A model generated the notes under the pieces. That model was not told the DNA's origin, made no database searches, and saw only the letters and a list, made by a program, of their open reading frames with translations. This document shows positions 1-64,000 of a stretch of 64,000 bases of DNA, piece by piece. The translations under genes were made by a program, and so were the position numbers. The DNA comes from Phycisphaerae bacterium (GTDB taxonomy: Bacteria; Planctomycetota; Phycisphaerae; Phycisphaerales; UBA5793), in the NCBI GenBank assembly GCA_039794345.1, contig JBDIVQ010000001.1:31072-95071 (forward strand), in the 5' to 3' direction. Positions within the stretch are counted from its first letter, which is position 1; each line of letters begins with the position of its first letter.

Positions 1-36
1 GTCCATGGCACTATTCCGTTTGAGTTCGAATTCAAG

Positions 37-609
37 TCAGTCAACTTTTGGAAGAGTCAACCCGCCCTGATCCTGGTACTTCCCGCTCTTGTCGGCGTAA
101 CTGCGTTCGCACACCTCATCGGCCTTGAGGAAGATCATCTGGGCGATGCCTTCGTTGGCGTAGACCTTGGCGGGCAGGGGGGTGGTGTTGGAGATTTCCA
201 GCGTCACCTTGCCGCGCCACTCGGGCTCGAGGGGCGTCACGTTGACGATCAGGCCGCAGCGGGCGTAGGTGCTCTTGCCCACGCAGATGACCAGCACGTT
301 GCGCGGGATGCTGAACCACTCGACCGTTTCGGCGAGGCAGAAGGAGTTGGGGGGGATGATGATGTGGTCCCGGCCCGTCTGCTTCGTGTCCACGGTGACG
401 AAGAAGTCATCGGTGAAGCGTTTGGGATCGACGATGGCCTGGCCGCCGTGGGGGGTGACGTTGGTGAAGATCTTGAAGACGGCGCCGACGCGGACGTCGT
501 AGCCGTAGGAGGAGACGCCGTAGGAGACGGTTCCGGGTCGCTTGATGTTGTCCTCGAAGGGTCGGATCTCGACGAGTCTTCGGATCTGTGCGTCTGAGAG
601 TACGGGCAT
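37..609 (-). CDS. dcd: dCTP deaminase
   Basis: Motifs [28 protein letters not shown] and GIAQMIF; C-terminal KYQDQ; 190 aa. Confidence 0.95.
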
Positions 610-804
610 GGTGGCCTCGCGTTCCTTTTCAGGGGGCGTGACATGACGGGCCGGGTTGAGCCGGTGTGGACCGGCTCCGCCGGGCGTTGTGACGCCATCC
701 TGACGTTAGGTAAATGTCAGCCGTCCGTCCACGTCGGGGTCGCTCGGGCCGGCCAGTCCCACCGGCCTGCCCCGCTCCCTCGCCGTCCGCAACGGCCATC
801 GGAT

Positions 805-857
805 AGGATACCACTAGATGTAGGGGCTTCAACCCCGTTCTCATCAAAATGTCGTAT
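805..857 (-). promoter_or_regulatory. sigma70 promoter facing dcd with tandem NrdR-like boxes
   Basis: Minus strand: -35 TTGAAG (832-827), 16-bp spacer, extended -10 TG-G-TATCCT (810-805). The spacer is the palindrome CCACTAGATGTAGGGG (811-826). A second, weaker box CATCAAAATGTCGTAT (842-857) lies 31 bp away. Confidence 0.65.
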
Positions 858-1347
858 TTTTCTGAGATATTTTTCGGCGGAAGGGGAACCGCCGGCCTAA
901 CCGACAGTTTGACAGTGGGTTGCGCATCCGAGGGTTGGCCGCGATTCTGCCGACCCGGTGCGGATGTATTGTGGATAGATTGGCGGCCAGTGTCATTTGC
1001 GCAAGTGGAAGGCGGGTGGGGGTACGAGATGTTGGGGTGGGGGAGGGCGGCGGCGAGGCATCGAGGCATCGAGGCAGCGGGGTATTGGGGCGTTGCGGCG
1101 TCGGGGCGGGGAGGGGTGGAAGGGTGGAGGGGCCGCCTCTTGCGGCTGCGACGGGGTGGCGGAGCGCGGGCGGGCGCAGCGGAGGGCGGGCGGCCGCGGC
1201 ACCGCGGGCGGGGTTCAGGCCGCCCGCCGCAGCGGGCTGACGCCCTGCACTTGCGGCTTTGGCCGCATTCGACCCGGCGGGTGCGCTTCGCAATGATTGC
1301 CCGGCCCGCCGACCCCGTCGGTCGGGCGGAGCATTCGAAAGGAACTC

Positions 1348-2316
1348 ATGGCGAACCTGTTTCTGATCCAGGCCATCACCGAGGCGCTGCGCCAGGAGAT
1401 GGAGGCGGATCCCGATGTGATTCTCCTCGGGGAGGACATCGGGGTGAACGGCGGGGTGTTCCGCGCCACGGACGGGCTGTTCAAGGAGTTCGGCCCGACG
1501 CGGGTGGTCGATACCCCATTGGCGGAATCAGGCATCATCGGCACGGCGATCGGGCTGGCGATGGCGGGCCTCAAGCCCGTGCCGGAGATTCAGTTCGAGG
1601 GATTCCTCGGCCCGGCGTACGACCAGATCGTCTCCCACGCCGCCCGCTTCCGAACGAGAACGCGGGGGCGCTTCACGGTTCCGATGACGATCCGCGTGCC
1701 GGTGGGCGGGGGGATTCACGCGCCGGAACTGCACAGCGACTCGCCCGAGGCGGTCTACGTTCACACGCCGGGGATCAAGGTCGTCATGCCGTCGAGCGCC
1801 TATGACGCCAAGGGGCTGCTCATCGCAGCGATCCGCGATCCCGACCCGGTGATCTTTTTCGAGCCCAAGCGCATCTACCGCGCCTTTCGCGAGGAAGTGC
1901 CCGAAGAGCCCTACACCATTCCCATTGGCGAGGCGAAGGTGATCGAGGAGGGGACGGACGTGACGCTGATCTCGTGGGGGGCGTCGGTGGTGCAGTGCCT
2001 CAACGCCCTCGACGCGGTCGAGTCGTCGGTTGAACTCATCGACCTGCGCACGCTCTATCCTCTTGACGTGGAGGCGATTCGGAAATCGGTAAGCAAGACG
2101 GGGCGGTGCGTCGTGGTGCACGAGGCGCCGCGCACGGCGGGGCTGGGTGCGGAGATCGCGACGCTCGTGCAGGAGCACTGCTTCGAGTACCTCGAAGCGC
2201 CGGTGCAGCGCGTGACGGGGTTTGACGCGGTGATGCCCTACTACAAACTCGAACTGGAGTATCTGCCCGACACGCCGCGCATCGTCGAGGCGATCGAGCA
2301 GATCCTGGCGTACTGA
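1348..2316 (+). CDS. pdhB: 2-oxoacid (pyruvate/branched-chain) dehydrogenase E1 beta subunit
   Basis: GEDIGVNGGVFRAT, DTPLAESGI, FFEPKRIYR and DLRTLYPLD motifs; start chosen at ATG 1348 after AAAGGAA. Confidence 0.9.
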   Translation: MANLFLIQAITEALRQEMEADPDVILLGEDIGVNGGVFRATDGLFKEFGPTRVVDTPLAESGIIGTAIGLAMAGLKPVPEIQFEGFLGPAYDQIVSHAARFRTRTRGRFTVPMTIRVPVGGGIHAPELHSDSPEAVYVHTPGIKVVMPSSAYDAKGLLIAAIRDPDPVIFFEPKRIYRAFREEVPEEPYTIPIGEAKVIEEGTDVTLISWGASVVQCLNALDAVESSVELIDLRTLYPLDVEAIRKSVSKTGRCVVVHEAPRTAGLGAEIATLVQEHCFEYLEAPVQRVTGFDAVMPYYKLELEYLPDTPRIVEAIEQILAY

Positions 2317-2367
2317 TTCGTCGGCGGCGCCGCGAGACGGCGGCCGGCGCAAGAGAGCGAGAGGCGC

Positions 2368-3771
2368 ATGAGCGAGACGGTTGACTTCATCCTGCCCGAC
2401 CTCGGCGAAGGGGTTCACGAAGCGGAGATCATCTCCTGGAAAGTGAACGTCGGCGACAAGGTCGAAGAAATGCAGGTGCTCGCGGAAATGGAGACGGACA
2501 AGGCGCTGGTCGAAGTGCCCAGCCCCTACGCCGGCCAGGTGGTGGCGCTGCACGGCGAGGTGGGGCAGATCGCCCACGTCGGCGAGCCGATCGTCACCTT
2601 CAGCGGCGCGACGCAGAGCGGCCGGGCGGTCAAGGGCAAAGGAGCCGCCGCACCGCCTCAGAAGAAGGAAGAGGCGAAGGGGGGTCATCCGCCCTCTGCA
2701 GCCGCCGCGAAACCGCAAGCGGGCGCGGGGGCGAATGGAGCGCCGTCGCCCGCTGAAAAAGTTGATGAAGAAGATCGCGAAGACGCGGGCACCGTCGTCG
2801 GATCGATGGAGGGGCTGCCCACCCTCGGCAGCGGCGGGAAGGTGATGGCGACGCCCGCGGTGCGCCGGCTGGCGCGCGAGATGGGCATTGACATCAACAC
2901 CATCCAGGGCACGGGGCGCGGCGGGCGCATCACGGCGTCCGATGTCGAGCGCGCGGGGAAGAGTCCGAAGTCCGCTCCGGCGGCGCGGAGCGTGCGCGAA
3001 GCCGCGAGCGGCACAGGGCTGCGCGCCGTCAGCCAGCCGATCTCGTACCCGCCCGTGCAGGTCGATGCGTCGGGCACATCGCAGACGATCCCCTTCACAG
3101 GGATTCGCCGCAAGATTGCCGAGGCGCTGGACCGCTCGATCAAGACGGCGGTGCACTTCGTGGTGATGGAAACCGCGGATGTGACGGCGCTGGACCGCCT
3201 GCGCCGCCAGCAGGCGCATGCGTCGGGAGAGAAGGTGAGTTTCCTGCCCTTCATCATCCAGGCGATGTGCCGGGCGCTCAAGCAGTTCCCGCAGCTCAAC
3301 GCGATCGTCGATGATGAGAAGAAGGAGATCTACATCAAGGGCGTGATCAACATGGGCGTGGCGGTGGATACCGACCACGGGCTGATGGTGCCGGTCGTGC
3401 CCGGCGCCGACCGTCTCGGCATTCTGCCGCTCGGCCGCGCCATCGACGATCTCGCGCGCAAATGCAAGAACCGGACGATCGGCCTCGAGCAACTCAAGGG
3501 CGGGACGATCACGATCAGCAACGTGGGCAGTTACGGCGGGGCATTCGCCACGCCGATCATCAACTATCCCGAGGTGGCGATCCTCGCGGCGGGCCGCGCC
3601 CGCGAGGCGGTCATGGCGCGCAACGGCGGGATCTTCGTCGGCAGGGAGATGCCGCTGAGTCTGTCGTGCGATCACCGCGTGGTCGATGGCGCGTACGGAG
3701 CGAAGATGCTCAACGCCGTCGTGCAGTTCCTCGAGAATCCGGAGATCCTGCTCGAGCCGGCGGGGCGGTGA
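2368..3771 (+). CDS. pdhC: Dihydrolipoamide acyltransferase (E2)
   Basis: One lipoyl domain (ETDKALVEVPSP), PSBD (ATPAVRRLARE...GTGRGGRIT) and catalytic DHRVVDG. Confidence 0.9.
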   Translation: MSETVDFILPDLGEGVHEAEIISWKVNVGDKVEEMQVLAEMETDKALVEVPSPYAGQVVALHGEVGQIAHVGEPIVTFSGATQSGRAVKGKGAAAPPQKKEEAKGGHPPSAAAAKPQAGAGANGAPSPAEKVDEEDREDAGTVVGSMEGLPTLGSGGKVMATPAVRRLAREMGIDINTIQGTGRGGRITASDVERAGKSPKSAPAARSVREAASGTGLRAVSQPISYPPVQVDASGTSQTIPFTGIRRKIAEALDRSIKTAVHFVVMETADVTALDRLRRQQAHASGEKVSFLPFIIQAMCRALKQFPQLNAIVDDEKKEIYIKGVINMGVAVDTDHGLMVPVVPGADRLGILPLGRAIDDLARKCKNRTIGLEQLKGGTITISNVGSYGGAFATPIINYPEVAILAAGRAREAVMARNGGIFVGREMPLSLSCDHRVVDGAYGAKMLNAVVQFLENPEILLEPAGR

Positions 3772-3897
3772 GAGCGGCGTGCAGGTCGGGACAAGGCTCT
3801 GCGCAGGCCCGGCGAATCGGTGTCCCGTGGCCGGAGGGTCATTGAATGGAGTGTTTGCGCCCAATTGCCGGGCCGCGTCCAGAGCGGCGGTCCCGAC

Positions 3898-4266
3898 CTA
3901 CTTCGTCGTCTCGAAGAGGTAGAGCGCATTGCCGTCCGGGTCGCCGAAGAAGGCGAGGCGGACGGGGTCGTCGTTGACGATCGGGCCGTAGAACATCGCG
4001 CCTCGCGACTTGAGTTTCTCGACGACGGCGTCGAGGGGTTCATCGACTTCGAATCCGATGGAGATGGAGCCGCGCGCGCCCGGCGGTGGTGTGTGGGGAC
4101 CGCCGTGGTGGGGGTGGAGGCCGATGGCGAATCCGCCGCCGGCGTCGATCTCGGCCCACTCGTTGCCGACGCGGCGCGTGAGGCTGAACTCGAGCGTCTC
4201 GGTATAGAAGCGCACGGCCCGATCCATGTCGGAAACATAGACGGTGGCGATGCCGGTTCGGAGCAT
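3898..4266 (-). CDS. VOC/glyoxalase family protein
   Basis: VYVSDMDRAVRFY...FGDPDGNALYL pattern; RBS AGGAGG before ATG 4266. The upstream part of the 551-aa ORF is a shadow. Confidence 0.85.
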   Translation of the reverse strand: MLRTGIATVYVSDMDRAVRFYTETLEFSLTRRVGNEWAEIDAGGGFAIGLHPHHGGPHTPPPGARGSISIGFEVDEPLDAVVEKLKSRGAMFYGPIVNDDPVRLAFFGDPDGNALYLFETTK

Positions 4267-4313
4267 GGCTGACCTCCTGAAGAGTGCAGTATGCCCCGAA
4301 TTGTACCGACGGC

Positions 4314-5317
4314 TCAGATCGGCTTTCCCGAAAAAGCCACGAGGGAGCGCATGTAGTTGACGCGCTCGAAGGCCTCGGGGTTGGGGCAGTTCTCGCGCGA
4401 GAGGCTCCCCTTCATCTGCTGCACGCTGGTGTAGTCCTTGGCGATAAGCCAGTCGCGCAGTTCCTCTTCGAGGCGCTTGAAGTGCGCGGGACCGTGGCGG
4501 TAGAGGGCGGAGGCGAGCATGGCGGCGTCGGCGCCGACGAGCAGGAGCTTGACGAGGTCTTCGACGGTGTGAATGCCGCTCGTCGCGGCGAGGTAGGCGC
4601 CGATGCGGCCGCGGAGCATCGCGATCCACGTCATGCTCAGGCGCGACTCCCACGATTCGCTCAGCGCGAGGTTCGGAAAGAAGTCGAGCGTTTCGAGATC
4701 GATGTCGGGCTGGATGTAGCGGTTGAAGATGGTCAGGCCGTCCGCGCCGGCGTCCACGAGGCGGCGTGCGAAGTGGCCGAAGGAGGTGAAGTAGGGACCG
4801 ACCTTGACGGCCAGGGGAAGGCGCACCGCCTTGCGCACGGCGGCGACGAGATCGAGGTAGCGCCGTTCGACCTCCTCGCCGCTGTGACGCGGATCGCTCG
4901 GCACGAAGTAGACGTTGAGTTCGAGGGCATCGACGCCCGCGTCTTCGATGAGTTTGGCGAAGTGAACCCAGCCCCCGACGGTCATGCCGTTGAGGCTGCC
5001 GATGAGGGGCATGCGAACTGTCTGGCGCGCGAGGCGGAGACGGCGGAGGTACTCCGTCGGGCCGACGTTGTAGTCCTCGAGTTCGGGGAAGTAGGAGAGC
5101 GACTCGGCGTAGGACTCCGTGCCGTACTCGTACAGGCCGAAAATCTGCTGCTGCTGGTACTCGATCTGCTCCTCGAAGAGGGAGGGGAAGACGGCGGCGG
5201 CGGCCCCGGCGTCTTCGAGGCAGGCGAGGAACTCCGCGTCCTGATTGAGGGGACAGGCGGAAGCGATGAGCGGGTTGCGGAGCGTGAGGCCGAGGTAGCG
5301 TGTGCTCAGGTCCACGT

Positions 5318-5321
<4 letters not shown>
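4314..5321 (-). CDS. Dihydroorotate dehydrogenase-like flavoprotein (PFOR-associated)
   Basis: DLSTRYLGLTLRNPLIASA, LPLAVKV and ATSGIH FMN-barrel motifs; overlaps the PFOR stop (ATGA); active-site Cys loop absent. Confidence 0.8.
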
Positions 5322-8893
<3,572 letters not shown>

Positions 8894-9133
8894 GGGAGGA
8901 TCCTGTGGCGGTGACGCCGCATCATGGCTCAGACTCGGCGGAGTCGGCCGCTCAATCAAGATGGTTGACCTCAATGCGGTTGCGATCATGCCACATATCG
9001 CGAATCGGGGTGGTTTCCTCGATGTCCGCAGGGGAGGCCAGCGGGCATCCTGAGGCGTCGAAATGTCTACACTGCCCCCGCGCCCGCGGCGGCGGAGCAT
9101 GCGACGCGGAGCGGTCGATCGAGGAGCACGTCG

Positions 9134-9991
9134 ATGGGCGGGATTGTTTGGAATTGGCAGGTTCTCAGGGCGGGGGCGTTTCGCCTCGACGGCGGGACCA
9201 TGTTCGGAATCATCCCCCGCGTCCTCTGGCAGAAGGTCGCTCCGCCCGACGATCTCAACCGCATCACCCTCCAGACCAATTGCCTGCTGCTGCACGACGG
9301 TCATCGCCGGGTTCTCGTCGAGACGGGGTACGGCAACAAGTTCGAGGGGAAGAACCGCGACATCTTCGCCCTCGAAAACCGCTGGATCGGCCGGGCGCTC
9401 GAGGAGGTCGGCGTGGATCGCGGCGAGATTGACGCCGTGATCGTCACGCATCTGCACTTCGATCACGCCGGCGGACTGACCGTTGCGCCCGTCCGGGGGG
9501 CCGACCCGCAGCCCGCCTTCCCCAATGCCCGCGTCTATGTGCAGCGGACCGAGTGGGAAGATGCACTGGCGAACAAGTCCACGATGACGCGCACGTATCT
9601 GCGCGAGAACCTGGATCCGATCGCCGATCGGGTGGTGCTCCTCGACGGAGCGTGCGAAGCGTTGCCGGGGGTGCGCGTCATTCCTACGCCGGGGCACACA
9701 TGGGGTCAGCAGGGGGTGATCTTCGAGGATGAGGAGGGGACCGTGGTGTTTCCGGGTGATGTCATGCCGACGGCGAGCCACGTCGGGGCGGCGTACAACA
9801 TGGCGTACGATATTCTGCCCTATGAGAACATCTTTACGAAGCGCCGCCTGCTGGAGCGGTGCGCGGCTGAAGGCTGGAGGCTGGTGATCGACCACGAGCC
9901 GGCGGAGGCGGTGCGCCGCGTCCGCCTTCGCGCCGAACAGCCTGGCCAGTTCGATCTCGTCGCCGCCGGCGCGTCTGCGGGGAACACCTGA
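9134..9991 (+). CDS. MBL-fold metallo-hydrolase (YtnP-like)
   Basis: FRLDGGTMFGIIP, THLHFDHAGG, TPGHT and DHEP motifs. Confidence 0.85.
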   Translation: MGGIVWNWQVLRAGAFRLDGGTMFGIIPRVLWQKVAPPDDLNRITLQTNCLLLHDGHRRVLVETGYGNKFEGKNRDIFALENRWIGRALEEVGVDRGEIDAVIVTHLHFDHAGGLTVAPVRGADPQPAFPNARVYVQRTEWEDALANKSTMTRTYLRENLDPIADRVVLLDGACEALPGVRVIPTPGHTWGQQGVIFEDEEGTVVFPGDVMPTASHVGAAYNMAYDILPYENIFTKRRLLERCAAEGWRLVIDHEPAEAVRRVRLRAEQPGQFDLVAAGASAGNT

Positions 9992-10104
9992 ATCGCGGGC
10001 GGGAACGGCAGCGCCGGATGCCTGAAGCGCTGCGGAAACCCGCTCCCGCCTATCCTCGTTTCCTGCGGCCGAGTTTCGGCGGCGTCTGAATCGGACGAGC
10101 CACG

Positions 10105-11439
10105 ATGAATCCGAAGTGGTCCAGAACGATCGCCTACACGACGCGCGGGCTGGTCAGCCTGCTGGCGCTGGTCGCGGGCGTTTCGATCTTCAATCTCCTC
10201 GTCAAGACGCGCGCTCCCGTCAGCCGCGAGGAGGGGGAGCACTCGGGCCGGCTGGTGGAAGTCGTGGTGGCGCAGCGTGTTTCGACGGCTCGGCTGTGGG
10301 AGGGGTTCGGAGTCGCCGAGGCGCGGCACCTCGCCGAAGTCCCGGCGGAGGTCAGCGCCGTCGTCAAGCGGCGTCCGGCGGTGATCGAGCCGGGACGGGC
10401 GGTGGCGCGCGGCGAAGTGCTCGTCGAACTGGACGATCACGACTTTGTGCAGGAGCATCTCATCGCGCGCCAGAACATGGCGCGCCTGGAGGCGCAACTC
10501 AAGGTGCTCGACGCCGAAGAGCGCAACTGGGCCGATCAACTGGTCCTCGCCCGCGAGGAGTCAGACGTGGCGCGCCGTGAACTTGACCAGGCGGCGGAGG
10601 CGCTGGCCCGCGGGGCGGGAAGTCCGATCGAGGTCGATCGCCGCCGCCGTGAATACAGCGCCGCGATGCGCACCCTCCGGACGATGGAAGAAGCGGTGGA
10701 GAAGGTTCCGGCCCGCCGCGCTGATCTGGACGCGTCGCTGAATCTCGAACAGCGTCGGGCCGCCATCGCCGAGCGCAACGTGCAGCGCTGTGTGATCGTC
10801 AGTCCGCTCGACGGCGTGCTGCAGGAAGTGGCCATTCACGAAGGGGAGCGCGTCGCACCCGGGTCCATCGTCGCCCGGATCGTCAACCTCGGACTGATCC
10901 GCGTGCCGCTCCGCCTGCCGCAATCGGCGCAGCCGTCGATCCGCCCCGGCGACCCGGTCGAACTTCGCGCCGAGACGCTGGGCTGGTGCTGGACCGGGCG
11001 GGTCGAGCGGCTGGCGCCCGAAGCGGACGCCTCGACGCGGACGCTCACCGCGTTCGTCGAGGTTTCGCAGGATCCGCAGGGCGAGGCGCTGCTGCTTCCG
11101 GGGCGGTTTCTCCGCGCCTTCGTTTCCGCGGCGCCGGTGGAGCGCTTCGTTGTGCCTCGCTCAGCGGTGTTTGACGACCGTGTGATGGTGGAGGAGGGGG
11201 GAGTCGTCTCGTCCCGCGCCGTCGTCGCGGAATACCACGTCCGAAACCTCTGGCGGCAACTGCATCCCACCGAGCAGGAGTGGATCGTCCTGGGTGAGGG
11301 ATCCGAGGTTCGCGAGGGCGATCACGTCATTCTCTCCAGCCCGGAGGATCTGCGCGTGGGAGAGCGCGTCGTGTCCGCCGTGAGCGCGAATGGTTCCACC
11401 TCCGGAGGCGCAGCGGCCGGCCGAACCGGCGGACCCTGA
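10105..11439 (+). CDS. RND efflux periplasmic adaptor subunit
   Basis: N-terminal TM anchor, lipoyl-like halves (VPAEVSAVV...GEVLVELD; SPLDGVL), long coiled hairpin, PEADASTRT. Confidence 0.85.
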   Translation: MNPKWSRTIAYTTRGLVSLLALVAGVSIFNLLVKTRAPVSREEGEHSGRLVEVVVAQRVSTARLWEGFGVAEARHLAEVPAEVSAVVKRRPAVIEPGRAVARGEVLVELDDHDFVQEHLIARQNMARLEAQLKVLDAEERNWADQLVLAREESDVARRELDQAAEALARGAGSPIEVDRRRREYSAAMRTLRTMEEAVEKVPARRADLDASLNLEQRRAAIAERNVQRCVIVSPLDGVLQEVAIHEGERVAPGSIVARIVNLGLIRVPLRLPQSAQPSIRPGDPVELRAETLGWCWTGRVERLAPEADASTRTLTAFVEVSQDPQGEALLLPGRFLRAFVSAAPVERFVVPRSAVFDDRVMVEEGGVVSSRAVVAEYHVRNLWRQLHPTEQEWIVLGEGSEVREGDHVILSSPEDLRVGERVVSAVSANGSTSGGAAAGRTGGP

Positions 11440-11451
11440 AGCGCGGCACCC

Positions 11452-14400
11452 ATGACCCACCACGACCTCCAGGGACTGCCTGATCGACTCACGCTCACGA
11501 CCTTCGGGGTGCGCCAGCCGGTTCCCGCCAACCTGCTCTATATCGCCATCATGGTGCTGGGCCTGCTCTACGGGACGACGCTGCGGCGCGAGTTCTTTCC
11601 CGAGGTGCGGCCGAACCTCGCCTCCATCACCGCCATCTACCCGGGCGCCAGTCCGAAAGAGATCGAAGAAGGGCTGATCCTCAAGATCGAGGACAAGATC
11701 GCGGAACTCGATGAGGTCGTCGAGATCCGCAGCACGATCGTCGAAGGGATCGGCACCGTCGTCGTCGAGTTCCGCCGCGACATCGCCGACATCGACGAGG
11801 CCGTGCGCACCGTCGAGTCCGCACTCAACACGCTCACCGACCTTCCCGAGGAGGCGGAGCGAATCCGAACGACCAAGTTCGATCCGAAACTCCAGGTGAT
11901 TCAGATCGGCCTGACCGGCGAGGCGCCGGAAGCGGAACTGAAGCGCGCCATCCGGGAGATCAAGGATGACCTCCGGTCGCTGCCGGGAATGGGCAACATC
12001 ATCCTCGGCGGGATCCGCGCCGGCGAGATCAGCGTCCAGGTGCGCCCCGAGGCGCTGCTGAAGTACGGCCTGAGCCTGCCGGACGTCTCCGACCGGGTGC
12101 GCGACTGGATGAAGGAAGTTCCCGGAGGCACGATCCGCACCGGCTCGCAGAACATCCGGGTGCGCACCCTGGGCATCGAAGAGCGGGCGCGGGCGATCCG
12201 CGAGATCGTCGTGAAGAACGACGATCAGGGAGCGCTCGTGCGCCTCGGCGAGATCGCCACCGTCAGCGAGGGCTTCGAGGACGTGGAGATTCGCACGCGT
12301 CTCAACGGCCGGCCGGTCGCGACGCTGACGGCGTTCAACGTGGGTGAGGGTGACGCGGTCGAAGTCGCGGAGATGGTCCGGGCGTACGTGGCCGGTCGCC
12401 GGGGAGAGCCGCTGGCCGACCTGCGCCTGAGCGACCGTTGGAACGCGCTGGTGAACGGGATGGCGCAGCGCGGCTACGAGTCGCAGGCGGCGGAGCACGA
12501 GCGGCGGGTCGCGGCGGGCGACGCGGCCGGCGCGCCCCCCGCCCCGCCGACGCCGGCGCGAAGCGCGCGGATGCAGGCGTGGGAACTCGGCGCGGCCCGG
12601 ACCACCCCGCTTCCCGGCGAACTGGTGCTCTTCAGCGACCTCGCCCGCTTCATCGAGGGGCGTCTTGATCTGCTCACGCGCAACGCCAAGTGGGGGGCGA
12701 TGCTCGTCTTCCTCTCCCTGCTCGTGTTTCTCAACCTGCGCGTGGCGCTGTGGGTCATGCTCGGACTGATTCTCGCGGTCCTCGGCACCCTGGCCTTCAT
12801 GGCCGCGATCGGCGTGACGCTCAACCTGCTCACGATGTTCGGCCTGATCATCGTGCTCGGCCTGCTCACCGACGACGCGATCGTGGTGGCGGAGAACATC
12901 ACAGCGCGCTTCGAGAAGGGCGAGCCCGCCCTCGTCGCGGCCGTCCGCGGCACGGGCGAGGTGGCCTGGCCCGTGGTCGCAACCGTCACCACCACCATCG
13001 CCGCCTTCCTCCCGCTGGCGATGATCGAAGGACAGATCGGCGACTTCCTCGGCGCCCTGCCCATCGTCGTCGCCTGCGCCTTGAGCGTCTCGCTGCTCGA
13101 GGCCATCATCATCCTTCCGGCGCACATGGGCCACAGCCTGGCGCGGGTTCAGCGGCGCCCGCGGCCGTGGATCGGCGCCCGGATCCTGCGCGCCTTCGAG
13201 GCGAAGCGCAACGCGTTCCTGTTCGAGCGCATTGTTCCCAAGTTCGGCGCCGTGCTCGACTGGTCGATCACCCACCGGTACATCACCGTCTGCACGGCGG
13301 TGGCGGTGTGGATCATCTCGATCGGCATGGTCGTCGGGGGCCGCGTGGACTTCACGTTCTTTGAGGGAACCGACAGCGAGACCTTCGTCGTGGATCTGGC
13401 GATGCCGGTGGGAACTTCGATCGAGAAGACCGATGCGGTGGTGCGGCGCATCGAGCGGGCCGCCGCCGCCCAGCCGGAGGTTCGCATCGTGATGGTTCTG
13501 GCCGGCCAGCGCGTGGACCTCAACGACTACAGCCCGCTCTCGCCGCAGACGCACGTGGCGCAACTCTTCGTGGAGTTGACGCCGGTGGAGGAGCGCGATC
13601 GCACGAGCCAGCAGATCATCGCCGCGGTGCGGCGCGACGTGGGGGAGGTGCCCGGCGTGGAGTCGCTGCGGTATCAGGAGGTGCAGGGCGGTCCCGGCGG
13701 CCCCTCCATCAATCTCGTCGCCACCGGTCAGGACGAGGAGAAGATCCAGGCAGCCGTCGCGGAGGTCCGTTCAGCCCTGGCCGAATTCGCCGGCGTCGTG
13801 GACATCGGCGACGATGCGGACACCGGCCAGCGCGAACTGCAGATCCGCCTGCGCGACGGGAGCGCGACGCTCGGGCTGACCCCGGAGTTCGTCGCCCGGC
13901 AGGTGCGCGGGTATCTCTTCGGCCTCGAGCCGCACACCTTCTCGATCGACGAGGAGGACGTCGATGTTCGCGTCACCCTCGATGAGGCGACGCGCCGCAG
14001 CCTCGCCGAACTCGAGCGGCAGTACGTCTTCACACCCGACGGCCGGGCTGTGCCTCTCGTCGAGGTCGCCGAACTGGCCGAGGGGTCGAGTTACGCGACG
14101 ATCCGCCGTTTGGACCGGCGACGCGCCGTCACAGTGCTCGCCGACGTCGAGCCGGCCGTGAACAACCCGGAGCGCGTGGTCGCGGCGATGATGCCGGTGC
14201 TCGCCGAGATCGAAGCCCGCTATCCCGGAGTCAGGATCGAAGCCCGCGGGCGGCAACTCGAGACGAACAAGTCGCTCGCGGGCATCAAGTACGGCTTCCT
14301 GCTCGCCTGCGTCATGATCTACGTCATCCTCGCCTGGCTCTTCGGCAGTTACTTCCAGCCCCTGGCCGTGATGCTCGCCATTCCGTTTTCCATGATCGGG

Positions 14401-14853
14401 ATGATCTGGGGGCACTGGCTGCTGGGATTCAAGATGATGATCCTCTCGCTCATCGGCTTCGTAGCTCTTACGGGAATCGTGGTCAACGACTCGCTCATCT
14501 ACATCGAGTTCTACAACGAACTGAAGCGCGGCGGGATGGCGACGCGCGAGGCGCTCATTGAAGCGGGCCGGCGGCGTCTGCGGCCGATCTTCCTGACGAC
14601 GACCACCACCGTGCTGGGACTTTCGCCGCTGATGCTCGAACAGTCCTTCCAGGCGCGGTTCCTCATTCCCATGGCCATCACGATCAGTTGCGGCCTGATC
14701 AGCGCGACGGCGGTCGTCCTCATGGTCCTGCCGAGCATCATCCTCATCGGACACGACCTGGCGGGGGTCGTCAAGTGGCTCTGGTTCGGCGGCCGCATCC
14801 CGACCGAAACCCTTCCGGCGGATCTCGGTCAGACGGCGACAGGGGTCAGGTGA
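11452..14853 (+). CDS. RND efflux permease (AcrB/AcrD/AcrF family)
   Basis: REFFP, YPGASPKEIE, LGLLTDDAIVVAENI, GIVVNDS and RLRPIFLTT motifs; 12-TM pattern. Confidence 0.9.
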   Translation: MTHHDLQGLPDRLTLTTFGVRQPVPANLLYIAIMVLGLLYGTTLRREFFPEVRPNLASITAIYPGASPKEIEEGLILKIEDKIAELDEVVEIRSTIVEGIGTVVVEFRRDIADIDEAVRTVESALNTLTDLPEEAERIRTTKFDPKLQVIQIGLTGEAPEAELKRAIREIKDDLRSLPGMGNIILGGIRAGEISVQVRPEALLKYGLSLPDVSDRVRDWMKEVPGGTIRTGSQNIRVRTLGIEERARAIREIVVKNDDQGALVRLGEIATVSEGFEDVEIRTRLNGRPVATLTAFNVGEGDAVEVAEMVRAYVAGRRGEPLADLRLSDRWNALVNGMAQRGYESQAAEHERRVAAGDAAGAPPAPPTPARSARMQAWELGAARTTPLPGELVLFSDLARFIEGRLDLLTRNAKWGAMLVFLSLLVFLNLRVALWVMLGLILAVLGTLAFMAAIGVTLNLLTMFGLIIVLGLLTDDAIVVAENITARFEKGEPALVAAVRGTGEVAWPVVATVTTTIAAFLPLAMIEGQIGDFLGALPIVVACALSVSLLEAIIILPAHMGHSLARVQRRPRPWIGARILRAFEAKRNAFLFERIVPKFGAVLDWSITHRYITVCTAVAVWIISIGMVVGGRVDFTFFEGTDSETFVVDLAMPVGTSIEKTDAVVRRIERAAAAQPEVRIVMVLAGQRVDLNDYSPLSPQTHVAQLFVELTPVEERDRTSQQIIAAVRRDVGEVPGVESLRYQEVQGGPGGPSINLVATGQDEEKIQAAVAEVRSALAEFAGVVDIGDDADTGQRELQIRLRDGSATLGLTPEFVARQVRGYLFGLEPHTFSIDEEDVDVRVTLDEATRRSLAELERQYVFTPDGRAVPLVEVAELAEGSSYATIRRLDRRRAVTVLADVEPAVNNPERVVAAMMPVLAEIEARYPGVRIEARGRQLETNKSLAGIKYGFLLACVMIYVILAWLFGSYFQPLAVMLAIPFSMIGMIWGHWLLGFKMMILSLIGFVALTGIVVNDSLIYIEFYNELKRGGMATREALIEAGRRRLRPIFLTTTTTVLGLSPLMLEQSFQARFLIPMAITISCGLISATAVVLMVLPSIILIGHDLAGVVKWLWFGGRIPTETLPADLGQTATGVR

Positions 14854-15024
14854 GGTCGTCGGGCGGGTCGTTCGTCCAGAAAAATGTCAGAAATGCAACT
14901 TTTTTCGCCTTCGGCACTGGCGAAGGCGATTCGAGCCTGTATATTCATAGGTGCTGAGATCAGGTAATGGTCCACCCCCCGCGAGGTGGACCGGGACGGA
15001 CTGACCCGGCCAGTGTCAGTCAAA

Positions 15025-15111
15025 TGGGCTCGGTGGGATTCGAACCCACACTCCCCGCAACGGGGACGCGGATTTTAAGTCCGCTGCGTCTGCCGATTCC
15101 GCCACAAGCCC
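15025..15111 (-). tRNA. tRNA-Leu (anticodon UAA)
   Basis: Reverse complement GGGCTTG...CGAGCCC-A; anticodon arm GCGGA-CT-TAA-AA-TCCGC; long variable arm; T-loop GTTCGAATC; CCA not encoded. Confidence 0.95.
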
Positions 15112-15652
15112 AGTCGCTCCGGCATTGTACCGTCCGCCTGCTCGCAAACCCGCAGCACCCTTGCCTCGAATGGGGAACCGCCTCGGCATGTTCGTCGTAT
15201 GGATTGTTACCGCTCGGACCACTGCGCTCTTCGGAGAGCGCTTCCGCGCCTCGCGACGGGCGCGCGGCCAGTCCGAGACCTCGCCGACCCCGCGACGCGG
15301 CGAGAAGAGAGCGGCCCGCCGGCCTCGAGAGTCCAGTGCTGCTCCACCCCGGCATGTGGCACACGCCACTTGCGACGCCGACCGCATTCGGCTACTGTAC
15401 GACCGCCGCCGCGGCGCCGGAGAACACCGGGCGGCATCGAAGGAAAACGACCTTGACTTCCTGCAGGGCGAGAATCACGAACGTGATGCAGCGCAGCGTG
15501 TTGCCCCTGCGGGCCGTCCGCAACCGACCCACCCACCTCCCCGCCCGGACGTTGCCGGGCAGGGCACCCGCATCGTCGATCCGCCTCGGGTTGCAATGAC
15601 CCGGCCTCGTGCGGATCGCGAATCGCATGGCTCTTGAAGAAGGAATGGCGAG

Positions 15653-18600
15653 ATGAAACAGCGCAAGACCCGTCGCCCGTTCGCACGCCCCACCCGTCGT
15701 GCCTCCTCCGCCGCCGCTCCGGTGTTCCAGCCCCTTGAGCCGCGCAAGTTGCTCACGACGCTCTACGCGAATCCCGATCTCGACCTCGGGCAGACGAGCA
15801 TTTTTACCGGCTGGGTGGCCATGCCCGCGTGGTATGCGGGCCAGACGCTCGATGCGGGCTCTGTCGAGGATCGCTCGGTGCGCCTCGTCATCCGCCTCAT
15901 CGACAGCAATCCTTTCTCGACCGCGAGCGTGACGATTCTGGACCTCGCTGGGCACCCTCTCTTCCCATGGATCGGACAGATCGATGAAGGCGGCGGGCTG
16001 ACGACGGACATCACCGTCTCCACAGCCACCGGACCGCAGGAGGGACCCAACGACGGGTTCTGGGGATCGGATGACGATCTTGAGGCGGACGTGTTCGGCC
16101 TCGACAGCGGATACAACCCCGGATGGCGCGTGGCGACTGACACGAATGGTGAGTTCGTTCCCGGCGTGTGGATTCCGGACGGGCTCTTTCATCCGGTCCG
16201 GCAACTGGACTGGCTCGAAGACGAAGAGCGCTGGGACATCGACAATTTCCCGGAGGAGTTCACGCATGTGATCCCTGCGACGGGCTACTGGCACCCCGGT
16301 GCAGACGGCCTCTACGAGACGGAAGACGATGTGCGTGTGCCGCTGATCTTCGGAGTGCCCGGGGCGGGCACGGACGACCGACTGCTCGGAACGGCCGACG
16401 ACGCCTGGGTGAACCTGGTCGCTCCGGACGCGTTCGAAGCGCCCGACACGGAGGACTTCGAACCGCACCTCGTGGATCGCGCCGTTTCGGGCGCGGCGGC
16501 GGACGACGGTATTGCCGATTTCAACAACGGCATCGGCCGAATCATCCTGCGCAACACTTCGATCACCACGCGTCTGGTCTTCTACCTCGTGGACGACTTT
16601 GAGGACCTGACGGAGATCACCGCGCCTTTCTCGGAGCCTGAAGGCGATCGCATCGGCGTGGCGATGAACTCGGACGGCTCGGTCTACCAGGCGCCGGGCA
16701 TGGGGTCGATCATCATCGGCAATCCGACGAACGCCGACTGGACCGTCCACCAGCCGCTGCCGTTCAACGTGATGGCGTTCCTCCCGCCCGGCTTCCAGAC
16801 CTATGACCGGTCGAGCGAGGGCATCATCTTCGAAGATCCTTCGCTCAACGAGACGATGGGACGCGTCTTCGTGGACGGGGCGATCTTCGGCGTTAATCGC
16901 TTTCCCGGCGCCCTCGAGGGCATTCACGCCGGGTTCTTCGGCGGCAAACTGATCGTGGACGGCGACCTTGACGGCCTGGTCATCGTCGGCCATGCCGGCT
17001 ACATCGAAGTGGACGGCGTGCCGACCGATACCCGCGCCGGCGTGACGGTCGGCCGCGTCTTCGGTTCATTCGTCACGGGCGGCAACAACTCGACGTTCGT
17101 GCTGGTGCAGGGCGACTTCGCGCCGGACTCGATCGTGGACAAGCCCTTCCTCCGCTCCGACAAGGTCGTGCTCGAGTACGAGCGCGACATTCACCTCGGA
17201 GTGGAAGAAGATTACGAGGCCGCCTTCGCCGCGGGCAACCAGACCTACATCCTCGACAACGAGGGCGAGACGCCGATTTACCTGCTCAACGACACGTTCG
17301 GAGCGGCCCAGTACATCGGCCGCGAGACGGTGTACACCGTGGTGGCGGGCGTCCTCGGCGCGAGGCCGATCGATGACGAGCACCAGCGGGAGGCGCCTCA
17401 GCCCGGCGACTACTACGACATTTACTCGATCGGTGTCGAGCGAGGGCGCACGCTGCGCGTCCAGATGCCGCTGATCACGCTCGTGACGATCCAGGACGCG
17501 GAGGGCAACATCCTCGCCTCCCGCGGCACGGACGGGACGATCGGCGACATCTTCTTCACGCCGAACCACTCGGGCGTTGTTTACATCGTCATCGAGAACA
17601 CGGGGAATTTCGTCAACCGGGGCTACGGGATGACGGTCTCCAACGGCGCCGCCGCCACCCTCGGCGAAGTCCGTTCCATGGCGAGCCTCACCTACCGATT
17701 CATCGACGGCTCGGCGATTACCACGCAGGTGGGCAGCATCGGCTCGATCCGCGTGGGGCAGGACCGCGGCCCCGACAGCGATGGCGGCGCGCCGTTCATC
17801 GGCAGCGTCCTCATTCAGTCCGGCGAGAACATCTGGAACATCACTTCCGGCGGATTCATCGGCGGGACGGTGAACGACCAGAACCAGCGCATCGGCGCGG
17901 GGATGCTCATCACCGCCCAGGGCGACATCGCCGAGATTCTCGCCGGCTTCGGCCGCGACATCGCGCAAGGCGGAGGCGAGGGGTACCATGGCGGATCGTT
18001 CGGCGCCGTGGCCATCCGCGCCGCCGGCGACATCGGCATCCTGCGCGCCAAGGCGCGCGGCGACCTGCTCAACGAACTCGAGCGCGTCTATGGCGACTTC
18101 GGCGGAATCCTCAACGAGGGCGGCCAGGATGTCTTCTTCACCGACATCCAGGCCGGCGGGTCGATCGGCGTCATCAGCGCCGAGAACCGCATCCTTGAAG
18201 ATCCCGATCCGAGCCGCGGCGTGCGCATCGCCGTCGGATCCGGCGAATACGTGGACCTTCTCGAAGCCGGCGCCATGCCGGTGGTCAACTTCGACCTGGA
18301 AGCGGGCGTCGGCGACGCGGGGGTGAGCGGCGGTCAGGCGATCATCAACACCGGCCTGGGCGGCAACGTGCGGTTCTTCCGCGCGCCGTACATCTGGGGC
18401 AACGGCGTTGACGACAACACCCTCCTCGTCACCTCCGGGCAGACGCTGCAACTCATCGACGACTCCGGCGCCATCTTCACCGTGCGCGTCACCGGAACCG
18501 GCTCCATCGCCGCCGTGCGAACCCACGCGGTGCAGAGTTCGGTCGGCGTGGCGACGGCCCGCATCACCGCCGTGCTCGGCAACGCCGGGCGCCTCATCAT

Positions 18601-21600
18601 CACCAACAACTCGGGCAACGTCGAGATCGGCGACGTCATCGTCTCCGGCGCGCCCAACGGCCGCGTCACCTTCGACGGCAGCGGGCGCACGGACGTCTAT
18701 CTCGTCCGCGCCTTCGGCGGCATCGACGTCATCGAGAATCGCACGACCGGCGACATCGTCGCCATTGATACGGACGGCGTGGACCAGGTCCGGCTCAGCG
18801 GAAACCTGGGCCGCACCTTCACCTCCACCAACGTCGGGCCGAAACTGCTGCTCGGCCCCGCGTACGGCGTGGTGGTCGGCCTCGAGTCCGAACTCGGCGA
18901 TGCGCTCCAGTACGACTCGACGCGCCTGGGCAGCGGCGGCGATCCGTACCTCGCGGGCGCGCCGTTCAACCAGTGGCTCAACGGGCTGGCGGTCCGCGCT
19001 TCCGGCGGCTTCGGGAGCGTCGGACTGATTCGCGTGGACGGTACGATCGTTGACGTCTACTCCGAGATCAACATCGGCCGGATCATGGCCAACGCGGACA
19101 ACAGCACCCCCTTCGGCGACTTCCACGGCGTCGAAGGCACGGTCTACACCCCCGGCTTCCTCAGCCGCATCGACCTCGGCGACGGGCTGGTGGACTCGCT
19201 CTCCGGCCCGTTCATCGACGGACTGATCGCGGTGGGCGAGACGCTCAGCCGCGTCGAGATTCGCGGCGAGGGGCACGACATTCTCGGCACGATTCTCGCC
19301 CGCGGCGTGACGACGGGGCTGGGAATCTCCCGCGTGAACGCCACGCAGGGCGCGGAGATCATCGGGGCCCACATCTCGACGAACCACCTCGACAGCTTCT
19401 TCCTCAATCCGAACCCGGATTCGGGCGACACCGGCTCCAGCCCGATCTCGGACATCACCCGCATCATGGTGAACGGCGGGAGCATCATCAACAGCACCAT
19501 CGCCGGGTTCGACGTCAACCAGATCAACATCAAGAACGGCCTGTGGGATTCGAACCGCCTGCGCGTGGACAGCAATCTCAACATCGTCCGGGCCGACGAG
19601 TTCGTCTTCCGTTACGCGACGGAGGGGGGCGAGAACCTCATCACGGTGGCCCGCAACTTCAACCGGCTCGAAACGCAGGGACGGCGCGGCGACATCACCG
19701 ATCTGACGGTGGACGTCATCGGCGACATGACCAACCTCCGCGCCAACTCGCTCGTGCGCATCAGCATCGACGTGGACCAGATGCTGCGCACGGTCGATGC
19801 GCGCGACCGCATGGTTTCTTCGCTCTTCCGCGCCGGCACGGTCACCAACTTCAACGCGATGAACGATATCACGCGCGTGACCTTCACGGCGGCGGGGCCG
19901 GTCAACACCTTCCGCTCACGCAACAGTTCCATCACGCGCCTCGACTTTACGATCGACGGACCCGACGGGCGGCTCAACACGCTCGACGCCCGCACCTCGA
20001 TCACGGGCGACATCCGCGTCTCGGGCGAGATCAAGAAGATCCAGACGCGCGACGGCGACATCATCGGCTCCATCGAGACGTTCTCGGGCGACGGCATCAT
20101 CCGGCGCCTGCAATCCGGCCGCGATCTCATCCTTGACATCGACGCCGACAACGACGTGGACCAGATCACCGTCGGCCGCAACTTCAGCGGGCTCGACGAC
20201 GAGTCGCTCAAGTTCCGCGGCGACCTCCGCAACCTGGACGTGCGGAACGGCACGTTTGACGGGCGCATCATCGTCGAAGGGTCGATCACGGGCAACTTCA
20301 CGCTGGGCGCCTTCGCTGCGGGCAGCGAGATCGTCTCGCGGGGCAGCATCACCGGCATCGACATCGACAGCGACGTCGACGGGCGGATCATCAGTTACAC
20401 GGACGGCATCCGGCGCCTCGACATCGACGGCACCTTCACCGGCAGCATCGCCGCCCGCAACGGAACGATCGACAACCTCACGATCGCCGGCGATGTCGCC
20501 GGCACGGTCCATGCCGACGAAGGCATTCGCACGATGACCATCCGCGCGGCGGCGGGGCTCGGCGGCGGCAGCGGCAACCTGACCGGCGCCATCACCACCG
20601 ACGTGAACATCGACCGGCTCGACATCGCCGGCGACGTGAACGGCGGACGCATCATGGCGCTCATCGACCTGCGCAGCGTCCTCGTGCGCGGCAACGTCAC
20701 CAACGCCATCATCGGCGCCGGGGAGCACGTGACGCGCCTGGACGTTGACGGCAACGTCGACGCCTCCTTCATCATCGGCGGCCTCGAGTCGCTCGGCGAC
20801 GACAACGCGCTGGGCGGCCAGGCGACCAATGCCGACACCTTCTCGAGCGGACAGGTGGACGCGGTCAACATCCGCGGCGGAATCAACAACGTCGTCATCG
20901 CCGCGGGCGTTCGCTCCGGCTCGGACGGCTACGCCACGCCGGACGCGACGACCGATCTCGCCCCCGGCCTGAGCAACGTGAACAACGTGCGGGTGGACGG
21001 TGCGGCTTCCGGGACGAACCGCATCATCGCCGACACGACACTCGGGTCGATCTTCGTGGACGGGACGCAGCGGACCATCGGCGCCCCCGGCGCCAACATG
21101 GTGCTCGTCGAACTCGATCCCGCCCCGCTCAACAACGGCGGGACGACGTTCACCGAGGCCGGAGCCGTCGTCTTCACCGACAGCGACGGCGATGAGATCA
21201 CCCTCTCGATGCGCGGCCCCGGCGAGGGCATGTACCTGCTCTCGGGCGGCGGCAGCGGCAACCTTACGGGCCTGGTCTTCAACGGCACCGCCTCCAACAC
21301 GAACGTGGATATCAAGGTCACCAGCGCGACCGGCAACGGCCGCGTCGATCTCGACAACGTCCACATTCAGTTCGCCGATGACACCGACCTGGGCAATCTG
21401 ACGGTCGAAGGCAACATCGACGGCTCCGACGCGATCACCATCGACGGCGCCGTGAACACGATCACGCTCCGCACGGTGAACACGAGCGGAACGATCGCCG
21501 TGGGCGGCGAAGCCCGCCGCGTCGTCGTTGACGGCGTGACGGCCGGATCCTTCGTCGTCACCCGGTTCACCACCCTCGACGTGCTTTCCGGAGGTTTCGG

Positions 21601-24268
21601 CGGCTCGATCTTCAGCGAAGTGGTCGGAACGGTCAACGTCCGCAACGGCGTGCTCAGCGGCGTCATCTGGGGACGCGACTCCATCGGCACGATCAACAAC
21701 AACTCGACCGGCGCCGTGATGGACCGTGCGTCCATCTCGACGCGCGGTTCAATTCAGGCGATCAATGCCGCGACCGTCCAGAATGTCACCCTCATCTCCG
21801 CGGGCGACCTCATCCAGAATGTCAACATCTCCGGCGATCTGGTCGAATCGGAGATTCACGCGGGACTGTCGCTCGGTTCCGACGGCCGCTACGGCGGGAC
21901 GGGAGCCGCGGCGGACCTCCTCACGGCCGGCACGATCGAAAGCGTGCGCATTCAGGGCTCGTTCGTCCGCAGCGCCATCACGGCGGGGGTCACGCGCGGC
22001 AAGGACCAGTTCTACGGGACAGCGGATGACCTGGGCTCGCAGGGCTTCGGCATGCTCCGACGCGTGGAGATCACGGGCTCGGTCATCGGCTCGAACTTCA
22101 ACAGCCAGAGTTACGGCTTCAGCGGCAGCGCCCTGGTCGAATCCGTCCGCGTCGGCGGGCAGGACTTCACCCAGCAGGGCAACGTCCGCCGCACGGCCGT
22201 GAACGCCACGCCGCTGCCGCTCATCGTCGAGCGTCTGCGAACGCGGCTCGAGGCGGAGACGTTCTACATCGACATCTTCTTCAACGAGGAAGTCGATGTC
22301 TCCACGATCCTGCTCGATCCGAACAACCCGCAGGCGGAGTCGGCGATCTCCTTCGAGAACCCGATCGATCCGAACGGCGTGATCCCCACGCCCAACGATT
22401 CGTACGACATCCTTTATGACCGCGTCGAACGGCGCGCGACGGTTCGGTTCACCCGCGCCTTCTCGCGCGAGAACCCGGGCATCTACACCCTGGTGATCGA
22501 CGGCCAGGCGATCCGCTCGGTGACGAACATCGGCCTTGATGCGAACCGCGATGGCGTGGTCGGCGACGACTACCAGCGCAACTTCATCATCGGCGACGCG
22601 GGCGACCGCACCGAGGCGGGAACCTGGGATCCCGACAACGATCCGAACACCAACAACACCGTGGACTTCGCGGGGGCGACCCGGCTCGACCTGCTCATGG
22701 ACGACCTCGTGAGCGGCACGGGCACGAAGAACCACCACGTCAGCTTCATCGGGCAGATCGGCGACCATCCGGACACCGAGTCGTTCTACTTCCCGCAGAA
22801 GTTTGACATGGACGTCTTCGTCATCTCTCTGTCTGCGGGCGACGTCTTCCAGGCTTCGCTCACGTCGTTCCTTTCCGGCTCGCCTTTCGTGGGGTCGCTC
22901 ACGCTTCGCGACGACGCGGGCCAGATCGTCGTCAACGAGGCGACGCTGGCGGCGGGCTTCGTCGAGACCAACGGCGGCGTCTACTACCTCACCATCGGCG
23001 GCACGGCGATCACCGGCACGGCCCCTCCGGGCACTGCCGACATCATCGACATCTCCAACAACACGGGGATGTTCACTCTGCCGATTCCCGTTCTGCCCAT
23101 CAATCCCAACGATGTCGCCAACGACATCGGCAACTACGAACTCAATCTGCTCATCTTCAACGACGGCAACACCGGGTTCAGCATTGCCGATGAGACCGAA
23201 CTCCTCGACGGGCAGCCGCTCGTCTTCGAGGGCTTCCTCGGCTTTGACAACAACGGCATCGTCTCCCAGCCGCTCTCCGACGCCGATGTCTTCGACATCA
23301 GCCGCGTCCGCCTCGCGGACAACACGCTGCTGACGCAACTTGAAGAGGGCATGACGGTCACGGTCACCCTTCGTCTCTCGCAGGTGGGCGGCAACCTGGG
23401 CAGCCGGTACGAAGTCGGACTCTTCCAGACGACGGAGACGATCGGCATCTCTGATGGTCTGCTCATGGGCGCCCCGGGGCCGGACGACACGCCCGGTGCG
23501 GGCGGAAACGCCTCCGACCAGACCTTCACCTTCCAGATTCCCGAGGCCGGAACCTACGCCGTCATGGTCCAGGGCAGCCTGATGTCCAACTACGAGTTGA
23601 TCATCACGGTTGACACGGGCACGCAGGGCGACCGCCTCAGCACCCCCTACGAGCAGAACGTCCTCATCGAACTCAACGGCGGGTTCGCCCACTGGTTCGG
23701 CATCGAGGGCTCAACGCTCGATGAGTTCAACGTCGAGATTCTCGGTTTCGGCGGCTTCGAGGCCCAGATCATCTCCACCATCATTGACGAGGTGACGCAG
23801 GACTTCGAGGATGCCGGCGTCACCGTCAACGTGAGCACGAACCCGGCCGACTTCGTCGGCGAGGACTTCACGACGGTGTTCCTCACGTCGTCGCTGGCGG
23901 CCCCGGGGCTGCTCGGCATCGCGCAGACGCTCGACCCGCAGAACCAGAGCAAGAACGATGAGGCCATCGTCTTCGTACAGGGCTTCGCCGGCTTCTTCGC
24001 CCCGGGACAGGTCACGGATCTCGCCCTCGCCCTCGCCCACACCATCAGCCACGAAGTCGGCCACACGCTCGGCCTGCGGCACGTCCGCTCGCCCGGCCTC
24101 GGCCCCTTCGCGATGATGGACGGCTTCGCGGATCCGTATTACAACTACGCCTGGCTCGGCGACCTCAACGATCCCTACGGTTCCGCCTACCGCCTTGGCG
24201 ACGGGTGGTTCTTCGGGATCGAGAACGAACGCCACCTGCTCAACCTCATCTTCGACACCGAGGCCTGA
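15653..24268 (+). CDS. Giant (2871 aa) planctomycete extracellular protein with C-terminal metzincin-type Zn motif
   Basis: Basic N-terminus plus LEPRKLL; GxD-x(2-4)-T-x-DD acidic repeats; long Ile/Val/Gly/Asn beta-rich core; DANRDG loop; PPC-like segments; HEVGHTLGLRH near the C-terminus. Confidence 0.85.
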   Translation: MKQRKTRRPFARPTRRASSAAAPVFQPLEPRKLLTTLYANPDLDLGQTSIFTGWVAMPAWYAGQTLDAGSVEDRSVRLVIRLIDSNPFSTASVTILDLAGHPLFPWIGQIDEGGGLTTDITVSTATGPQEGPNDGFWGSDDDLEADVFGLDSGYNPGWRVATDTNGEFVPGVWIPDGLFHPVRQLDWLEDEERWDIDNFPEEFTHVIPATGYWHPGADGLYETEDDVRVPLIFGVPGAGTDDRLLGTADDAWVNLVAPDAFEAPDTEDFEPHLVDRAVSGAAADDGIADFNNGIGRIILRNTSITTRLVFYLVDDFEDLTEITAPFSEPEGDRIGVAMNSDGSVYQAPGMGSIIIGNPTNADWTVHQPLPFNVMAFLPPGFQTYDRSSEGIIFEDPSLNETMGRVFVDGAIFGVNRFPGALEGIHAGFFGGKLIVDGDLDGLVIVGHAGYIEVDGVPTDTRAGVTVGRVFGSFVTGGNNSTFVLVQGDFAPDSIVDKPFLRSDKVVLEYERDIHLGVEEDYEAAFAAGNQTYILDNEGETPIYLLNDTFGAAQYIGRETVYTVVAGVLGARPIDDEHQREAPQPGDYYDIYSIGVERGRTLRVQMPLITLVTIQDAEGNILASRGTDGTIGDIFFTPNHSGVVYIVIENTGNFVNRGYGMTVSNGAAATLGEVRSMASLTYRFIDGSAITTQVGSIGSIRVGQDRGPDSDGGAPFIGSVLIQSGENIWNITSGGFIGGTVNDQNQRIGAGMLITAQGDIAEILAGFGRDIAQGGGEGYHGGSFGAVAIRAAGDIGILRAKARGDLLNELERVYGDFGGILNEGGQDVFFTDIQAGGSIGVISAENRILEDPDPSRGVRIAVGSGEYVDLLEAGAMPVVNFDLEAGVGDAGVSGGQAIINTGLGGNVRFFRAPYIWGNGVDDNTLLVTSGQTLQLIDDSGAIFTVRVTGTGSIAAVRTHAVQSSVGVATARITAVLGNAGRLIITNNSGNVEIGDVIVSGAPNGRVTFDGSGRTDVYLVRAFGGIDVIENRTTGDIVAIDTDGVDQVRLSGNLGRTFTSTNVGPKLLLGPAYGVVVGLESELGDALQYDSTRLGSGGDPYLAGAPFNQWLNGLAVRASGGFGSVGLIRVDGTIVDVYSEINIGRIMANADNSTPFGDFHGVEGTVYTPGFLSRIDLGDGLVDSLSGPFIDGLIAVGETLSRVEIRGEGHDILGTILARGVTTGLGISRVNATQGAEIIGAHISTNHLDSFFLNPNPDSGDTGSSPISDITRIMVNGGSIINSTIAGFDVNQINIKNGLWDSNRLRVDSNLNIVRADEFVFRYATEGGENLITVARNFNRLETQGRRGDITDLTVDVIGDMTNLRANSLVRISIDVDQMLRTVDARDRMVSSLFRAGTVTNFNAMNDITRVTFTAAGPVNTFRSRNSSITRLDFTIDGPDGRLNTLDARTSITGDIRVSGEIKKIQTRDGDIIGSIETFSGDGIIRRLQSGRDLILDIDADNDVDQITVGRNFSGLDDESLKFRGDLRNLDVRNGTFDGRIIVEGSITGNFTLGAFAAGSEIVSRGSITGIDIDSDVDGRIISYTDGIRRLDIDGTFTGSIAARNGTIDNLTIAGDVAGTVHADEGIRTMTIRAAAGLGGGSGNLTGAITTDVNIDRLDIAGDVNGGRIMALIDLRSVLVRGNVTNAIIGAGEHVTRLDVDGNVDASFIIGGLESLGDDNALGGQATNADTFSSGQVDAVNIRGGINNVVIAAGVRSGSDGYATPDATTDLAPGLSNVNNVRVDGAASGTNRIIADTTLGSIFVDGTQRTIGAPGANMVLVELDPAPLNNGGTTFTEAGAVVFTDSDGDEITLSMRGPGEGMYLLSGGGSGNLTGLVFNGTASNTNVDIKVTSATGNGRVDLDNVHIQFADDTDLGNLTVEGNIDGSDAITIDGAVNTITLRTVNTSGTIAVGGEARRVVVDGVTAGSFVVTRFTTLDVLSGGFGGSIFSEVVGTVNVRNGVLSGVIWGRDSIGTINNNSTGAVMDRASISTRGSIQAINAATVQNVTLISAGDLIQNVNISGDLVESEIHAGLSLGSDGRYGGTGAAADLLTAGTIESVRIQGSFVRSAITAGVTRGKDQFYGTADDLGSQGFGMLRRVEITGSVIGSNFNSQSYGFSGSALVESVRVGGQDFTQQGNVRRTAVNATPLPLIVERLRTRLEAETFYIDIFFNEEVDVSTILLDPNNPQAESAISFENPIDPNGVIPTPNDSYDILYDRVERRATVRFTRAFSRENPGIYTLVIDGQAIRSVTNIGLDANRDGVVGDDYQRNFIIGDAGDRTEAGTWDPDNDPNTNNTVDFAGATRLDLLMDDLVSGTGTKNHHVSFIGQIGDHPDTESFYFPQKFDMDVFVISLSAGDVFQASLTSFLSGSPFVGSLTLRDDAGQIVVNEATLAAGFVETNGGVYYLTIGGTAITGTAPPGTADIIDISNNTGMFTLPIPVLPINPNDVANDIGNYELNLLIFNDGNTGFSIADETELLDGQPLVFEGFLGFDNNGIVSQPLSDADVFDISRVRLADNTLLTQLEEGMTVTVTLRLSQVGGNLGSRYEVGLFQTTETIGISDGLLMGAPGPDDTPGAGGNASDQTFTFQIPEAGTYAVMVQGSLMSNYELIITVDTGTQGDRLSTPYEQNVLIELNGGFAHWFGIEGSTLDEFNVEILGFGGFEAQIISTIIDEVTQDFEDAGVTVNVSTNPADFVGEDFTTVFLTSSLAAPGLLGIAQTLDPQNQSKNDEAIVFVQGFAGFFAPGQVTDLALALAHTISHEVGHTLGLRHVRSPGLGPFAMMDGFADPYYNYAWLGDLNDPYGSAYRLGDGWFFGIENERHLLNLIFDTEA

Positions 24269-24309
24269 GGCGCTCGGAGTCGGGAAGAGCGGCATTCGCG
24301 CATCCCCAG

Positions 24310-24345
24310 ACAGGCCGGCCCGGCAACGGGTCGGCCTGTTTCATT
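24310..24345 (+). terminator. Intrinsic terminator between convergent genes
   Basis: 13-bp stem ACAGGCCGGCCCG/CGGGTCGGCCTGT (one G-T pair), GCAA loop, followed by TTCATT. Confidence 0.7.
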
Positions 24346-24396
24346 CCGTTCTGACCCGACCGAAGGCCCGCCGCGCTGCGCTGCGCGCCGATCCGC

Positions 24397-24678
24397 TCAG
24401 GCCTCGAGTGAATCGGCGAATTGCGCGAACTCGAAGTCCTTTTCGGTGATCCCCCCCGCGTCATGGGTGCTCAGGGTCAGCGTCACGCGGTTCCACCGGA
24501 TGAGGATGTCAGGATGGTGCTGCACGCGCTCGGCCCGCTGCGCCACCTGGTTCACAAACGCCATCGCGCACGCGAAGTCCTTGAACTGGAAGGTGCGGCT
24601 GATGCCGTCTCCCATGACGGACCACTCCGGCGTCGTCTTGAGCCGCTCCTCGATTTCCGCGGGCGAGAGTCTGGCCAT
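24397..24678 (-). CDS. phhB: Pterin-4-alpha-carbinolamine dehydratase
   Basis: RTFQFKDF, HHPDI, LSTHDAGGITEKD motifs; 93 aa. Confidence 0.9.
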   Translation of the reverse strand: MARLSPAEIEERLKTTPEWSVMGDGISRTFQFKDFACAMAFVNQVAQRAERVQHHPDILIRWNRVTLTLSTHDAGGITEKDFEFAQFADSLEA

Positions 24679-24731
24679 GGGGGTGCTCCTATCGTCCGGG
24701 GGCCTTCATCATCTTGGATGCGAATCAGGTC

Positions 24732-25670
24732 ATGTCAAGCCGTGTCACGCGCCTGGCCCCCTCGCCGACCGGCGCTCTGCACCTGGGCAATCTGCGCACG
24801 TTTCTCGTCAACTGGGCGCTGGCTCGCCGCGGGGGCTGGCGGATCATCATGCGCATCGAGGATCTCGATGGGCCGCGCATCAAGCCCCGCGCCGCCGACG
24901 ATCTGATCGAAACCCTGCGGTGGATCGGTTTGGACTGGGACGGGCCGGTCCTCGTGCAGAGCGAAGACCTCGAGCCCAGCCGCGAGGCGATGCGCGCCCT
25001 CGCCTCGCGCGGGCTCGTCTACCCCTGCGAACTCTCGCGCACGGAGATTGAGGCGGCAGCCTCCGCGCCGCACGGCCACGAAGGCGAACTCCGCTTTCCG
25101 GCCTCGCTGCGGCCCCCGACGCGCCCCGAACGATTTCTTGACGATCGGACGAACTGGCGTTTCGTCGTTCCCGACCGTGTCGTGGAGTTCGAAGACAGAC
25201 TCGTCGGCCGCGTCGCGCGCCGGCCGGCCGAGGAGTGCGGCGACTTTGTCGTCTGGACGAAGCGCGGCCAGCCGGCGTATCAACTGGCGGTCGTCGTGGA
25301 CGACGCCCGTCAGGGGGTGACCGACGTCATCCGCGGCGATGACCTGATCGAGTCCGCGGCGCGGCAGATTCTCCTCATCGAGGCGCTGGGCCTGTCCCCG
25401 CAACCGCGCTACCTCCACCTGCCTCTCGTGGTCGGTCGCGACGGCCGGCGTCTCGCCAAGCGCCACGGCGATACGCGAGTGGCCCAGTACCGCGCGATCG
25501 GGACCGCACCCGAGCGCCTCATCGGGCTGATGGCATTCTGGTCGGGGGTGATTCCGGTCCGACGCTCTTTGTCCCTTTCTGAGTTCCGCGATGGCCTCGA
25601 GCCGGCTACCCTTCCCCGCGGGCCGATCACGTTCACCAGCGAGGATGACCAGTGGCTGAGAGAGAGATGA
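24732..25670 (+). CDS. gluQ: Glutamyl-Q tRNA(Asp) synthetase
   Basis: RLAPSPTGALHLGN (HIGH), RIEDLD, YQLAVVVDD, RGDDL, RLAKRH; short protein with no anticodon-binding domain. Confidence 0.88.
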   Translation: MSSRVTRLAPSPTGALHLGNLRTFLVNWALARRGGWRIIMRIEDLDGPRIKPRAADDLIETLRWIGLDWDGPVLVQSEDLEPSREAMRALASRGLVYPCELSRTEIEAAASAPHGHEGELRFPASLRPPTRPERFLDDRTNWRFVVPDRVVEFEDRLVGRVARRPAEECGDFVVWTKRGQPAYQLAVVVDDARQGVTDVIRGDDLIESAARQILLIEALGLSPQPRYLHLPLVVGRDGRRLAKRHGDTRVAQYRAIGTAPERLIGLMAFWSGVIPVRRSLSLSEFRDGLEPATLPRGPITFTSEDDQWLRER

Positions 25671-26185
25671 GATCGCGCGGGGTGCTCCTGGGTCTGGTCA
25701 TTGCGGCGGCGATGATGCTGGCCGGCTGCGACAAGGACACTTCCGCCACCTTCCCCGTCAAGATCGCCGACGAGTGGTTCACCCTCGAAACCGCGATCTC
25801 GCCGACCGATCAGGCGCGCGGCCTGGGGGGTCGCGAGTCGATCGCCGACGACGGAGGGATGATCTTCGTTTTCGACCGCGACGAAGAGCGCAATTTCTGG
25901 ATGCTCGACTGCCTCGTTGACATCGACATCCTCTATCTCGACTGGCAGGGGTTCATCGTCTCGGCCTACACGATGAAGGCCCAACCTCTCCGCCAACCGG
26001 GGGAGTCGGAGGCTGCGTACCACCAGCGGCTGCGGACCGATTCCTATCCGAGCCGGGGCCGCTGCCGCTACGTCATCGAGTTGCGGGCGGGCCGCATTGC
26101 CGAACTCGGCCTGCGCAAGGGTCAGAAGATTGAACTCGATCTCGAGCGCCTCAAGGCGCTCGCGAAGAGTGCCGATGATCGCTGA
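25667..26185 (+). CDS. DUF192 family lipoprotein
   Basis: Lipobox LAGC; QARGLGGR, GMIFVF, FWM, YVIEL; ATGA-coupled to gluQ. Confidence 0.8.
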   Translation: MRSRGVLLGLVIAAAMMLAGCDKDTSATFPVKIADEWFTLETAISPTDQARGLGGRESIADDGGMIFVFDRDEERNFWMLDCLVDIDILYLDWQGFIVSAYTMKAQPLRQPGESEAAYHQRLRTDSYPSRGRCRYVIELRAGRIAELGLRKGQKIELDLERLKALAKSADDR

Positions 26186-26236
26186 GGGCGTGGCCCACTT
26201 TCCGGACCCCGGCTGCGCCAGCCGTCCGGTCCGATC

Positions 26237-27526
26237 ATGGCGATCCACCACGTCCATCTTGTGGGTTTCGACGCAGATGCGGAATTGCTCGCGCGCTGGT
26301 GCGAGGCTCTTCCCGCGTGCTGGCCGGGCGAGTCGCGCCTGGCCGTTGAGCCGCTGAGCGTGGAGCAGACCGTCGCCGCCCTCGAAGACCATCGCATCGA
26401 CGCGTGTCTCTACTTCGTCTCGTCGGCGACCTTGTCGCCCGCCGCCTACCAGATGCTCGACGCCCTCGATGAGCAGCGGGTGCCCACGATCATCCTGACG
26501 CACGACCGGCGGTTCCTGAACGCCCACGTCTCGCCGGAGCAGGCCCTCGTCTGCGACCTCTCCGAGCCGATCGACCGCGTCGCCCTCCGCCTCGAGACGC
26601 TGCTCCAGCGGCAGCGGACCGTGGAGCGCTGCGTGGAGGAACTGCGCGTGGCGCGGCGATGCCAGACCGGCCTGCAGAGCGAAGTCTCGCGCATTCACGA
26701 CGAGATGCAACTCGCCTCGATGATCCAGCGCGAGTTCCTGCCGCGCGCTCTTCCCGCGCTCGACGACGTGCGCTTCGGCGTCTTCTACCGCCCTGCCGGC
26801 TACGTGAGCGGCGACATGTATGATGTCCGTCGCCTCGATGAGCACACCATCGGCTTCTTCCTTGCCGACGCGGTTGGTCACGGCGTGCCCGCGGCGCTGC
26901 TCACCATGGTCATCTCGCGCTGCCTCACGCTCAAGGTCATCAATGATGTAGACTACCGCATCGTCCCGCCCGGCGAAGTGCTCGCGCGCCTTAATGAGGA
27001 GATGCTCCGCCTTCAGAGCGCCGGTGGGCGCTTCGCCACTGCCGTCTACGGCGTCATCGACACCCGCACTCACAAGGTCACCATCGCCGGCGCGGGCCAT
27101 CCGCCCCCGCGTCTCATTCAGGACGACGGCGAGTCCCTCGGCCTCGAGACCGACGGTGGCCTGCTGGGGGTCTTTCCCGACGCCGCCTTCAGCGAAATCT
27201 CCTTTACCCTGCGCGCCGGCGAACGCCTGGTCCTCTTCACCGACGGCTTCGAGACCGCCTTCCCCGATCAGTCCTCCGCCAGGCGCCAGCGACGCCTGCC
27301 CACCGACCGCTATCTCGACTGTCTCGCGCGCATCTGCGGCTCGCACGCGACCGTCGAGGAGAGCATCGCCCAACTCGGCGTGCTCGTGGATGACCAGTCC
27401 GGCTCGCTCCACCAGATCGACGACCTCACGGCGATCATCATTCAGTCCGACGCCCCCGCCGGGTGCGTGAGCGTCGCCTCGCCGGTCGGCGCCCGCACCG
27501 GTCGCAGCGCCGACCTCGCGGCGTAA
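26237..27526 (+). CDS. PP2C/SpoIIE (RsbU-like) phosphatase with degenerate receiver-like N-terminus
   Basis: Coiled coil, A..IQ..FLP, VSGDMYD, ADAVGHGVPAALL, AGHPPP, FTDG and DDLT motifs. Confidence 0.85.
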   Translation: MAIHHVHLVGFDADAELLARWCEALPACWPGESRLAVEPLSVEQTVAALEDHRIDACLYFVSSATLSPAAYQMLDALDEQRVPTIILTHDRRFLNAHVSPEQALVCDLSEPIDRVALRLETLLQRQRTVERCVEELRVARRCQTGLQSEVSRIHDEMQLASMIQREFLPRALPALDDVRFGVFYRPAGYVSGDMYDVRRLDEHTIGFFLADAVGHGVPAALLTMVISRCLTLKVINDVDYRIVPPGEVLARLNEEMLRLQSAGGRFATAVYGVIDTRTHKVTIAGAGHPPPRLIQDDGESLGLETDGGLLGVFPDAAFSEISFTLRAGERLVLFTDGFETAFPDQSSARRQRRLPTDRYLDCLARICGSHATVEESIAQLGVLVDDQSGSLHQIDDLTAIIIQSDAPAGCVSVASPVGARTGRSADLAA

Positions 27527-27616
27527 GGGTGAGACGACCCACCCGCCTCGCTGGATGTGACCTCCGCTGCTCTCGACCGTCCAACTGCAACCGCAGTCAG
27601 CCTCCTCGCTTTTTCC

Positions 27617-27645
27617 TTGCAACCCGCCCCGCCGTCCTGTACACT
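27617..27645 (+). promoter_or_regulatory. sigma70 promoter of array gene 1
   Basis: TTGCAA-N17-TACACT in a GC-rich background, ~54 nt before ATG 27699 (RBS AAGGAG). Confidence 0.7.
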
Positions 27646-27698
27646 TGCGGCAGGGCGAAGACCATCGCGGGGACGAAGGCCATCGCGAAGGAGTGCAT

Positions 27699-27974
27699 AT
27701 GACCGGACCGACCGCACGAGGCACGATCGTCGCCGACAGGCCCGTCGAACTCGCCGCCCCGTGGTGGACGCGGCGCAACGTCCTGATCACCTGCGTCTCG
27801 ATCAGCGCCCCCGGCGGCGTCGTTTACGTCGGCGGACCGAGTGTGAGCGCCGACGACGGCTACCCCCTCCGCGCCCGAGAGCGCCTTCAACTCGACCTCG
27901 CCCCCGACGCCGCACTCTTCGCCGTCGTGTCAACCGGCACCGCCGATGTGCGCGTTCTGGAGACGAGCGAGTGA
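27699..27974 (+). CDS. Small all-beta protein, array paralog 1 (phage structural-like)
   Basis: 91 aa; RR.V.I...VYVGG..V....GYPL...E.L....VRVLE signature shared with paralogs 3 and 5; RBS AAGGAG. Confidence 0.75.
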   Translation: MTGPTARGTIVADRPVELAAPWWTRRNVLITCVSISAPGGVVYVGGPSVSADDGYPLRARERLQLDLAPDAALFAVVSTGTADVRVLETSE

Positions 27975-28094
27975 TGGATCAAGCGGCTCCGCCGCCGCGC
28001 GTGGCGCAGAGGAATTGCGCAGGCGGAACCAGCGGGCGGCGGCCATGTTTCAGCCGGAGGCCCAGAGAATTCGGGTAGTTCCCGCATATTTCCC

Positions 28095-28123
28095 TTGCAC
28101 ACCTCCCGACCGTCGGGTACACT
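28095..28123 (+). promoter_or_regulatory. sigma70 promoter of array gene 2 (near copy of 27617-27645)
   Basis: TTGCAC-N17-TACACT; flanks TTTCC(C) upstream and T-G downstream match the first promoter. Confidence 0.7.
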
Positions 28124-28157
28124 TGAGTACTCTGGCGGGTTTCCGAGGGAGAATCGC

Positions 28158-28475
28158 ATGAGCAGGCCCGATGTGCCCGTCGTCATCACCGTGCCCCGCA
28201 CCACCGGAAGCTCGACCTCCATCAGCGGTGGCGCCACTGAGGTCATCCTCCGCGCCCGCTCCTCCAACGTGCAGGCGATCAGCCTCAACGTGACGACCTC
28301 GGGCGAGTCTGATCCATCGACTTCCGGCGGCAACGCCATGATCCTGTTTCCGGGTGAATCGCTCCAACTGCCCGCCGACCCGGCGTCGGGCACGCTCCTG
28401 GTCAAGTACGTCACACTGAACGACGACAGCGACCTGGCGCAGCCGGTGCTGGAGATCGTCGAGATCGTACCCTGA
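28158..28475 (+). CDS. Small all-beta protein, array paralog 2 (divergent)
   Basis: 105 aa; EVILRARSSN..., ILFPGESLQL and a terminal LEIVEI strand; RBS GAGGGAG. Confidence 0.65.
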   Translation: MSRPDVPVVITVPRTTGSSTSISGGATEVILRARSSNVQAISLNVTTSGESDPSTSGGNAMILFPGESLQLPADPASGTLLVKYVTLNDDSDLAQPVLEIVEIVP

Positions 28476-28505
28476 CGCGTACCATCCATCCGGAGGAGGG
28501 CGACG

Positions 28506-28868
28506 ATGCCCCATTCCACCGCCCTGCTCATCGAACCCGAAACCGCGCCCGCGAGCGAGATCGACGAGCGGCCCTATCTCATCGCCGATCGCGCCAACGT
28601 CGCGGTCAAAGCCGCGGCCCTCATCGTGAGCACCACGGCCGTCGAACTCACCGCCGGCCTGGCGCGGCGGCGCAAGGTCTACATCAAGAACATCGCCACG
28701 ACCAACGTTCTTTACGTCGGCGGCTCGGGCGTGACGACATCCAACGGCTACCCGATTGGCGTCAAGGAAGAACTCTGGATCGACGCAAGCCCCGGCGCGC
28801 CAGTCTATGGCGTCATGGCGTCACCGGCCCTGAGCACCAACGTCCGCGTACTGGAGGCCGGAGTATGA
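28506..28868 (+). CDS. Small all-beta protein, array paralog 3
   Basis: 120 aa; VSTTAVEL, RRRKVYIKN, YVGGSGV, GYPIG, VYGV, VRVLE; RBS GGAGGAGG. Confidence 0.8.
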   Translation: MPHSTALLIEPETAPASEIDERPYLIADRANVAVKAAALIVSTTAVELTAGLARRRKVYIKNIATTNVLYVGGSGVTTSNGYPIGVKEELWIDASPGAPVYGVMASPALSTNVRVLEAGV

Positions 28869-29227
28869 CGCTCCACAGCGATTCAGTCTCGCTCGATGAA
28901 GACGGCCGCGTGCGGATCAACCGCGCGTGCCCGGCCGTAAAGCACGCGCAGTTCTCCGTCGGTGACACGCAAGTGAAACTCGAAACTGGCTTGGCTCATC
29001 GCCGGACGCTCATCATCAAGCCTCTTCGCAGCGGCACGGACCCGAACCGGCCACGCCGGTGGATTGCGATCGGCCCCGACGGTTTCGACGCCGCCGATGG
29101 CGTGCCGGTGTGGGAAGAGTTTGAATTGATCCTGAGCGTGAGTCCGGAGGATGCGATCTACGCCCTTCAAGGGGACAGTGAGACAGGCGACATCGATGTT
29201 CGAATCCTCGAAGTGGGAGAAGGATGA
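28865..29227 (+). CDS. Small all-beta protein, array paralog 4
   Basis: 120 aa; SVGDTQVKL, HRRTLIIK, IAIG, GVPV, IYAL, VRILE; ATGA overlap with paralog 3. Confidence 0.78.
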   Translation: MTLHSDSVSLDEDGRVRINRACPAVKHAQFSVGDTQVKLETGLAHRRTLIIKPLRSGTDPNRPRRWIAIGPDGFDAADGVPVWEEFELILSVSPEDAIYALQGDSETGDIDVRILEVGEG

Positions 29228-29230
29228 ATC

Positions 29231-29575
29231 ATGGGCAAGCCGTCCAAGGTATGGCCGATCGATCCGACCGGACGCGTGTGGATTACGGAGGCTGCGGAGA
29301 ACCAGATCGCCACGGCGACGATCAGTGTGGGAACGACAGCCGTCACACTGACGACTAATACGAGCGGTTTGAAGCGCCGCAAACTGCTCGTCCGCAACAC
29401 GAAGGGTCCGGAAGTCGTTGCTTACGTCGGCGACGGCAACGTATCCGTCAGTTCCGGTTATCCCCTCTTCAGAAACGATGAAATTGAACTCGATGTGGAT
29501 GCGAGTGCGGTAGTGGCGGCGATCAGGGCATCGGGCGGTGCGGATGGGGAAGTGCGCATCGTGGAGGTCGAATAA
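29231..29575 (+). CDS. Small all-beta protein, array paralog 5
   Basis: 114 aa; SVGTTAVTL, KRRKLLVRN, AYVGDGNV, GYPL, VRIVE. Confidence 0.8.
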   Translation: MGKPSKVWPIDPTGRVWITEAAENQIATATISVGTTAVTLTTNTSGLKRRKLLVRNTKGPEVVAYVGDGNVSVSSGYPLFRNDEIELDVDASAVVAAIRASGGADGEVRIVEVE

Positions 29576-29576
29576 C

Positions 29577-29990
29577 ATGGGACGCAGACTGCTCACCAAG
29601 GCGCCACGCGTCGACGAGACCGGGGCGATACTGGTCAATTACGCCGCCGGCCGAGTTGGCGGGGCGCAGGTAGGGCGTGTCGATCTTGATCAGGCGCAGG
29701 TGTGTGTCCCGTTTTCAGGCGGATCGCCTCTGGCCGACAGAAAGTACGTTGTGATCACAAACGTCGCTGAGGCCATTAATCTGGGAATTGATGGCATGAC
29801 GTTTGCCGATTCGTACGTACTTCCGGGAGCCGGCCGGGGAACTGGATCGCTTCCTCCTGATCTTGCCAGATACTCAAACCGCAAGCAGTTCTTGCGCGGT
29901 CAGTATCTCTCAATCGCCTGCTTCAGCGCCGTCGGGATTTGCGCTCGGTCATTAAATGCTGAGATCGCGGGTTCGTTGGAGTTGTCATGA
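29577..29990 (+). CDS. Small protein, array paralog 6 (divergent)
   Basis: 137 aa; N-terminal VDETG arm, LADRKYVVITN, INLG, DSYVL; starts 1 nt after the paralog 5 stop. Confidence 0.62.
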   Translation: MGRRLLTKAPRVDETGAILVNYAAGRVGGAQVGRVDLDQAQVCVPFSGGSPLADRKYVVITNVAEAINLGIDGMTFADSYVLPGAGRGTGSLPPDLARYSNRKQFLRGQYLSIACFSAVGICARSLNAEIAGSLELS

Positions 29991-31042
29991 TGTTGCGGCA
30001 ACGACTATTGACTGCCTCCGCTTTTGCGCTGCTTTGGAATCCTCTGGCCGCGGGCCAGGGCATCCTGTGGGACAGTGGCGAGTGGGATCTGCGCGCGGCC
30101 ACGTCTTCCGAGCGGAACACCGAAGTAGATGACTCATGGGTTGTCGATGATGCCATCTTCGAAACAGGTGTTATGATAACAGGATATCGGTGGTTCTCGA
30201 GACTGCGCGACAATTGGGGAGGGGCGAGGCCGCTCGGCGCGGATTTCATCGTGCTCACCGACGAGTTTGAGAAGATCGTGGAATTGCGAGACCTGCCCTA
30301 TGACATTGAGTTTGTTGGCGAGTTTCGTGGGAGCCCTTACTTCAGGATGGAAGTTCACGGGCTGGATGTGGCCCTGCCGCCCGGCCGCTATTATTTGGGC
30401 GGTCGACCCGTGGGGGAGGGACTCTACCAGGCATTCACCGGAATGAACGCAACAATCCTCGGCCAGACGGTAGCGTACTTTCGATCAGAGTTCTTTGGAA
30501 TTCCTGAGTGGACGGCGATAGACAACCTCGTCGGTGCGCGCTTGGATATCGCCTTCACCGTCTTCGGCCACGTCGTGCGCGAGGAAGTCGAGGCGGAGTC
30601 CTTCACCGTTCCTCTTGGCCGACTGCTCGGCGGTGAGGTCTCCGACCTGCATGAGAGTGATGATCGTTACATTACGATCCGCAACCGGGCGCTGATGGCG
30701 CTGACCCTGCCGATGATCCGCATGGAGGTGCAAGGCGTAACCGCCGTCGAGACGGCTTCGCGCATTACCGTCACGGTCGAGACGGCGGCGAGCAGTCTGC
30801 CCAAACAACCCCTCCAGCGCCTCGCCCTCTTCGATTACGTCGCGGAGAGGTGGATCACCATCGACGAGCGCGCAGCCACCATCATCGACACGTCGATCGC
30901 GATCATCATCGAAGACGACCCGACGCGCTTCATCGCCCCCGGCACAGGCCAACTCAGAATGCGCCTCGACTGGTTCGACCCCAACGCGACCACCCCCTGG
31001 GGCGTCCGCATCGATCACGCAACGTGGGTCGTGGAGCGGTAG
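29987..31042 (+). CDS. Secreted two-domain hypothetical protein
   Basis: Sec-type signal (RQRLLTASAFALLWNPLAAG); N-domain WDSG...VVDD...Y.LGG; C-domain GRLLGGEVSDLHESDD...LFDY...W...IDHATW; ATGA-coupled to paralog 6. Confidence 0.75.
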   Translation: MMLRQRLLTASAFALLWNPLAAGQGILWDSGEWDLRAATSSERNTEVDDSWVVDDAIFETGVMITGYRWFSRLRDNWGGARPLGADFIVLTDEFEKIVELRDLPYDIEFVGEFRGSPYFRMEVHGLDVALPPGRYYLGGRPVGEGLYQAFTGMNATILGQTVAYFRSEFFGIPEWTAIDNLVGARLDIAFTVFGHVVREEVEAESFTVPLGRLLGGEVSDLHESDDRYITIRNRALMALTLPMIRMEVQGVTAVETASRITVTVETAASSLPKQPLQRLALFDYVAERWITIDERAATIIDTSIAIIIEDDPTRFIAPGTGQLRMRLDWFDPNATTPWGVRIDHATWVVER

Positions 31043-31098
31043 GGGCGCGACAAGTGCCGATGGAGTGGCGAGGATAGGAAAGTAAGAAGCGAAGATCG

Positions 31099-31135
31099 CC
31101 CCCATCCCGGCCTTCCCCCGCAGAGCCGGGGGAGG
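31099..31135. repeat. REP-like palindromic element
   Basis: CCCCCATCCCGGCC followed by hairpin TCCCCCG-CAGAGC-CGGGGGA between convergent genes; a related degenerate copy lies in the opposite orientation at ~33349-33376. Confidence 0.45.
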
Positions 31136-31194
31136 AGAGTGCACTCAACGCGGCGCGGCGCGATTCGCGGGAATTGCGACGGCGCGCCGCGGAA

Positions 31195-32007
31195 CTACCG
31201 CCCGACTTCAAATCGCTGGAAGCCGGTGATGCTCACGCCCTTGGGCAGCACGTCCTTGACGCTCTGCTTGCCCTCCGGATCCTTCACGTACTTCTGATCG
31301 AGAAGGGTGATCTCCTGGAGGAACTTGCGGATCTTGCCTTCGACCATCTTCTCGGCGATTTCGGGCGGCTTGCCGGACTCCATCGCTTCGGCCTTGGCCA
31401 TCTCGCGCTGCTTGCTGACGACGTCGGCCGGAATGTCCTTGTCGGAGACGCCCTGGGGGATGGGGACGTGGCTGACGATGTGCATGCAGATGCCCTTGGC
31501 CGTCTCCTCATCCACCGCGCCTGAGAACGTGATGACCGCCGCCTTCTGATTGTCGAAGTGGAGGTACGCGCCGACGCAGGGTGCTTCGAGTTTCAGGCCG
31601 CGCTTGTAGACCGTGTTCTCCCCCGTGGTGATGCGGATGTTGTCCACCAGGGACGTGATGCGGTCGTCGGCGCTGACGTCGCCGGCGGGGCCGCTGAGGG
31701 CGATCGACGCGATTTCGTTGGCGGCCTTCTCGACCATCTCGTTGCGCGCGGTGAAATCCGTCTCGACGTTGATCTCGACGATGGCGACAGCCTTGCGGTC
31801 GGGCGAGGTGGCGACGGCGAGGCGTCCCTGGGCCATGGCGCGGCCGGCGCGCTCATCCATCTTGCCCTTGAGTTTGGCGCGGAGCCACTCGACGGCCTTT
31901 TCCATGTCGCCGTCGTTGACGGTGAGCGCCTCCTTGCAATCCATCATCCCGAGGCCGGTTCGCTGGCGCAGGGCCATCACGTCTTTGGCGCTGATCGTTG
32001 CTGACAT
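31195..32007 (-). CDS. tsf: Elongation factor Ts
   Basis: LRQRTGLGMMDCKEAL, EINVETDFTARN, KIRKF...LLDQ; downstream of rpsB. Confidence 0.97.
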   Translation of the reverse strand: MSATISAKDVMALRQRTGLGMMDCKEALTVNDGDMEKAVEWLRAKLKGKMDERAGRAMAQGRLAVATSPDRKAVAIVEINVETDFTARNEMVEKAANEIASIALSGPAGDVSADDRITSLVDNIRITTGENTVYKRGLKLEAPCVGAYLHFDNQKAAVITFSGAVDEETAKGICMHIVSHVPIPQGVSDKDIPADVVSKQREMAKAEAMESGKPPEIAEKMVEGKIRKFLQEITLLDQKYVKDPEGKQSVKDVLPKGVSITGFQRFEVGR

Positions 32008-32151
32008 TCCATCATCCCTTCTGCTGACTGCGGTTCGGACGGGCCGTCGATCGAGCGAGTGGCGGCCGGGCGTCCTGGCGGTTTCTGGAAGGCTCGTCCC
32101 CCGCGGTCGGGAGCGAGCGAAGAGGCCCAGGCGCGGTGACTGCCGGCGGGC

Positions 32152-33036
32152 TCAGTTCGACCCCTGGTTCGGGCCGACGGGTGCGGCGGCCTCGGCGCCC
32201 GGCTCCGCCTGCTGATCGGGCCCGGCGGCGACGGGTTCATCCTTGAGGAACATGGCGCGTCGGCTGCGGCGCGGCGCGGCGGCAGCGGCGCCCTCGGCCG
32301 GAGCGCTGCGGCCTTCCTCGTCCGCCTGCTGCGCGACGACGCGCTGGTTCTTGCCTTCGACGACGGCGGCGCACAACTCGCGGATGATCACGTCGATGGA
32401 GCGCATGGAGTCGTCGTTGCCGGGAATGGGGATGTCGGCGAGGTCGGGGTCGCCGTCGGTGTCGATGAGGCAGATCGTCGGGATGCCGAGTTTCTTCGCC
32501 TCCATGATGGCGTTCATCTCGCGCTTGACGTCGATCACGACGATGGCGCCGGGCAGTTTGCCCATGTTGCGGATGCCTTCGAGGTTGCGCAGGATCTTCT
32601 TGCGCTCGCGGCGCAACTGGCTCTCCATCTTCTTGGAGTAGTTGGCGATGTCGCCGCTCTCCTCGATGCGCTCGAGTTCTTCGAGGCGCTTGAGGCGCGA
32701 GCGGATGGTGCGGAAGTTCGTGAGCGTTCCGCCGAGCCAGCGCTCGATGACCCAGTGCATCTTGACGTCGCCGACGCGCTCGCGGATGACGTCGCGGGCC
32801 TGGCGCTTCGTGCCGACAAAGCAGACGTCCTTGCCCGAGGCGACGGTCTTGGCGATGAACTTCTTGGCCAGAAGCAGCCCCTTGACCGTCTCCTTGATGT
32901 CGATGATGTGGATGTTGTTGCGCTTGCCGTAGATGTACGGCTGCATGCGGGGGTTCCAGTTGGAACTGCGCTGTCCGAAGTGGATGCCCGCTTCGATGAG
33001 GTCGCTCACGAGCGACTTAGACGTGGTCAGAGCCAT
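32152..33036 (-). CDS. rpsB: 30S ribosomal protein S2
   Basis: LIEAGIHFG, WNPRM, FVGTK, RWLGGTLTNF, IPGNDD; start ATG 33036 after GAAAGGAG. Confidence 0.97.
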   Translation of the reverse strand: MALTTSKSLVSDLIEAGIHFGQRSSNWNPRMQPYIYGKRNNIHIIDIKETVKGLLLAKKFIAKTVASGKDVCFVGTKRQARDVIRERVGDVKMHWVIERWLGGTLTNFRTIRSRLKRLEELERIEESGDIANYSKKMESQLRRERKKILRNLEGIRNMGKLPGAIVVIDVKREMNAIMEAKKLGIPTICLIDTDGDPDLADIPIPGNDDSMRSIDVIIRELCAAVVEGKNQRVVAQQADEEGRSAPAEGAAAAAPRRSRRAMFLKDEPVAAGPDQQAEPGAEAAAPVGPNQGSN

Positions 33037-33304
33037 GATTCCGATGCTCCTTTCGAGCACAGCGACACCGGCGGAAGACCAGTCAGCGCCGCGGCCCGAT
33101 GCCTCCGGGCGTCGCAGCGAATCCCCCGCGCCAAGGGCGCTTACGGGTGGACGAATGCGGTCTGATTCTGCAAGAGAACGAAGACCCGTACGATTCCGGG
33201 TTCCGGCGCCGACGCCGCGGCCGCCAGGCCGAACACGTCCCACACCGCGCGGAAACCCCCTGATCGCTGACCTCGATCAAGACTGAACTCTAGCCCTCCT
33301 CGAA

Positions 33305-33391
33305 GAGGGGTTCAATCGCCGCGGGCGGGGGGCTGCGGTCCGGGTTCTCTCTCTCCCGCTGTGGCCGGGGCAGGGGATCGTCAACCCCCTC
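33305..33391. repeat. Inverted repeat enclosing a degenerate REP-like core
   Basis: GAGGGGGTT (33305-13) and AACCCCCTC (33383-91) flank CTCTCCCGC..GGCCGGGGCAGGGG. Confidence 0.35.
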
Positions 33392-33566
33392 CGGGTAGAG
33401 GAGATTTCATGAAAGGTCCGCGCCGCGCCGGCCATGGCAGCGCCGTAACCTACCGGCGCACCGCGAGACAGCACCCGCGCTGAAGGCCCGCGGTCTGCTG
33501 CAACCTCCGATCGCTTCGGCGGTGGATCGTGCCGCCGGTTCCGCGCCGCGGCACATAGAATGCCTC

Positions 33567-34199
33567 ATGGAGCGAGGCGGTCCTTATCCCGATTCGATGG
33601 TGCGGCTTATCGACGAGTTCGCCCGGCTGCCCGGCATCGGTCGGCGAAGCGCCGAGCGGCTGGCGTTTCATATTCTCAAGGCCGATCGCGAGACGGCGAT
33701 GGGCCTGGCGCGGGCGATCGGGGACGTCAAGGCGCACGTCCGCCACTGTTCGATCTGCTACAACCTCGCTGATCGCGACCCCTGCCCGATCTGCACTGAC
33801 CCGAGGCGGGATCACTCGACGATTCTCGTCGTGGAGCAGCCCAAGGATCTCATCAGCCTGGAGCAGACGGGGATGCATCGCGGAGGGTATCACGTGCTCA
33901 TGGGGCGTCTTGCCCCGCTTGAGGGCATCGAACCTGAAGATCTCACCGTTCACGTCCTGCTGCGGCGCGTCGATGATCCGCAGGCGAACGCGGGCGCTGC
34001 AGCGGTGAAGGAGGTCATTTTCGGGTTGAGTCCCAACCTGGAGGGCGACGGCACGGTGCTCTACCTCGCCGAGCAGTTGAAGTCGCGCGGCGTGAAGATG
34101 AGCCGGCTGGCGCGCGGCTTGCCGAGCGGCTCGCAGATCGAGTACGCCAGCAAGGCGGTTCTCGCCGACGCGATCGTGGGGCGCCAGGGACTGGATTGA
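33567..34199 (+). CDS. recR: Recombination mediator RecR
   Basis: LPGIGRRSAERLA, C4 zinc finger CSIC...CPIC, TOPRIM VVE...EGDGT, RLARGLP. Confidence 0.95.
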   Translation: MERGGPYPDSMVRLIDEFARLPGIGRRSAERLAFHILKADRETAMGLARAIGDVKAHVRHCSICYNLADRDPCPICTDPRRDHSTILVVEQPKDLISLEQTGMHRGGYHVLMGRLAPLEGIEPEDLTVHVLLRRVDDPQANAGAAAVKEVIFGLSPNLEGDGTVLYLAEQLKSRGVKMSRLARGLPSGSQIEYASKAVLADAIVGRQGLD

Positions 34200-34287
34200 T
34201 ACGCTTCGGGGCGCGCGGCGCAGCCCTAAAATGCCTCGAGGGAAGGAGGGCGCGCCCTTCGCGCCGCGGCTCCGGACGTGATGCCCC

Positions 34288-35790
34288 ATGCGATTTGAAA
34301 CCTCACAGCATCTTCGCCTCAACCAGCAGATGAAGATGTCTCCGCGGATGATCCAGTCCATGGAGATCCTTCAACTGGCCGGCCCGGCGCTCGAAGAGCG
34401 CATCGAGCAGGAACTCGAGAGCAACGTTGTGCTCGATGTCATCGAGCCGCTGCTCGACGAGGCGGCCGCGGCCGAAGCGCAGCGCCGAGCCGATCGGCAG
34501 GCGGCCGAGGGCGAGCGCGCCCTCACCACGGGCGATGAGCGCGCCGGCGAAGGGTTTGACCGCCTCACGCGCCTCACCAGCGAGTACCGCGACGTGCTCG
34601 ACGACCAGTTCGGCGAGCCGACTCACCGGTCGCGGCGGCGGGACGGCGAGATCGACGGCAAGATGCAGGCGATGGCCAACACGGCCGCCCGCGGCGAGAG
34701 CCTGCACACCCAACTCCTCAGCCAGTGGTCCCTCGCCGACGTCGAGGATCGCCTCCGCGCCGCCGGTGAGCATCTCATCGGCTTCATCGACGACGACGGT
34801 TACATCCGCGCCGACATGGAGACGATTCTCGCTCAGGCTCCGCCCGGCGTGACGGGCGCGCTGCTTGATGAGGCGCTGCCCGTCCTCCAGAGCGTGCTCG
34901 AACCCGTCGGCATTGCCGCCCGCGACCTGCGCGAGTGCCTGCTCCTGCAGATCGAGGCGCTGGCGCGCGAGAATCCCGGCGCGACGTCGAGCGTCGAACG
35001 CACTCTTCTGGAAGATCACCTGAGCGACATCGAGCAGAATCGCCTTCCCAGGATCGCGGAGGCGACGGGACTGAGCATCGAGGAGGTCAAGGCCGGGCTG
35101 GAGGGGCTGCGCCACCTCGATCCGCGGCCGGGACGGCAACTCGTCTCCGACTCGCCTTCCGTCGTCATCCCCGACGCCATTGTCGAGTACGACGACGAAG
35201 CCGATGACTACGTCGTCATGCTCTTCGACGGACGGCTGCCGCGCCTGCGCATCAATCCGCGCTACGCCTCGATGCTTAAGGACGAGAAGGTGGACAAGGC
35301 GACGAAGGAGTTCGTGGATGGGAATCTGCGCAACGCGCGGTGGCTCATCGAGGCGATCGACCTGCGCTGCAACACGCTGCTGCGGGTGATCCGGGCCGTC
35401 GTGGCCCACCAGCGCGACTTCTTCGATGAGGGGCCCGCGGCGCTCAAACCCCTGCCCATGTCGCAGGTCGCCGAGCAACTCGGCGTGCACGTCGCGACGA
35501 TCTCCCGGGCGGTGAGCGGCAAGTGGATCCAGACGCCGCGCGGCGTGCTGCCCCTGCGCCGCTTCTTCTCTTCGGGCACCGAGACGGAGTCGGGCGAGGA
35601 CATGAGTTGGGACGCCGTCCGCCAGACGCTCAAGGAGATCATCGACGCCGAGGACAAGCGCGAGCCGCTCGGGGATGATCGGCTTGCGGCGGCCCTCAAG
35701 GAGCGGGGCATCACCATCGCCCGCCGCACCGTCGCGAAGTATCGCGATCAACTCGGCATTCCCTCGGCGAAACTCCGCAAGGTCTATTGA
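34288..35790 (+). CDS. rpoN: RNA polymerase sigma-54 factor
   Basis: Gln/Leu-rich region I, ELESNVVL, HTH VHVATISRAV and RpoN box ARRTVAKYR. Confidence 0.95.
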   Translation: MRFETSQHLRLNQQMKMSPRMIQSMEILQLAGPALEERIEQELESNVVLDVIEPLLDEAAAAEAQRRADRQAAEGERALTTGDERAGEGFDRLTRLTSEYRDVLDDQFGEPTHRSRRRDGEIDGKMQAMANTAARGESLHTQLLSQWSLADVEDRLRAAGEHLIGFIDDDGYIRADMETILAQAPPGVTGALLDEALPVLQSVLEPVGIAARDLRECLLLQIEALARENPGATSSVERTLLEDHLSDIEQNRLPRIAEATGLSIEEVKAGLEGLRHLDPRPGRQLVSDSPSVVIPDAIVEYDDEADDYVVMLFDGRLPRLRINPRYASMLKDEKVDKATKEFVDGNLRNARWLIEAIDLRCNTLLRVIRAVVAHQRDFFDEGPAALKPLPMSQVAEQLGVHVATISRAVSGKWIQTPRGVLPLRRFFSSGTETESGEDMSWDAVRQTLKEIIDAEDKREPLGDDRLAAALKERGITIARRTVAKYRDQLGIPSAKLRKVY

Positions 35791-35901
35791 ATCGCCCCGG
35801 CGACGCGGCCGCGATGACGCGAGCCCCTCTCACTACAATTGGCCGTCGGCGCCCGCCTGCGAGCGTCCCTGGGCATCAGCCGCCGCCTTCAAGGAGTCAA
35901 C

Positions 35902-37689
35902 ATGTCTCGAGTTCGTCGTCCGGTCGTTCAAAGCCTCATCTGCCTCGCCGCCATCGCCGTTCTTGCCGCCGTCTCGTCGGCGCAGGAGAAGCGCATCGGG
36001 TGGATCGTGATCGACGGGCCGATCGCGGAGCGCCCCGACCCGCTCGCCTGGCTCATGGGGCCTGATGCCGCGCCGACCCTGCGCCGCGTAACCGCGAGCA
36101 TCGAAGCGGCGGCGATGCGCCCCGAAGTGCCCGCGCTCGTGCTGCATCTCAAGGACTTTCAGAGCGACTTCTCACAGGTCCTCGCCCTCGGGGCGGCGAT
36201 GGATCGCGTGCGCGACGCCGGCAAGACCGTCCACCTTTTCAGCGAGAACTACGGTCCGATGGAACTGCTGCTGGGCGCCAGCGCCGACGAGGTCGTCATG
36301 CAGCGCGGCGGAATGGTGAGTTTCCCCGGCCTTTACAGCGAAGAGATGTACCTCGCCGACACGCTCAAGCTCGTCGGCCTCCAGGCCGACCTGATCCAGA
36401 TCGGCGACTACAAGGGCGCGGCCGATCCGCTGGCGCGCAGCACCGCCGGCCCCGAGTGGTCCGCCAACATCGACGCCCTCCTTGACGACCTCTGGAGCCA
36501 GATGTGCGAACGCCTGCGCCAGGGTCGGCGGCTCAGCGCGGCGCAGTGGCAGAGGGTGCTCGACGAGGGCTGGTCCGCCGACGCCGACTTGGCGATCGAA
36601 CTGGGACTCGTTGATGCGGCCATCGACGTCGTCGAACTCAAGGACCACGTCGCCGCCCGCGCGGGAACGACTCGCATTGCTCAGGACCTCGGCGCCGGAG
36701 AGGATGCAGGCGGGCTCGACCTGACCAACCCCTTCGCCGTCTTCGCCATGCTCATGCAGGAGCCGGATCACGCGCCGAAGCGCGAGACGATCGCCGTCAT
36801 CCACATTGACGGCCCGATCGTCGATGGCGAATCGAGCGATGCGACGCTTTTCGGCGGCGCGACGGTCGGCAGCCGCACCATCCGCGAAGCGCTGTACACG
36901 ATCGAGAAGGAGGACCTCGTCAAGGGCGTGGTCGTTCGCATCGACTCGCCGGGCGGGTCGGCCATCGCGTCGGAGATCATCTGGCAGGGGTTGCGCCGAG
37001 TGGCGGAAAGCAAGCCCGTCTTCGTCTCCATCGGCTCGATGGCGGCGTCGGGCGGCTACTACATCGCCGTCGGAGGCGACCGGATCTACGTCGATCCCGC
37101 GTCGATCGTCGGCTCGATCGGCGTGGTCGGCGGCAAGATCGTCATGGGCGGCCTCTTTGACAAGATCGACCTCGGCGTCACGCCGCGCGTTCGCGGGCCG
37201 CACGCGTCGCTGATGAGTTCCACCGAGCCGTGGAGCGAGGCGGATCGCGCCCTGGTCCGCGCGGAGATGCAGAACATCTACGACCTCTTCACACAGCGGG
37301 TGAAGCAGGGGCGCGGCGACCGCGCGGACCTGGCGAAAATCGCCGAGGGCCGCCTCTTCACCGGACGCCAGGCCGTCGCCAACGGCATGGCCGACGGCAT
37401 CAGCGGCTTCGATGAGACCATCAATCTGCTGGCGGACGAAGTCGGCCTCGATGAAGGCGCGTTTGACGTGATGACGTGGCCGGGTCCGCGCAGCGTCATG
37501 GAGATGCTCGAGTCGATGATGCCGATGCTCCAGGCGCCCTCGGTCGCTTCGCCGCTGCGGACCGAGGCCGTGCGGGCGCTTGTGGGCGAAGCGGCGTGGG
37601 AGTCGGTGCGCGAGGCGCTCGATGCTCTTCTGCTCCTGCGCGACCGGCGCGTCCTGCTCATCGCCCCGCGCGCCATCATCGTCAAGTAG
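35902..37689 (+). CDS. sppA: Signal peptide peptidase SppA (S49, long form)
   Basis: Signal/TM segment, IGDYKGA, DSPGGS, SMAASGGYY, VGSIGV, GRLFTG; RBS AAGGAG. Confidence 0.9.
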   Translation: MSRVRRPVVQSLICLAAIAVLAAVSSAQEKRIGWIVIDGPIAERPDPLAWLMGPDAAPTLRRVTASIEAAAMRPEVPALVLHLKDFQSDFSQVLALGAAMDRVRDAGKTVHLFSENYGPMELLLGASADEVVMQRGGMVSFPGLYSEEMYLADTLKLVGLQADLIQIGDYKGAADPLARSTAGPEWSANIDALLDDLWSQMCERLRQGRRLSAAQWQRVLDEGWSADADLAIELGLVDAAIDVVELKDHVAARAGTTRIAQDLGAGEDAGGLDLTNPFAVFAMLMQEPDHAPKRETIAVIHIDGPIVDGESSDATLFGGATVGSRTIREALYTIEKEDLVKGVVVRIDSPGGSAIASEIIWQGLRRVAESKPVFVSIGSMAASGGYYIAVGGDRIYVDPASIVGSIGVVGGKIVMGGLFDKIDLGVTPRVRGPHASLMSSTEPWSEADRALVRAEMQNIYDLFTQRVKQGRGDRADLAKIAEGRLFTGRQAVANGMADGISGFDETINLLADEVGLDEGAFDVMTWPGPRSVMEMLESMMPMLQAPSVASPLRTEAVRALVGEAAWESVREALDALLLLRDRRVLLIAPRAIIVK

Positions 37690-37961
37690 CCGCAGAGCGC
37701 AAGCAAGGGGATCGTCCATCGTTGTTCGGCCGTCGAGCGGTGTCCTCCGGGATTGTGACACTCGGCCCGGACGGCCGGGTTGACGCCGCCCCGCGATCGG
37801 CGGTCGCTGCAACCGCGGCGCCGGTCTCCGGCGCTGAACGATCAGATGATCGGTCTGCGATCCCCCACCCCGTGTGACTGCGGCGTGGTCCGGGATTGGA
37901 CCACGCCCGCGGTCGAAGGCGCCGGTTCGCGCGCGGGCGCGGTGATCTACAATCATCGTGC

Positions 37962-38951
37962 GTGAAAGAGTTTCGCCTCCTGTCAAGGGTCTACGAGCAC
38001 AACGCCGCGCTCGATGCGCGCGTCATCATCCCGCCGGGCGATGACATGGCGGCGCTGCGCTTCGAGGGGAGCGAGTTGCTCGCGGCCGTCGATCAGATCG
38101 TGGAAGGCCGCCACTTCACGCTGGAGTCGACTTCGCTCAGCCTGATCGGCCGCAAGGCGGTCACGCGCAACCTCAGCGACATCGCCGCAATGGCGGCGCG
38201 CCCGCTCGCCTCCCTCGCAGCCGTCGTCCTGCCGCGCCGGTGGAGCGAGTCGCAGGCGCTCGAACTTTTCGAGGCGATGCGTGTGACGGCGGCGAAGTAC
38301 GATTGCCCGCTGATCGGCGGCGACGTCACGATCGCCGACGCTCCGCTCATGTGCAGCGTGACGGTCCTCGCCCGCCCCGGGCCGCGCGGGGCCGTGCGGC
38401 GCCGCGGCGCGAGGGTCGGCGACGCCGTCTATGTTTCCGGCTCGCTCGGCGGCAGCGTAGAGAGCGGCGGCGGCGGAAGGCACCTCACCTTCGAGCCTCG
38501 CCTCCAACTCGCCCTCGCCCTGGCGGAGCGCTGCGACCTCCACGCCATGATCGACATCAGCGACGGTCTCGGCCGCGACGCCGGCCACATCGCCGAAATG
38601 TCGCGCGTGCAGATCGTCATCGACGCCCAGCGCGTGCCGTGCTCGCCCGACTGCGACTGGAGGCGGGCGCTGAGCGACGGGGAGGACTACGAACTGTGCT
38701 TCACCACGGCGGCGGGTGAGAAGGTGCCCGGCGAACTCTGCGGCGCGCCGCTCACTCGCATCGGAATCGTGCGCGAACAGCGCGGCGACGGGCCGTGCGT
38801 GATCGTGCGCGACGGCGGGCGCGAGATCGACGCTTCGCAGTTCGGTTGGGAACATGACGGGCCGGGCGAAGGGCAGCCGCCAATCCGGCCCTCCTCCGCC
38901 ACCGTGGACCGTGCTCATGAGGGCAGGCCGGAGGAGCGAGGCCGCGCATGA
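37962..38951 (+). CDS. thiL: Thiamine-monophosphate kinase
   Basis: PPGDDMA, NLSDIAAM, LIGGD, MIDISDGL, DGEDYELCFT; GTG start inferred. Confidence 0.9.
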   Translation: MKEFRLLSRVYEHNAALDARVIIPPGDDMAALRFEGSELLAAVDQIVEGRHFTLESTSLSLIGRKAVTRNLSDIAAMAARPLASLAAVVLPRRWSESQALELFEAMRVTAAKYDCPLIGGDVTIADAPLMCSVTVLARPGPRGAVRRRGARVGDAVYVSGSLGGSVESGGGGRHLTFEPRLQLALALAERCDLHAMIDISDGLGRDAGHIAEMSRVQIVIDAQRVPCSPDCDWRRALSDGEDYELCFTTAAGEKVPGELCGAPLTRIGIVREQRGDGPCVIVRDGGREIDASQFGWEHDGPGEGQPPIRPSSATVDRAHEGRPEERGRA

Positions 38952-39598
38952 TCGAGCGCCTCACCCACAGCGCGGAAGAGACGATGGGCCTCGCCGCCGG
39001 CCTGGCACAGGGTTTCCGCGGCGGGGAGTTCATCGCCCTGTGCGGCGACCTCGGGGCGGGCAAGACGTGCTTTGTGCGCGGCCTGGCGCGCGGCCTGCGC
39101 CTTGACGCCCGCGCCGTGAGCAGCCCGACCTTCGTCATCATGCATGAGTATGAGTCCGCGGCGCCCGATGGGCGGCCGGCTCTTATTCACATTGACGCCT
39201 ACCGGCTCGGCGGCGCCGCGGAACTGGAGGGGATCGGCTGGGAGGAAGTGCTCGAACGGCGCGATGCGGTCATCGCTCTGGAGTGGCCGCAGCGCGTCGG
39301 CGAGGCGCTGCCTGCCGACCGCATTGACGTGTCGCTGGAGCATCGGGGCGGCGAGGAGCGGCTCATTCGCATCGAAGCGCGCGGCCGCGCAACGATCGGG
39401 GGCGCGCTGCGCGCGGGCATCAAGGCGGCGCGCCGACCCTGCCCCGTCTGCCGCCTCGAAGTGGATGCCGACAGCGAGACGTTTCCCTTCTGTTCGCAGC
39501 GGTGCCGCCTCGCCGACCTGCACCGCTGGATGGGCGGGGCGTACCGCGTCAGCCGCGCCGCCGACGATCCGCGCGACTGGGAGGAAGCGCCGGAGTAG
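38948..39598 (+). CDS. tsaE: t6A biosynthesis ATPase TsaE fused to a YacG-type zinc finger
   Basis: GDLGAGKT, SSPTF, HIDAYRL and LEW, continuing in frame into CPVC-x13-CSQRC with FPFCS and DL..W. Confidence 0.9.
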   Translation: MIERLTHSAEETMGLAAGLAQGFRGGEFIALCGDLGAGKTCFVRGLARGLRLDARAVSSPTFVIMHEYESAAPDGRPALIHIDAYRLGGAAELEGIGWEEVLERRDAVIALEWPQRVGEALPADRIDVSLEHRGGEERLIRIEARGRATIGGALRAGIKAARRPCPVCRLEVDADSETFPFCSQRCRLADLHRWMGGAYRVSRAADDPRDWEEAPE

Positions 39599-39747
39599 AC
39601 CGCTCCGCCGCATTGCACTTCCGCCGTCAGAACGAAAGGAATGCGTCCCGGCGGTCGGGCGCACGGGCGAACCGGGGATTCGGCGAGGTTGCGGGCGTCG
39701 AGTCGCCGGGCGGGCGTCGAGCCATCTCCCGACCCGCCGCGAGCGCG

Positions 39748-41238
39748 TTACTCCTCCGCCCACGCCCGGGCGCGCTCAATCGCCTCGCGCCACCGGCGGC
39801 GCATCGCCCGCGCCTGGCCGGCGCTCAACTTCGGCTCGAACACGCGATCGACCTGCCAGACTCGCTCGAGCGATTCGATGGAGGGCCAGAATCCCGTCGC
39901 CAGCCCGGCCAGGCACGCGGCGCCGAAGGCGGTCGTTTCCAGCAGCCGCGGCCGCACGACGGGGGTCTGAAGCACATCCGCCTGAATCTGCATGAGCAGG
40001 TCATTGCACGCCGCGCCGCCATCGACGCGCAACTCGCGCAAGGCTGCGCCCGCATCGGCCTGCATCGCCTCGACGACATCCGCCACCTGGAGCGCGATGC
40101 CCTCCAGTGCCGCCCGTGCGACGTGGGCTTTGGTCGTGCCTCGCGTCAGGCCGATGATCAGGCCGCGCGCGTGCTGGTCCCAGTGGGGCGCGCCCAGGCC
40201 CGTCAGCGCCGGCACGAGCACCACGCCGCCGCTGTCGGAAACGCCTGCCGCGAGTGACTCCACTTCCTCCGAGCGATCGATGATGCCCAGCCCATCGCGC
40301 AGCCACTGCACAATCGCCCCGCCGACGAAGACGCTGCCCTCGAGCGCGTAAGTCATCACGCCGCCGCGCCGCCACGCGATGGTGGTGAGGAGGCGATTGG
40401 CCGAATCGCGCGGCTGCTCGCCCGTGTTGAGCAGCAGAAAGCATCCCGTGCCGTAGGTGTTCTTTGCCAGCCCCGGCGTCACGCACAGTTGCCCCATCAT
40501 CGCCGCCTGCTGGTCGCCGATGATCCCGGCCAGCGGCGCCCCTGCGATCGCCGCCGGGTTCGCGATCTCGCCATGCACCGCGCTGCTCTCGCACACCTTC
40601 GGCAGCATTGAGCGCGGGATGTTGAAGAGTCGCAGCAGTTCATCATCCCACTGCCCGGTGTGGATGTTGAAGAGCATGGTGCGCGCGGCGTTGCTGGCGT
40701 CGGTGATGTGCAGCGCCCCGCCGGTGAGCCGCCAGGCGAGCCAGGAGTCGATCGTTCCGAAGGCCAGTTGCCCCGCCTCGGCGCGGCTGCGGACGCCGTC
40801 GATGTGTTCGAGCATCCAGGCGACTTTGGTCGCGGAGAAGTAGGCGTCGATCTCGAGACCGGTTGTGCGGCGGATCATCGCCCCGGCCCCGGTGCTGCGC
40901 AGTTCATCGCACCGCTTCGTCGTGCGCCGATCCTGCCAGACGATGGCGGGCCCGATGGGCCGGCCCGTCGCGCGGTCCCACACTACCGTCGTCTCGCGCT
41001 GGTTGGTGAGGCCGACGGCGGCGATGTCCCGCCGCGTCAGATGCGCCCGTTCGAGCGCTTCGGTGATGACCCCCGCCTGTGCAGCCCAGATTTCCTCGGC
41101 ATCATGCTCCACCCACCCCGGCCGGGGAAAGTGCTGGGCGAACTCCTTCTGCGCGATGGCAACGACCGCCCCGGCGCCGTCGAAGAGAATGGCCCGGCAA
41201 CTCGTCGTGCCCTGATCAAGTGCGAGGATGAAGGTCAT
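39748..41238 (-). CDS. glpK: Glycerol kinase
   Basis: [41 protein letters not shown]. Confidence 0.95.
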
Positions 41239-41336
41239 GCCACGCCCTTTGCGAAACGACCCGATGAACCTCGGTACACTAGAACCCCTCACAGGATGAT
41301 CGCAAGGGATCGGCGCTCATCCTCAATCGCCCGCGC

Positions 41337-43433
41337 TCACGCCGTTCGTCGGATCACCAGGATCGTCCGGTCGTCGTCGGCCCTTGCCTGGCTCGTGAAG
41401 TCATCAACAGCAGCGCGCACGGCGGCGATGATCTCCTTGGCGGTCGCGCCCGCTGCCTGGGCGATGATGCGTTCGACGCGGGCCGGACCGAACTGCTCGC
41501 CTCTGGCGTTGCGGGCCTCGAAGAAGCCGTCGGAGAGGACAATGAACAGGTCGCCGCGATTGAGCGCGACGGGCGGGGCGGGTCGGACGGCGAGGTCATC
41601 GACCACGCCGAAGGGCGGTGCATCGGCGGGGCGGCGCTCGATTGATCTGGTAGCGGCCCGATAGACGAGGATCGGTCCCTGCCCGGCGGAGAAGGAAGCG
41701 ACGGTGCCGGCGCTCGCGTCAATCTCGCCGAGCCAGGCGGTGATGAAGCGGCTGTCGGGGAGGTCGGCGACAAGTTGTTCGTTGAGGTGGCGGGCCACTT
41801 CGCCGAGGTCGGCGCCGAGGCGCACGGCCATACGCAGCATCGCGCGGATCTGCGTGGCCGCGAGAGCCGGGCCGATGCCGTGCCCCGTCGCGTCCGCGAG
41901 CAGCAGCACCGCCCGGACCGCGCGCGGCGCGCGGTCCGCATTCGCCCGCGCGGAGGCGGTCGCGTCCGTGCCGTCGGCGGCGAGGCCGATTACGTCGAAG
42001 GTGTCGCCGCCGGTTTCATCCGCCGGCTCATTCCACGCCGCGAGATCGAATCCCTCGAGCACGGGCAGCGTGCGCGGCAGCGTGCTCTGCTGAATCTGCC
42101 GCGCGATCTGGAGGTCGCGCTCCAGGCGCATCAGGCTGCGCAGGCTCTCGCGCATGCGCTCATGGGCCGCGGCGATGCGGCGCACTTCGGAGATGTCCGT
42201 CGTAACCGGCGGGGGAGGCGAGAGATCACCGCGGCCGATCTGGTCCGACTGGGCGACGAGCTGCTCGACGGGCCGGCTGAGCGTGCGCCCCAGCACGATC
42301 GCGCGCCACACCCCCACGAGCAGGAGAGTCGCGAGAATGCCCGCGAAGGTGAAGCGCTGCGAGGCGATATCGCCGAGCAACTCTGCCTCGGGCACGACGA
42401 CGGCGATGCGCAGACGCCGCTCGGGCGCGAGGGCGAATTCCCGTGCTTCGCCCCACCACGCCTCGTCGAGGCTCTCGAAGCGCACGGTCAGCCCGTGCGG
42501 GTCGCGATTCTCCTTGAGGGCCTCGACGACGGCGTTGCCGAAGGCCTGGGTCGCGTCACGCGCCAGGTCGAGGCCGATCTCCTGCGGCTCCTTGAGGTAC
42601 GCGGCCTGGCGCACCTTCGGGTCAGCGAATCGCGCATCGCCGGGAAGCCCCACGACGCGGTCGTCCGTCGTCATCACCACGATCTTGCCGCGCTGACCGA
42701 CGCGCAGCGAGCGCGTGAACTCCGAGATGTCCGCGAGGAGAATGTCAAAGCCGACGACCTGCGCCCGACCGGCGGGGTCGCGCATGGCGATGGAGGCGGT
42801 GATGCCCGGATCGTGCGTGGTGAAGAAGGTGTAGGGCTCCGTCCAGTAGAGCGAGGCGCTCCGCCCGGCGGCTTCGGCGCGGCGGAGACTCTCCATGGCG
42901 CCGGTGAACCAGGGCCGGACAAGCGGGTTGTAGTCGAAGCGCGACTCTGGCGGCGCGTTCCAGTCGCTCCACGTTCGCCGCCGCTCGAAGCCGCCGCCCT
43001 CGAGCGGCCTCGTCTGCCACGCCTCAAAGCCGCGCGCCGTGTGCAGGAGCATGAACTCGCGCCCCGTCTCGTCGGCGACGAGCAGCGAACTTATGCGCGG
43101 CAACTGGCGGATCACGGCGATGAAGCGTTCGATGAGTCGCTCGCGCACCGCGGCCTCGGCGGCCTCATCAACGACTCCCGTCTCCGGGCCGAGCATCAGC
43201 CCGCCCGCCTCGCCCCAGGACTGGGCCACGTGAAGCGACAAGCCCACGGGATCGAAGAAGGACTTGAGTTCGCGCTCCGTCGTCTCGAGCGTCTGGCGGA
43301 TGATGGTGGCGGAGTGAGTGCGGATGGCCTTTCGGCTGGCGATCCAGAAGACCGCCAGAGCCGCCCCGCCCATGAGCAGCGCCAGCAGCACGAGATCGCG
43401 CAGGAACCGGAATCGGATTGAAACGGGGCGCAC
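41337..43433 (-). CDS. Membrane sensor (Cache-like + HAMP) SpoIIE/PP2C phosphatase
   Basis: TM - periplasmic domain (YNPLVRPWF, WTEPY) - TM - HAMP - ARQIQ, TGGDTFD, ADATGHG, SDG, DDRT; GTG start after GAGGAG. Confidence 0.85.
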   Translation of the reverse strand: MRPVSIRFRFLRDLVLLALLMGGAALAVFWIASRKAIRTHSATIIRQTLETTERELKSFFDPVGLSLHVAQSWGEAGGLMLGPETGVVDEAAEAAVRERLIERFIAVIRQLPRISSLLVADETGREFMLLHTARGFEAWQTRPLEGGGFERRRTWSDWNAPPESRFDYNPLVRPWFTGAMESLRRAEAAGRSASLYWTEPYTFFTTHDPGITASIAMRDPAGRAQVVGFDILLADISEFTRSLRVGQRGKIVVMTTDDRVVGLPGDARFADPKVRQAAYLKEPQEIGLDLARDATQAFGNAVVEALKENRDPHGLTVRFESLDEAWWGEAREFALAPERRLRIAVVVPEAELLGDIASQRFTFAGILATLLLVGVWRAIVLGRTLSRPVEQLVAQSDQIGRGDLSPPPPVTTDISEVRRIAAAHERMRESLRSLMRLERDLQIARQIQQSTLPRTLPVLEGFDLAAWNEPADETGGDTFDVIGLAADGTDATASARANADRAPRAVRAVLLLADATGHGIGPALAATQIRAMLRMAVRLGADLGEVARHLNEQLVADLPDSRFITAWLGEIDASAGTVASFSAGQGPILVYRAATRSIERRPADAPPFGVVDDLAVRPAPPVALNRGDLFIVLSDGFFEARNARGEQFGPARVERIIAQAAGATAKEIIAAVRAAVDDFTSQARADDDRTILVIRRTA

Positions 43434-43542
43434 GACCGACTCCTCGAACCCCTCCCCGGGACGGACATGGTAGTGATCGACACCCCGCAATGCGCGCGGA
43501 GGAGTGAATCCCTCGTCGCCGCGCGTCGGAGTATGATGCGCC

Positions 43543-44472
43543 ATGACCTGGGCGAGACCTTCGGGCCGAATCGTCATTGCCGGGGGAACCGGCTTTCTCG
43601 GCACGCACCTGGCGCGGCATTTCGCCGGCCTGGGATGCGAGGTCATCACCCTCGGCCGCCGCGCCGCGCGCTCGCCCGGTCAGTGGCGCGCCGTCAAGTG
43701 GGATGCGCGAAGCCTCGGCGAGTGGGTCGAGTGTCTCGACGGCGCTGCGGGTCTGGTGAATCTCGTCGGCCGCTCGGTGGATTGCATCAAGACGCCGGAT
43801 CACTGCGATGAGATTCTCCGCAGCCGCGTCGAGGCCACGCGCGTGCTCGGGCAGGCGTGCCGGGCCGTCGGCCAGGCGCCGCCCGTCTGGGCGCAGATGA
43901 GCACGGCGCACATCTACGGCGACCCGCCGGAAGTCGTGTGCGATGAGTCGTCGGCCTTCGGCTACGGCCTGGCGCCGACCGTCGCCCGGGCCTGGGAGGA
44001 GGCATTCGAGGCGGCGCGGCTGGACGGGCAGCGCGGTGTCGTGCTGCGCACGAGTTTCGTCATCGGGCGCGGCGGCGGCGCTCTGAAGCGGCTGGTTCCG
44101 CTGGCGCGCCTCGGACTGGGCGGGAAGGTCGGCTCGGGCACGCAGGGAATGAGTTGGCTGCACATCGCCGACATGAGCCGCCTCATCGAGCGCGGCCTCG
44201 CCGATACGAACATGTCCGGCGTCTACATCGCCTCCAGCCCGAATCCGGTGTCGAACCGGGAGTTCATGGCGGCGCTGCGGCGGACGGTGGGCATGCCCGT
44301 CGGCCTTCCCGCGTTCGGATGGATGGTGCGACTTGCCGCGTCCCTGCTGCTGCGGACCGATCCGGAACTGGCGCTGTACGGCCGCTACTGCGTGCCGCGG
44401 CGGCTGCTGGAGGAAGGATTCGAGTTCAAATTCACGGAGATCGGAGCGGCGCTGGCGGACCTGCTGGCCTGA
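43543..44472 (+). CDS. TIGR01777-type NAD-dependent epimerase/oxidoreductase (DUF1731)
   Basis: [34 protein letters not shown] motifs. Confidence 0.85.
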
Positions 44473-44477
44473 GCACG

Positions 44478-45431
44478 CTACTGCTCGTGCCAGCGCTGCG
44501 AGAGACGCTGGAGGGCCACGAAGAGGAGCAGCAGCGCGCCGATGATCAGGCGCGTCCACCACGAGTTGAGGTCGCTGAGGTAACCGGGAATGGTCGTGAT
44601 GATGGCGAGGATGAGCACGCCCAGCAGCGTCCCGACGACGGAGCCGCGACCGCCCGCGAGGACGGTTCCGCCGATGACGACGGCGGCGATGGCGTCGAGT
44701 TCGAGAAGGAAAGCGACGGAGGCGTCGCCCGCCTGCGTGCCGATGACGTGGATGATCCCCCCGGCCGCGGCGCAGAGGCCGCTGATCGCGTAGACCCCCA
44801 GACGCGTGGCGCCGACGGACAGGCCCATGAGCCGCGCCGCCGACTCATCGCTTCCGATCGCGTAGACCGTGCGGCCGAAGCGCGTCCAGCGCAGCACCGC
44901 GGCGGCGAGTGCGACGGCGCCGAGCAGCGCCAGGGCGGGGAGCGTGAAGTCGGCGGCGTGAAGCATGGAGAGCGAGCGAATCGCTTCATGCGATCCCAAC
45001 TCGATGCGCTTGTCGGGCGAGAGGAGCAGGGCGGTCCCGCGCGCAAGAAACATCCCCGCGAGGGTTACGAGGAATGGCGGGAGTCGAAAGGCGTGGATCA
45101 GCCCGCCCATGCCGGCGCCGAACGCCCCGCCCGCCGCAAGCACCGTCGGCGCCGCCAGCCAGAGCGGCCAGCCCGATTCGCCTGCGAGCAGCGCCAGCAG
45201 CATGCTGGAGCATGCGATCACAGCCCCGACGGAGAGGTCGATGCCGCCCGAGAGAATGACGAAGGTCATCCCCACCGCGGCGAGGCCGAGCGTGGCGCTG
45301 TCGGCGAAGAGTCGCGTGAACTGAAACCACGAGAAGAATCCCGCAAGAGTGGCCGCCGCTCCGCTGTAGAGCACGAGGAACACGGCAGCGGTGGCAAGCA
45401 GCGGCCAGTGACGGCTGAGGACGACTCTCAT
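44478..45431 (-). CDS. yjfF: Sugar ABC permease (galactofuranose YjfF-like)
   Basis: GGIDLSVG, FGRTVYAIG, ELDAIAAVVIGGT; ATGA overlap with the upstream permease. Confidence 0.8.
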   Translation of the reverse strand: MRVVLSRHWPLLATAAVFLVLYSGAAATLAGFFSWFQFTRLFADSATLGLAAVGMTFVILSGGIDLSVGAVIACSSMLLALLAGESGWPLWLAAPTVLAAGGAFGAGMGGLIHAFRLPPFLVTLAGMFLARGTALLLSPDKRIELGSHEAIRSLSMLHAADFTLPALALLGAVALAAAVLRWTRFGRTVYAIGSDESAARLMGLSVGATRLGVYAISGLCAAAGGIIHVIGTQAGDASVAFLLELDAIAAVVIGGTVLAGGRGSVVGTLLGVLILAIITTIPGYLSDLNSWWTRLIIGALLLLFVALQRLSQRWHEQ

Positions 45432-46429
45432 GCCGCGGCGCTCCGGATCGGCCGACACAAACGGCGCCACTCGCCCGACTGAACCAGACAGAGCGCGAGG
45501 ACGACGGCGGCCTTGATGATGAGGTTGAGTTCGACGGGAACGCTGCGGCCCCCGAAATCGGCTCGGAGAATGGTCGTTGAGAGGGTCTGAATGAGCACCG
45601 CGCCGAGAAGTGAGCCGGCGATGGAGAATCGCCCGCCGGTGAGCGCTGTTCCCCCGATGACGACGGCCAGAATGGCGTCGAGTTCGAGGTAGAGGCCGCA
45701 GTTGTTGGCGTCAGCGGCGGCGATGTCGGCGGCGTCGATCAGGCCGGCCAGCGCCGCGAGCAGGCCCATGATGGAGTAGGCAGCGATGCGGATCGATCGC
45801 ACGCTCAGGCCGGCGTAGCGGCTCGCTTCCTCGTTGCCGCCGACGCCCTCGATGAACAGCCCCAGCGACGTAAGGCGGGCCAGGGCCGCCAGCGCCCCCG
45901 CAGCGCTGAGCGCCGTGAGCACGGGGAGCGGCACGCCGAACAGCGAGCCGCGCCCGATCGCCAGGATCGCGGCGTCGGGGGCGATGGTGATGATCTCCCC
46001 GTCGGTGATGAGTTGCGCCACACCGCGCCCCGCGACCATGAAGATGAGCGTGGCGACAATGGGGGGGATTCCCAGCAGCGCGACGAGCGATCCGTTCCAG
46101 AGCCCCGCGGCCGCGCCGACGGCAAGGGCGGCGCCAACGGCCGATGCGCTCGATGCGCCCGAGTGCAGCATCGCCGCGGCCGCGGCCCCGGCGACGGCCA
46201 TGATCGCGCCGACGGAAAGATCGATTCCCCCCGTGCCGATGACCAGCGACATGCCCAGCGCCAGGAGCATCACCGGCGCGCCCTGGTTGAGCACGTCGAT
46301 CATCGCGCCCGTCAGCCGGCCATCGACCAGGCGCAGGTGCAGGAAGGCCGGATCGCGCAGCGCATTGAACGCCATCAGGATGGCCACCGCCGCGAAGGGC
46401 CAAAGCAGGTTTCGCGCCACGTCACGCAC
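45428..46429 (-). CDS. ytfT: Sugar ABC permease (YtfT-like)
   Basis: GGIDLSVG, AD..N.GL.LELDAILAVVIGGT.L.GGRFS. Confidence 0.8.
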   Translation of the reverse strand: MRDVARNLLWPFAAVAILMAFNALRDPAFLHLRLVDGRLTGAMIDVLNQGAPVMLLALGMSLVIGTGGIDLSVGAIMAVAGAAAAAMLHSGASSASAVGAALAVGAAAGLWNGSLVALLGIPPIVATLIFMVAGRGVAQLITDGEIITIAPDAAILAIGRGSLFGVPLPVLTALSAAGALAALARLTSLGLFIEGVGGNEEASRYAGLSVRSIRIAAYSIMGLLAALAGLIDAADIAAADANNCGLYLELDAILAVVIGGTALTGGRFSIAGSLLGAVLIQTLSTTILRADFGGRSVPVELNLIIKAAVVLALCLVQSGEWRRLCRPIRSAAA

Positions 46430-47945
46430 CGCCGTCGCCTCCCCCGGAGCCGGCGATGCGCTCCATGATGGAGGAAAGACGGAGGTCCGCGCCGGCGAGT
46501 TCCCCGGCCACCGACCGATCGCGCAGCACGAGGACGCGGTCGCTGACGCGCGCGACTTCCTCGAGTTCGCCGGAGATGAAGATGATGGCCATGCCGCGGG
46601 CGCGCAGATCGCCGACGAGCGATTCGATCTGATCTTTGGCCCCGATGTCGATGCCGCGCGTCGGTTCGTCGAGCAGGAGGATCGTCGGCTCCATGAGCAG
46701 CCACCGCGCGAGGATCACCTTCTGCTGGTTGCCGCCGGAGAGTTGCGCCACGGGCCGGCTCAGGTCGGGGGTCGCGATGGACAAGGAGCGAACGAACCGT
46801 TCAGCGAGCGCGTGCTGCCGCCGGCGAGGCAGTCGCCGAAGCCAGCCGCGCGAAGCGTGCAGCGCCAGCAGGATGTTGTCGCGCACGCTCAGGTGAGGCA
46901 CGAGGCCGGCGGCGCGCCGATCCTCCGGCGCCAGGGCCATGCCGCAGCGGATGGCGCGGCGAGGCGAGTGGTGCTGCACAGTCTTGCCGTTGACAGAGAG
47001 CGTTCCGCCGTCGCGGGCATCGACCCCGAAGAGCAGCCGCGCAATCTCCGTCCGTCCCGAGCCGAGCAGTCCCGCGAATCCGAGCACCTCGCCGGACCGG
47101 AGCGTCAGGTCGAACGGCTGCACGACGCGGCGGCGGAAGACCCGCCTCGCGACAAGGCGGGCCGGGGCGCCGGAATCGACGGGACGGGTCCGCGGCCGGG
47201 CCGCCGCGGCCTCCGGCGCCGCCTTGCCGAGCATCGCGGACACGAGCGCAAGCCGCGACAGGTCACGCGCGGCGTGGCTGCCGACGCGCCGCCCGCCGCG
47301 CAGAATCGTGATGCGATCGCTCACGGCGTAAACCTGCTCGAGGAAGTGCGTGATGAAGAGAATGCCCAGGCCCAGGCCGCGAAGCCGCCGCATGAGATCG
47401 AAGAGGCGGCTCGTCTCGGCCGCGTCGAGGGAAGAGGTCGGTTCGTCGAGCACGAGCACCTTAGCCTTCTGATCGACGGCGCGCGCCACGGCGATCATCT
47501 GCCGCACCGCGATGGAGCAGTGTCGCAGCGGCGTCGCGACCTCGGCCTCGAGTCCCATGTCGCCGAGAATCCGGCGTGCGCGGCGGCGCATTTCGCCCCA
47601 CCTGATCCAGCCGAGAGGCGCGCGCGGCTCGCGGCCAAGCAGCAGATTCTCCGCGATGCTCAGGTCCGGCGCCAGGTTGATCTCCTGGTAGACGGCGGCG
47701 ACTCCCAGGCGCTGCGCCTCGGCCGGCCGGCGCGGTCGAATCTCGCGCCCCGAGAGCCGGATGCGGCCGCGATCGGGCTGCTCCGCGCCCGTGAGTATGC
47801 GGATGAGCGTGCTCTTGCCGGCGCCGTTCTCGCCGACGAGGGCGTGAATCTCGCCGGCGCCGAGTGTGAAGTCCACCCCGTCAAGCGCGACCACGCCTGG
47901 GTAGGTCTTGACGATCCCGCGCATCTCCACGAGCGCGTCGGCCAC
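46422..47945 (-). CDS. ytfR: Sugar ABC ATP-binding protein (CUT2, two ATPase halves)
   Basis: GENGAGKST, LDEPT, LSGGNQQK, DEPTRGID. Confidence 0.88.
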   Translation of the reverse strand: MADALVEMRGIVKTYPGVVALDGVDFTLGAGEIHALVGENGAGKSTLIRILTGAEQPDRGRIRLSGREIRPRRPAEAQRLGVAAVYQEINLAPDLSIAENLLLGREPRAPLGWIRWGEMRRRARRILGDMGLEAEVATPLRHCSIAVRQMIAVARAVDQKAKVLVLDEPTSSLDAAETSRLFDLMRRLRGLGLGILFITHFLEQVYAVSDRITILRGGRRVGSHAARDLSRLALVSAMLGKAAPEAAAARPRTRPVDSGAPARLVARRVFRRRVVQPFDLTLRSGEVLGFAGLLGSGRTEIARLLFGVDARDGGTLSVNGKTVQHHSPRRAIRCGMALAPEDRRAAGLVPHLSVRDNILLALHASRGWLRRLPRRRQHALAERFVRSLSIATPDLSRPVAQLSGGNQQKVILARWLLMEPTILLLDEPTRGIDIGAKDQIESLVGDLRARGMAIIFISGELEEVARVSDRVLVLRDRSVAGELAGADLRLSSIMERIAGSGGGDGGA

Positions 47946-47963
47946 GGCGCCTCCCCGCTTCGC

Positions 47964-48986
47964 TCAATACTCGCGGCTGTCGATCACCTCGGCGGCGATG
48001 CTCTGATCGAAGACGCGATCCTGCACGACGATCTTCTTGGGCAGGATTTCGCCGGCGAGGATTTTCTCGACGGCGTCGAAGACGGCCGGCCCGAGGAGCG
48101 GATTGCACTCGACGGTGCAGTTGAGTTTGCCCGCGACCATCGCTTCGAACGCGCCGCGCACGCCGTCAATCGAGACGATGAGAATGTCCTGGCCGGGTTT
48201 GAGGCCCGCCTCCTCAATCGCCTGGATGGCGCCGAGGGCCATGTCGTCATTGTGGGCGTAGACGGCGTTGATCTGCCCGGGGGCGGACTTGAGAAACGCC
48301 TCCATCACCTCCTTGCCCCTGGCGCGGGTGAACTCGCCCGTCTGCGAGCGGATGATCTTGAGGCCCGGGTGCGACGCGATGCCTTCTTCAAAGCCCCTCT
48401 TGCGGTCGATGGCTGGCGCCGAGCCGGGCGTGCCCTGAAGTTCGACGATGTTGCCCGTGCCGTCAAGCGCCTTGGCGAGCCACTCGGCGGCCATGCGGCC
48501 CTCGGCGACGAAGTCGGAGGCGATGAGCGTTGCATACAGCGAATCGTCGCTGACCTTCACCCCGCGATCGACGAGGATGACGGGGATGCCCGCGTTCTTC
48601 GCCTGCGTCAGCACCGGCTCCCAGCCCGTCTCGACGACGGGGGCGAGGATGATGGCATCGACCTTCTGCGCAATGAAGGAGTTGATCGTCTTGATCTGGT
48701 TCTCCTGCTTCTGCTGGGCGTCGAAGTACCTGCAATCGATGCCGCGCCTGTCCGCCTCACCGCGGATGGACTTCGTCTCGGCGGTGCGCCAACTCGATTC
48801 GGCACCGATCTGGGAAAAGCCGACGACGATGGATTTGGATTCGCTCCCGGAATCGGAAGACGACTTCTTCGAGCACGCGGAGGAGGCGAAGACGCAGGCG
48901 GCGATCGCGGCGCCGATGAGGAGAATGCGGCTCGCAAGCGCCGAACGCGACAGCGCGCTGGAGCGGTGTGAGGTGTCGTGTTGCAT
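47964..48986 (-). CDS. ytfQ: Sugar ABC substrate-binding lipoprotein (YtfQ-like, galactofuranose/arabinose)
   Basis: VGFSQIGAESSWR, DAQQKQENQI, AHNDDMALGAI, VECNPLLGP; lipobox-like ASSAC. Confidence 0.85.
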   Translation of the reverse strand: MQHDTSHRSSALSRSALASRILLIGAAIAACVFASSACSKKSSSDSGSESKSIVVGFSQIGAESSWRTAETKSIRGEADRRGIDCRYFDAQQKQENQIKTINSFIAQKVDAIILAPVVETGWEPVLTQAKNAGIPVILVDRGVKVSDDSLYATLIASDFVAEGRMAAEWLAKALDGTGNIVELQGTPGSAPAIDRKRGFEEGIASHPGLKIIRSQTGEFTRARGKEVMEAFLKSAPGQINAVYAHNDDMALGAIQAIEEAGLKPGQDILIVSIDGVRGAFEAMVAGKLNCTVECNPLLGPAVFDAVEKILAGEILPKKIVVQDRVFDQSIAAEVIDSREY

Positions 48987-49264
48987 TTGGAGCCCCTTTG
49001 CACGGAAGAGTTGAAACGTCGCGCGGCGCACCCGTTCACACCGATGGTATCGCCGCGTTCAGCGCCGACAAGCCGCCATGTCCGGCGTCAAGGTCTGCGT
49101 GACGTTCGTGGGGTGCCGTGGTCTGGAGGGAGGCTTTGCGACCGGAGGGCCACGCCGTCGCGCCGAGGGACGACAAACTGGTTCGTTGGTTACTCGCGCG
49201 CCGTCGTGGCCCGCGCTCCCAAAGCGTCGCTTGACCACGGCACCCGAAGTTTTCATGCCGATTG

Positions 49265-52200
49265 TCAGCGGCGCTCCTCAATCCGTACCAGCCCCGCGTC
49301 GATGAACTGCCCGCCGCGCGTCTGGCGGCAATGGACGGCCATGACGTTGCGCCCGGCGCGCAGGGCCGCCCGTCCCGCATCACTCAGCGGTACGTGCCGG
49401 TAGCCCGTCGTGTAGTCCTTGAGCGCGGCGGCGAGCACTCCGTTGACGTACACCTCCGCATCCTCATCGTGGTGAATGCTGAGCATGAGCGACTCATCAT
49501 CCGCATCTCCGGCCGCGAGATTGAACTCCCGGCGGATCCAGATCAGCGAGCCCGACCACTCGGTGCCGACGACGGCGCCAGGCGTGGCCGCGGTTCCAAA
49601 TCCGCCGGGGCCTTGACTCCAGGTCGAGTCGTCATACGCGCTCGCCGTCCAGTCGCCGGCCGGTTCACTGAAGGTGTAGCGCCACGTCTGCGCCGCGCGC
49701 TGCGAGGTCGCGACGACGTCTCGCACCATCGGCGGCGGTCCGTAGAGCCGGCGATTGATCGCCGCGAGGCGCTGCGGATCGATCTTGCAGATGGCGCGGT
49801 CGTAAGTCAGCAGGCCGTTCACTTCCCCCTCGACGTCGGTCGTCTGGGTGTAGACGGCCGCAGCGAGGCCCTGCCCGATGAGCAGGCGCAGGTCGGTGAT
49901 CAGCGCTTCGTAGTCGCGCGCGAGTTGCTCGCGATCGTTGAGGTTGCGATAGCCCCAGTTGCGCTCGCGCTGCCAGAGGTGTCCGGCGACGGGCAGGCCG
50001 AGTCCGCCGAACTCGCCGAGCACGGAGACGCGATCGGACATCGGCGGAAACATCCCCGGCCCCGGATACTGGTGCAGGTCCTTGAGATCACCAGACCCGC
50101 GGTCCTGCCAGCCGCTCGGTCCATCGACGAGTCGAGTGGGATCGAGACTCTTCACCCAGGCGAGAATTTCGTTCGTGTCGTGCTGCCCCCAGCCTTCGTT
50201 GAAGGGAACCCATGCGATGATGCTCGGGTGGTTGCGGCGGGACTCGATCATCGCGGCCAGTTCGGCGCGAAACTGCGCCCTGGCCGGCTCGCTCAGCGCC
50301 GCATCCTCCGGCGAGCCGTAGGCGACGAAGTGACTCTCACCTCGAGCCGAGAGCGAAGGCATGTCCTGCCAGACGAGCAGGCCCAGTTTGTCCGCCCAGT
50401 AGTACCAGCGGTCAGGCTCGACCTTGACGTGTTTTCGAGCCAGGTTGCAGCCCATGGCGAGCGTCATCTCGACGTCGTAGCGCAGCGCCTCATCCGTCGG
50501 CGCGGTGTAGAGGCCGTCGGGCCACCAGCCCTGGTCGAGCGGGCCGAACATGAAGACCGCCTTGCCGTTGAGCAGGATGCGGTTGAAGCCGTCGGCGTCG
50601 GGGCCGAAGGCCACCTCGCGCATGCCGAAGTAACTGTGCACCGTGTCGCGCCCCGCCTTGACGGTGAGGTCATACAGGAACGGCGCTTCAGGCCACCAGA
50701 GTTTCGGATTGTGAATCCGGATGCTCAGCGGCTCGCCGGATCGCCCCTTCGCCTCGGCCACGAGTTCATCGCCGTCGAAGACGCTTGCCTCGACGGGCAG
50801 CGCTGCGTTCGACTCGACGGTCAGGCGCAGGGCGGATTCGCCGAGCCGCGGCTCCATGACCAGCCGCGTGATGCGAAACTCAGGCACGACTTCGAGCCAC
50901 ACCGTCTGCCAGATGCCGGTGACGGCCGTGTAGAAGATGCCGCGCGGTTCGAGCACCTGCTTGCCGCGCGGCTGGTCGCCGACATCCGTCGGATCCCAGA
51001 CGCGCAGCGTGATCCACTGCTGATCTTCCGGGCGCAAGGCGTTTGTCATGTCAAAGGAGAAGCCGTCGTAGCCCCCGCGATGCTCGCCGAGGAGAACGCC
51101 GTTGCACCAGACCGTGGTCTCCCAGTCCACGGCTCCGAAGTGCAGCAGCACGCGCTGCCCGCGCGAGCGGCTCGGCGCCTTGAACGCCCGGCGGTACCAG
51201 AGCGCTTCGTCCGGCCCGACCGCCTTCTGCACGCCGCTCAATTGCGACTCGATCGGAAAGGGCACGCGGATCTCGCCGTGCCAGTGCGCCGGCTCGCCCG
51301 CGTCGCGCGCGGTGATGGCGTACTGCCACGTGCCGTTGAGGTTGGTCCACTCCTCGCGGCGCATCTGCGGGCGCGGGTATTCCGGCAGGGGAGTTCCGCG
51401 CCGGGCCTGCTCCGTCCACGGCGTCATCATGGCTGAGGGTTCGCCCCCGCCAATGCGCCACTCGAGCATGCCCGCCGAGAAGCCGTCGCGCAACTGCACT
51501 TCAATCCGCATCGCGCGCGTCGAGATGGGCTTGAAGGACACCTCGTTGTATTGATCGCGCTCGACGCCGTAATCGCCCGCTCCTTCGACCGGTGTCCACC
51601 GATCGCCGTCGAGCCAGAGCAGGCGCCACGACTGCGGAATGCGGCACTGCCCGTTGATCGCGCGGTCATCGAACCAGTAGACCTTCACCTGATCAATGGT
51701 CCGCGCCTGGTCGAAGTGCGCTTCGTACCACTCCGCCGTGCCGCGGTGCGGCCAGAAGGTGTGGCGCGGAATGGTGTGATCGTTCGAGTCCTTCGGTTCG
51801 AGGTCATCGGCGATCGACTGCGTCGAGTCCGTGTCGTAACAGTGCGATGCTCTCGCTTCGTAGAGTTTCTTCGGCACCGCCGGCGGCTGCCAGGCGTGGG
51901 CGTCCGGTCCCTCGCCGACCACGGGAAACGCCGAGATGCGCAGCCGCGCCCCGCCCATCGGAACCAGCGTGATCTCCTCGACCGGCTCGCTCGTCTTCAC
52001 CGGGCTGTCCTGCAATGGTGCGCACAGGCCGTACTGATCCAGCGTCCACTCCGGCACGCGCTGTCCCCTGGCGATGAGCCGGATCGGCGCCGCCTGCTGC
52101 GTGAAGGGAAAGTCATCGGCGGGCCAGGGGCGCCGCTCGATGCGAAAGTCCTTCGCGACCTCGCCGCTGAGAACGAGGGCGTAGTTCCACGGCGAGGTTG

Positions 52201-53962
52201 GATGAATCTCGAACGCCGGCCACTTCTCCGTATCGACGTCCTCGCGCCACTTCGCGTCGCGCAGAGCGGTCGTCGTGGGTTCGATGCGCCGGTACTCCTC
52301 GCCGATGTCGAGCGAGAACGTCAGCGGGCCATACGAGACGCTCGCTGTGTTGTGGTTCTGCTCCCAGCGCTTCACGCTGAGTTCCATCGGCAGCGAGAGG
52401 ATGATGGTGTCGCCCTCGCTCCAGGTGCGCTCGATTCGCGCGTAGCCGCCGGGTTCCGCGTCCGATGCCGCGCTGGCGCCGTTGATGGTAATGCTCGGGT
52501 TCTTCGCCCACGAGGGCACGCGCAGATAGAGCGGAAAGGCCACGGGCCGCGATGTTGAGATCGTGAATCGAATCTCCTCCTCGAAGGGATAGTTCGTCTC
52601 CTCGATGATCCGCACCAGTTCGCCTTCTCCCTCTCCGACGCGGATGCTCGCCTCGCTGGCGCTGTAGATCGCGGCACAGGCGCCGTTGTCCGGCGTGGCG
52701 AGCCAGAGATGCTCGGTCATGTACGCCCAGCCGTGCGAGTGATTGTGCTGGCAACAGCGGTGGCTGAGCGGATTCATGGCGAGCATCGGCCCGCCGTTCT
52801 GAAAGCCCGGCGAGTGACTCATCGAATCGCTCACCACCATGTTGGGGCTGGTCAGGTAGCGCAGCGCGCGGAAGTCCGGCGTGAACGCGGCCGGCAGCGA
52901 GTTGAACGCCACCTCCTCGGTGTGCTCGGCCCAGAAGGGATCGCCGGTGATCGTCAGCAGCGTCTCGTTGGAGAGCATCTGCTCGACCATGCCGCAGGTC
53001 TCGATCGCCTGGCGCGGATCGTCGAATCCGGGCCGGCAGTTCTCATCGCTGCCGAACATGCCCCCGGGCACCTGGCCATAGAGGCGGCGGACGGTGGCGA
53101 AGTTGTCGTACGCCGCCTGAAGGTGGCGCGGATCGCGCGACTGGAGCCAGTACGTCGCCGGCTCGCCGAAGGCCTGCGCGATGTTGACGTTGTGCCAGTT
53201 CGGCAGCGTGCCTTGCATCGTCCAGTCGGCCGTGCGCGCGTGGATGCGCTGTGCGAGTTCGAGCAGGAAGGGTTCGCCCGTGCGGTTGTAGAGCCAGTAG
53301 ATGCTGTAGAGGTTGTCGCCGCCGCGCATCTTCTGCCAGTAGTGTGTGAGGAGCACTTCATCCGGCACGGTCGCCTGGTAGCGGAAGTAGCGCGTCATGA
53401 GGTCGATCACGCGCTCGTCGCCTGTGAACTCGTAGTAGGACTGGAGGCAGAAGAGCATGATCATGTTGGCCCAGAAATCCTGCGAGCCGTCATCCTCAAA
53501 GTGCCTCACGGGTCCGAAGTTGCCGTCGCTCCGCTGGCTCTGCAACGCCGCTTCGATCCACGTGCGGGCCTCCGCGATCATCGCCTCATCGCCGAGGAGG
53601 TAACCGATGTTGCCGTAGCCCTTGAGCCAGTAGGGCACTTCCTCCCAGCCCCATTCGCCGACGCCGTCGGGCGCGAGCCAGGCGTTGCCGTTCTTTTCGA
53701 GCCACGGGCTGAGTTCGCCCAGGCGCCCCGTCACGCCGCGGGCCTGAAGTTCGAGGCAGCGCCGCAGCCAGCCGCGCGCCTTGACCGAGCCGACGGGCAA
53801 CTTGATGAACGCGCTCGGCGCGAGCGGCGCGCGGTTGGAGACGTAGTGTGCGTTTGTGCCATCGATCGGCGGTCGCTCGACGGACTCGACTTTAGCGCTC
53901 TGCATCGCGCACCCTCCGATGAGCAGAATCACGAACGCCATCACCAACGCAGCGTTGTTCAT
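49265..53962 (-). CDS. Multidomain glycoside hydrolase: GH127/GH146-like + CBM32-like + GH2 + C-terminal beta-sandwich
   Basis: Lipobox LIGGC; ETC and RCC Zn ligands of beta-L-arabinofuranosidases; GH2 motifs LPEYPRPQ, LHFGAVD, LDQGWWPDG, FNEGWGQ, GEFGG. Confidence 0.88.
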   Translation of the reverse strand: MNNAALVMAFVILLIGGCAMQSAKVESVERPPIDGTNAHYVSNRAPLAPSAFIKLPVGSVKARGWLRRCLELQARGVTGRLGELSPWLEKNGNAWLAPDGVGEWGWEEVPYWLKGYGNIGYLLGDEAMIAEARTWIEAALQSQRSDGNFGPVRHFEDDGSQDFWANMIMLFCLQSYYEFTGDERVIDLMTRYFRYQATVPDEVLLTHYWQKMRGGDNLYSIYWLYNRTGEPFLLELAQRIHARTADWTMQGTLPNWHNVNIAQAFGEPATYWLQSRDPRHLQAAYDNFATVRRLYGQVPGGMFGSDENCRPGFDDPRQAIETCGMVEQMLSNETLLTITGDPFWAEHTEEVAFNSLPAAFTPDFRALRYLTSPNMVVSDSMSHSPGFQNGGPMLAMNPLSHRCCQHNHSHGWAYMTEHLWLATPDNGACAAIYSASEASIRVGEGEGELVRIIEETNYPFEEEIRFTISTSRPVAFPLYLRVPSWAKNPSITINGASAASDAEPGGYARIERTWSEGDTIILSLPMELSVKRWEQNHNTASVSYGPLTFSLDIGEEYRRIEPTTTALRDAKWREDVDTEKWPAFEIHPTSPWNYALVLSGEVAKDFRIERRPWPADDFPFTQQAAPIRLIARGQRVPEWTLDQYGLCAPLQDSPVKTSEPVEEITLVPMGGARLRISAFPVVGEGPDAHAWQPPAVPKKLYEARASHCYDTDSTQSIADDLEPKDSNDHTIPRHTFWPHRGTAEWYEAHFDQARTIDQVKVYWFDDRAINGQCRIPQSWRLLWLDGDRWTPVEGAGDYGVERDQYNEVSFKPISTRAMRIEVQLRDGFSAGMLEWRIGGGEPSAMMTPWTEQARRGTPLPEYPRPQMRREEWTNLNGTWQYAITARDAGEPAHWHGEIRVPFPIESQLSGVQKAVGPDEALWYRRAFKAPSRSRGQRVLLHFGAVDWETTVWCNGVLLGEHRGGYDGFSFDMTNALRPEDQQWITLRVWDPTDVGDQPRGKQVLEPRGIFYTAVTGIWQTVWLEVVPEFRITRLVMEPRLGESALRLTVESNAALPVEASVFDGDELVAEAKGRSGEPLSIRIHNPKLWWPEAPFLYDLTVKAGRDTVHSYFGMREVAFGPDADGFNRILLNGKAVFMFGPLDQGWWPDGLYTAPTDEALRYDVEMTLAMGCNLARKHVKVEPDRWYYWADKLGLLVWQDMPSLSARGESHFVAYGSPEDAALSEPARAQFRAELAAMIESRRNHPSIIAWVPFNEGWGQHDTNEILAWVKSLDPTRLVDGPSGWQDRGSGDLKDLHQYPGPGMFPPMSDRVSVLGEFGGLGLPVAGHLWQRERNWGYRNLNDREQLARDYEALITDLRLLIGQGLAAAVYTQTTDVEGEVNGLLTYDRAICKIDPQRLAAINRRLYGPPPMVRDVVATSQRAAQTWRYTFSEPAGDWTASAYDDSTWSQGPGGFGTAATPGAVVGTEWSGSLIWIRREFNLAAGDADDESLMLSIHHDEDAEVYVNGVLAAALKDYTTGYRHVPLSDAGRAALRAGRNVMAVHCRQTRGGQFIDAGLVRIEERR

Positions 53963-54417
53963 GTCAGCCTCCCCGGCGAGAGAATCCAGACGGCACGGCA
54001 GCGCCCCGGCCGCCGGAGCGTCATTCTATCAGGACGCTGCCCGCACCGGGTCCGATCGCCGGCCCGGCGAGGGGCAGGCGAGGCGTCGTCCAATCTGCTG
54101 GCGCGTGATCGAGAGGCGGAGCATGGGCGTCTCGCCCGTGCGAAACTCATGGCGCCTCGGTCGGGTTGTTGTCTCTCGCGCGCCTTTTCGGGGCGGAGAG
54201 AGTCATTTCGATCTTGTCTTCCTTCGAGGCCAGGCCGCAGCGCTGCGCAGCCGGTCGGCGGGTCGATGCCGGCCTGCGCTCACGCCCGTCACCACGTCAG
54301 AATCCTGGTCTGAACGCCGCACACCGAGCCGCCAGCGCTTCGCGACCTTCCCGGAGTGCGAGTACCATTGTGCGGCGATCGAATCGGTATGTTCGCTCCG
54401 CGCCGGGAGGGGATTCG

Positions 54418-55098
54418 ATGCAGATTGAAACGCCTGTCGAAGGCGGGTCCGGTGAGGGAAGTCCTCAACAGCCCGGTCGCATCCTCGCCTTCCTGTTCTG
54501 CGCGATGGTCCTTCTGGCAGGCGCGATGATCGTCAACATCGGCTGGCAAGGTGTCGCCACTCAGCACCTGGTCATCACCTCCCGATCGGGCGGCTCCTTT
54601 CAGCCGACCGTATCGACTTCAACCGTCTACACCGGCCTCGCGGCAGTGCGAGTCGGTCTGGGGATGGTGGCGGGCGGGCTGCTTCTGGCTTCGTGGAGCG
54701 TCGCGTGGGCCGCGTCCGTGATCAAAGTTTGGCGGCGCGGCGCGGCGGCATATCAGCCGAATCGCCTGCTGTCGTGGCTGTCGCTGGCGCTGCTCGTGCT
54801 GACGTTCATGCTTCTGCTTCCGCCGTGGCTTGCAGTCAACGCCGCCGTGTGGATCGCAGTGATCTCGGCGCTCGTGCTCATAGGGGTGCAGCGGCGCCAA
54901 GGCGCTGCGTCCAGCATCGGTAGGGCGATTTTCATCACGGCTGTCGCATTCGCCCTTGTCGCGCCCGTGCCGGCATGGTCCGTAGCCTCCGGTCTGCTGC
55001 TCTTCGGCGGCGTCTTCGCGCACCTCTTCACTCTGCGCTGCCCACGGGGCGCCTCTTGGACAGCGCTCGCCGCGAAGCACGCTCTAGCCCGGTCGTGA
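54418..55098 (+). CDS. Hypothetical multi-pass membrane protein
   Basis: ~6 hydrophobic segments; RBS GGGAGG; no family recognised. Confidence 0.6.
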   Translation: MQIETPVEGGSGEGSPQQPGRILAFLFCAMVLLAGAMIVNIGWQGVATQHLVITSRSGGSFQPTVSTSTVYTGLAAVRVGLGMVAGGLLLASWSVAWAASVIKVWRRGAAAYQPNRLLSWLSLALLVLTFMLLLPPWLAVNAAVWIAVISALVLIGVQRRQGAASSIGRAIFITAVAFALVAPVPAWSVASGLLLFGGVFAHLFTLRCPRGASWTALAAKHALARS

Positions 55099-55248
55099 CG
55101 CCATCGCATCGGCATCGCAGGAGCTGATCCCGGCGAGACCCGCGGCAAGCCCTGCTTGACGCGCCAGCGACCGAGGGGGCACCCGGCTCGATTCCATTTC
55201 AGGTGGCTCGCGCTCATCGCGGTCTGATGTTTATGCACGGCCGGCTTG

Positions 55249-55746
55249 TCAGGAGTCGATCGCGGCCGCCTGGCCCGCCAGCGACTCAGGCGTTCCGGAG
55301 CACCGGCCGTTGGACTTCAGTCGCTCCGACGCCAGCCTTCCGTGCAGATGCAGGGAGACGCGGTCAATGCGCACGCCCAGCCTCTCCTCGACATCGCGCA
55401 GCAGGTCCTCGGGGAGTCGCGCCAGCAGCCGCTCGCTCAGGTCGCGGGGCACATCGTGAATCTCGCCTGTGTCGTCGTTGAGCAGGTGCAGGTGCGGCTG
55501 GAGTTCGGCGTCGTAGCGGGCGCAGCCGCAGTTAAACGTCAGTTTCCGGCACAGACCCGCATCGCAGAGGGCTTCGAGAGTGTTGTAGACGGTGGCGAGG
55601 CTCAGGCCGTCGCACTCCCCGCGAACCTGCTCGAAGAGTTCCTCGGCCGTGGGGTGGCTCATGCTCGCCCGGAGGCGTTCGTAGATCGCCACCCGCTGCC
55701 GGGTGCAGCGCAAGCCGTGGTCCGCAAAGAGTCTCCGAACACCCAT
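55249..55746 (-). CDS. Fur family transcriptional regulator (PerR/Irr-like)
   Basis: TRQR, HPTAEEL, SLATVYNTL, RYD....HLHL...TGEI.DV. Confidence 0.85.
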   Translation of the reverse strand: MGVRRLFADHGLRCTRQRVAIYERLRASMSHPTAEELFEQVRGECDGLSLATVYNTLEALCDAGLCRKLTFNCGCARYDAELQPHLHLLNDDTGEIHDVPRDLSERLLARLPEDLLRDVEERLGVRIDRVSLHLHGRLASERLKSNGRCSGTPESLAGQAAAIDS

Positions 55747-55839
55747 CAGGAGATGTTACGGCGCTGTGAACCGCAGAGCCACCGGATGTTGCCCCCGCGG
55801 ACGCAGCCATCGCCGGGGCGGCGAGGGGCCGAGTCCTGT

Positions 55840-56226
55840 TCAGTGCTGCGCGAGCGACTGGTAGAGCATCAGGGCGTGGCCGTCCGGGTCGTAAAAGGTC
55901 GCAAGACGGACCATGCCGGGATACTCGCGCGTCGGCCCGTCAAAGCGGACCTTCCTGCTCTCGAGGAGGCCCCGCGCCTGGTCGATGTCCCTGACGCCGA
56001 AGGTCGGCACCGGCCCGCCGCCGTTCTTCACCTTCTCGACCTGCGAGAGACCGACGTTGACGCGCCCGCCCTCGACGGGGCTTTGCAGTTCGCACCAGCC
56101 GATCTCATCGACGGTGTAGAGATGCGTGAAGCCGAGGACGTCCCGGTACCAGTCGATCGAGCGCTTGAGGTCGGAGACGTCAAAGGCGATGGTCAGTCCG
56201 CCGTCGTAACCGGGAGTCGAGGTCAT
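55840..56226 (-). CDS. VOC/glyoxalase family protein
   Basis: VSDLKRSIDWY, F.V.DID, FYDPDGH motifs; RBS GAAGGAG. Confidence 0.85.
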   Translation of the reverse strand: MTSTPGYDGGLTIAFDVSDLKRSIDWYRDVLGFTHLYTVDEIGWCELQSPVEGGRVNVGLSQVEKVKNGGGPVPTFGVRDIDQARGLLESRKVRFDGPTREYPGMVRLATFYDPDGHALMLYQSLAQH

Positions 56227-56267
56227 GTGTTTTCTCCTTCTGCCGGTCCTCCGGCGGTTGTTTCGAG

Positions 56268-56286
56268 AAGTATAGCCGCTATACTT
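56268..56286. promoter_or_regulatory. Palindromic operator for the HxlR/DUF24 regulator
   Basis: AAGTATAG-CCG-CTATACTT perfect arms, containing GTATA-N5-TATAC, 42 bp upstream of the VOC gene. Confidence 0.6.
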
Positions 56287-56456
56287 TGTGTGTCAAACGC
56301 CCGGGATGGGCGGATCGGGAATAGCGCATGCCAAGGGGCGTCGGCGGCCGCAATCCGGATCAGGCCAGCACGGCCCTGCCGCGGCGCGCGTTTCTCCTCG
56401 CGCTCGCCGCGCTCGTCCTGGCGCCACTGACCGCAGGAGAAGGGACGTTCCCCGCG

Positions 56457-56993
56457 ATGGACCGCATCGATCGCCTCACGACGCTCTTTCACCGGCGCTG
56501 GGCCTGCCCCGTCCTGGCGCACCTTCACCGCGATCAGGGCGCCAAGTTCATCACCCTCGTCAACGCCCTCGGCGCCAGCGCCGGCTCCGTGCGCCAGACC
56601 ATCGATGAACTCATTGACCTCGGCTGGGTGCGGCGCAATCCCGGCTACGGCCATCCGCTTCGTCCCGAGTACATCCTCACCCGGCGCGGCGAGCGGCTTG
56701 CCCCCGCCTGCGACCGCCTCGATCTCGCCACGCGCTCGCTGGCGGTGCAGGACGTGGCGCTGCGCAAGTGGTCCATGCCGGCGCTCTACGTCGTCGGGCC
56801 GGGGCCGACGCGCTTCAGCACGGTGGCCGACACGCTGCCCGGCATCACCGACCGCGCCGTGTCGCTCGCGCTCAGGGACCTGTCCACGGCGGAGATGATC
56901 GAGCGCCGCGTGCTCGCCGGCCCGCCGCCGGGCAGCGCTTACGGCGCCGCGCCGACGGGGGAGAAACTGCTGCCGATCCTCGACACGATCTGA
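56457..56993 (+). CDS. Tandem HxlR (DUF24) winged-helix regulator
   Basis: Two repeats: RRWACPVL...EYILT.RG..L and RKWSMPAL...AYG.AP.G..L.P.L; divergent from the VOC gene. Confidence 0.8.
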   Translation: MDRIDRLTTLFHRRWACPVLAHLHRDQGAKFITLVNALGASAGSVRQTIDELIDLGWVRRNPGYGHPLRPEYILTRRGERLAPACDRLDLATRSLAVQDVALRKWSMPALYVVGPGPTRFSTVADTLPGITDRAVSLALRDLSTAEMIERRVLAGPPPGSAYGAAPTGEKLLPILDTI

Positions 56994-58705
56994 TCCAGGG
57001 CCGCCAGCGCCGATTCGTTGTGCTCGTAGAACGTCGCAGGCTCAAGCGTCCAGCCGCGGCTGAGGCGCTTCTCTTCGCGGCGGAGCATCGAGAGCAAATA
57101 GCGCCCGATGAGCGGCGCCGCCAGCCGCGCCCGCCAGCCGAACTCCCGCTTGATCTCGCCGAGAATCGAGTTGATGCGTTCGGCAAGGCGGGCGTTGGTG
57201 CGGCGGAAGTACGCCCGCGCCGCCCACAGCGCCCCGGCGTAGGTGACGGCCAGGTCGCGCGACTCCCACGTGAAACGGGCCCGGATCCGCGCATCGGCGC
57301 ACTCCCGGTACCGCCGCCAGCCCTGGAGCACCGTCCGAGCGATGCGCACCACGCTCGGCCCGTTCACCTCGAAGTCGCGCTCGAACGCCCGCACGAGCAG
57401 TTCGCCCTCCACCCCCGGGGGCAGATGCGCGTGGCGGTAGTTGAAGCGCAACTGACCGTGAATGTCCGCCTCCTCGTACGCATCCGCCGGCAGCATCGTC
57501 CCCTTCTGCTGGTGCTCGCGGTAGAGCGGCGTGCCGGGAATCGGCGTGTAGAGCATGAACTGGTGAAACTCCGTATCGTGCTCCACCGAGTAGTCGATCG
57601 CCTCATCGATGTTTTCGAGCGTGTGGCTCTCCATCCCGATGATGCTCGAGCCCAGCACGCGAATGCCGTGCGACTGGAGCGTGCGCACCAGCGTGCGGGT
57701 GTCGGTATCGCGGAGTTTGGTGTAGGCGGCGTCCTTGCCTTCCAGGCCCATCCACACCCACGACACGCCGAGCCCGACAATCTCCTCGATCTCGTAGGCC
57801 CGCAGCGCGTTGGCGGAGGCGAAGAGATACAGCGACCATGCCTTGCCCTGCTCGCGCATGAGTTCGAGCAGGCGCAGCGCCCGCTTGCGGTGCAGGAGGA
57901 AGTTCTCATCCATCACGAAGAAGGAGCGGACGCTCATGTCGCGCTCCAGTCCGCACATCACCTCGAAGAGTTCATCGCCGGTGTGGTAGAAGTGGATGCA
58001 CGCCCCCTTGCCGCCGAACATCGCCGAAGTGGCGCAGAAGTTGCACCCCAGCGGGCAGCCGACCGAGGGGATGAGCACGGCGGCGACATCGCCGGGCTTC
58101 TCACGCAGGTTGATGCCCATGGTGCGCGAAGAGAAGCCCGAAGGAATGCGCGGATGGACGATCGGCCGGTCGGTCGCTTCGCCGAGGAAGCGGCGCATCC
58201 ACTCCACCCCCTCCCCGCGCACGATGTGGTCCGCGTCGATAATGCGGTCGAGGTCCGGGTAGTTCGCCACATGTCCGCCGACGATGAGCGTCGCCCGCGG
58301 CTGGTGTTCGCGCACCAGTTCGCACATGTGCCGCACCTTGGCGAGGTTGGGAATGATCGCGCCCAGGCCGATCACGTCGTAGCGCTTCGTGCGCAGTTCC
58401 TCGATGAAGCGCTCGCGCGTGGGGAAGTCCAGCAGCGTGCAGGGCGCTTCGATGTTGGCCTGGATGAGCATCATCCCCCACGAGCGGTGGAACATCCGCA
58501 GCGAAAACGACCGCTGCACGCGCGTCACCTGGTTGTGGTAGAGTTCCATCGGGTTGAGGCGCCGGCTGCCGTATTCGTCATCCTGCGCGTAGGGCCCGAA
58601 AACGCTCGACAGGAGAATGCGGGGGGCGCGATTGCCCCAGGGACGGTGGTTGGGTTGGTGAACGGGAGGAGCCTGGGTCGAAAGGCCGGGGGACGCGATC
58701 GTCAT
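56939..58705 (-). CDS. Cobalamin-binding radical SAM protein
   Basis: B12-binding domain (DVIGLG, LIVGG), GEG, CPLGCNFC cluster motif, MDENF, PIPGT; start MTIAS inferred. Confidence 0.85.
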   Translation of the reverse strand: MTIASPGLSTQAPPVHQPNHRPWGNRAPRILLSSVFGPYAQDDEYGSRRLNPMELYHNQVTRVQRSFSLRMFHRSWGMMLIQANIEAPCTLLDFPTRERFIEELRTKRYDVIGLGAIIPNLAKVRHMCELVREHQPRATLIVGGHVANYPDLDRIIDADHIVRGEGVEWMRRFLGEATDRPIVHPRIPSGFSSRTMGINLREKPGDVAAVLIPSVGCPLGCNFCATSAMFGGKGACIHFYHTGDELFEVMCGLERDMSVRSFFVMDENFLLHRKRALRLLELMREQGKAWSLYLFASANALRAYEIEEIVGLGVSWVWMGLEGKDAAYTKLRDTDTRTLVRTLQSHGIRVLGSSIIGMESHTLENIDEAIDYSVEHDTEFHQFMLYTPIPGTPLYREHQQKGTMLPADAYEEADIHGQLRFNYRHAHLPPGVEGELLVRAFERDFEVNGPSVVRIARTVLQGWRRYRECADARIRARFTWESRDLAVTYAGALWAARAYFRRTNARLAERINSILGEIKREFGWRARLAAPLIGRYLLSMLRREEKRLSRGWTLEPATFYEHNESALAALDQIVSRIGSSFSPVGAAP

Positions 58706-59048
58706 CGAACAACTGCTTTCAGTAGGGCCTGCCTCCGAGGGAGCAAGCGCGGGTGATCGGAGCAGCGCGGGGGCGTGACAGTCCGAACCCGCAGGAGAAC
58801 CAGATGATTGTATCCACTTCAAGGCGCGGGCGTCCGGAGCCCGGGCATGCGCGTCCCGCCCGTACAAACCGGCAAGCGCAGCCGAAGCCAGGCGCAACCG
58901 GAGCATGGGCGTCACGCACGTGCGCACGTGGTCCTTCCGTCAGGTACGGCCGGCTGAAAGGCTCAGCGATTGCGGATGGGAGGGCGTGGGCGCGAAGTCG
59001 TTACACGGGTAGACATGATCGCGGGATGTAGCGAGACGGCGCCGCGTT

Positions 59049-60404
59049 CTACTCAAACGTCCACGTTAGAGTGTGACTGATCTCGCACTCGATCGGTGCG
59101 ACGGCCTGGAGGCGCACTGTGCGGCCGCGCGCCGCGAGGGGGACGTTGAGTGTGATGGTCGCCACGCCGTTCGCGTCGGCCCGCACGGCCGGCAGCGCCC
59201 GTGGATCGCGGATGATGAGCGTGCCGCCGGGGCAGGATGGGCGGATCTTCTGCGCCCCCTCGTGCGTGCCGTAGGCGAGGAGGACTCGCTGGTTGGGTTG
59301 GAGTCCGGCGACGGTGATTGTGTTCATCGTTCCCGCGCGGCCGGGCACGGGATCGGACATCTCGAAGAGATAGGGCGTGACGAGGAAGCCCCGTTCGCGG
59401 CCATCGTCGTACTCGCCAAAGACGGCCATCTGACCGGCGTCGTTCAGATCCTTCGAACTGGCGAGTCGGAGGCCAGGGTGCCTCGGTATCCAGTCATTCA
59501 AGTTGAACAGGACGAAGTCCACACCACGGGGCTCCCAGACCACGGCGTGTTCTTGCCCGTTGGCGCAGCGTGGGTCCGGATTGGACTCGCCCGCGATCAG
59601 ACCGCCGCTGTTGATCGCGAAGGCGGAGGATGAGCACTGGCCCAGGGACGGCAATTCCGTGCGCTCGCCATTGAACCACCTGAAAGGGCCGACTCCCTCC
59701 AGGTGCGCGACCACCTCGTCAAAGTGATTGATGTCGCTCGCGCCTCCGGCCGCATCCAGCGGCTCGCCGCCCACATCAATCATCTGTCCGTCCCGCCACA
59801 GCGTCGGTCGGGACACACCCTGCTGATTCTGAGCCACGCCGACGGCGTGGCCGAGGGCATTGATCGGTCCGAGGGAGCTTCTCGGGCCGCCCATCTGCAT
59901 GGCCTCGGTGCCGCGCCACATCGTCGCGTAGTCGCTTCCGCTGTTGCAGTAGCCGCCGATCTGCGTCAGCGGCCAGGGCTGGTTGTCCGGCGAGTGGGCA
60001 CTGCCGCGCGTCATTCCGGGCAGCAGGTCCAACACATGCGTACCGCTCTGTGCCGTCCAGACGATGGGATGGAACACGGAAGACTCAAGCAATGTCGCTC
60101 GTCCGGTCACCACGCCTCCGTCACCGATTCCATTGACCATTGGTCGCTGGTAACCCTCCGGCGCTGGTATCACGATCATCTCGCCGTTGATCCAGACAAA
60201 CGGCGTGGAAAACAGACTGCCGGATTTGCCGACGACGCGGGCGAAGTCATCGATACCTTGCACGTTCGAGGTCGTCTGCCCCGGCGCGACTCCCAAGGAG
60301 GTCACTTCGTAGCCGGTCACGCCCGCAGGCTGGGCCATGACCGCGAGATCGAAAGTCAATCCGCAGAGAGTGGCGGCCGCGAACACGATGCGAATACGCG
60401 TCAT
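59049..60404 (-). CDS. Secreted HAF-repeat (beta-propeller-like) protein with C-terminal ~100-aa domain
   Basis: Signal peptide; repeats of type A.GIN..G.VVG...A..W..G.M..L; C-terminal PNQRV...DANG...LQA domain. Confidence 0.8.
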   Translation of the reverse strand: MTRIRIVFAAATLCGLTFDLAVMAQPAGVTGYEVTSLGVAPGQTTSNVQGIDDFARVVGKSGSLFSTPFVWINGEMIVIPAPEGYQRPMVNGIGDGGVVTGRATLLESSVFHPIVWTAQSGTHVLDLLPGMTRGSAHSPDNQPWPLTQIGGYCNSGSDYATMWRGTEAMQMGGPRSSLGPINALGHAVGVAQNQQGVSRPTLWRDGQMIDVGGEPLDAAGGASDINHFDEVVAHLEGVGPFRWFNGERTELPSLGQCSSSAFAINSGGLIAGESNPDPRCANGQEHAVVWEPRGVDFVLFNLNDWIPRHPGLRLASSKDLNDAGQMAVFGEYDDGRERGFLVTPYLFEMSDPVPGRAGTMNTITVAGLQPNQRVLLAYGTHEGAQKIRPSCPGGTLIIRDPRALPAVRADANGVATITLNVPLAARGRTVRLQAVAPIECEISHTLTWTFE

Positions 60405-60550
60405 GGAAGGATCTTCCTCCAACGACTCGGTCTGCAACGGAGTATACCAGATCGCCGTCATTCCAAGCCCGGTCTGACAGGTGAAATCAGCAGGGAAACC
60501 AACCTGAAACTGTCCCCTCGGGTAATCCGATCAGTCTCAGGCGCAGCGCG

Positions 60551-60727
60551 TCGCTGCTCACCGTCGTGCAGGGCCGGCACAACCAGAGCATGCTGGACCA
60601 CGGCGTTCTGCTCAAGGCGCACCGCCTCGACCCGAGCGTCGGCGGCGACCTGCTCGTCGGCGACCAACACCTGCACTTCGCCCGCGATGCCGTCCTGCGC
60701 CTGACGTTCGAGCGCGAGGGGCAGTAG
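60551..60727 (+). pseudogene. 3'-terminal remnant of an unidentified gene
   Basis: 58 codons plus stop with strong GC3 bias (SLLTVVQGRHNQSMLDHGVLLKAHRL...RLTFEREGQ*); upstream in-frame stop at 60482 and no credible start with RBS. Confidence 0.4.
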
Positions 60728-60916
60728 GTCAGTTCTTCTTGCGGTCGATGAGATGAGCGACGGGAGGGGGGACATTCCGGCCCGTCGCATCGATTGAGCG
60801 GCGGTCTCCCTGGACCCATGCAATTCGTCGTCAGGAACCCACCGTCCGCAACTGCGGCACTCATGAAGCCTGCGGATTCCCTGTGGCGTGAAGATACGGG
60901 CTTTCGAGTGGTCGAG

Positions 60917-60955
60917 AAAAGCAACCGCCCCGCAGGCTCGGGCCTGCGGGGCGGT
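60917..60955 (-). terminator. Intrinsic terminator of the S8 protease gene
   Basis: 14-bp perfect stem ACCGCCCCGCAGGC/GCCTGCGGGGCGGT followed by TGCTTTT on the minus strand. Confidence 0.75.
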
Positions 60956-60993
60956 GTGTCGGTCGGACGAACGTGTGAGTCAGCGTCGGTCGA

Positions 60994-62760
60994 TCACTCG
61001 ATGACCTGCTCGATCACGTTGGACTTGCGCTGGAACTGGGCGGCCTGCATCCAGACGCGCGTGCCCTGCGAGTTGGGCGGAAGGCGCTTGCGGAGGAGGG
61101 CGTAGCCGTTCGCATCGGTCGTGCGGATGCCCGCGAGGGCGGGGTTGGCGAGATCGATGGTGACGTCCAGTTGCGAGATGTAGGTGGAGCCGGTGCCCTG
61201 CACGCTATAGATGAAGGCGACGGTCTCGTTGGGGTTGGCGCGAAAGACTTCGGCATCGCCGTTGACGCCGGCGACCCAGCGCGAGGCGGTGAGGCGGATG
61301 GGGATGTCGCCGGTCATGGCGGCGACGACGGCCTCGTAGGCGTCAACCATGCCCCAGCCGTAACTGTTGTCCTCGCCCTGCGTGCCGAGGTCGAAGGCGG
61401 TGTCATAGATGATCTGCTTGACCGCCTCGATGCTGATGTCGGGATTGACTTCGCGCATGAGGCAGACGACGCCGTTGATGTGAGGCGAGGCCATGGAGGT
61501 GCCGCTGAGGTTGCCGTAGGACCCGCCGGGCATGGAGGAGCGAACGTTGACGCCGGGGGCGGAGATGTCGGGCTTGATGGCCGGCTGCCCGTTGGGCGTG
61601 CAGTTCGTCGGTCCGCGCGAGGAGAAGGAGGCGATGGGCCAACTGGGGTTGTTGGCGTCCACCGCGGCGACGGCCATGGTGCGATAGTCATCAGTGGCGC
61701 GGTCCGCGGGACGGCGCAGCCCCGAGGTGCCTTCGTTGCCGGCGGAGAAGATGATCAGAGTGCCCGCGGCCTCACAGGCGTCGAGGTGATTCCAGAAGGT
61801 CTGATCGCAGGGCGGATAGCCGTGACCCGTCACCAGGCCCCAGGAGTTGGAGCAGGCGGCGGGAACGTCCCAGTTCGTGTTCGGGTCGCCATCCGGGTCG
61901 ATGAGCCACTGGAAGGCAAGAAGGGAGTCGGAGACGGTGCGCTGGATGCTGACGCGGTCGATGACGGCGGCGTGGATCCAGATGGCGCCGGGGGCGGTGC
62001 CGACTTCGTCGCCGGGCGCGCCGCCGCAGACGGTTCCCATGGTGTGGGTGCCGTGGCTGCCGAAGGCGGTCGGGAAGCGGGTGTTGGTCACCGGATCAAA
62101 CCATGCCCACTCCGGATGGCCGTTGTAGCGCGGGTCGGCAACGCCGGCCCAGCGATCGCGAAGGGCGGGATGGTTGCCGTCCACGCCGGTGTCGAGGGTG
62201 GCGGTGAGCACTCCGTTGCCGTGCACCTGGAACTCGCTCCAGACTTCCGGAGCGCGGATGGCGACCTGGCCGATCTCGGGGGCGTCAAGCCCGCCCTGGT
62301 CGAGTTCAACCTCGTTCGCATCCACGGGGCGGATGAGTTCGATCGGGTAGTTGAAGTAGACGCGGAGCACGTCGCCGCGCTGGGCGAGTTCGATGATCTC
62401 GCGCCTGGTGCCGTCCACGCGGATGACGTTGGAGATCCAGAAGGGCTGATAGTCGGCGATGCGTCCGGCGTCCTTGAGTGCGGCAAGGTGGTCGAGAAGA
62501 GCGCCCTGGGTCGTCGCGGCCTTCTCCTGCAGCGTGGTCACGACGAGGCGGTGCCGCTCCTGAAGGTTCAACTGCACGCGCTCGAACTGGCGGCTCATGT
62601 CCGCGATGTTGACCTGATCGTTCAGGTAGACGAGGGTGGACAGCACATGGTTGTCCGGGGTGTTGCGGATGATCCGGACGAGATCGGGGTCGATCTCGCC
62701 GGCGAGGGCCGGGGCCGCGAGGACCGCCGACACTGCTCCGATGCAGGCCAGTCGTTTCAT
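60994..62760 (-). CDS. Secreted S8 subtilase (bacillopeptidase F-like) with C-terminal ~100-aa domain
   Basis: Signal peptide, propeptide, triad LDTGVD / HGTHTMGT / GTSMASPH. Confidence 0.92.
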   Translation of the reverse strand: MKRLACIGAVSAVLAAPALAGEIDPDLVRIIRNTPDNHVLSTLVYLNDQVNIADMSRQFERVQLNLQERHRLVVTTLQEKAATTQGALLDHLAALKDAGRIADYQPFWISNVIRVDGTRREIIELAQRGDVLRVYFNYPIELIRPVDANEVELDQGGLDAPEIGQVAIRAPEVWSEFQVHGNGVLTATLDTGVDGNHPALRDRWAGVADPRYNGHPEWAWFDPVTNTRFPTAFGSHGTHTMGTVCGGAPGDEVGTAPGAIWIHAAVIDRVSIQRTVSDSLLAFQWLIDPDGDPNTNWDVPAACSNSWGLVTGHGYPPCDQTFWNHLDACEAAGTLIIFSAGNEGTSGLRRPADRATDDYRTMAVAAVDANNPSWPIASFSSRGPTNCTPNGQPAIKPDISAPGVNVRSSMPGGSYGNLSGTSMASPHINGVVCLMREVNPDISIEAVKQIIYDTAFDLGTQGEDNSYGWGMVDAYEAVVAAMTGDIPIRLTASRWVAGVNGDAEVFRANPNETVAFIYSVQGTGSTYISQLDVTIDLANPALAGIRTTDANGYALLRKRLPPNSQGTRVWMQAAQFQRKSNVIEQVIE

Positions 62761-63222
62761 CTTCTTCTCACTTTCCAACGGATGAATGGGTGGACAGAGG
62801 GCACCGCGCCTGAGACAGCGCGGGCGCACTGCCTCCGACGAATCACGAGAGAATACCACATTCCAACCATCGACGCTGGCGGAATGATCCCACTTTTGTG
62901 GATTTTGGCGAGATTCCGGGCCTTGGAGGGCGGTTTGAGGCTCGCGTGGGGGCGGTTGCGGCTTGCCCAGATTCACAACGCGGGTCCAGCGCCCCCCGAT
63001 CGCGGCGACGGAGAGGGGGCATCGGGTTGATTTCCCTGTTGTTCCCGATGAGGGTGGACCCCCGGCGGCAGTGGCATAATCGTTGCGAACAGGAGCGCGT
63101 GCAGACGCGGATCCCTCGCCAGCGGCGGTGAGAGGCGTCGGCAAGCGCGACCTGGTCAAAACTTCGGCCATCCGCGCCGCGAGTTGACCAGTGGCACCAC
63201 ACTGTGGAGATTGGAGACGCCC

Positions 63223-64000
63223 ATGAGAGGATCGCAAGTCACCCGCGCCCTTTTTGCCGCCCTGTTCTTTGCGGCTTCGTTGCCTGCGCTCGGACAACCC
63301 GACGGCGGGGGGCCGCTGCTCGACAGCGCCTGGCGGGCGTTCGAGACGGGGTACTTCCCGACCATGTCGCCCATCGCGATGGCGCATGCCGATCTGAACG
63401 GCGACGGCCGCATCGAAGTCGTTGTCGCCCAGGAGTACTACGGCGAACCGGGTCTGGTCGTCATGACCAATCTCGGCGAGGGCGCCTTCCAGGCGACCTC
63501 GCGCTACAGCGTGCCTTACGGCGACGATCCGGCCGATATCGTCCTGAGAGACATCGACAGCGATGGGCATCTCGATGCCATCGCCACCATCCCCAATCAG
63601 CACAGCCAGGGCAACAGAGTTTACTGGTGGCACGGCAACGGCAACGGCACCTTCGCCAACCAGTATCGGAGCGTGATTGTCGGCCCCGGCCCGATCGGAC
63701 TCGTGGTGGGGGACTTCACGGGAGATGGATTCCCCGACCTCGTTACGGCGGACGGCGATTTCTACGGCACGGGCACGACGGTGTCGCTGATGGTGCACAA
63801 CGGCCAGAGCGGCAATCAGGTTGCCTTCGCGGCGCCGCGCCCCTTCACCGCCGGCGCCAATGTGCAGCGCGTCGCCGCGGCCGATCTGGACGGCGACGGC
63901 GATCTGGATCTCCTCGTCGGCCGCGCCGACGCCTCCGGCAACGCGGTGCTGCTCAACACCGGTTCAGGCTTCACGGCGCCGGTGTACTACCAGCATGCGC
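63223..64000 (+). CDS. Secreted FG-GAP/VCBS repeat protein (runs off window end)
   Basis: Signal peptide MRGSQVTRALFAALFFAASLPALG; repeats ADLNGDG, DIDSDGHLD, GDFTGDGFPDLVT, DLDGDGDLDLLV; no stop before 64000, so absent from the ORF track. Confidence 0.85.
   Translation, partial: MRGSQVTRALFAALFFAASLPALGQPDGGGPLLDSAWRAFETGYFPTMSPIAMAHADLNGDGRIEVVVAQEYYGEPGLVVMTNLGEGAFQATSRYSVPYGDDPADIVLRDIDSDGHLDAIATIPNQHSQGNRVYWWHGNGNGTFANQYRSVIVGPGPIGLVVGDFTGDGFPDLVTADGDFYGTGTTVSLMVHNGQSGNQVAFAAPRPFTAGANVQRVAAADLDGDGDLDLLVGRADASGNAVLLNTGSGFTAPVYYQHA

Follow-up and report, generated by a model that had tools for sequence, protein, structure and literature searches.

Many viruses build their shells and vertices from single-jelly-roll proteins, and the question of how jelly-roll modules are exchanged between cells and viruses is central to the study of virus origins. 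The PRD1-type vertex of Tectiviridae, with penton P31 and spike P5, contains paralogous small jelly rolls that are encoded side by side and form one complex with a receptor-binding protein. In the penton base GP14 of vibriophage NO16, residues 92–177 were reported to make up the distal single jelly roll, which projects outward as a pentamer and accommodates the spike N termini (PMC13552765). The domain has so far been solved only on the virion (NO16 GP14, 2026); here, it occurs in an old, selected, multi-copy cellular operon. The locus lies in a 64,000-nt stretch of DNA, referred to as the window, from a Phycisphaerae bacterium (GenBank assembly GCA_039794345.1). Very probably, it represents one copy of an accessory chromosomal operon family with multiple copies per genome that encodes virion-type jelly-roll paralogs together with a larger protein, L.

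An earlier note on this DNA had described a tandem array of six consecutive same-strand genes for proteins of 91–137 aa at 27699–29990, and these ORFs (p1–p6, + strand) are present. The first, p1 (27699–27974, 91 aa), encodes a jelly-roll paralog without an arm and is a monocistronic extra gene. It is followed by p2 (28158–28475, 105 aa), a divergent paralog lacking the DxxGR arm, and by three genes for arm-containing jelly-roll paralogs: p3 (28506–28868, 120 aa), with an N-terminal arm of ~30 aa, p4 (28865–29227, 120 aa) and p5 (29231–29575, 114 aa). The product of p6 (29577–29990, 137 aa) is again divergent, with the arm and the first half of the jelly roll recognizable. Directly downstream on the same strand, L (29987–31042, +) encodes 351 aa with a Sec-type leader. 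From p3 onward, the stop/start pairs of the operon overlap or lie 1–3 bp apart, with ATGA overlaps at the p3–p4 and p6–L junctions. The view of the array as a six-gene unit needed revision: the six ORFs stand, but the true unit consists of p2–p6 plus the exported L. The G+C content of the array is below that of its flanks, where Pfam matches on both sides bore out the housekeeping character of the neighbors (Pterin_4a, GluQ-like tRNA-synt_1c, DUF192 and SpoIIE upstream; EF-Ts, ribosomal S2 and RecR downstream). Also in line with the earlier note, simple hydropathy analysis showed that the small proteins have no signal peptide, a hydrophobic core being absent from their first 25 residues; no Tat or other export signal was seen by the same means on p1–p6.

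Promoter-like elements with a repeated pattern precede both p1 (27616–27647, +; CTTGCAA-N17-TACACT-TG) and p2 (28094–28125, +). The pattern CTTGCA-N18-TACAYTTG was found twice in the window, with zero occurrences expected, and the 4.06-Mb genome contains only three occurrences, all of them before an array gene. The element upstream of p2, which is the candidate operon promoter, is conserved in relatives, in which its −35 and −10 boxes are kept (alignment A3). A consensus promoter scan had missed these array elements. At the other end of the operon, a REP-like repeat just after L (31093–31146, no strand assigned) forms the hairpin CCUUCCCCCG/CGGGGGAGG in the predicted RNA fold; blastn detected 37–62-bp copies on more than 20 contigs, and the repeat is not array specific. 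A GC-rich hairpin (31148–31191, no strand assigned) separates L from the convergent tsf. Folding of positions 31040–31195 gave −73.8 kcal/mol (z = −3.1), and the modeled GC-rich hairpin is likely the terminator region. A consensus scan found no terminator, and an Rfam search of positions 24000–34000 returned nothing.

To relate the small proteins to each other, we combined pairwise, profile-based and phylogenetic comparisons. BLASTP linked p1, p3, p4 and p5 mutually at E values of 1e-5 to 1e-12 and, together with alignment A1, confirmed the sequence signature that had been noted for these four. No BLASTP match to the other paralogs was obtained for p2 or p6. Their suggested status as divergent family members is correct, with hhalign profile comparison as the only method that joined them: against the 57-sequence family profile A4, p2 aligned with 92% probability (E 5.7e-7, 84 columns) and p6 with 88% probability (E 3.2e-6, 70 columns, spanning only the arm plus the first half of the domain). 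The arm of p3, p4, p5 and p6 comprises ~30 N-terminal residues with a D-x-x-G-R-hydrophobic motif, and p6 carries in addition a conserved C-terminal motif of its own, YSNRKQFLRGQY (alignment A6). In the phylogenetic tree, each positional type formed its own clade that also included the sequences from the distant L004 and L030, with support values of 100/99 for p1, 99/100 for p4 and 99/98 for p6; the p1 clade was sister to the p3 type at 92/84. Two independent natural fusions, P0019 and P0025, join p3-type and p4-type domains in gene order. The operon core consists of four to five positionally fixed paralogs (p2–p6) of a ~90-residue single-jelly-roll domain.

Standard annotation provided little information on these proteins. 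Pfam, NCBIfam and PADLOC gave nothing useful for the seven array proteins, with CcmP and ATP-synthase-epsilon hits representing noise; at E ≤ 1, Pfam yielded nothing but a sub-threshold alpha-rhamnosidase-like match for p3, and PADLOC-DB 2.0 returned zero families for all seven at E ≤ 0.1. A literature search retrieved no paper combining single jelly rolls, Planctomycetes and paralogs. The phage-derived phrog_30212 HMM, in contrast, matched p3 (E 1.1e-7) and p5 (E 1.5e-6). Searching PDB sequences with profile A1, built from only the six window proteins, identified residues 92–177 of NO16 GP14 at E 1.7e-7, and the same segment was retrieved by profiles A4 (7.7e-8) and A2 (4.4e-7). GP14 was the only solved structure reached by this search apart from a weak pirin/YhhW match (E 0.17, profile A1). 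Among 1.84 billion representatives, the family profile had 1,246 matches, mostly C-terminal domains of 100–400-aa proteins whose N-terminal parts weakly resemble tail-fiber, baseplate or tail-assembly proteins. In phage genomes, the genes for the homologs follow those for the protease and the major capsid protein and precede the adaptor or tail genes. An IMG/VR search with p3 alone retrieved no viral relative, and tblastn against a phage collection gave only short, weak matches.

Fold evidence for the small proteins comes from an AF2 model of p3 (pLDDT 80), which shows a beta sandwich over residues 33–119 (domain pLDDT 82–94) preceded by a disordered arm and agrees with the earlier prediction of small jelly rolls. 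The model had 81 matches in BFVD at E < 1e-3, with a best TMt of 0.89. It superimposes on uncharacterized Caudovirales proteins of ~85–100 aa at TMt 0.7–0.89 and r.m.s.d. of 1.6–2.5 Å. In the PDB, Foldseek matched the model to nothing more specific than generic jelly rolls, cupins and Ena proteins (TM ~0.5), with 9t9r absent from these matches. In view of phrog_30212, the Caudovirales proteins and the distal domain of NO16 GP14, placing the array in a virion-associated family and calling it ‘spike-base-like’ had been a good guess. Judged by sequence comparison, the array proteins share homology with a jelly-roll domain that is otherwise encountered on virions, with relatives in the distal domain of GP14, in small proteins of tailed-phage head modules and at the C-terminal end of fiber-like phage proteins.

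L differs in character from the small proteins. It consists of a Sec-type leader, a variable N-terminal beta-sandwich domain (residues 25–196; AF2 pLDDT above 90) and a conserved C-terminal half, and every cassette seen, including those of distant lineages, carries it downstream of p6 or pd. According to simple hydropathy, all L proteins have a hydrophobic core at residues 7–20 followed by an AxA-like site. Comparisons to Pfam, PDB sequences and fold libraries gave no informative match; the profile search of PDB sequences produced only noise, and the top Foldseek PDB match, a PBCV-1 capsid chain at TM 0.28/0.21, was uninformative. The L protein in the window has no NCBIfam or Pfam match and no PEP-CTERM motif. 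Among the L orthologs, the one from L004 alone ends in such a motif (TIGR02595, 22.8 bits versus a cut-off of 16; PF07589, 21.5 versus 20.7). Between L copies within the genome, identity is 46–60% in the N-terminal domain versus 83–95% in the C-terminal half, for which dS is low. Positive selection on the N-terminal domain was considered and is unsupported (omega 0.12–0.23, dS saturated).

The array is not unique in its genome: at least four cassettes, which fall into two types and share 60–93% protein identity, are present, located in multi-copy regions of metagenome-assembled genomes (MAGs) where assembly chimeras are possible. Gene order is identical in all cassettes. Cassettes of type B lack p2 and contain four small genes, and in some relatives the p2 copy is broken by a frameshift or TGA. 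For these two reasons, there is no fixed small-gene count such as five, and we set aside the idea that five paralogs correspond to one pentamer. Cassettes are accessory, multi-copy and clade restricted, occurring in a few Phycisphaerales. Some occupy variable spots beside integrase, recombinase or insertion sequence (IS) genes, IS elements adjoin or lie inside some copies, and assembly contigs end at cassettes. At the site studied here, p1 orthologs with 92% identity are present in G003 and G006, and the array occupies the SpoIIE–tsf site in two species. In the array-less genomes G001 and G005 of the same genus, the SpoIIE-family gene lies directly beside tsf, leaving an empty site; the insert, therefore, comprises the ~3.6-kb array alone. 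Conserved synteny between SpoIIE and tsf across Phycisphaerae, as envisaged in the earlier note, was not found; this location is a variable spot of a single sub-clade within one genus. Samples containing the organism come from bioreactors, hot springs or wetlands. Metagenome runs labeled as RNA, which may include DNA, contained contigs from relatives that span p1 and p5–p6–L, a hint that the relatives' arrays are expressed.

Selection analysis showed dN/dS values of 0.09–0.32 across the array, with dS about 1 or saturated. Values for individual genes were 0.21 for p2 (versus the C75 copy), 0.11 for p3, 0.12–0.23 for p4 and ~0.1 for p6. With at least four cassettes, a promoter-like element of its own, intact genes and this dN/dS range, the array is amplified and kept rather than decaying, as had been proposed. 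No tyrosine integrase was detected on the contig, Terminase_6N and the HK97 capsid had no match in the whole assembly, and no replication, packaging, capsid-shell or integration genes accompany any copy. Together with the housekeeping flanks, these data support the previous statement that no prophage surrounds the genes: the array lies outside any prophage and is maintained by purifying selection.

As for function, we propose that the paralogs form a hetero-oligomeric assembly, to which we give somewhat less than an even chance. Contacts between their arms and jelly-roll edges would join them into a ring, knob or short fiber, with a set position for each positional type. Hints in this direction are the close or overlapping stops and starts, the p3–p4 fusions and the oligomerization of the NO16 domain. 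More tentatively, the assembly would act together with L at the cell envelope, where the fast-diverging N-terminal domain of L could give each cassette its own specificity. A physical complex of the small proteins with L is hard to picture because only L has an export signal. The most far-reaching version, which we offer as doubtful, is that in a Phycisphaerales lineage, a jelly roll from a viral vertex or knob has become a virus-independent, hetero-oligomeric cellular ring or short fiber that has fixed positions for the ancient paralog types and docks or presents L, with the cassettes providing alternative surface specificities. A special case of this structural reading is an extracellular or surface fiber of the Ena type, in which the subunits of ~115–137 aa would polymerize via their arms into a pilus-like appendage, the paralogs being major, minor and anchoring components and L the tip or anchor. 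Among PDB folds, p3 is matched best by the Bacillus endospore appendage subunits Ena1B, Ena3A, Ena1C and Ena2A (E ~4e-3, TM ~0.5), similarities extend to size, a disordered arm, the lack of a signal peptide and several paralogs per operon, and one of the L orthologs belongs to the PEP-CTERM surface proteins. However, unrelated cupins score equally well with p3, DUF3992 was unmatched in Pfam at E ≤ 1, conserved cysteines of the kind that cross-link Ena fibers are absent from the arms (alignment A1) and relatives at the sequence level are viral rather than Ena. With a host that is not a spore former and no known route across the diderm envelope, we consider such a fiber unlikely. The same cupin matches would fit soluble, non-assembling cytoplasmic beta-barrels, acting as cupin-like binders or regulators with L as a mere neighbor, as would the lack of export signals on the small proteins and the absence of a detectable relation between them and L. 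This explanation seems improbable to us given that no cupin Pfam match or conserved metal-binding His/Glu pattern was found, that L is stop/start-coupled and part of every cassette across distant lineages, that the sequence homologs are structural virion proteins and that natural p3–p4 fusions exist.

Two further explanations focus on the viral and mobile features of the cassettes. Host-made jelly-roll subunits could act as anti-phage decoys that poison capsid-vertex or head-decoration assembly of viruses using the same domain, an idea consistent with the homology to virion proteins, the accessory, multi-copy and clade-restricted distribution, the low G+C content relative to the flanks and the variable spots, at times beside integrase, recombinase or IS genes. 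A fixed set of four to five ancient paralogs plus an exported protein, however, does not fit the needs of a decoy. The paralog types also predate cassette spread and are under plain purifying selection, no PADLOC family matched and IMG/VR contigs contained no close relatives, meaning that there is no known target virus; decoys, thus, appear distinctly unlikely. Alternatively, the cassettes might be modules of an unrecognized virus, satellite or mobile element, kept as selfish or recently arrived DNA. Multiple copies, atypical G+C, IS elements beside or inside some copies and contig breaks at cassettes would be expected in this case, but compared with the empty site, nothing beyond the array is inserted, genes for replication, packaging, the capsid shell or integration were not found with any copy, the copies are old (dS ≥ 1) and constrained, and the same site is filled in two species. 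We regard a mobile module as very unlikely.

If the products of this virion-related operon assemble, they would represent either a cellular structure derived from a virion vertex domain or a cellular source of that domain. The array would also give phrog_30212-type phage proteins a first functional handle. As a practical limit, every carrier belongs to an uncultured lineage known from MAGs. Among known systems, the PRD1 vertex resembles the array in its side-by-side paralogs, but no sequence match was found, the PRD1 proteins are virion parts, and paralog number and the exported partner differ. Ena1A/B/C and Ena3A (DUF3992) are likewise small jelly rolls that have an N-terminal connector, lack a signal peptide and are encoded in operons with several paralogs, but their fold likeness is weak (TM ~0.5), they have no sequence or Pfam relation to the array, which lacks connector cysteines, and their hosts differ in biology. 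Closer are phrog_30212 and Caudovirales proteins, such as gp25 of Gordonia phage Charming and gp39 of Bakery, which match the array by HMM and fold; these phage genes occur singly in head or head–tail modules, with neither a DxxGR arm nor an L partner. NO16 GP14 (PDB 9t9r/9t9v; PMC13552765) contains the same ~85-residue domain with the motifs RRxVxI, xYVGG, G.P., E.L.LD and VRILE. In GP14, this domain oligomerizes around an axis as a platform for another protein. GP14 places a second, capsid-embedded jelly roll in front of the domain, while that of the array stands alone with a short arm. Finally, GP14 is encoded by a single gene of a virus with a double-jelly-roll shell, whereas the array comprises four to six diverged paralogs on a chromosome with no other viral gene.

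The array comprises six small open reading frames on the forward strand, p1 (27699–27974), p2 (28158–28475), p3 (28506–28868), p4 (28865–29227), p5 (29231–29575) and p6 (29577–29990), exactly where an earlier note had placed six small same-strand genes, but that set was incomplete, as it omitted a seventh gene of the unit, L (29987–31042, 351 aa). All six are preceded by a Shine–Dalgarno-like GGAG, and gene coupling is established by ATGA overlaps joining p3 to p4 and p6 to L and by gaps of 3 bp (p4/p5) and 1 bp (p5/p6). The common signature reported for the paralogs is visible in an alignment of the six window proteins. BLASTP connected p1, p3, p4 and p5 to one another (E 1e-5 to 1e-12) but gave no match of p2 or p6 to these four; both joined the family as divergent paralogs, as had been proposed, when their ortholog alignments were compared by hhalign with a 57-sequence family profile (p2, 92% probability, E 5.7e-7; p6, 88%, E 3.2e-6, aligned only across the arm and the N-terminal half of the domain). 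A hydrophobic core at the N-terminus is absent from all six small proteins, in line with the claimed lack of signal peptides, and the surroundings are the housekeeping genes expected (Pterin_4a, GluQ-type tRNA-synt_1c, DUF192, EF-Ts, ribosomal S2 and RecR), with a SpoIIE-family phosphatase also among the neighbors.

G+C content is 0.57–0.59 within the array versus 0.67–0.70 outside. The whole genome has three copies of a promoter-like element, CTTGCA-N18-TACAYTTG, one each before p1, p2 and a p2 fragment on contig C56; the element is kept upstream of p2 in relatives. p1 lacks the N-terminal arm and has such an element of its own. Directly after L lies a REP-like hairpin (31093–31146, 37–62 bp, core CCTTCCCCCGCAGAGCCGGGGGAGG), copies of which occur in either orientation across more than 20 of the genome’s contigs. 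Upstream of the array and unrelated to it, a 2871-aa ORF (15653–24268) carries an N-terminal LEPRKLL and a C-terminal zinc-protease-like motif, HEVGHTLGLRH.

Two same-genus genomes, G001 and G005, have an empty site, in which the SpoIIE-family gene lies ~100 bp from tsf with a hairpin between them; the insert in the window is therefore the ~3.6-kb array alone. At the same site, G006 contains p1, a shortened p2, p4, p5, p6 and L, and in G003 p1 is succeeded by unrelated genes and an IS3-type transposase (locus L040, G003:C15, 2151–6217). The earlier note had seen no prophage around the array, which holds more widely: no tyrosine integrase was found on this contig and no match to Terminase_6N or HK97 capsid in the whole assembly. 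This establishes a virus-free context, on which the array proteins do not class as virion components.

Pfam, NCBIfam and PADLOC returned nothing for the array proteins. In PHROGs, p3 and p5 match the C-terminal half of the 202-position profile of phrog_30212, a family of unknown function. Searching 1.84 billion cluster representatives with the profile of the six window proteins retrieved 1246 proteins at E ≤ 1e-3, with the domain mostly C-terminal in 100–400-aa proteins and alone in ~90-aa proteins. The longer proteins match phrog_30212 at their C-terminus and show a weak N-terminal likeness to tail-fibre, baseplate or tail-assembly families. One 6182-aa protein has 20 matched stretches and one 482-aa protein four tandem domain copies (P0028 and P0030), so the domain also serves as a bead-like repeat inside single polypeptides.

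The decisive evidence came from sequence searches of the PDB, which gave one significant match only, ‘Penton base (GP14)’ of vibriophage NO16 (9t9r/9t9v, chain residues 92–177), with E values of 7.7e-8 for the broad family profile, 4.4e-7 for cassette proteins only and 1.7e-7 for the six window proteins only. In GP14, residues 2–89 form a capsid-embedded jelly roll, and the C-terminal domain is a further jelly roll, pentameric and projecting from the vertex, into which the trimeric spike GP13 inserts its N-terminal stalks (PMC13552765); a likeness to spike bases, suggested earlier, was thus well placed. An AF2 model of p3 from a 21-row alignment (pLDDT 80) has ~30 disordered residues followed by a beta sandwich at 33–119. 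A structure search against viral proteins, of the kind proposed earlier, yielded 81 BFVD matches at E < 1e-3, led by ~85–90-aa uncharacterised Caudovirales proteins (TMt 0.83–0.89, rmsd 1.6–2.1 Å) and including a 198-aa protein of Streptomyces phage WheeHeim. Among phage homologs, that in L027 lies in a head module after a protease, an SU10-type major capsid gene and two small genes, that in L028 immediately precedes an SU10-adaptor-like or tail gene, and that of Gordonia phage Charming precedes a head-to-tail adaptor. The kinship with virion-region genes stated in the earlier note is thereby substantiated, and domain family and predicted fold are established: the array proteins are members of the GP14-distal/phrog_30212 jelly-roll family.

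The 19 L homologs contain no Pfam domain. All have a Sec-type leader, comprising an N-terminal hydrophobic core and an AxA-like site, and the mature protein opens with a conserved (I/V)LW(D/H/R)NG. AF2 predicted a confident beta sandwich at 25–196 (pLDDT above 90) and modelled the C-half poorly; fold and sequence searches were uninformative. L is established as a constant exported partner. Its N-domain is common to all cassette lineages, and the C-terminal part is exchanged between them, being a PEP-CTERM tail (L004), a Cys-containing domain (L030, type B) or the domain present in the L of the window. When window L (29987–31042) was compared with the copies at C75:11111–13197 and C35:1149–2201, N-domains were 46–60% identical with saturated dS, and C-halves 83–95% identical (aa) with dS 0.18–0.44, a concerted evolution of the C-half that points to gene conversion or recombination among cassette copies; omega was 0.12–0.24 in both halves. 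L can duplicate independently of the small genes, since C75 has two tandem L genes and the marine-type relative L030 a second L-like gene (320 aa, 1918–2880) upstream of its cassette besides the downstream one. In L003 (10229–11377), L is interrupted by a DDE transposase.

The profile of the six window proteins gave 18 matches in their own assembly (4.06 Mb, 258 contigs), and the multi-copy state is established by at least four cassettes: that of the window, C75 (p2, p3, p4, p5, p6, L and the second L), C35 (p4, p5, p6 and L from the contig edge) and the divergent type-B cassette of C160 (pa, pb, pc, pd and a 316-aa L-like protein). C21 and C56 carry fragments at their ends. The assembly breaks at the cassette repeats, and because contigs end within cassettes (C21 end, 40531–40761; C35 start, from 33; C56 start, 14–250), the true number is probably above four; chimeric joins between copies are possible. 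Two of six other same-genus genomes have array matches (14–16 each), the remaining four and 34 family or order genomes have none, and a 400-genome phylum sample gave one weak match only. Among the three carriers, identity of the SpoIIE-family protein is 92% and 83%, versus 75–77% between carriers and non-carriers. As the carriers are each other’s nearest, the distribution fits one sub-clade rather than random patchiness. Distant cassettes on metagenome contigs (L004, L029, L030/L031) have unchanged order and sizes (105, 119, 121, 114, 138 and 317 aa). That of L029 (11289–12187) is degraded, with a tyrosine integrase, a serine recombinase and an IS element around it.

Own-genome copies share 60–93% protein identity at dS about 1 or saturated, and dN/dS values of 0.09–0.32 establish purifying selection, not the neutral decay that the earlier note had named as a refutation. 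Together with the array-only insert and the absence of hallmark genes, this excludes a degraded prophage. Fixed paralog positions are established by a maximum-likelihood tree that covers 50 small proteins, distant L004 and L030 members among them, and has one clade per positional type (p4, 99/100; p6, 99/98; p3, 90/90; p2, 100/100; p1, 100/99); p5 is one group to which the long p2 branch attaches internally, and p3 is sister to p1 (92/84). The paralogs thus diverged before the cassettes spread, each type being retained since, a pattern expected of non-redundant parts in one machine. p2 is the weak member: it is missing from type-B cassettes, frameshifted by a 1-bp insertion in L001/L002 (L001:7560–7975), interrupted by TGA in L020 (4223–4760), shortened in G006 and truncated in L022/L023, with p3–p6 intact where the p2-type gene is disrupted. 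Relaxed constraint or assembly error in repeats may account for this.

We tentatively propose, at a little short of an even chance, that the small paralogs would co-assemble into a hetero-oligomer. This reading draws on the only solved relative of the domain, GP14, being an oligomeric platform for another protein; on arms carrying a D-x-x-G-x-hydrophobic unit identical to the shaft repeats of fibre-like phage relatives; on the tight gene coupling; and on P0019 and P0025, two proteins diverged from each other in which p3-type and p4-type domains are naturally fused in operon gene order. Relatives of p1 and, as one continuous stretch, of p5–p6–L are covered by contigs from RNA-labelled metagenome runs, weakly suggesting expression in relatives. 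The main gap in co-assembly with L is that the small subunits have no export signal and L is exported.

Against the PDB, the p3 model reached a TM of ~0.5, and only with generic jelly rolls (Ena subunits, cupins and some capsid cement proteins). A fibre built from small jelly-roll subunits as in Ena is unlikely, as the array proteins are not DUF3992/Ena proteins, and non-assembling cupin-like proteins are improbable to much the same degree, the likeness being at fold level and not by sequence. An anti-phage decoy seems quite unlikely, since the array matches no known defence system (PADLOC), and we consider a selfish or mobile fragment very improbable. Our literature search found no paper on such a cellular jelly-roll operon; its interest is real but bounded by uncultured hosts. 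Its closest known counterpart is the GP14-distal/phrog_30212 family, which it resembles in sequence and predicted fold and from which it differs in lying outside any virion context, as a viral jelly-roll domain within a cellular multi-paralog operon.

Follow-up and report, generated by a model that had tools for sequence, protein, structure and literature searches.

The C-terminal tags LPXTG, PEP-CTERM, the type IX secretion system (T9SS) CTD and dockerin each led to the finding of dedicated cell-surface machinery. The T9SS type A CTD (Por_Secre_tail, PF18962/TIGR04183), known from Bacteroidota and other phyla of the FCB group, is an Ig-like sandwich of roughly 80-100 residues found at the very C-terminal end of proteins that have a signal peptide and highly diverse passengers, and tens to hundreds of such carriers occur per genome. 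Dockerin modules (PF00404; NF041540, 'GC-type dockerin domain-anchored protein', in Planctomycetota) are C-terminal on many unrelated exported proteins, measure about 60 residues and consist of a duplicated calcium-binding loop-helix; their role in clostridial cellulosomes is non-covalent docking. PEP-CTERM/exosortase and IPTL-CTERM tags are likewise lineage-restricted C-terminal additions to many exported proteins, made up of a short motif, a transmembrane helix and a basic tail, with processing by a membrane transpeptidase.

The C-terminal domain, its carriers and its spread

The window, which is the whole 64,000-nucleotide stretch of Phycisphaerae DNA that was analysed, holds two neighbouring genes for exported proteins whose tails were proposed, in a sequence-only reading, to be one and the same sorting or anchoring module. 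Genes and tails were found where that reading had placed them, and a third gene of interest runs past the end of the window:

59049-60404, minus strand: HAF-repeat exported protein, 451 aa, start MTRIRIVF, end TWTFE
60333-60404, minus strand: HAF protein, putative Sec signal peptide MTRIRIVFAAATLCGLTFDLAVMA, as read from the sequence
59052-59408, minus strand: HAF protein, C-terminal domain; the HMM envelope covers its last 119 residues, with a core of about 104 aa
60994-62760, minus strand: S8 subtilase, 588 aa, start MKRLACIG, end EQVIE
62701-62760, minus strand: S8 protease, putative Sec signal peptide MKRLACIGAVSAVLAAPALA, from sequence reading and a crude detector
60997-61347, minus strand: S8 protease, C-terminal domain; the HMM envelope covers its last 117 residues
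63223-64000, plus strand: FG-GAP repeat protein, 5' part; the gene continues past the window end

The two passengers are unrelated, as had been supposed. The S8 protease matches Pfam Peptidase_S8 over residues 181-470 (E=1e-40), and the HAF protein matches the NCBIfam model TIGR02913 HAF_rpt (E=6e-06) and belongs to the largest passenger cluster in the genome, with 22 paralogues. In its putative signal peptide, a basic N-region is combined with a hydrophobic core and a site of small residues, and the crude detector flagged it as well.

When the two tails were compared directly, the similarity was marginal (BLASTP, 30% identity over 79 residues, E=0.015), and we therefore used family-level searches. 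With either tail as the query, a phmmer search of all six-frame ORFs in the genome returned dozens of C-terminal matches (about 50 terminal matches at E<1e-3 for the HAF tail), and many ORFs were matched by both tails (for instance on C36 at 8e-13 and 7e-07, and on C194 at 9e-06 and 1e-16). Judged from these sequence comparisons the tails are homologous by way of intermediate sequences, and their proposed relationship holds through these intermediates and the family HMM. The iterated HMM converged at 201 ORFs in the 4.06-Mb genome, 198 of them with i-E<=1e-10, and the same HMM gave 0 matches in a reversed-sequence control (best i-E 0.003). Scores were 5e-26 for the HAF tail (envelope 375-493 in the 493-residue stop-to-stop frame) and 9e-24 for the S8 tail, in which the folded core starts at about residue 17. 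The suggestion that the FG-GAP gene might end in the same domain proved correct just beyond the window: its full ORF (C1:94123-96897, 924 aa) carries the domain at residues 813-924 (contig C1:96568-96894, i-E 3e-31), which is the best match in the genome, and the gene that follows it (C1:96982-99639) likewise bears the domain.

The domain lies at the very end of its carriers. Its end is within 4 residues of the stop codon in 200 of the 201 copies, and in 183 copies not a single residue follows the model end; directly after the last strand, 62 members finish in E, 59 in P and 22 in Q. The sole non-terminal copy in the genome (C81:1630-2361) is followed by a Cys-rich extension of about 105 residues, which we considered as a general partner and rejected, as it is present only in this genome among 201 phylum genomes. 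The earlier expectation that the domain would always be C-terminal thus holds for this genome with one exception, but not for the domain at large. Two to three copies of the domain occur in 38 of the 150 top representatives from a 1.84-billion-protein library, and at 20 loci in lower-copy genomes of our phylum sample 5 of 22 copies were not terminal, some being N-terminal or internal. Since such N-terminal and internal copies exist in lower-copy Planctomycetota, the fold is not intrinsically a tag. The many copies that had been predicted were found both in the genome and in that library, where 7006 cluster representatives carry the domain. Scans of the tails and of 46 diverse members against Pfam and NCBIfam gave zero family matches, in keeping with the initial view that this is not a known Pfam module. 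We take the tail to be a domain that folds on its own, is about 105 residues long and had not been catalogued before.

Called genes with the domain number 184 of about 3270 (5.6%, or about 1 in 18), and carriers make up about 15% of the genome's proteins with a signal-peptide-like N-terminus. The anticipated link with signal peptides was evident: with the crude detector, an in-house tool that also flags 26% of non-carrier genes, a signal-peptide-like N-terminus was called in 139 of 174 carriers (about 80%) as against 800 of 3023 other genes (odds ratio 11, p=8e-46). The 178 passengers fell into 71 clusters and represent at least 71 unrelated families; the largest clusters have 22, 16 and 12 members. 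Passenger types include HAF, S8, SBBP+DUF7948, FG-GAP, beta-helix, M14, Kelch and BNR; among those identified, proteases and repeats of the beta-propeller or adhesin-like kind predominate, with no glycoside-hydrolase family seen, and no choice-of-anchor domain was found in ten Pfam-negative carriers. In addition, about 11 stand-alone proteins consist of a signal peptide plus the domain, including those of a conserved four-gene operon.

At the DNA level, five unrelated genes have their last ~300 nt in common at 85-100% identity. Immediately ahead of the domain start, and again immediately past the stop codon, identity is no better than random, so that the cassette is bounded precisely by these two points. 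Among 178 members, 106 have their nearest tail on a protein of a different passenger family. The module, in our reading, spreads within the genome as a cassette by recombination or gene conversion.

With respect to structure, the domain is confidently predicted to be an Ig-like beta-sandwich. An AlphaFold2 model of the S8-type tail (alignment A1) reached a pLDDT of 94.2 and has nine strands (E18-E115), and a model of a stand-alone Cys-type copy had a mean pLDDT of 83, with domain blocks at 85-97. Three conserved cysteines are present in half of the copies, to which the A1 consensus adds a fourth, and HMM positions Q99, S109 and N110 are strongly conserved polar residues. Foldseek searches of the PDB with these two models gave no convincing match, listing generic Ig and FnIII folds at E>=3e-3; alongside these stood a porphyran-binding CBM and CBM56 (E=0.02-0.05, TM<=0.46 by target length and <=0.35 by query length).

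Comparison with known tags and the search for a reader

The distribution of the domain is sharply divided between families. In the organism's own family, copies number 87 to more than 110 in each of the 11 genomes, whereas none of the 30 genomes from sister families has any. Dockerin_1 matches follow the opposite pattern, with 2-10 per genome in the own family against 46-91 in sister family f3, 24-80 in f88 and 28-31 in f89, and most sister-family genomes bear dozens of dockerin-type tails instead. Regular-expression searches of the own genome found no C-terminal dockerin pair and 0 PEP-CTERM-like tails.

This exchange of tails was also seen on orthologues of a single passenger. Among the S8 orthologues the new domain is restricted to the five closest relatives, and the tail of the S8 protease is 68-99% identical to those of its orthologues. 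Orthologues from Zixibacteria and Ignavibacteria end in Por_Secre_tail (E=1e-14), one has an IPTL-CTERM tail (27.5 bits, cut-off 20.5), and those of other Planctomycetota have dockerin-like or GC-type dockerin tails. A third tail type, on other Phycisphaerae S8 orthologues, had no match in 41 relatives in a search run without a positive control. The likeness to T9SS CTDs and PEP-CTERM that the sequence-only reading had drawn is strengthened by these swapped tails.

In detail, the new domain agrees with the T9SS CTD in its predicted Ig-like sandwich of similar length, its extreme C-terminal position on signal-peptide proteins with diverse passengers, its number of carriers per genome and its slot on the S8 orthologues. 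It differs in that the 46 members have no match to PF18962, PF13585 or PF13860 at E<=0.1, in an HMM search that does recognise the true T9SS CTDs on the S8 orthologues at E=1e-14, and in that no T9SS CTD structure is among the top 50 Foldseek matches. Moreover, the new domain has conserved cysteines as well as stand-alone and tandem copies, and the T9SS translocon is missing: SprA (TIGR04189) is absent from this genome and from 10 own-family and 10 sister-family genomes, while positive controls in four Zixibacteria and Ignavibacteria genomes scored 462-583 bits. Dockerins share with the new domain their position on many unrelated exported proteins, their dozens of copies in exactly those sister families that lack it, and their presence on the same S8 orthologues. 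The predicted ~105-residue all-beta sandwich is nevertheless unlike a dockerin, and no dockerin HMM matched any of the 46 members. Cohesin (PF00963) is absent from this genome and the whole family and was found in just 2 of 41 relatives; this near-absence of canonical cohesins from the order weakens the dockerin analogy. PEP-CTERM and IPTL-CTERM resemble the domain in their lineage restriction and their many exported carriers, among which HAF-repeat proteins are, by the TIGR02913 description, classic PEP-CTERM carriers. In contrast to these short membrane-bound signals, the new domain appears to be a folded soluble unit without a hydrophobic anchor that ends with a strand and E, P or Q. The sole sequence-level hint concerns the neocarzinostatin/C-1027 apoprotein family (PF00960), a group of small, disulfide-containing secreted proteins of about 110 residues with an Ig-like sandwich fold, for which all scores stayed below the family thresholds (PDB profile E=0.007, domain i-E 0.36; Pfam match E=0.16, 12.4 bits against a cut-off of 25; Foldseek TM about 0.5). 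They carry enediyne chromophores in actinomycetes and stand alone, not as tails of larger proteins.

Searches of gene neighbourhoods, enrichment and islands did not find a receptor, peptidase or transporter that reads the domain. In 20 loci from 14 lower-copy genomes, the neighbours that recurred were just Ser/Thr kinases, AcrB pumps and other cargo, and these were set aside as machinery. Kinases, a sulfatase, Bac_transf (sugar transferases), pseudopilins and two secreted families without an assigned function, which look like additional secreted proteins, were enriched beside cargo genes in the own genome, and none of these is a convincing candidate. On long contigs of relatives the cargo islands held no conserved non-cargo gene and were pure cargo arrays. 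The idea of a C-terminal sorting module has thus held up in position, scale and the slot that the domain occupies, but not in the expected co-occurrence of a transporter, peptidase or receptor. Since none of these was found, the surface-targeting route stays inferential.

Possible functions of the domain

Because the domain takes the slot in which the proteins of relatives bear known sorting or docking signals, a new localisation tag is the most likely explanation. We consider it somewhat probable that the tail is a modular C-terminal localisation tag of Sec-exported proteins in one Phycisphaerales family, serving docking or anchoring rather than export. Docking is favoured over a translocation signal because sister families have dozens of dockerin-type tails in the same place, and because stand-alone and tandem copies of the domain exist. 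Judging from its sequence features, the N-terminal signal peptide would carry the protein across the inner membrane, and the conserved cysteines and confident fold suggest that the tail would then fold in the oxidising periplasm or exterior. By analogy, the tail may bind one common receptor, by which passengers as varied as proteases and adhesin-like proteins of beta-propeller or beta-helix type would be held at the envelope of the cell or in the matrix outside it. Such a receptor could be a protein of the envelope, a surface polysaccharide particular to the lineage, or the domain itself in its other copies.

The same terminal position, with 200 of 201 copies at the end and 183 without a residue past the model, would also be expected if an undescribed secretion system of the outer membrane used the tail as its cargo signal and, functionally much as with T9SS CTDs, recognised it in the periplasm, moved it across and perhaps cut it off. 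Such a signal would explain the Ig-like fold of ~100 aa, near T9SS CTDs in size and class, the hundreds of cargo proteins per genome and the T9SS CTD on the same S8 passenger in Zixibacteria and Ignavibacteria. We nonetheless regard it as unlikely, given the absence of SprA from the genome and 10 relatives in a search that did recover it in the positive controls, the lack of Por_Secre_tail or CHU_C matches in 46 members, and the lack of candidate machinery in the searches made; cargo-free stand-alone copies and tandem and internal ones would also be odd for an export signal.

Those internal, tandem and stand-alone secreted copies would also fit a ligand-binding or adhesive module, CBM- or lectin-like, for an external substrate such as marine biofilm polymers. 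A beta-sandwich of the usual CBM size, the conserved Q99, S109 and N110, and the origin of the closest relatives, MAGs with isolate names that hint at sampling from plastic or seawater, all agree with this. Against it stand the lack of any Pfam CBM family match and of a glycoside-hydrolase family among the passengers identified, as well as features typical of localisation tags, i.e. the near-absolute terminal position, a one-tag-per-lineage pattern complementary to dockerins, and tag swapping between orthologues. We consider such a module distinctly improbable. Least probable, and in our opinion very much so, is a passive structural Ig spacer or stabiliser that was multiplied by duplication and homogenised by gene conversion without a common partner. 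The generic fold with no specific PDB match, the weak C-1027/neocarzinostatin resemblance (E=0.007) and the many paralogous carriers (clusters of 22, 16 and 12) are what a spacer would give, but the 71 unrelated passenger families, the precisely bounded cassette, the all-or-none distribution at family level and the conservation of orthologue tails are not, and a spacer need not be the very last domain as this one is in this genome.

If the localisation tag is taken further, one can imagine, as a speculative and rather doubtful extension, that this family, and patchily other Planctomycetota, runs an undescribed display or secretion route with the sandwich as its address label, that the families of the order use interchangeable labels, and that the four-protein operon could encode a matrix or scaffold to which cargo docks by domain-domain contacts.

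What stands is an unnamed domain, in no domain library by our Pfam and NCBIfam scans and for which the searches above found no reader, that closes about 5-6% of the genes in a widespread uncultured marine planctomycete family and is present in at least 7000 public protein clusters. The sharp limits of its DNA cassette reveal how tags of this kind move between genes. The contrast between families, with more than 100 copies against none and the dockerins as a mirror image, is a direct handle on the receptor by phylogenetic profiling. Naming the domain would improve the annotation of thousands of 'hypothetical' proteins and would define the surface proteome of these bacteria.

The shared C-terminal domain and its fold

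The sequence-only reading had proposed that two neighbouring genes of the window share a C-terminal sorting or anchoring module, analogous in role to T9SS CTDs or PEP-CTERM:

59049-60404, minus strand: HAF-repeat protein (NCBIfam TIGR02913), 451 residues, signal-peptide-like N-terminus
60994-62760, minus strand: S8 subtilase (Pfam PF00082, E=1e-40), 588 residues, signal-peptide-like N-terminus

Immediately upstream of the HAF gene is a large 662-aa ORF (56939-58927, minus strand). Because two-sequence BLASTP of the two tails gave an E of only 0.015 (30% identity over 79 positions within the last ~100 residues), their likeness would be marginal if taken alone. We therefore rest the claim of a single domain (~105 residues, here the tag domain) on the genome's own assembly (4.06 Mb, 258 contigs, 97% complete), in which the window spans C1:31072-95071. 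When either tail was searched with phmmer against all six-frame ORFs, dozens of matches were found, nearly always at the ORF end, with many ORFs matched by both tails, and an iterated HMM converged on one family of 201 ORFs (i-E<=1e-10 in 198). The domain ended at most 4 residues from the stop in 200 of the 201, and exactly at the model end in 183, as expected of a multi-copy C-terminal module; reversed sequences scanned with the same HMM gave no match. The FG-GAP gene starting at 63223, which had been suggested as a further case, does end in the tag domain, as does the gene that follows; both ends lie just beyond the window.

The HMM consensus was ..L.V.G.CPG..G..V.F.W.GATPG..VAL.YS...G...IPG..(C).G..L.L.......A.AD..G.A.....VP..ACG..YLQA.D...C.TSNVV.I, with G50, G80, Q99, S109 and N110 near-invariant. 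Cysteines were conserved at model positions 20, 93 and 106 (all three in 102 members, none in 52), and a fourth appeared only in the consensus of an alignment of 46 diverse members. The S8 tail belongs to the Cys-free type; in the HAF tail a Cys occurs at, or close to, position 106.

The possibility that this is a known Pfam module was not borne out, since Pfam and NCBIfam models gave no match at E<=0.1 to the 46 aligned members. For this alignment AlphaFold2 predicted a nine-strand sandwich with a mean pLDDT of 94.2; for a stand-alone Cys-type copy the mean was 83, with ten-residue blocks over the domain at 85-97. Foldseek against the PDB returned generic Ig, FnIII or nanobody folds only (E>=3e-3; TM<=0.55 by query length and <=0.61 by target length), and no T9SS CTD was among the top 50 matches. 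The sole hint at the sequence level was a sub-threshold likeness to the C-1027/neocarzinostatin apoproteins.

Carriers, passengers and exchange of the domain

With a simple GC3-based gene call, the tag domain was present in 184 of ~3270 genes (5.6%), 77 of which adjoin another carrier. The passengers of 178 carriers fell into 71 BLAST clusters. Scanning representatives of the 20 largest identified HAF repeats (22 carriers), S8 subtilases (16), SBBP propellers with DUF7948 (12), three FG-GAP clusters (8, 7 and 6), beta-helices (5), and M14 carboxypeptidases, Kelch and BNR proteins (4 each); many passengers were unannotated. The sequence-only reading had expected a signal peptide on every carrier. 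A crude detector was positive for 139 of the 174 carriers uncut by a contig end, versus 800 of 3023 other genes (odds ratio 11, p=8e-46). Some 11 proteins consisted of a signal peptide and the tag domain alone. One copy in this genome is not terminal (C81:1630-2361, minus strand); behind it comes a conserved stretch of ~105 residues containing 8 cysteines, noted together with library proteins P0041 and P0112.

For 106 of the 178 carriers, the nearest tail belonged to a different passenger family. In five unrelated genes (contigs C98, C59, C4, C37 and C140) the last ~300 nt were 85-100% identical in 60-nt windows, and identity dropped to ~0.3 directly before the domain start (…GGFNIRLSGQCPG…) and again directly past the stop codon. 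These sharp boundaries show that exactly the domain-coding segment was recently moved by recombination or gene conversion. Among S8 orthologues the tail was 68-99% identical, about as well conserved as the protease prodomain.

Carriers cluster into islands of 5-13 consecutive genes in those relatives that have long contigs (L135-L140; G205:C5, G210:C11, G209:C2), including 13 carriers within 30 kb in G209. Such repeated carriers probably explain why the genome's own assembly breaks at carrier genes.

Distribution and alternative tails

When 1.84 billion cluster representatives were searched with the profile, 7006 proteins matched at E<=1e-3 (3583 at E<=1e-10). Among the best 150 of these, 145 had a copy at most 6 residues from the C-terminus, 38 had two or three copies (in tandem, or one internal and one terminal), and ~8 looked like complete stand-alone proteins. 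The domain occurred in 27 of 201 sampled genomes of the phylum. Among relatives the presence of the domain is a matter of all or nothing: the 11 genomes of its own family within the Phycisphaerales (f1) all carried it (87 to at least 110 copies per genome, scoring being capped at 110), and all 30 from five sister families of the order had zero copies. At 20 loci from 14 lower-copy genomes of the phylum sample, 5 of 22 copies were N-terminal or internal. The expectation of an exclusively C-terminal domain therefore holds for 200 of 201 ORFs at home and fails in these genomes and for the internal library copies; the fold thus predates its use as a terminal tag.

Of the S8 orthologues, only the five closest have the tag domain at their end. 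The closest orthologues (78-95% identity) come from records of Phycisphaerales or Planctomycetota MAGs. A MAG labelled Vicinamibacteraceae (Acidobacteriota; WYBR01000124.1) has a copy of the S8 gene, tag domain included, that is 95% identical to the one in the window; the bin looks like Phycisphaerales, and the label is probably wrong. The remaining orthologues have other tails. Those of Zixibacteria and Ignavibacteria end in Por_Secre_tail (E=1e-14; protease part 39-40% identical in L084 and L085, with a partial match of 67% identity in L077), and the copy of one uncultured bacterium has an IPTL-CTERM tail that scores above the family cut-off. Among other Planctomycetota, many orthologues close with duplicated, dockerin-like DxNGDG..D loops, with weak matches to NF041540 ('GC-type dockerin') and often a preceding choice-of-anchor J domain. 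In a further group the tail is Cys-rich and has no annotation. S8 orthologues of other Phycisphaerae MAGs (L049:4135-4836, L051, L053, L055, L070) have an unannotated tail with CPQPGACCFDDGTC-type Cys repeats and then a ~85-residue terminal domain ending ...DPDCTNTVTAQCP; it had no match in Pfam, NCBIfam or 41 relatives. In archaeal MAGs of Thermoplasmatales (L059-L065, L054) and Poseidoniales (L091-L117), S8 proteases share 53-65% identity with the planctomycete orthologues; the two that were scanned (L059, L062) have PKD tails. This reflects cross-domain transfer or else contamination in binning.

Dockerin_1 (PF00404) matches per genome numbered 2-10 in the domain's own family, 46-91, 24-80 and 28-31 in sister families f3, f88 and f89, and up to 64 in several genomes of f2 and f4. 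In the own genome, regular expressions found neither a C-terminal dockerin pair nor a PEP-CTERM-like tail. Against 24-91 dockerin-type modules per genome in sister families (G041, G068, G155, G189, G213 and others), canonical cohesins were almost absent across the order (2 of 41 genomes).

Possible route and role of the tag domain

T9SS was excluded as the route by its translocon: SprA (TIGR04189) was absent from the own genome and its relatives, a negative validated by the Zixibacteria and Ignavibacteria genomes with Por_Secre_tail orthologues, where SprA scored 460-580 bits. The search for co-occurring transporter or peptidase genes, which had been suggested, gave nothing convincing. No candidate reader of the domain was found among the unremarkable neighbours at the 20 loci of lower-copy genomes or among families enriched beside cargo genes in the own genome, and the cargo islands had no conserved non-cargo gene. 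The Cys-rich extension of the C81 copy was rejected as a general partner, being confined to this one genome among the 201 sampled. A new lead in this search is an operon of four paralogous stand-alone signal-peptide-plus-domain genes (124-128 aa, spacers of 25-40 nt) in the relative KLAP200 (L131:8001-9620). Best BLAST hits, and a 449-residue gene downstream in both, point to an apparent counterpart in the own genome that is split at contig ends (C85:6-404 and C169:3-1686).

The scale of the family, its strictly terminal position, the export signals and diversity of its carriers, the swapping of tags between orthologues and the family-level complementarity with dockerin-type tails would together be best explained if the tag domain were a localisation tag. 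The stand-alone, tandem and internal copies, together with the failure to find a T9SS-like machine, tilt us towards a docking or anchoring module rather than an export signal.
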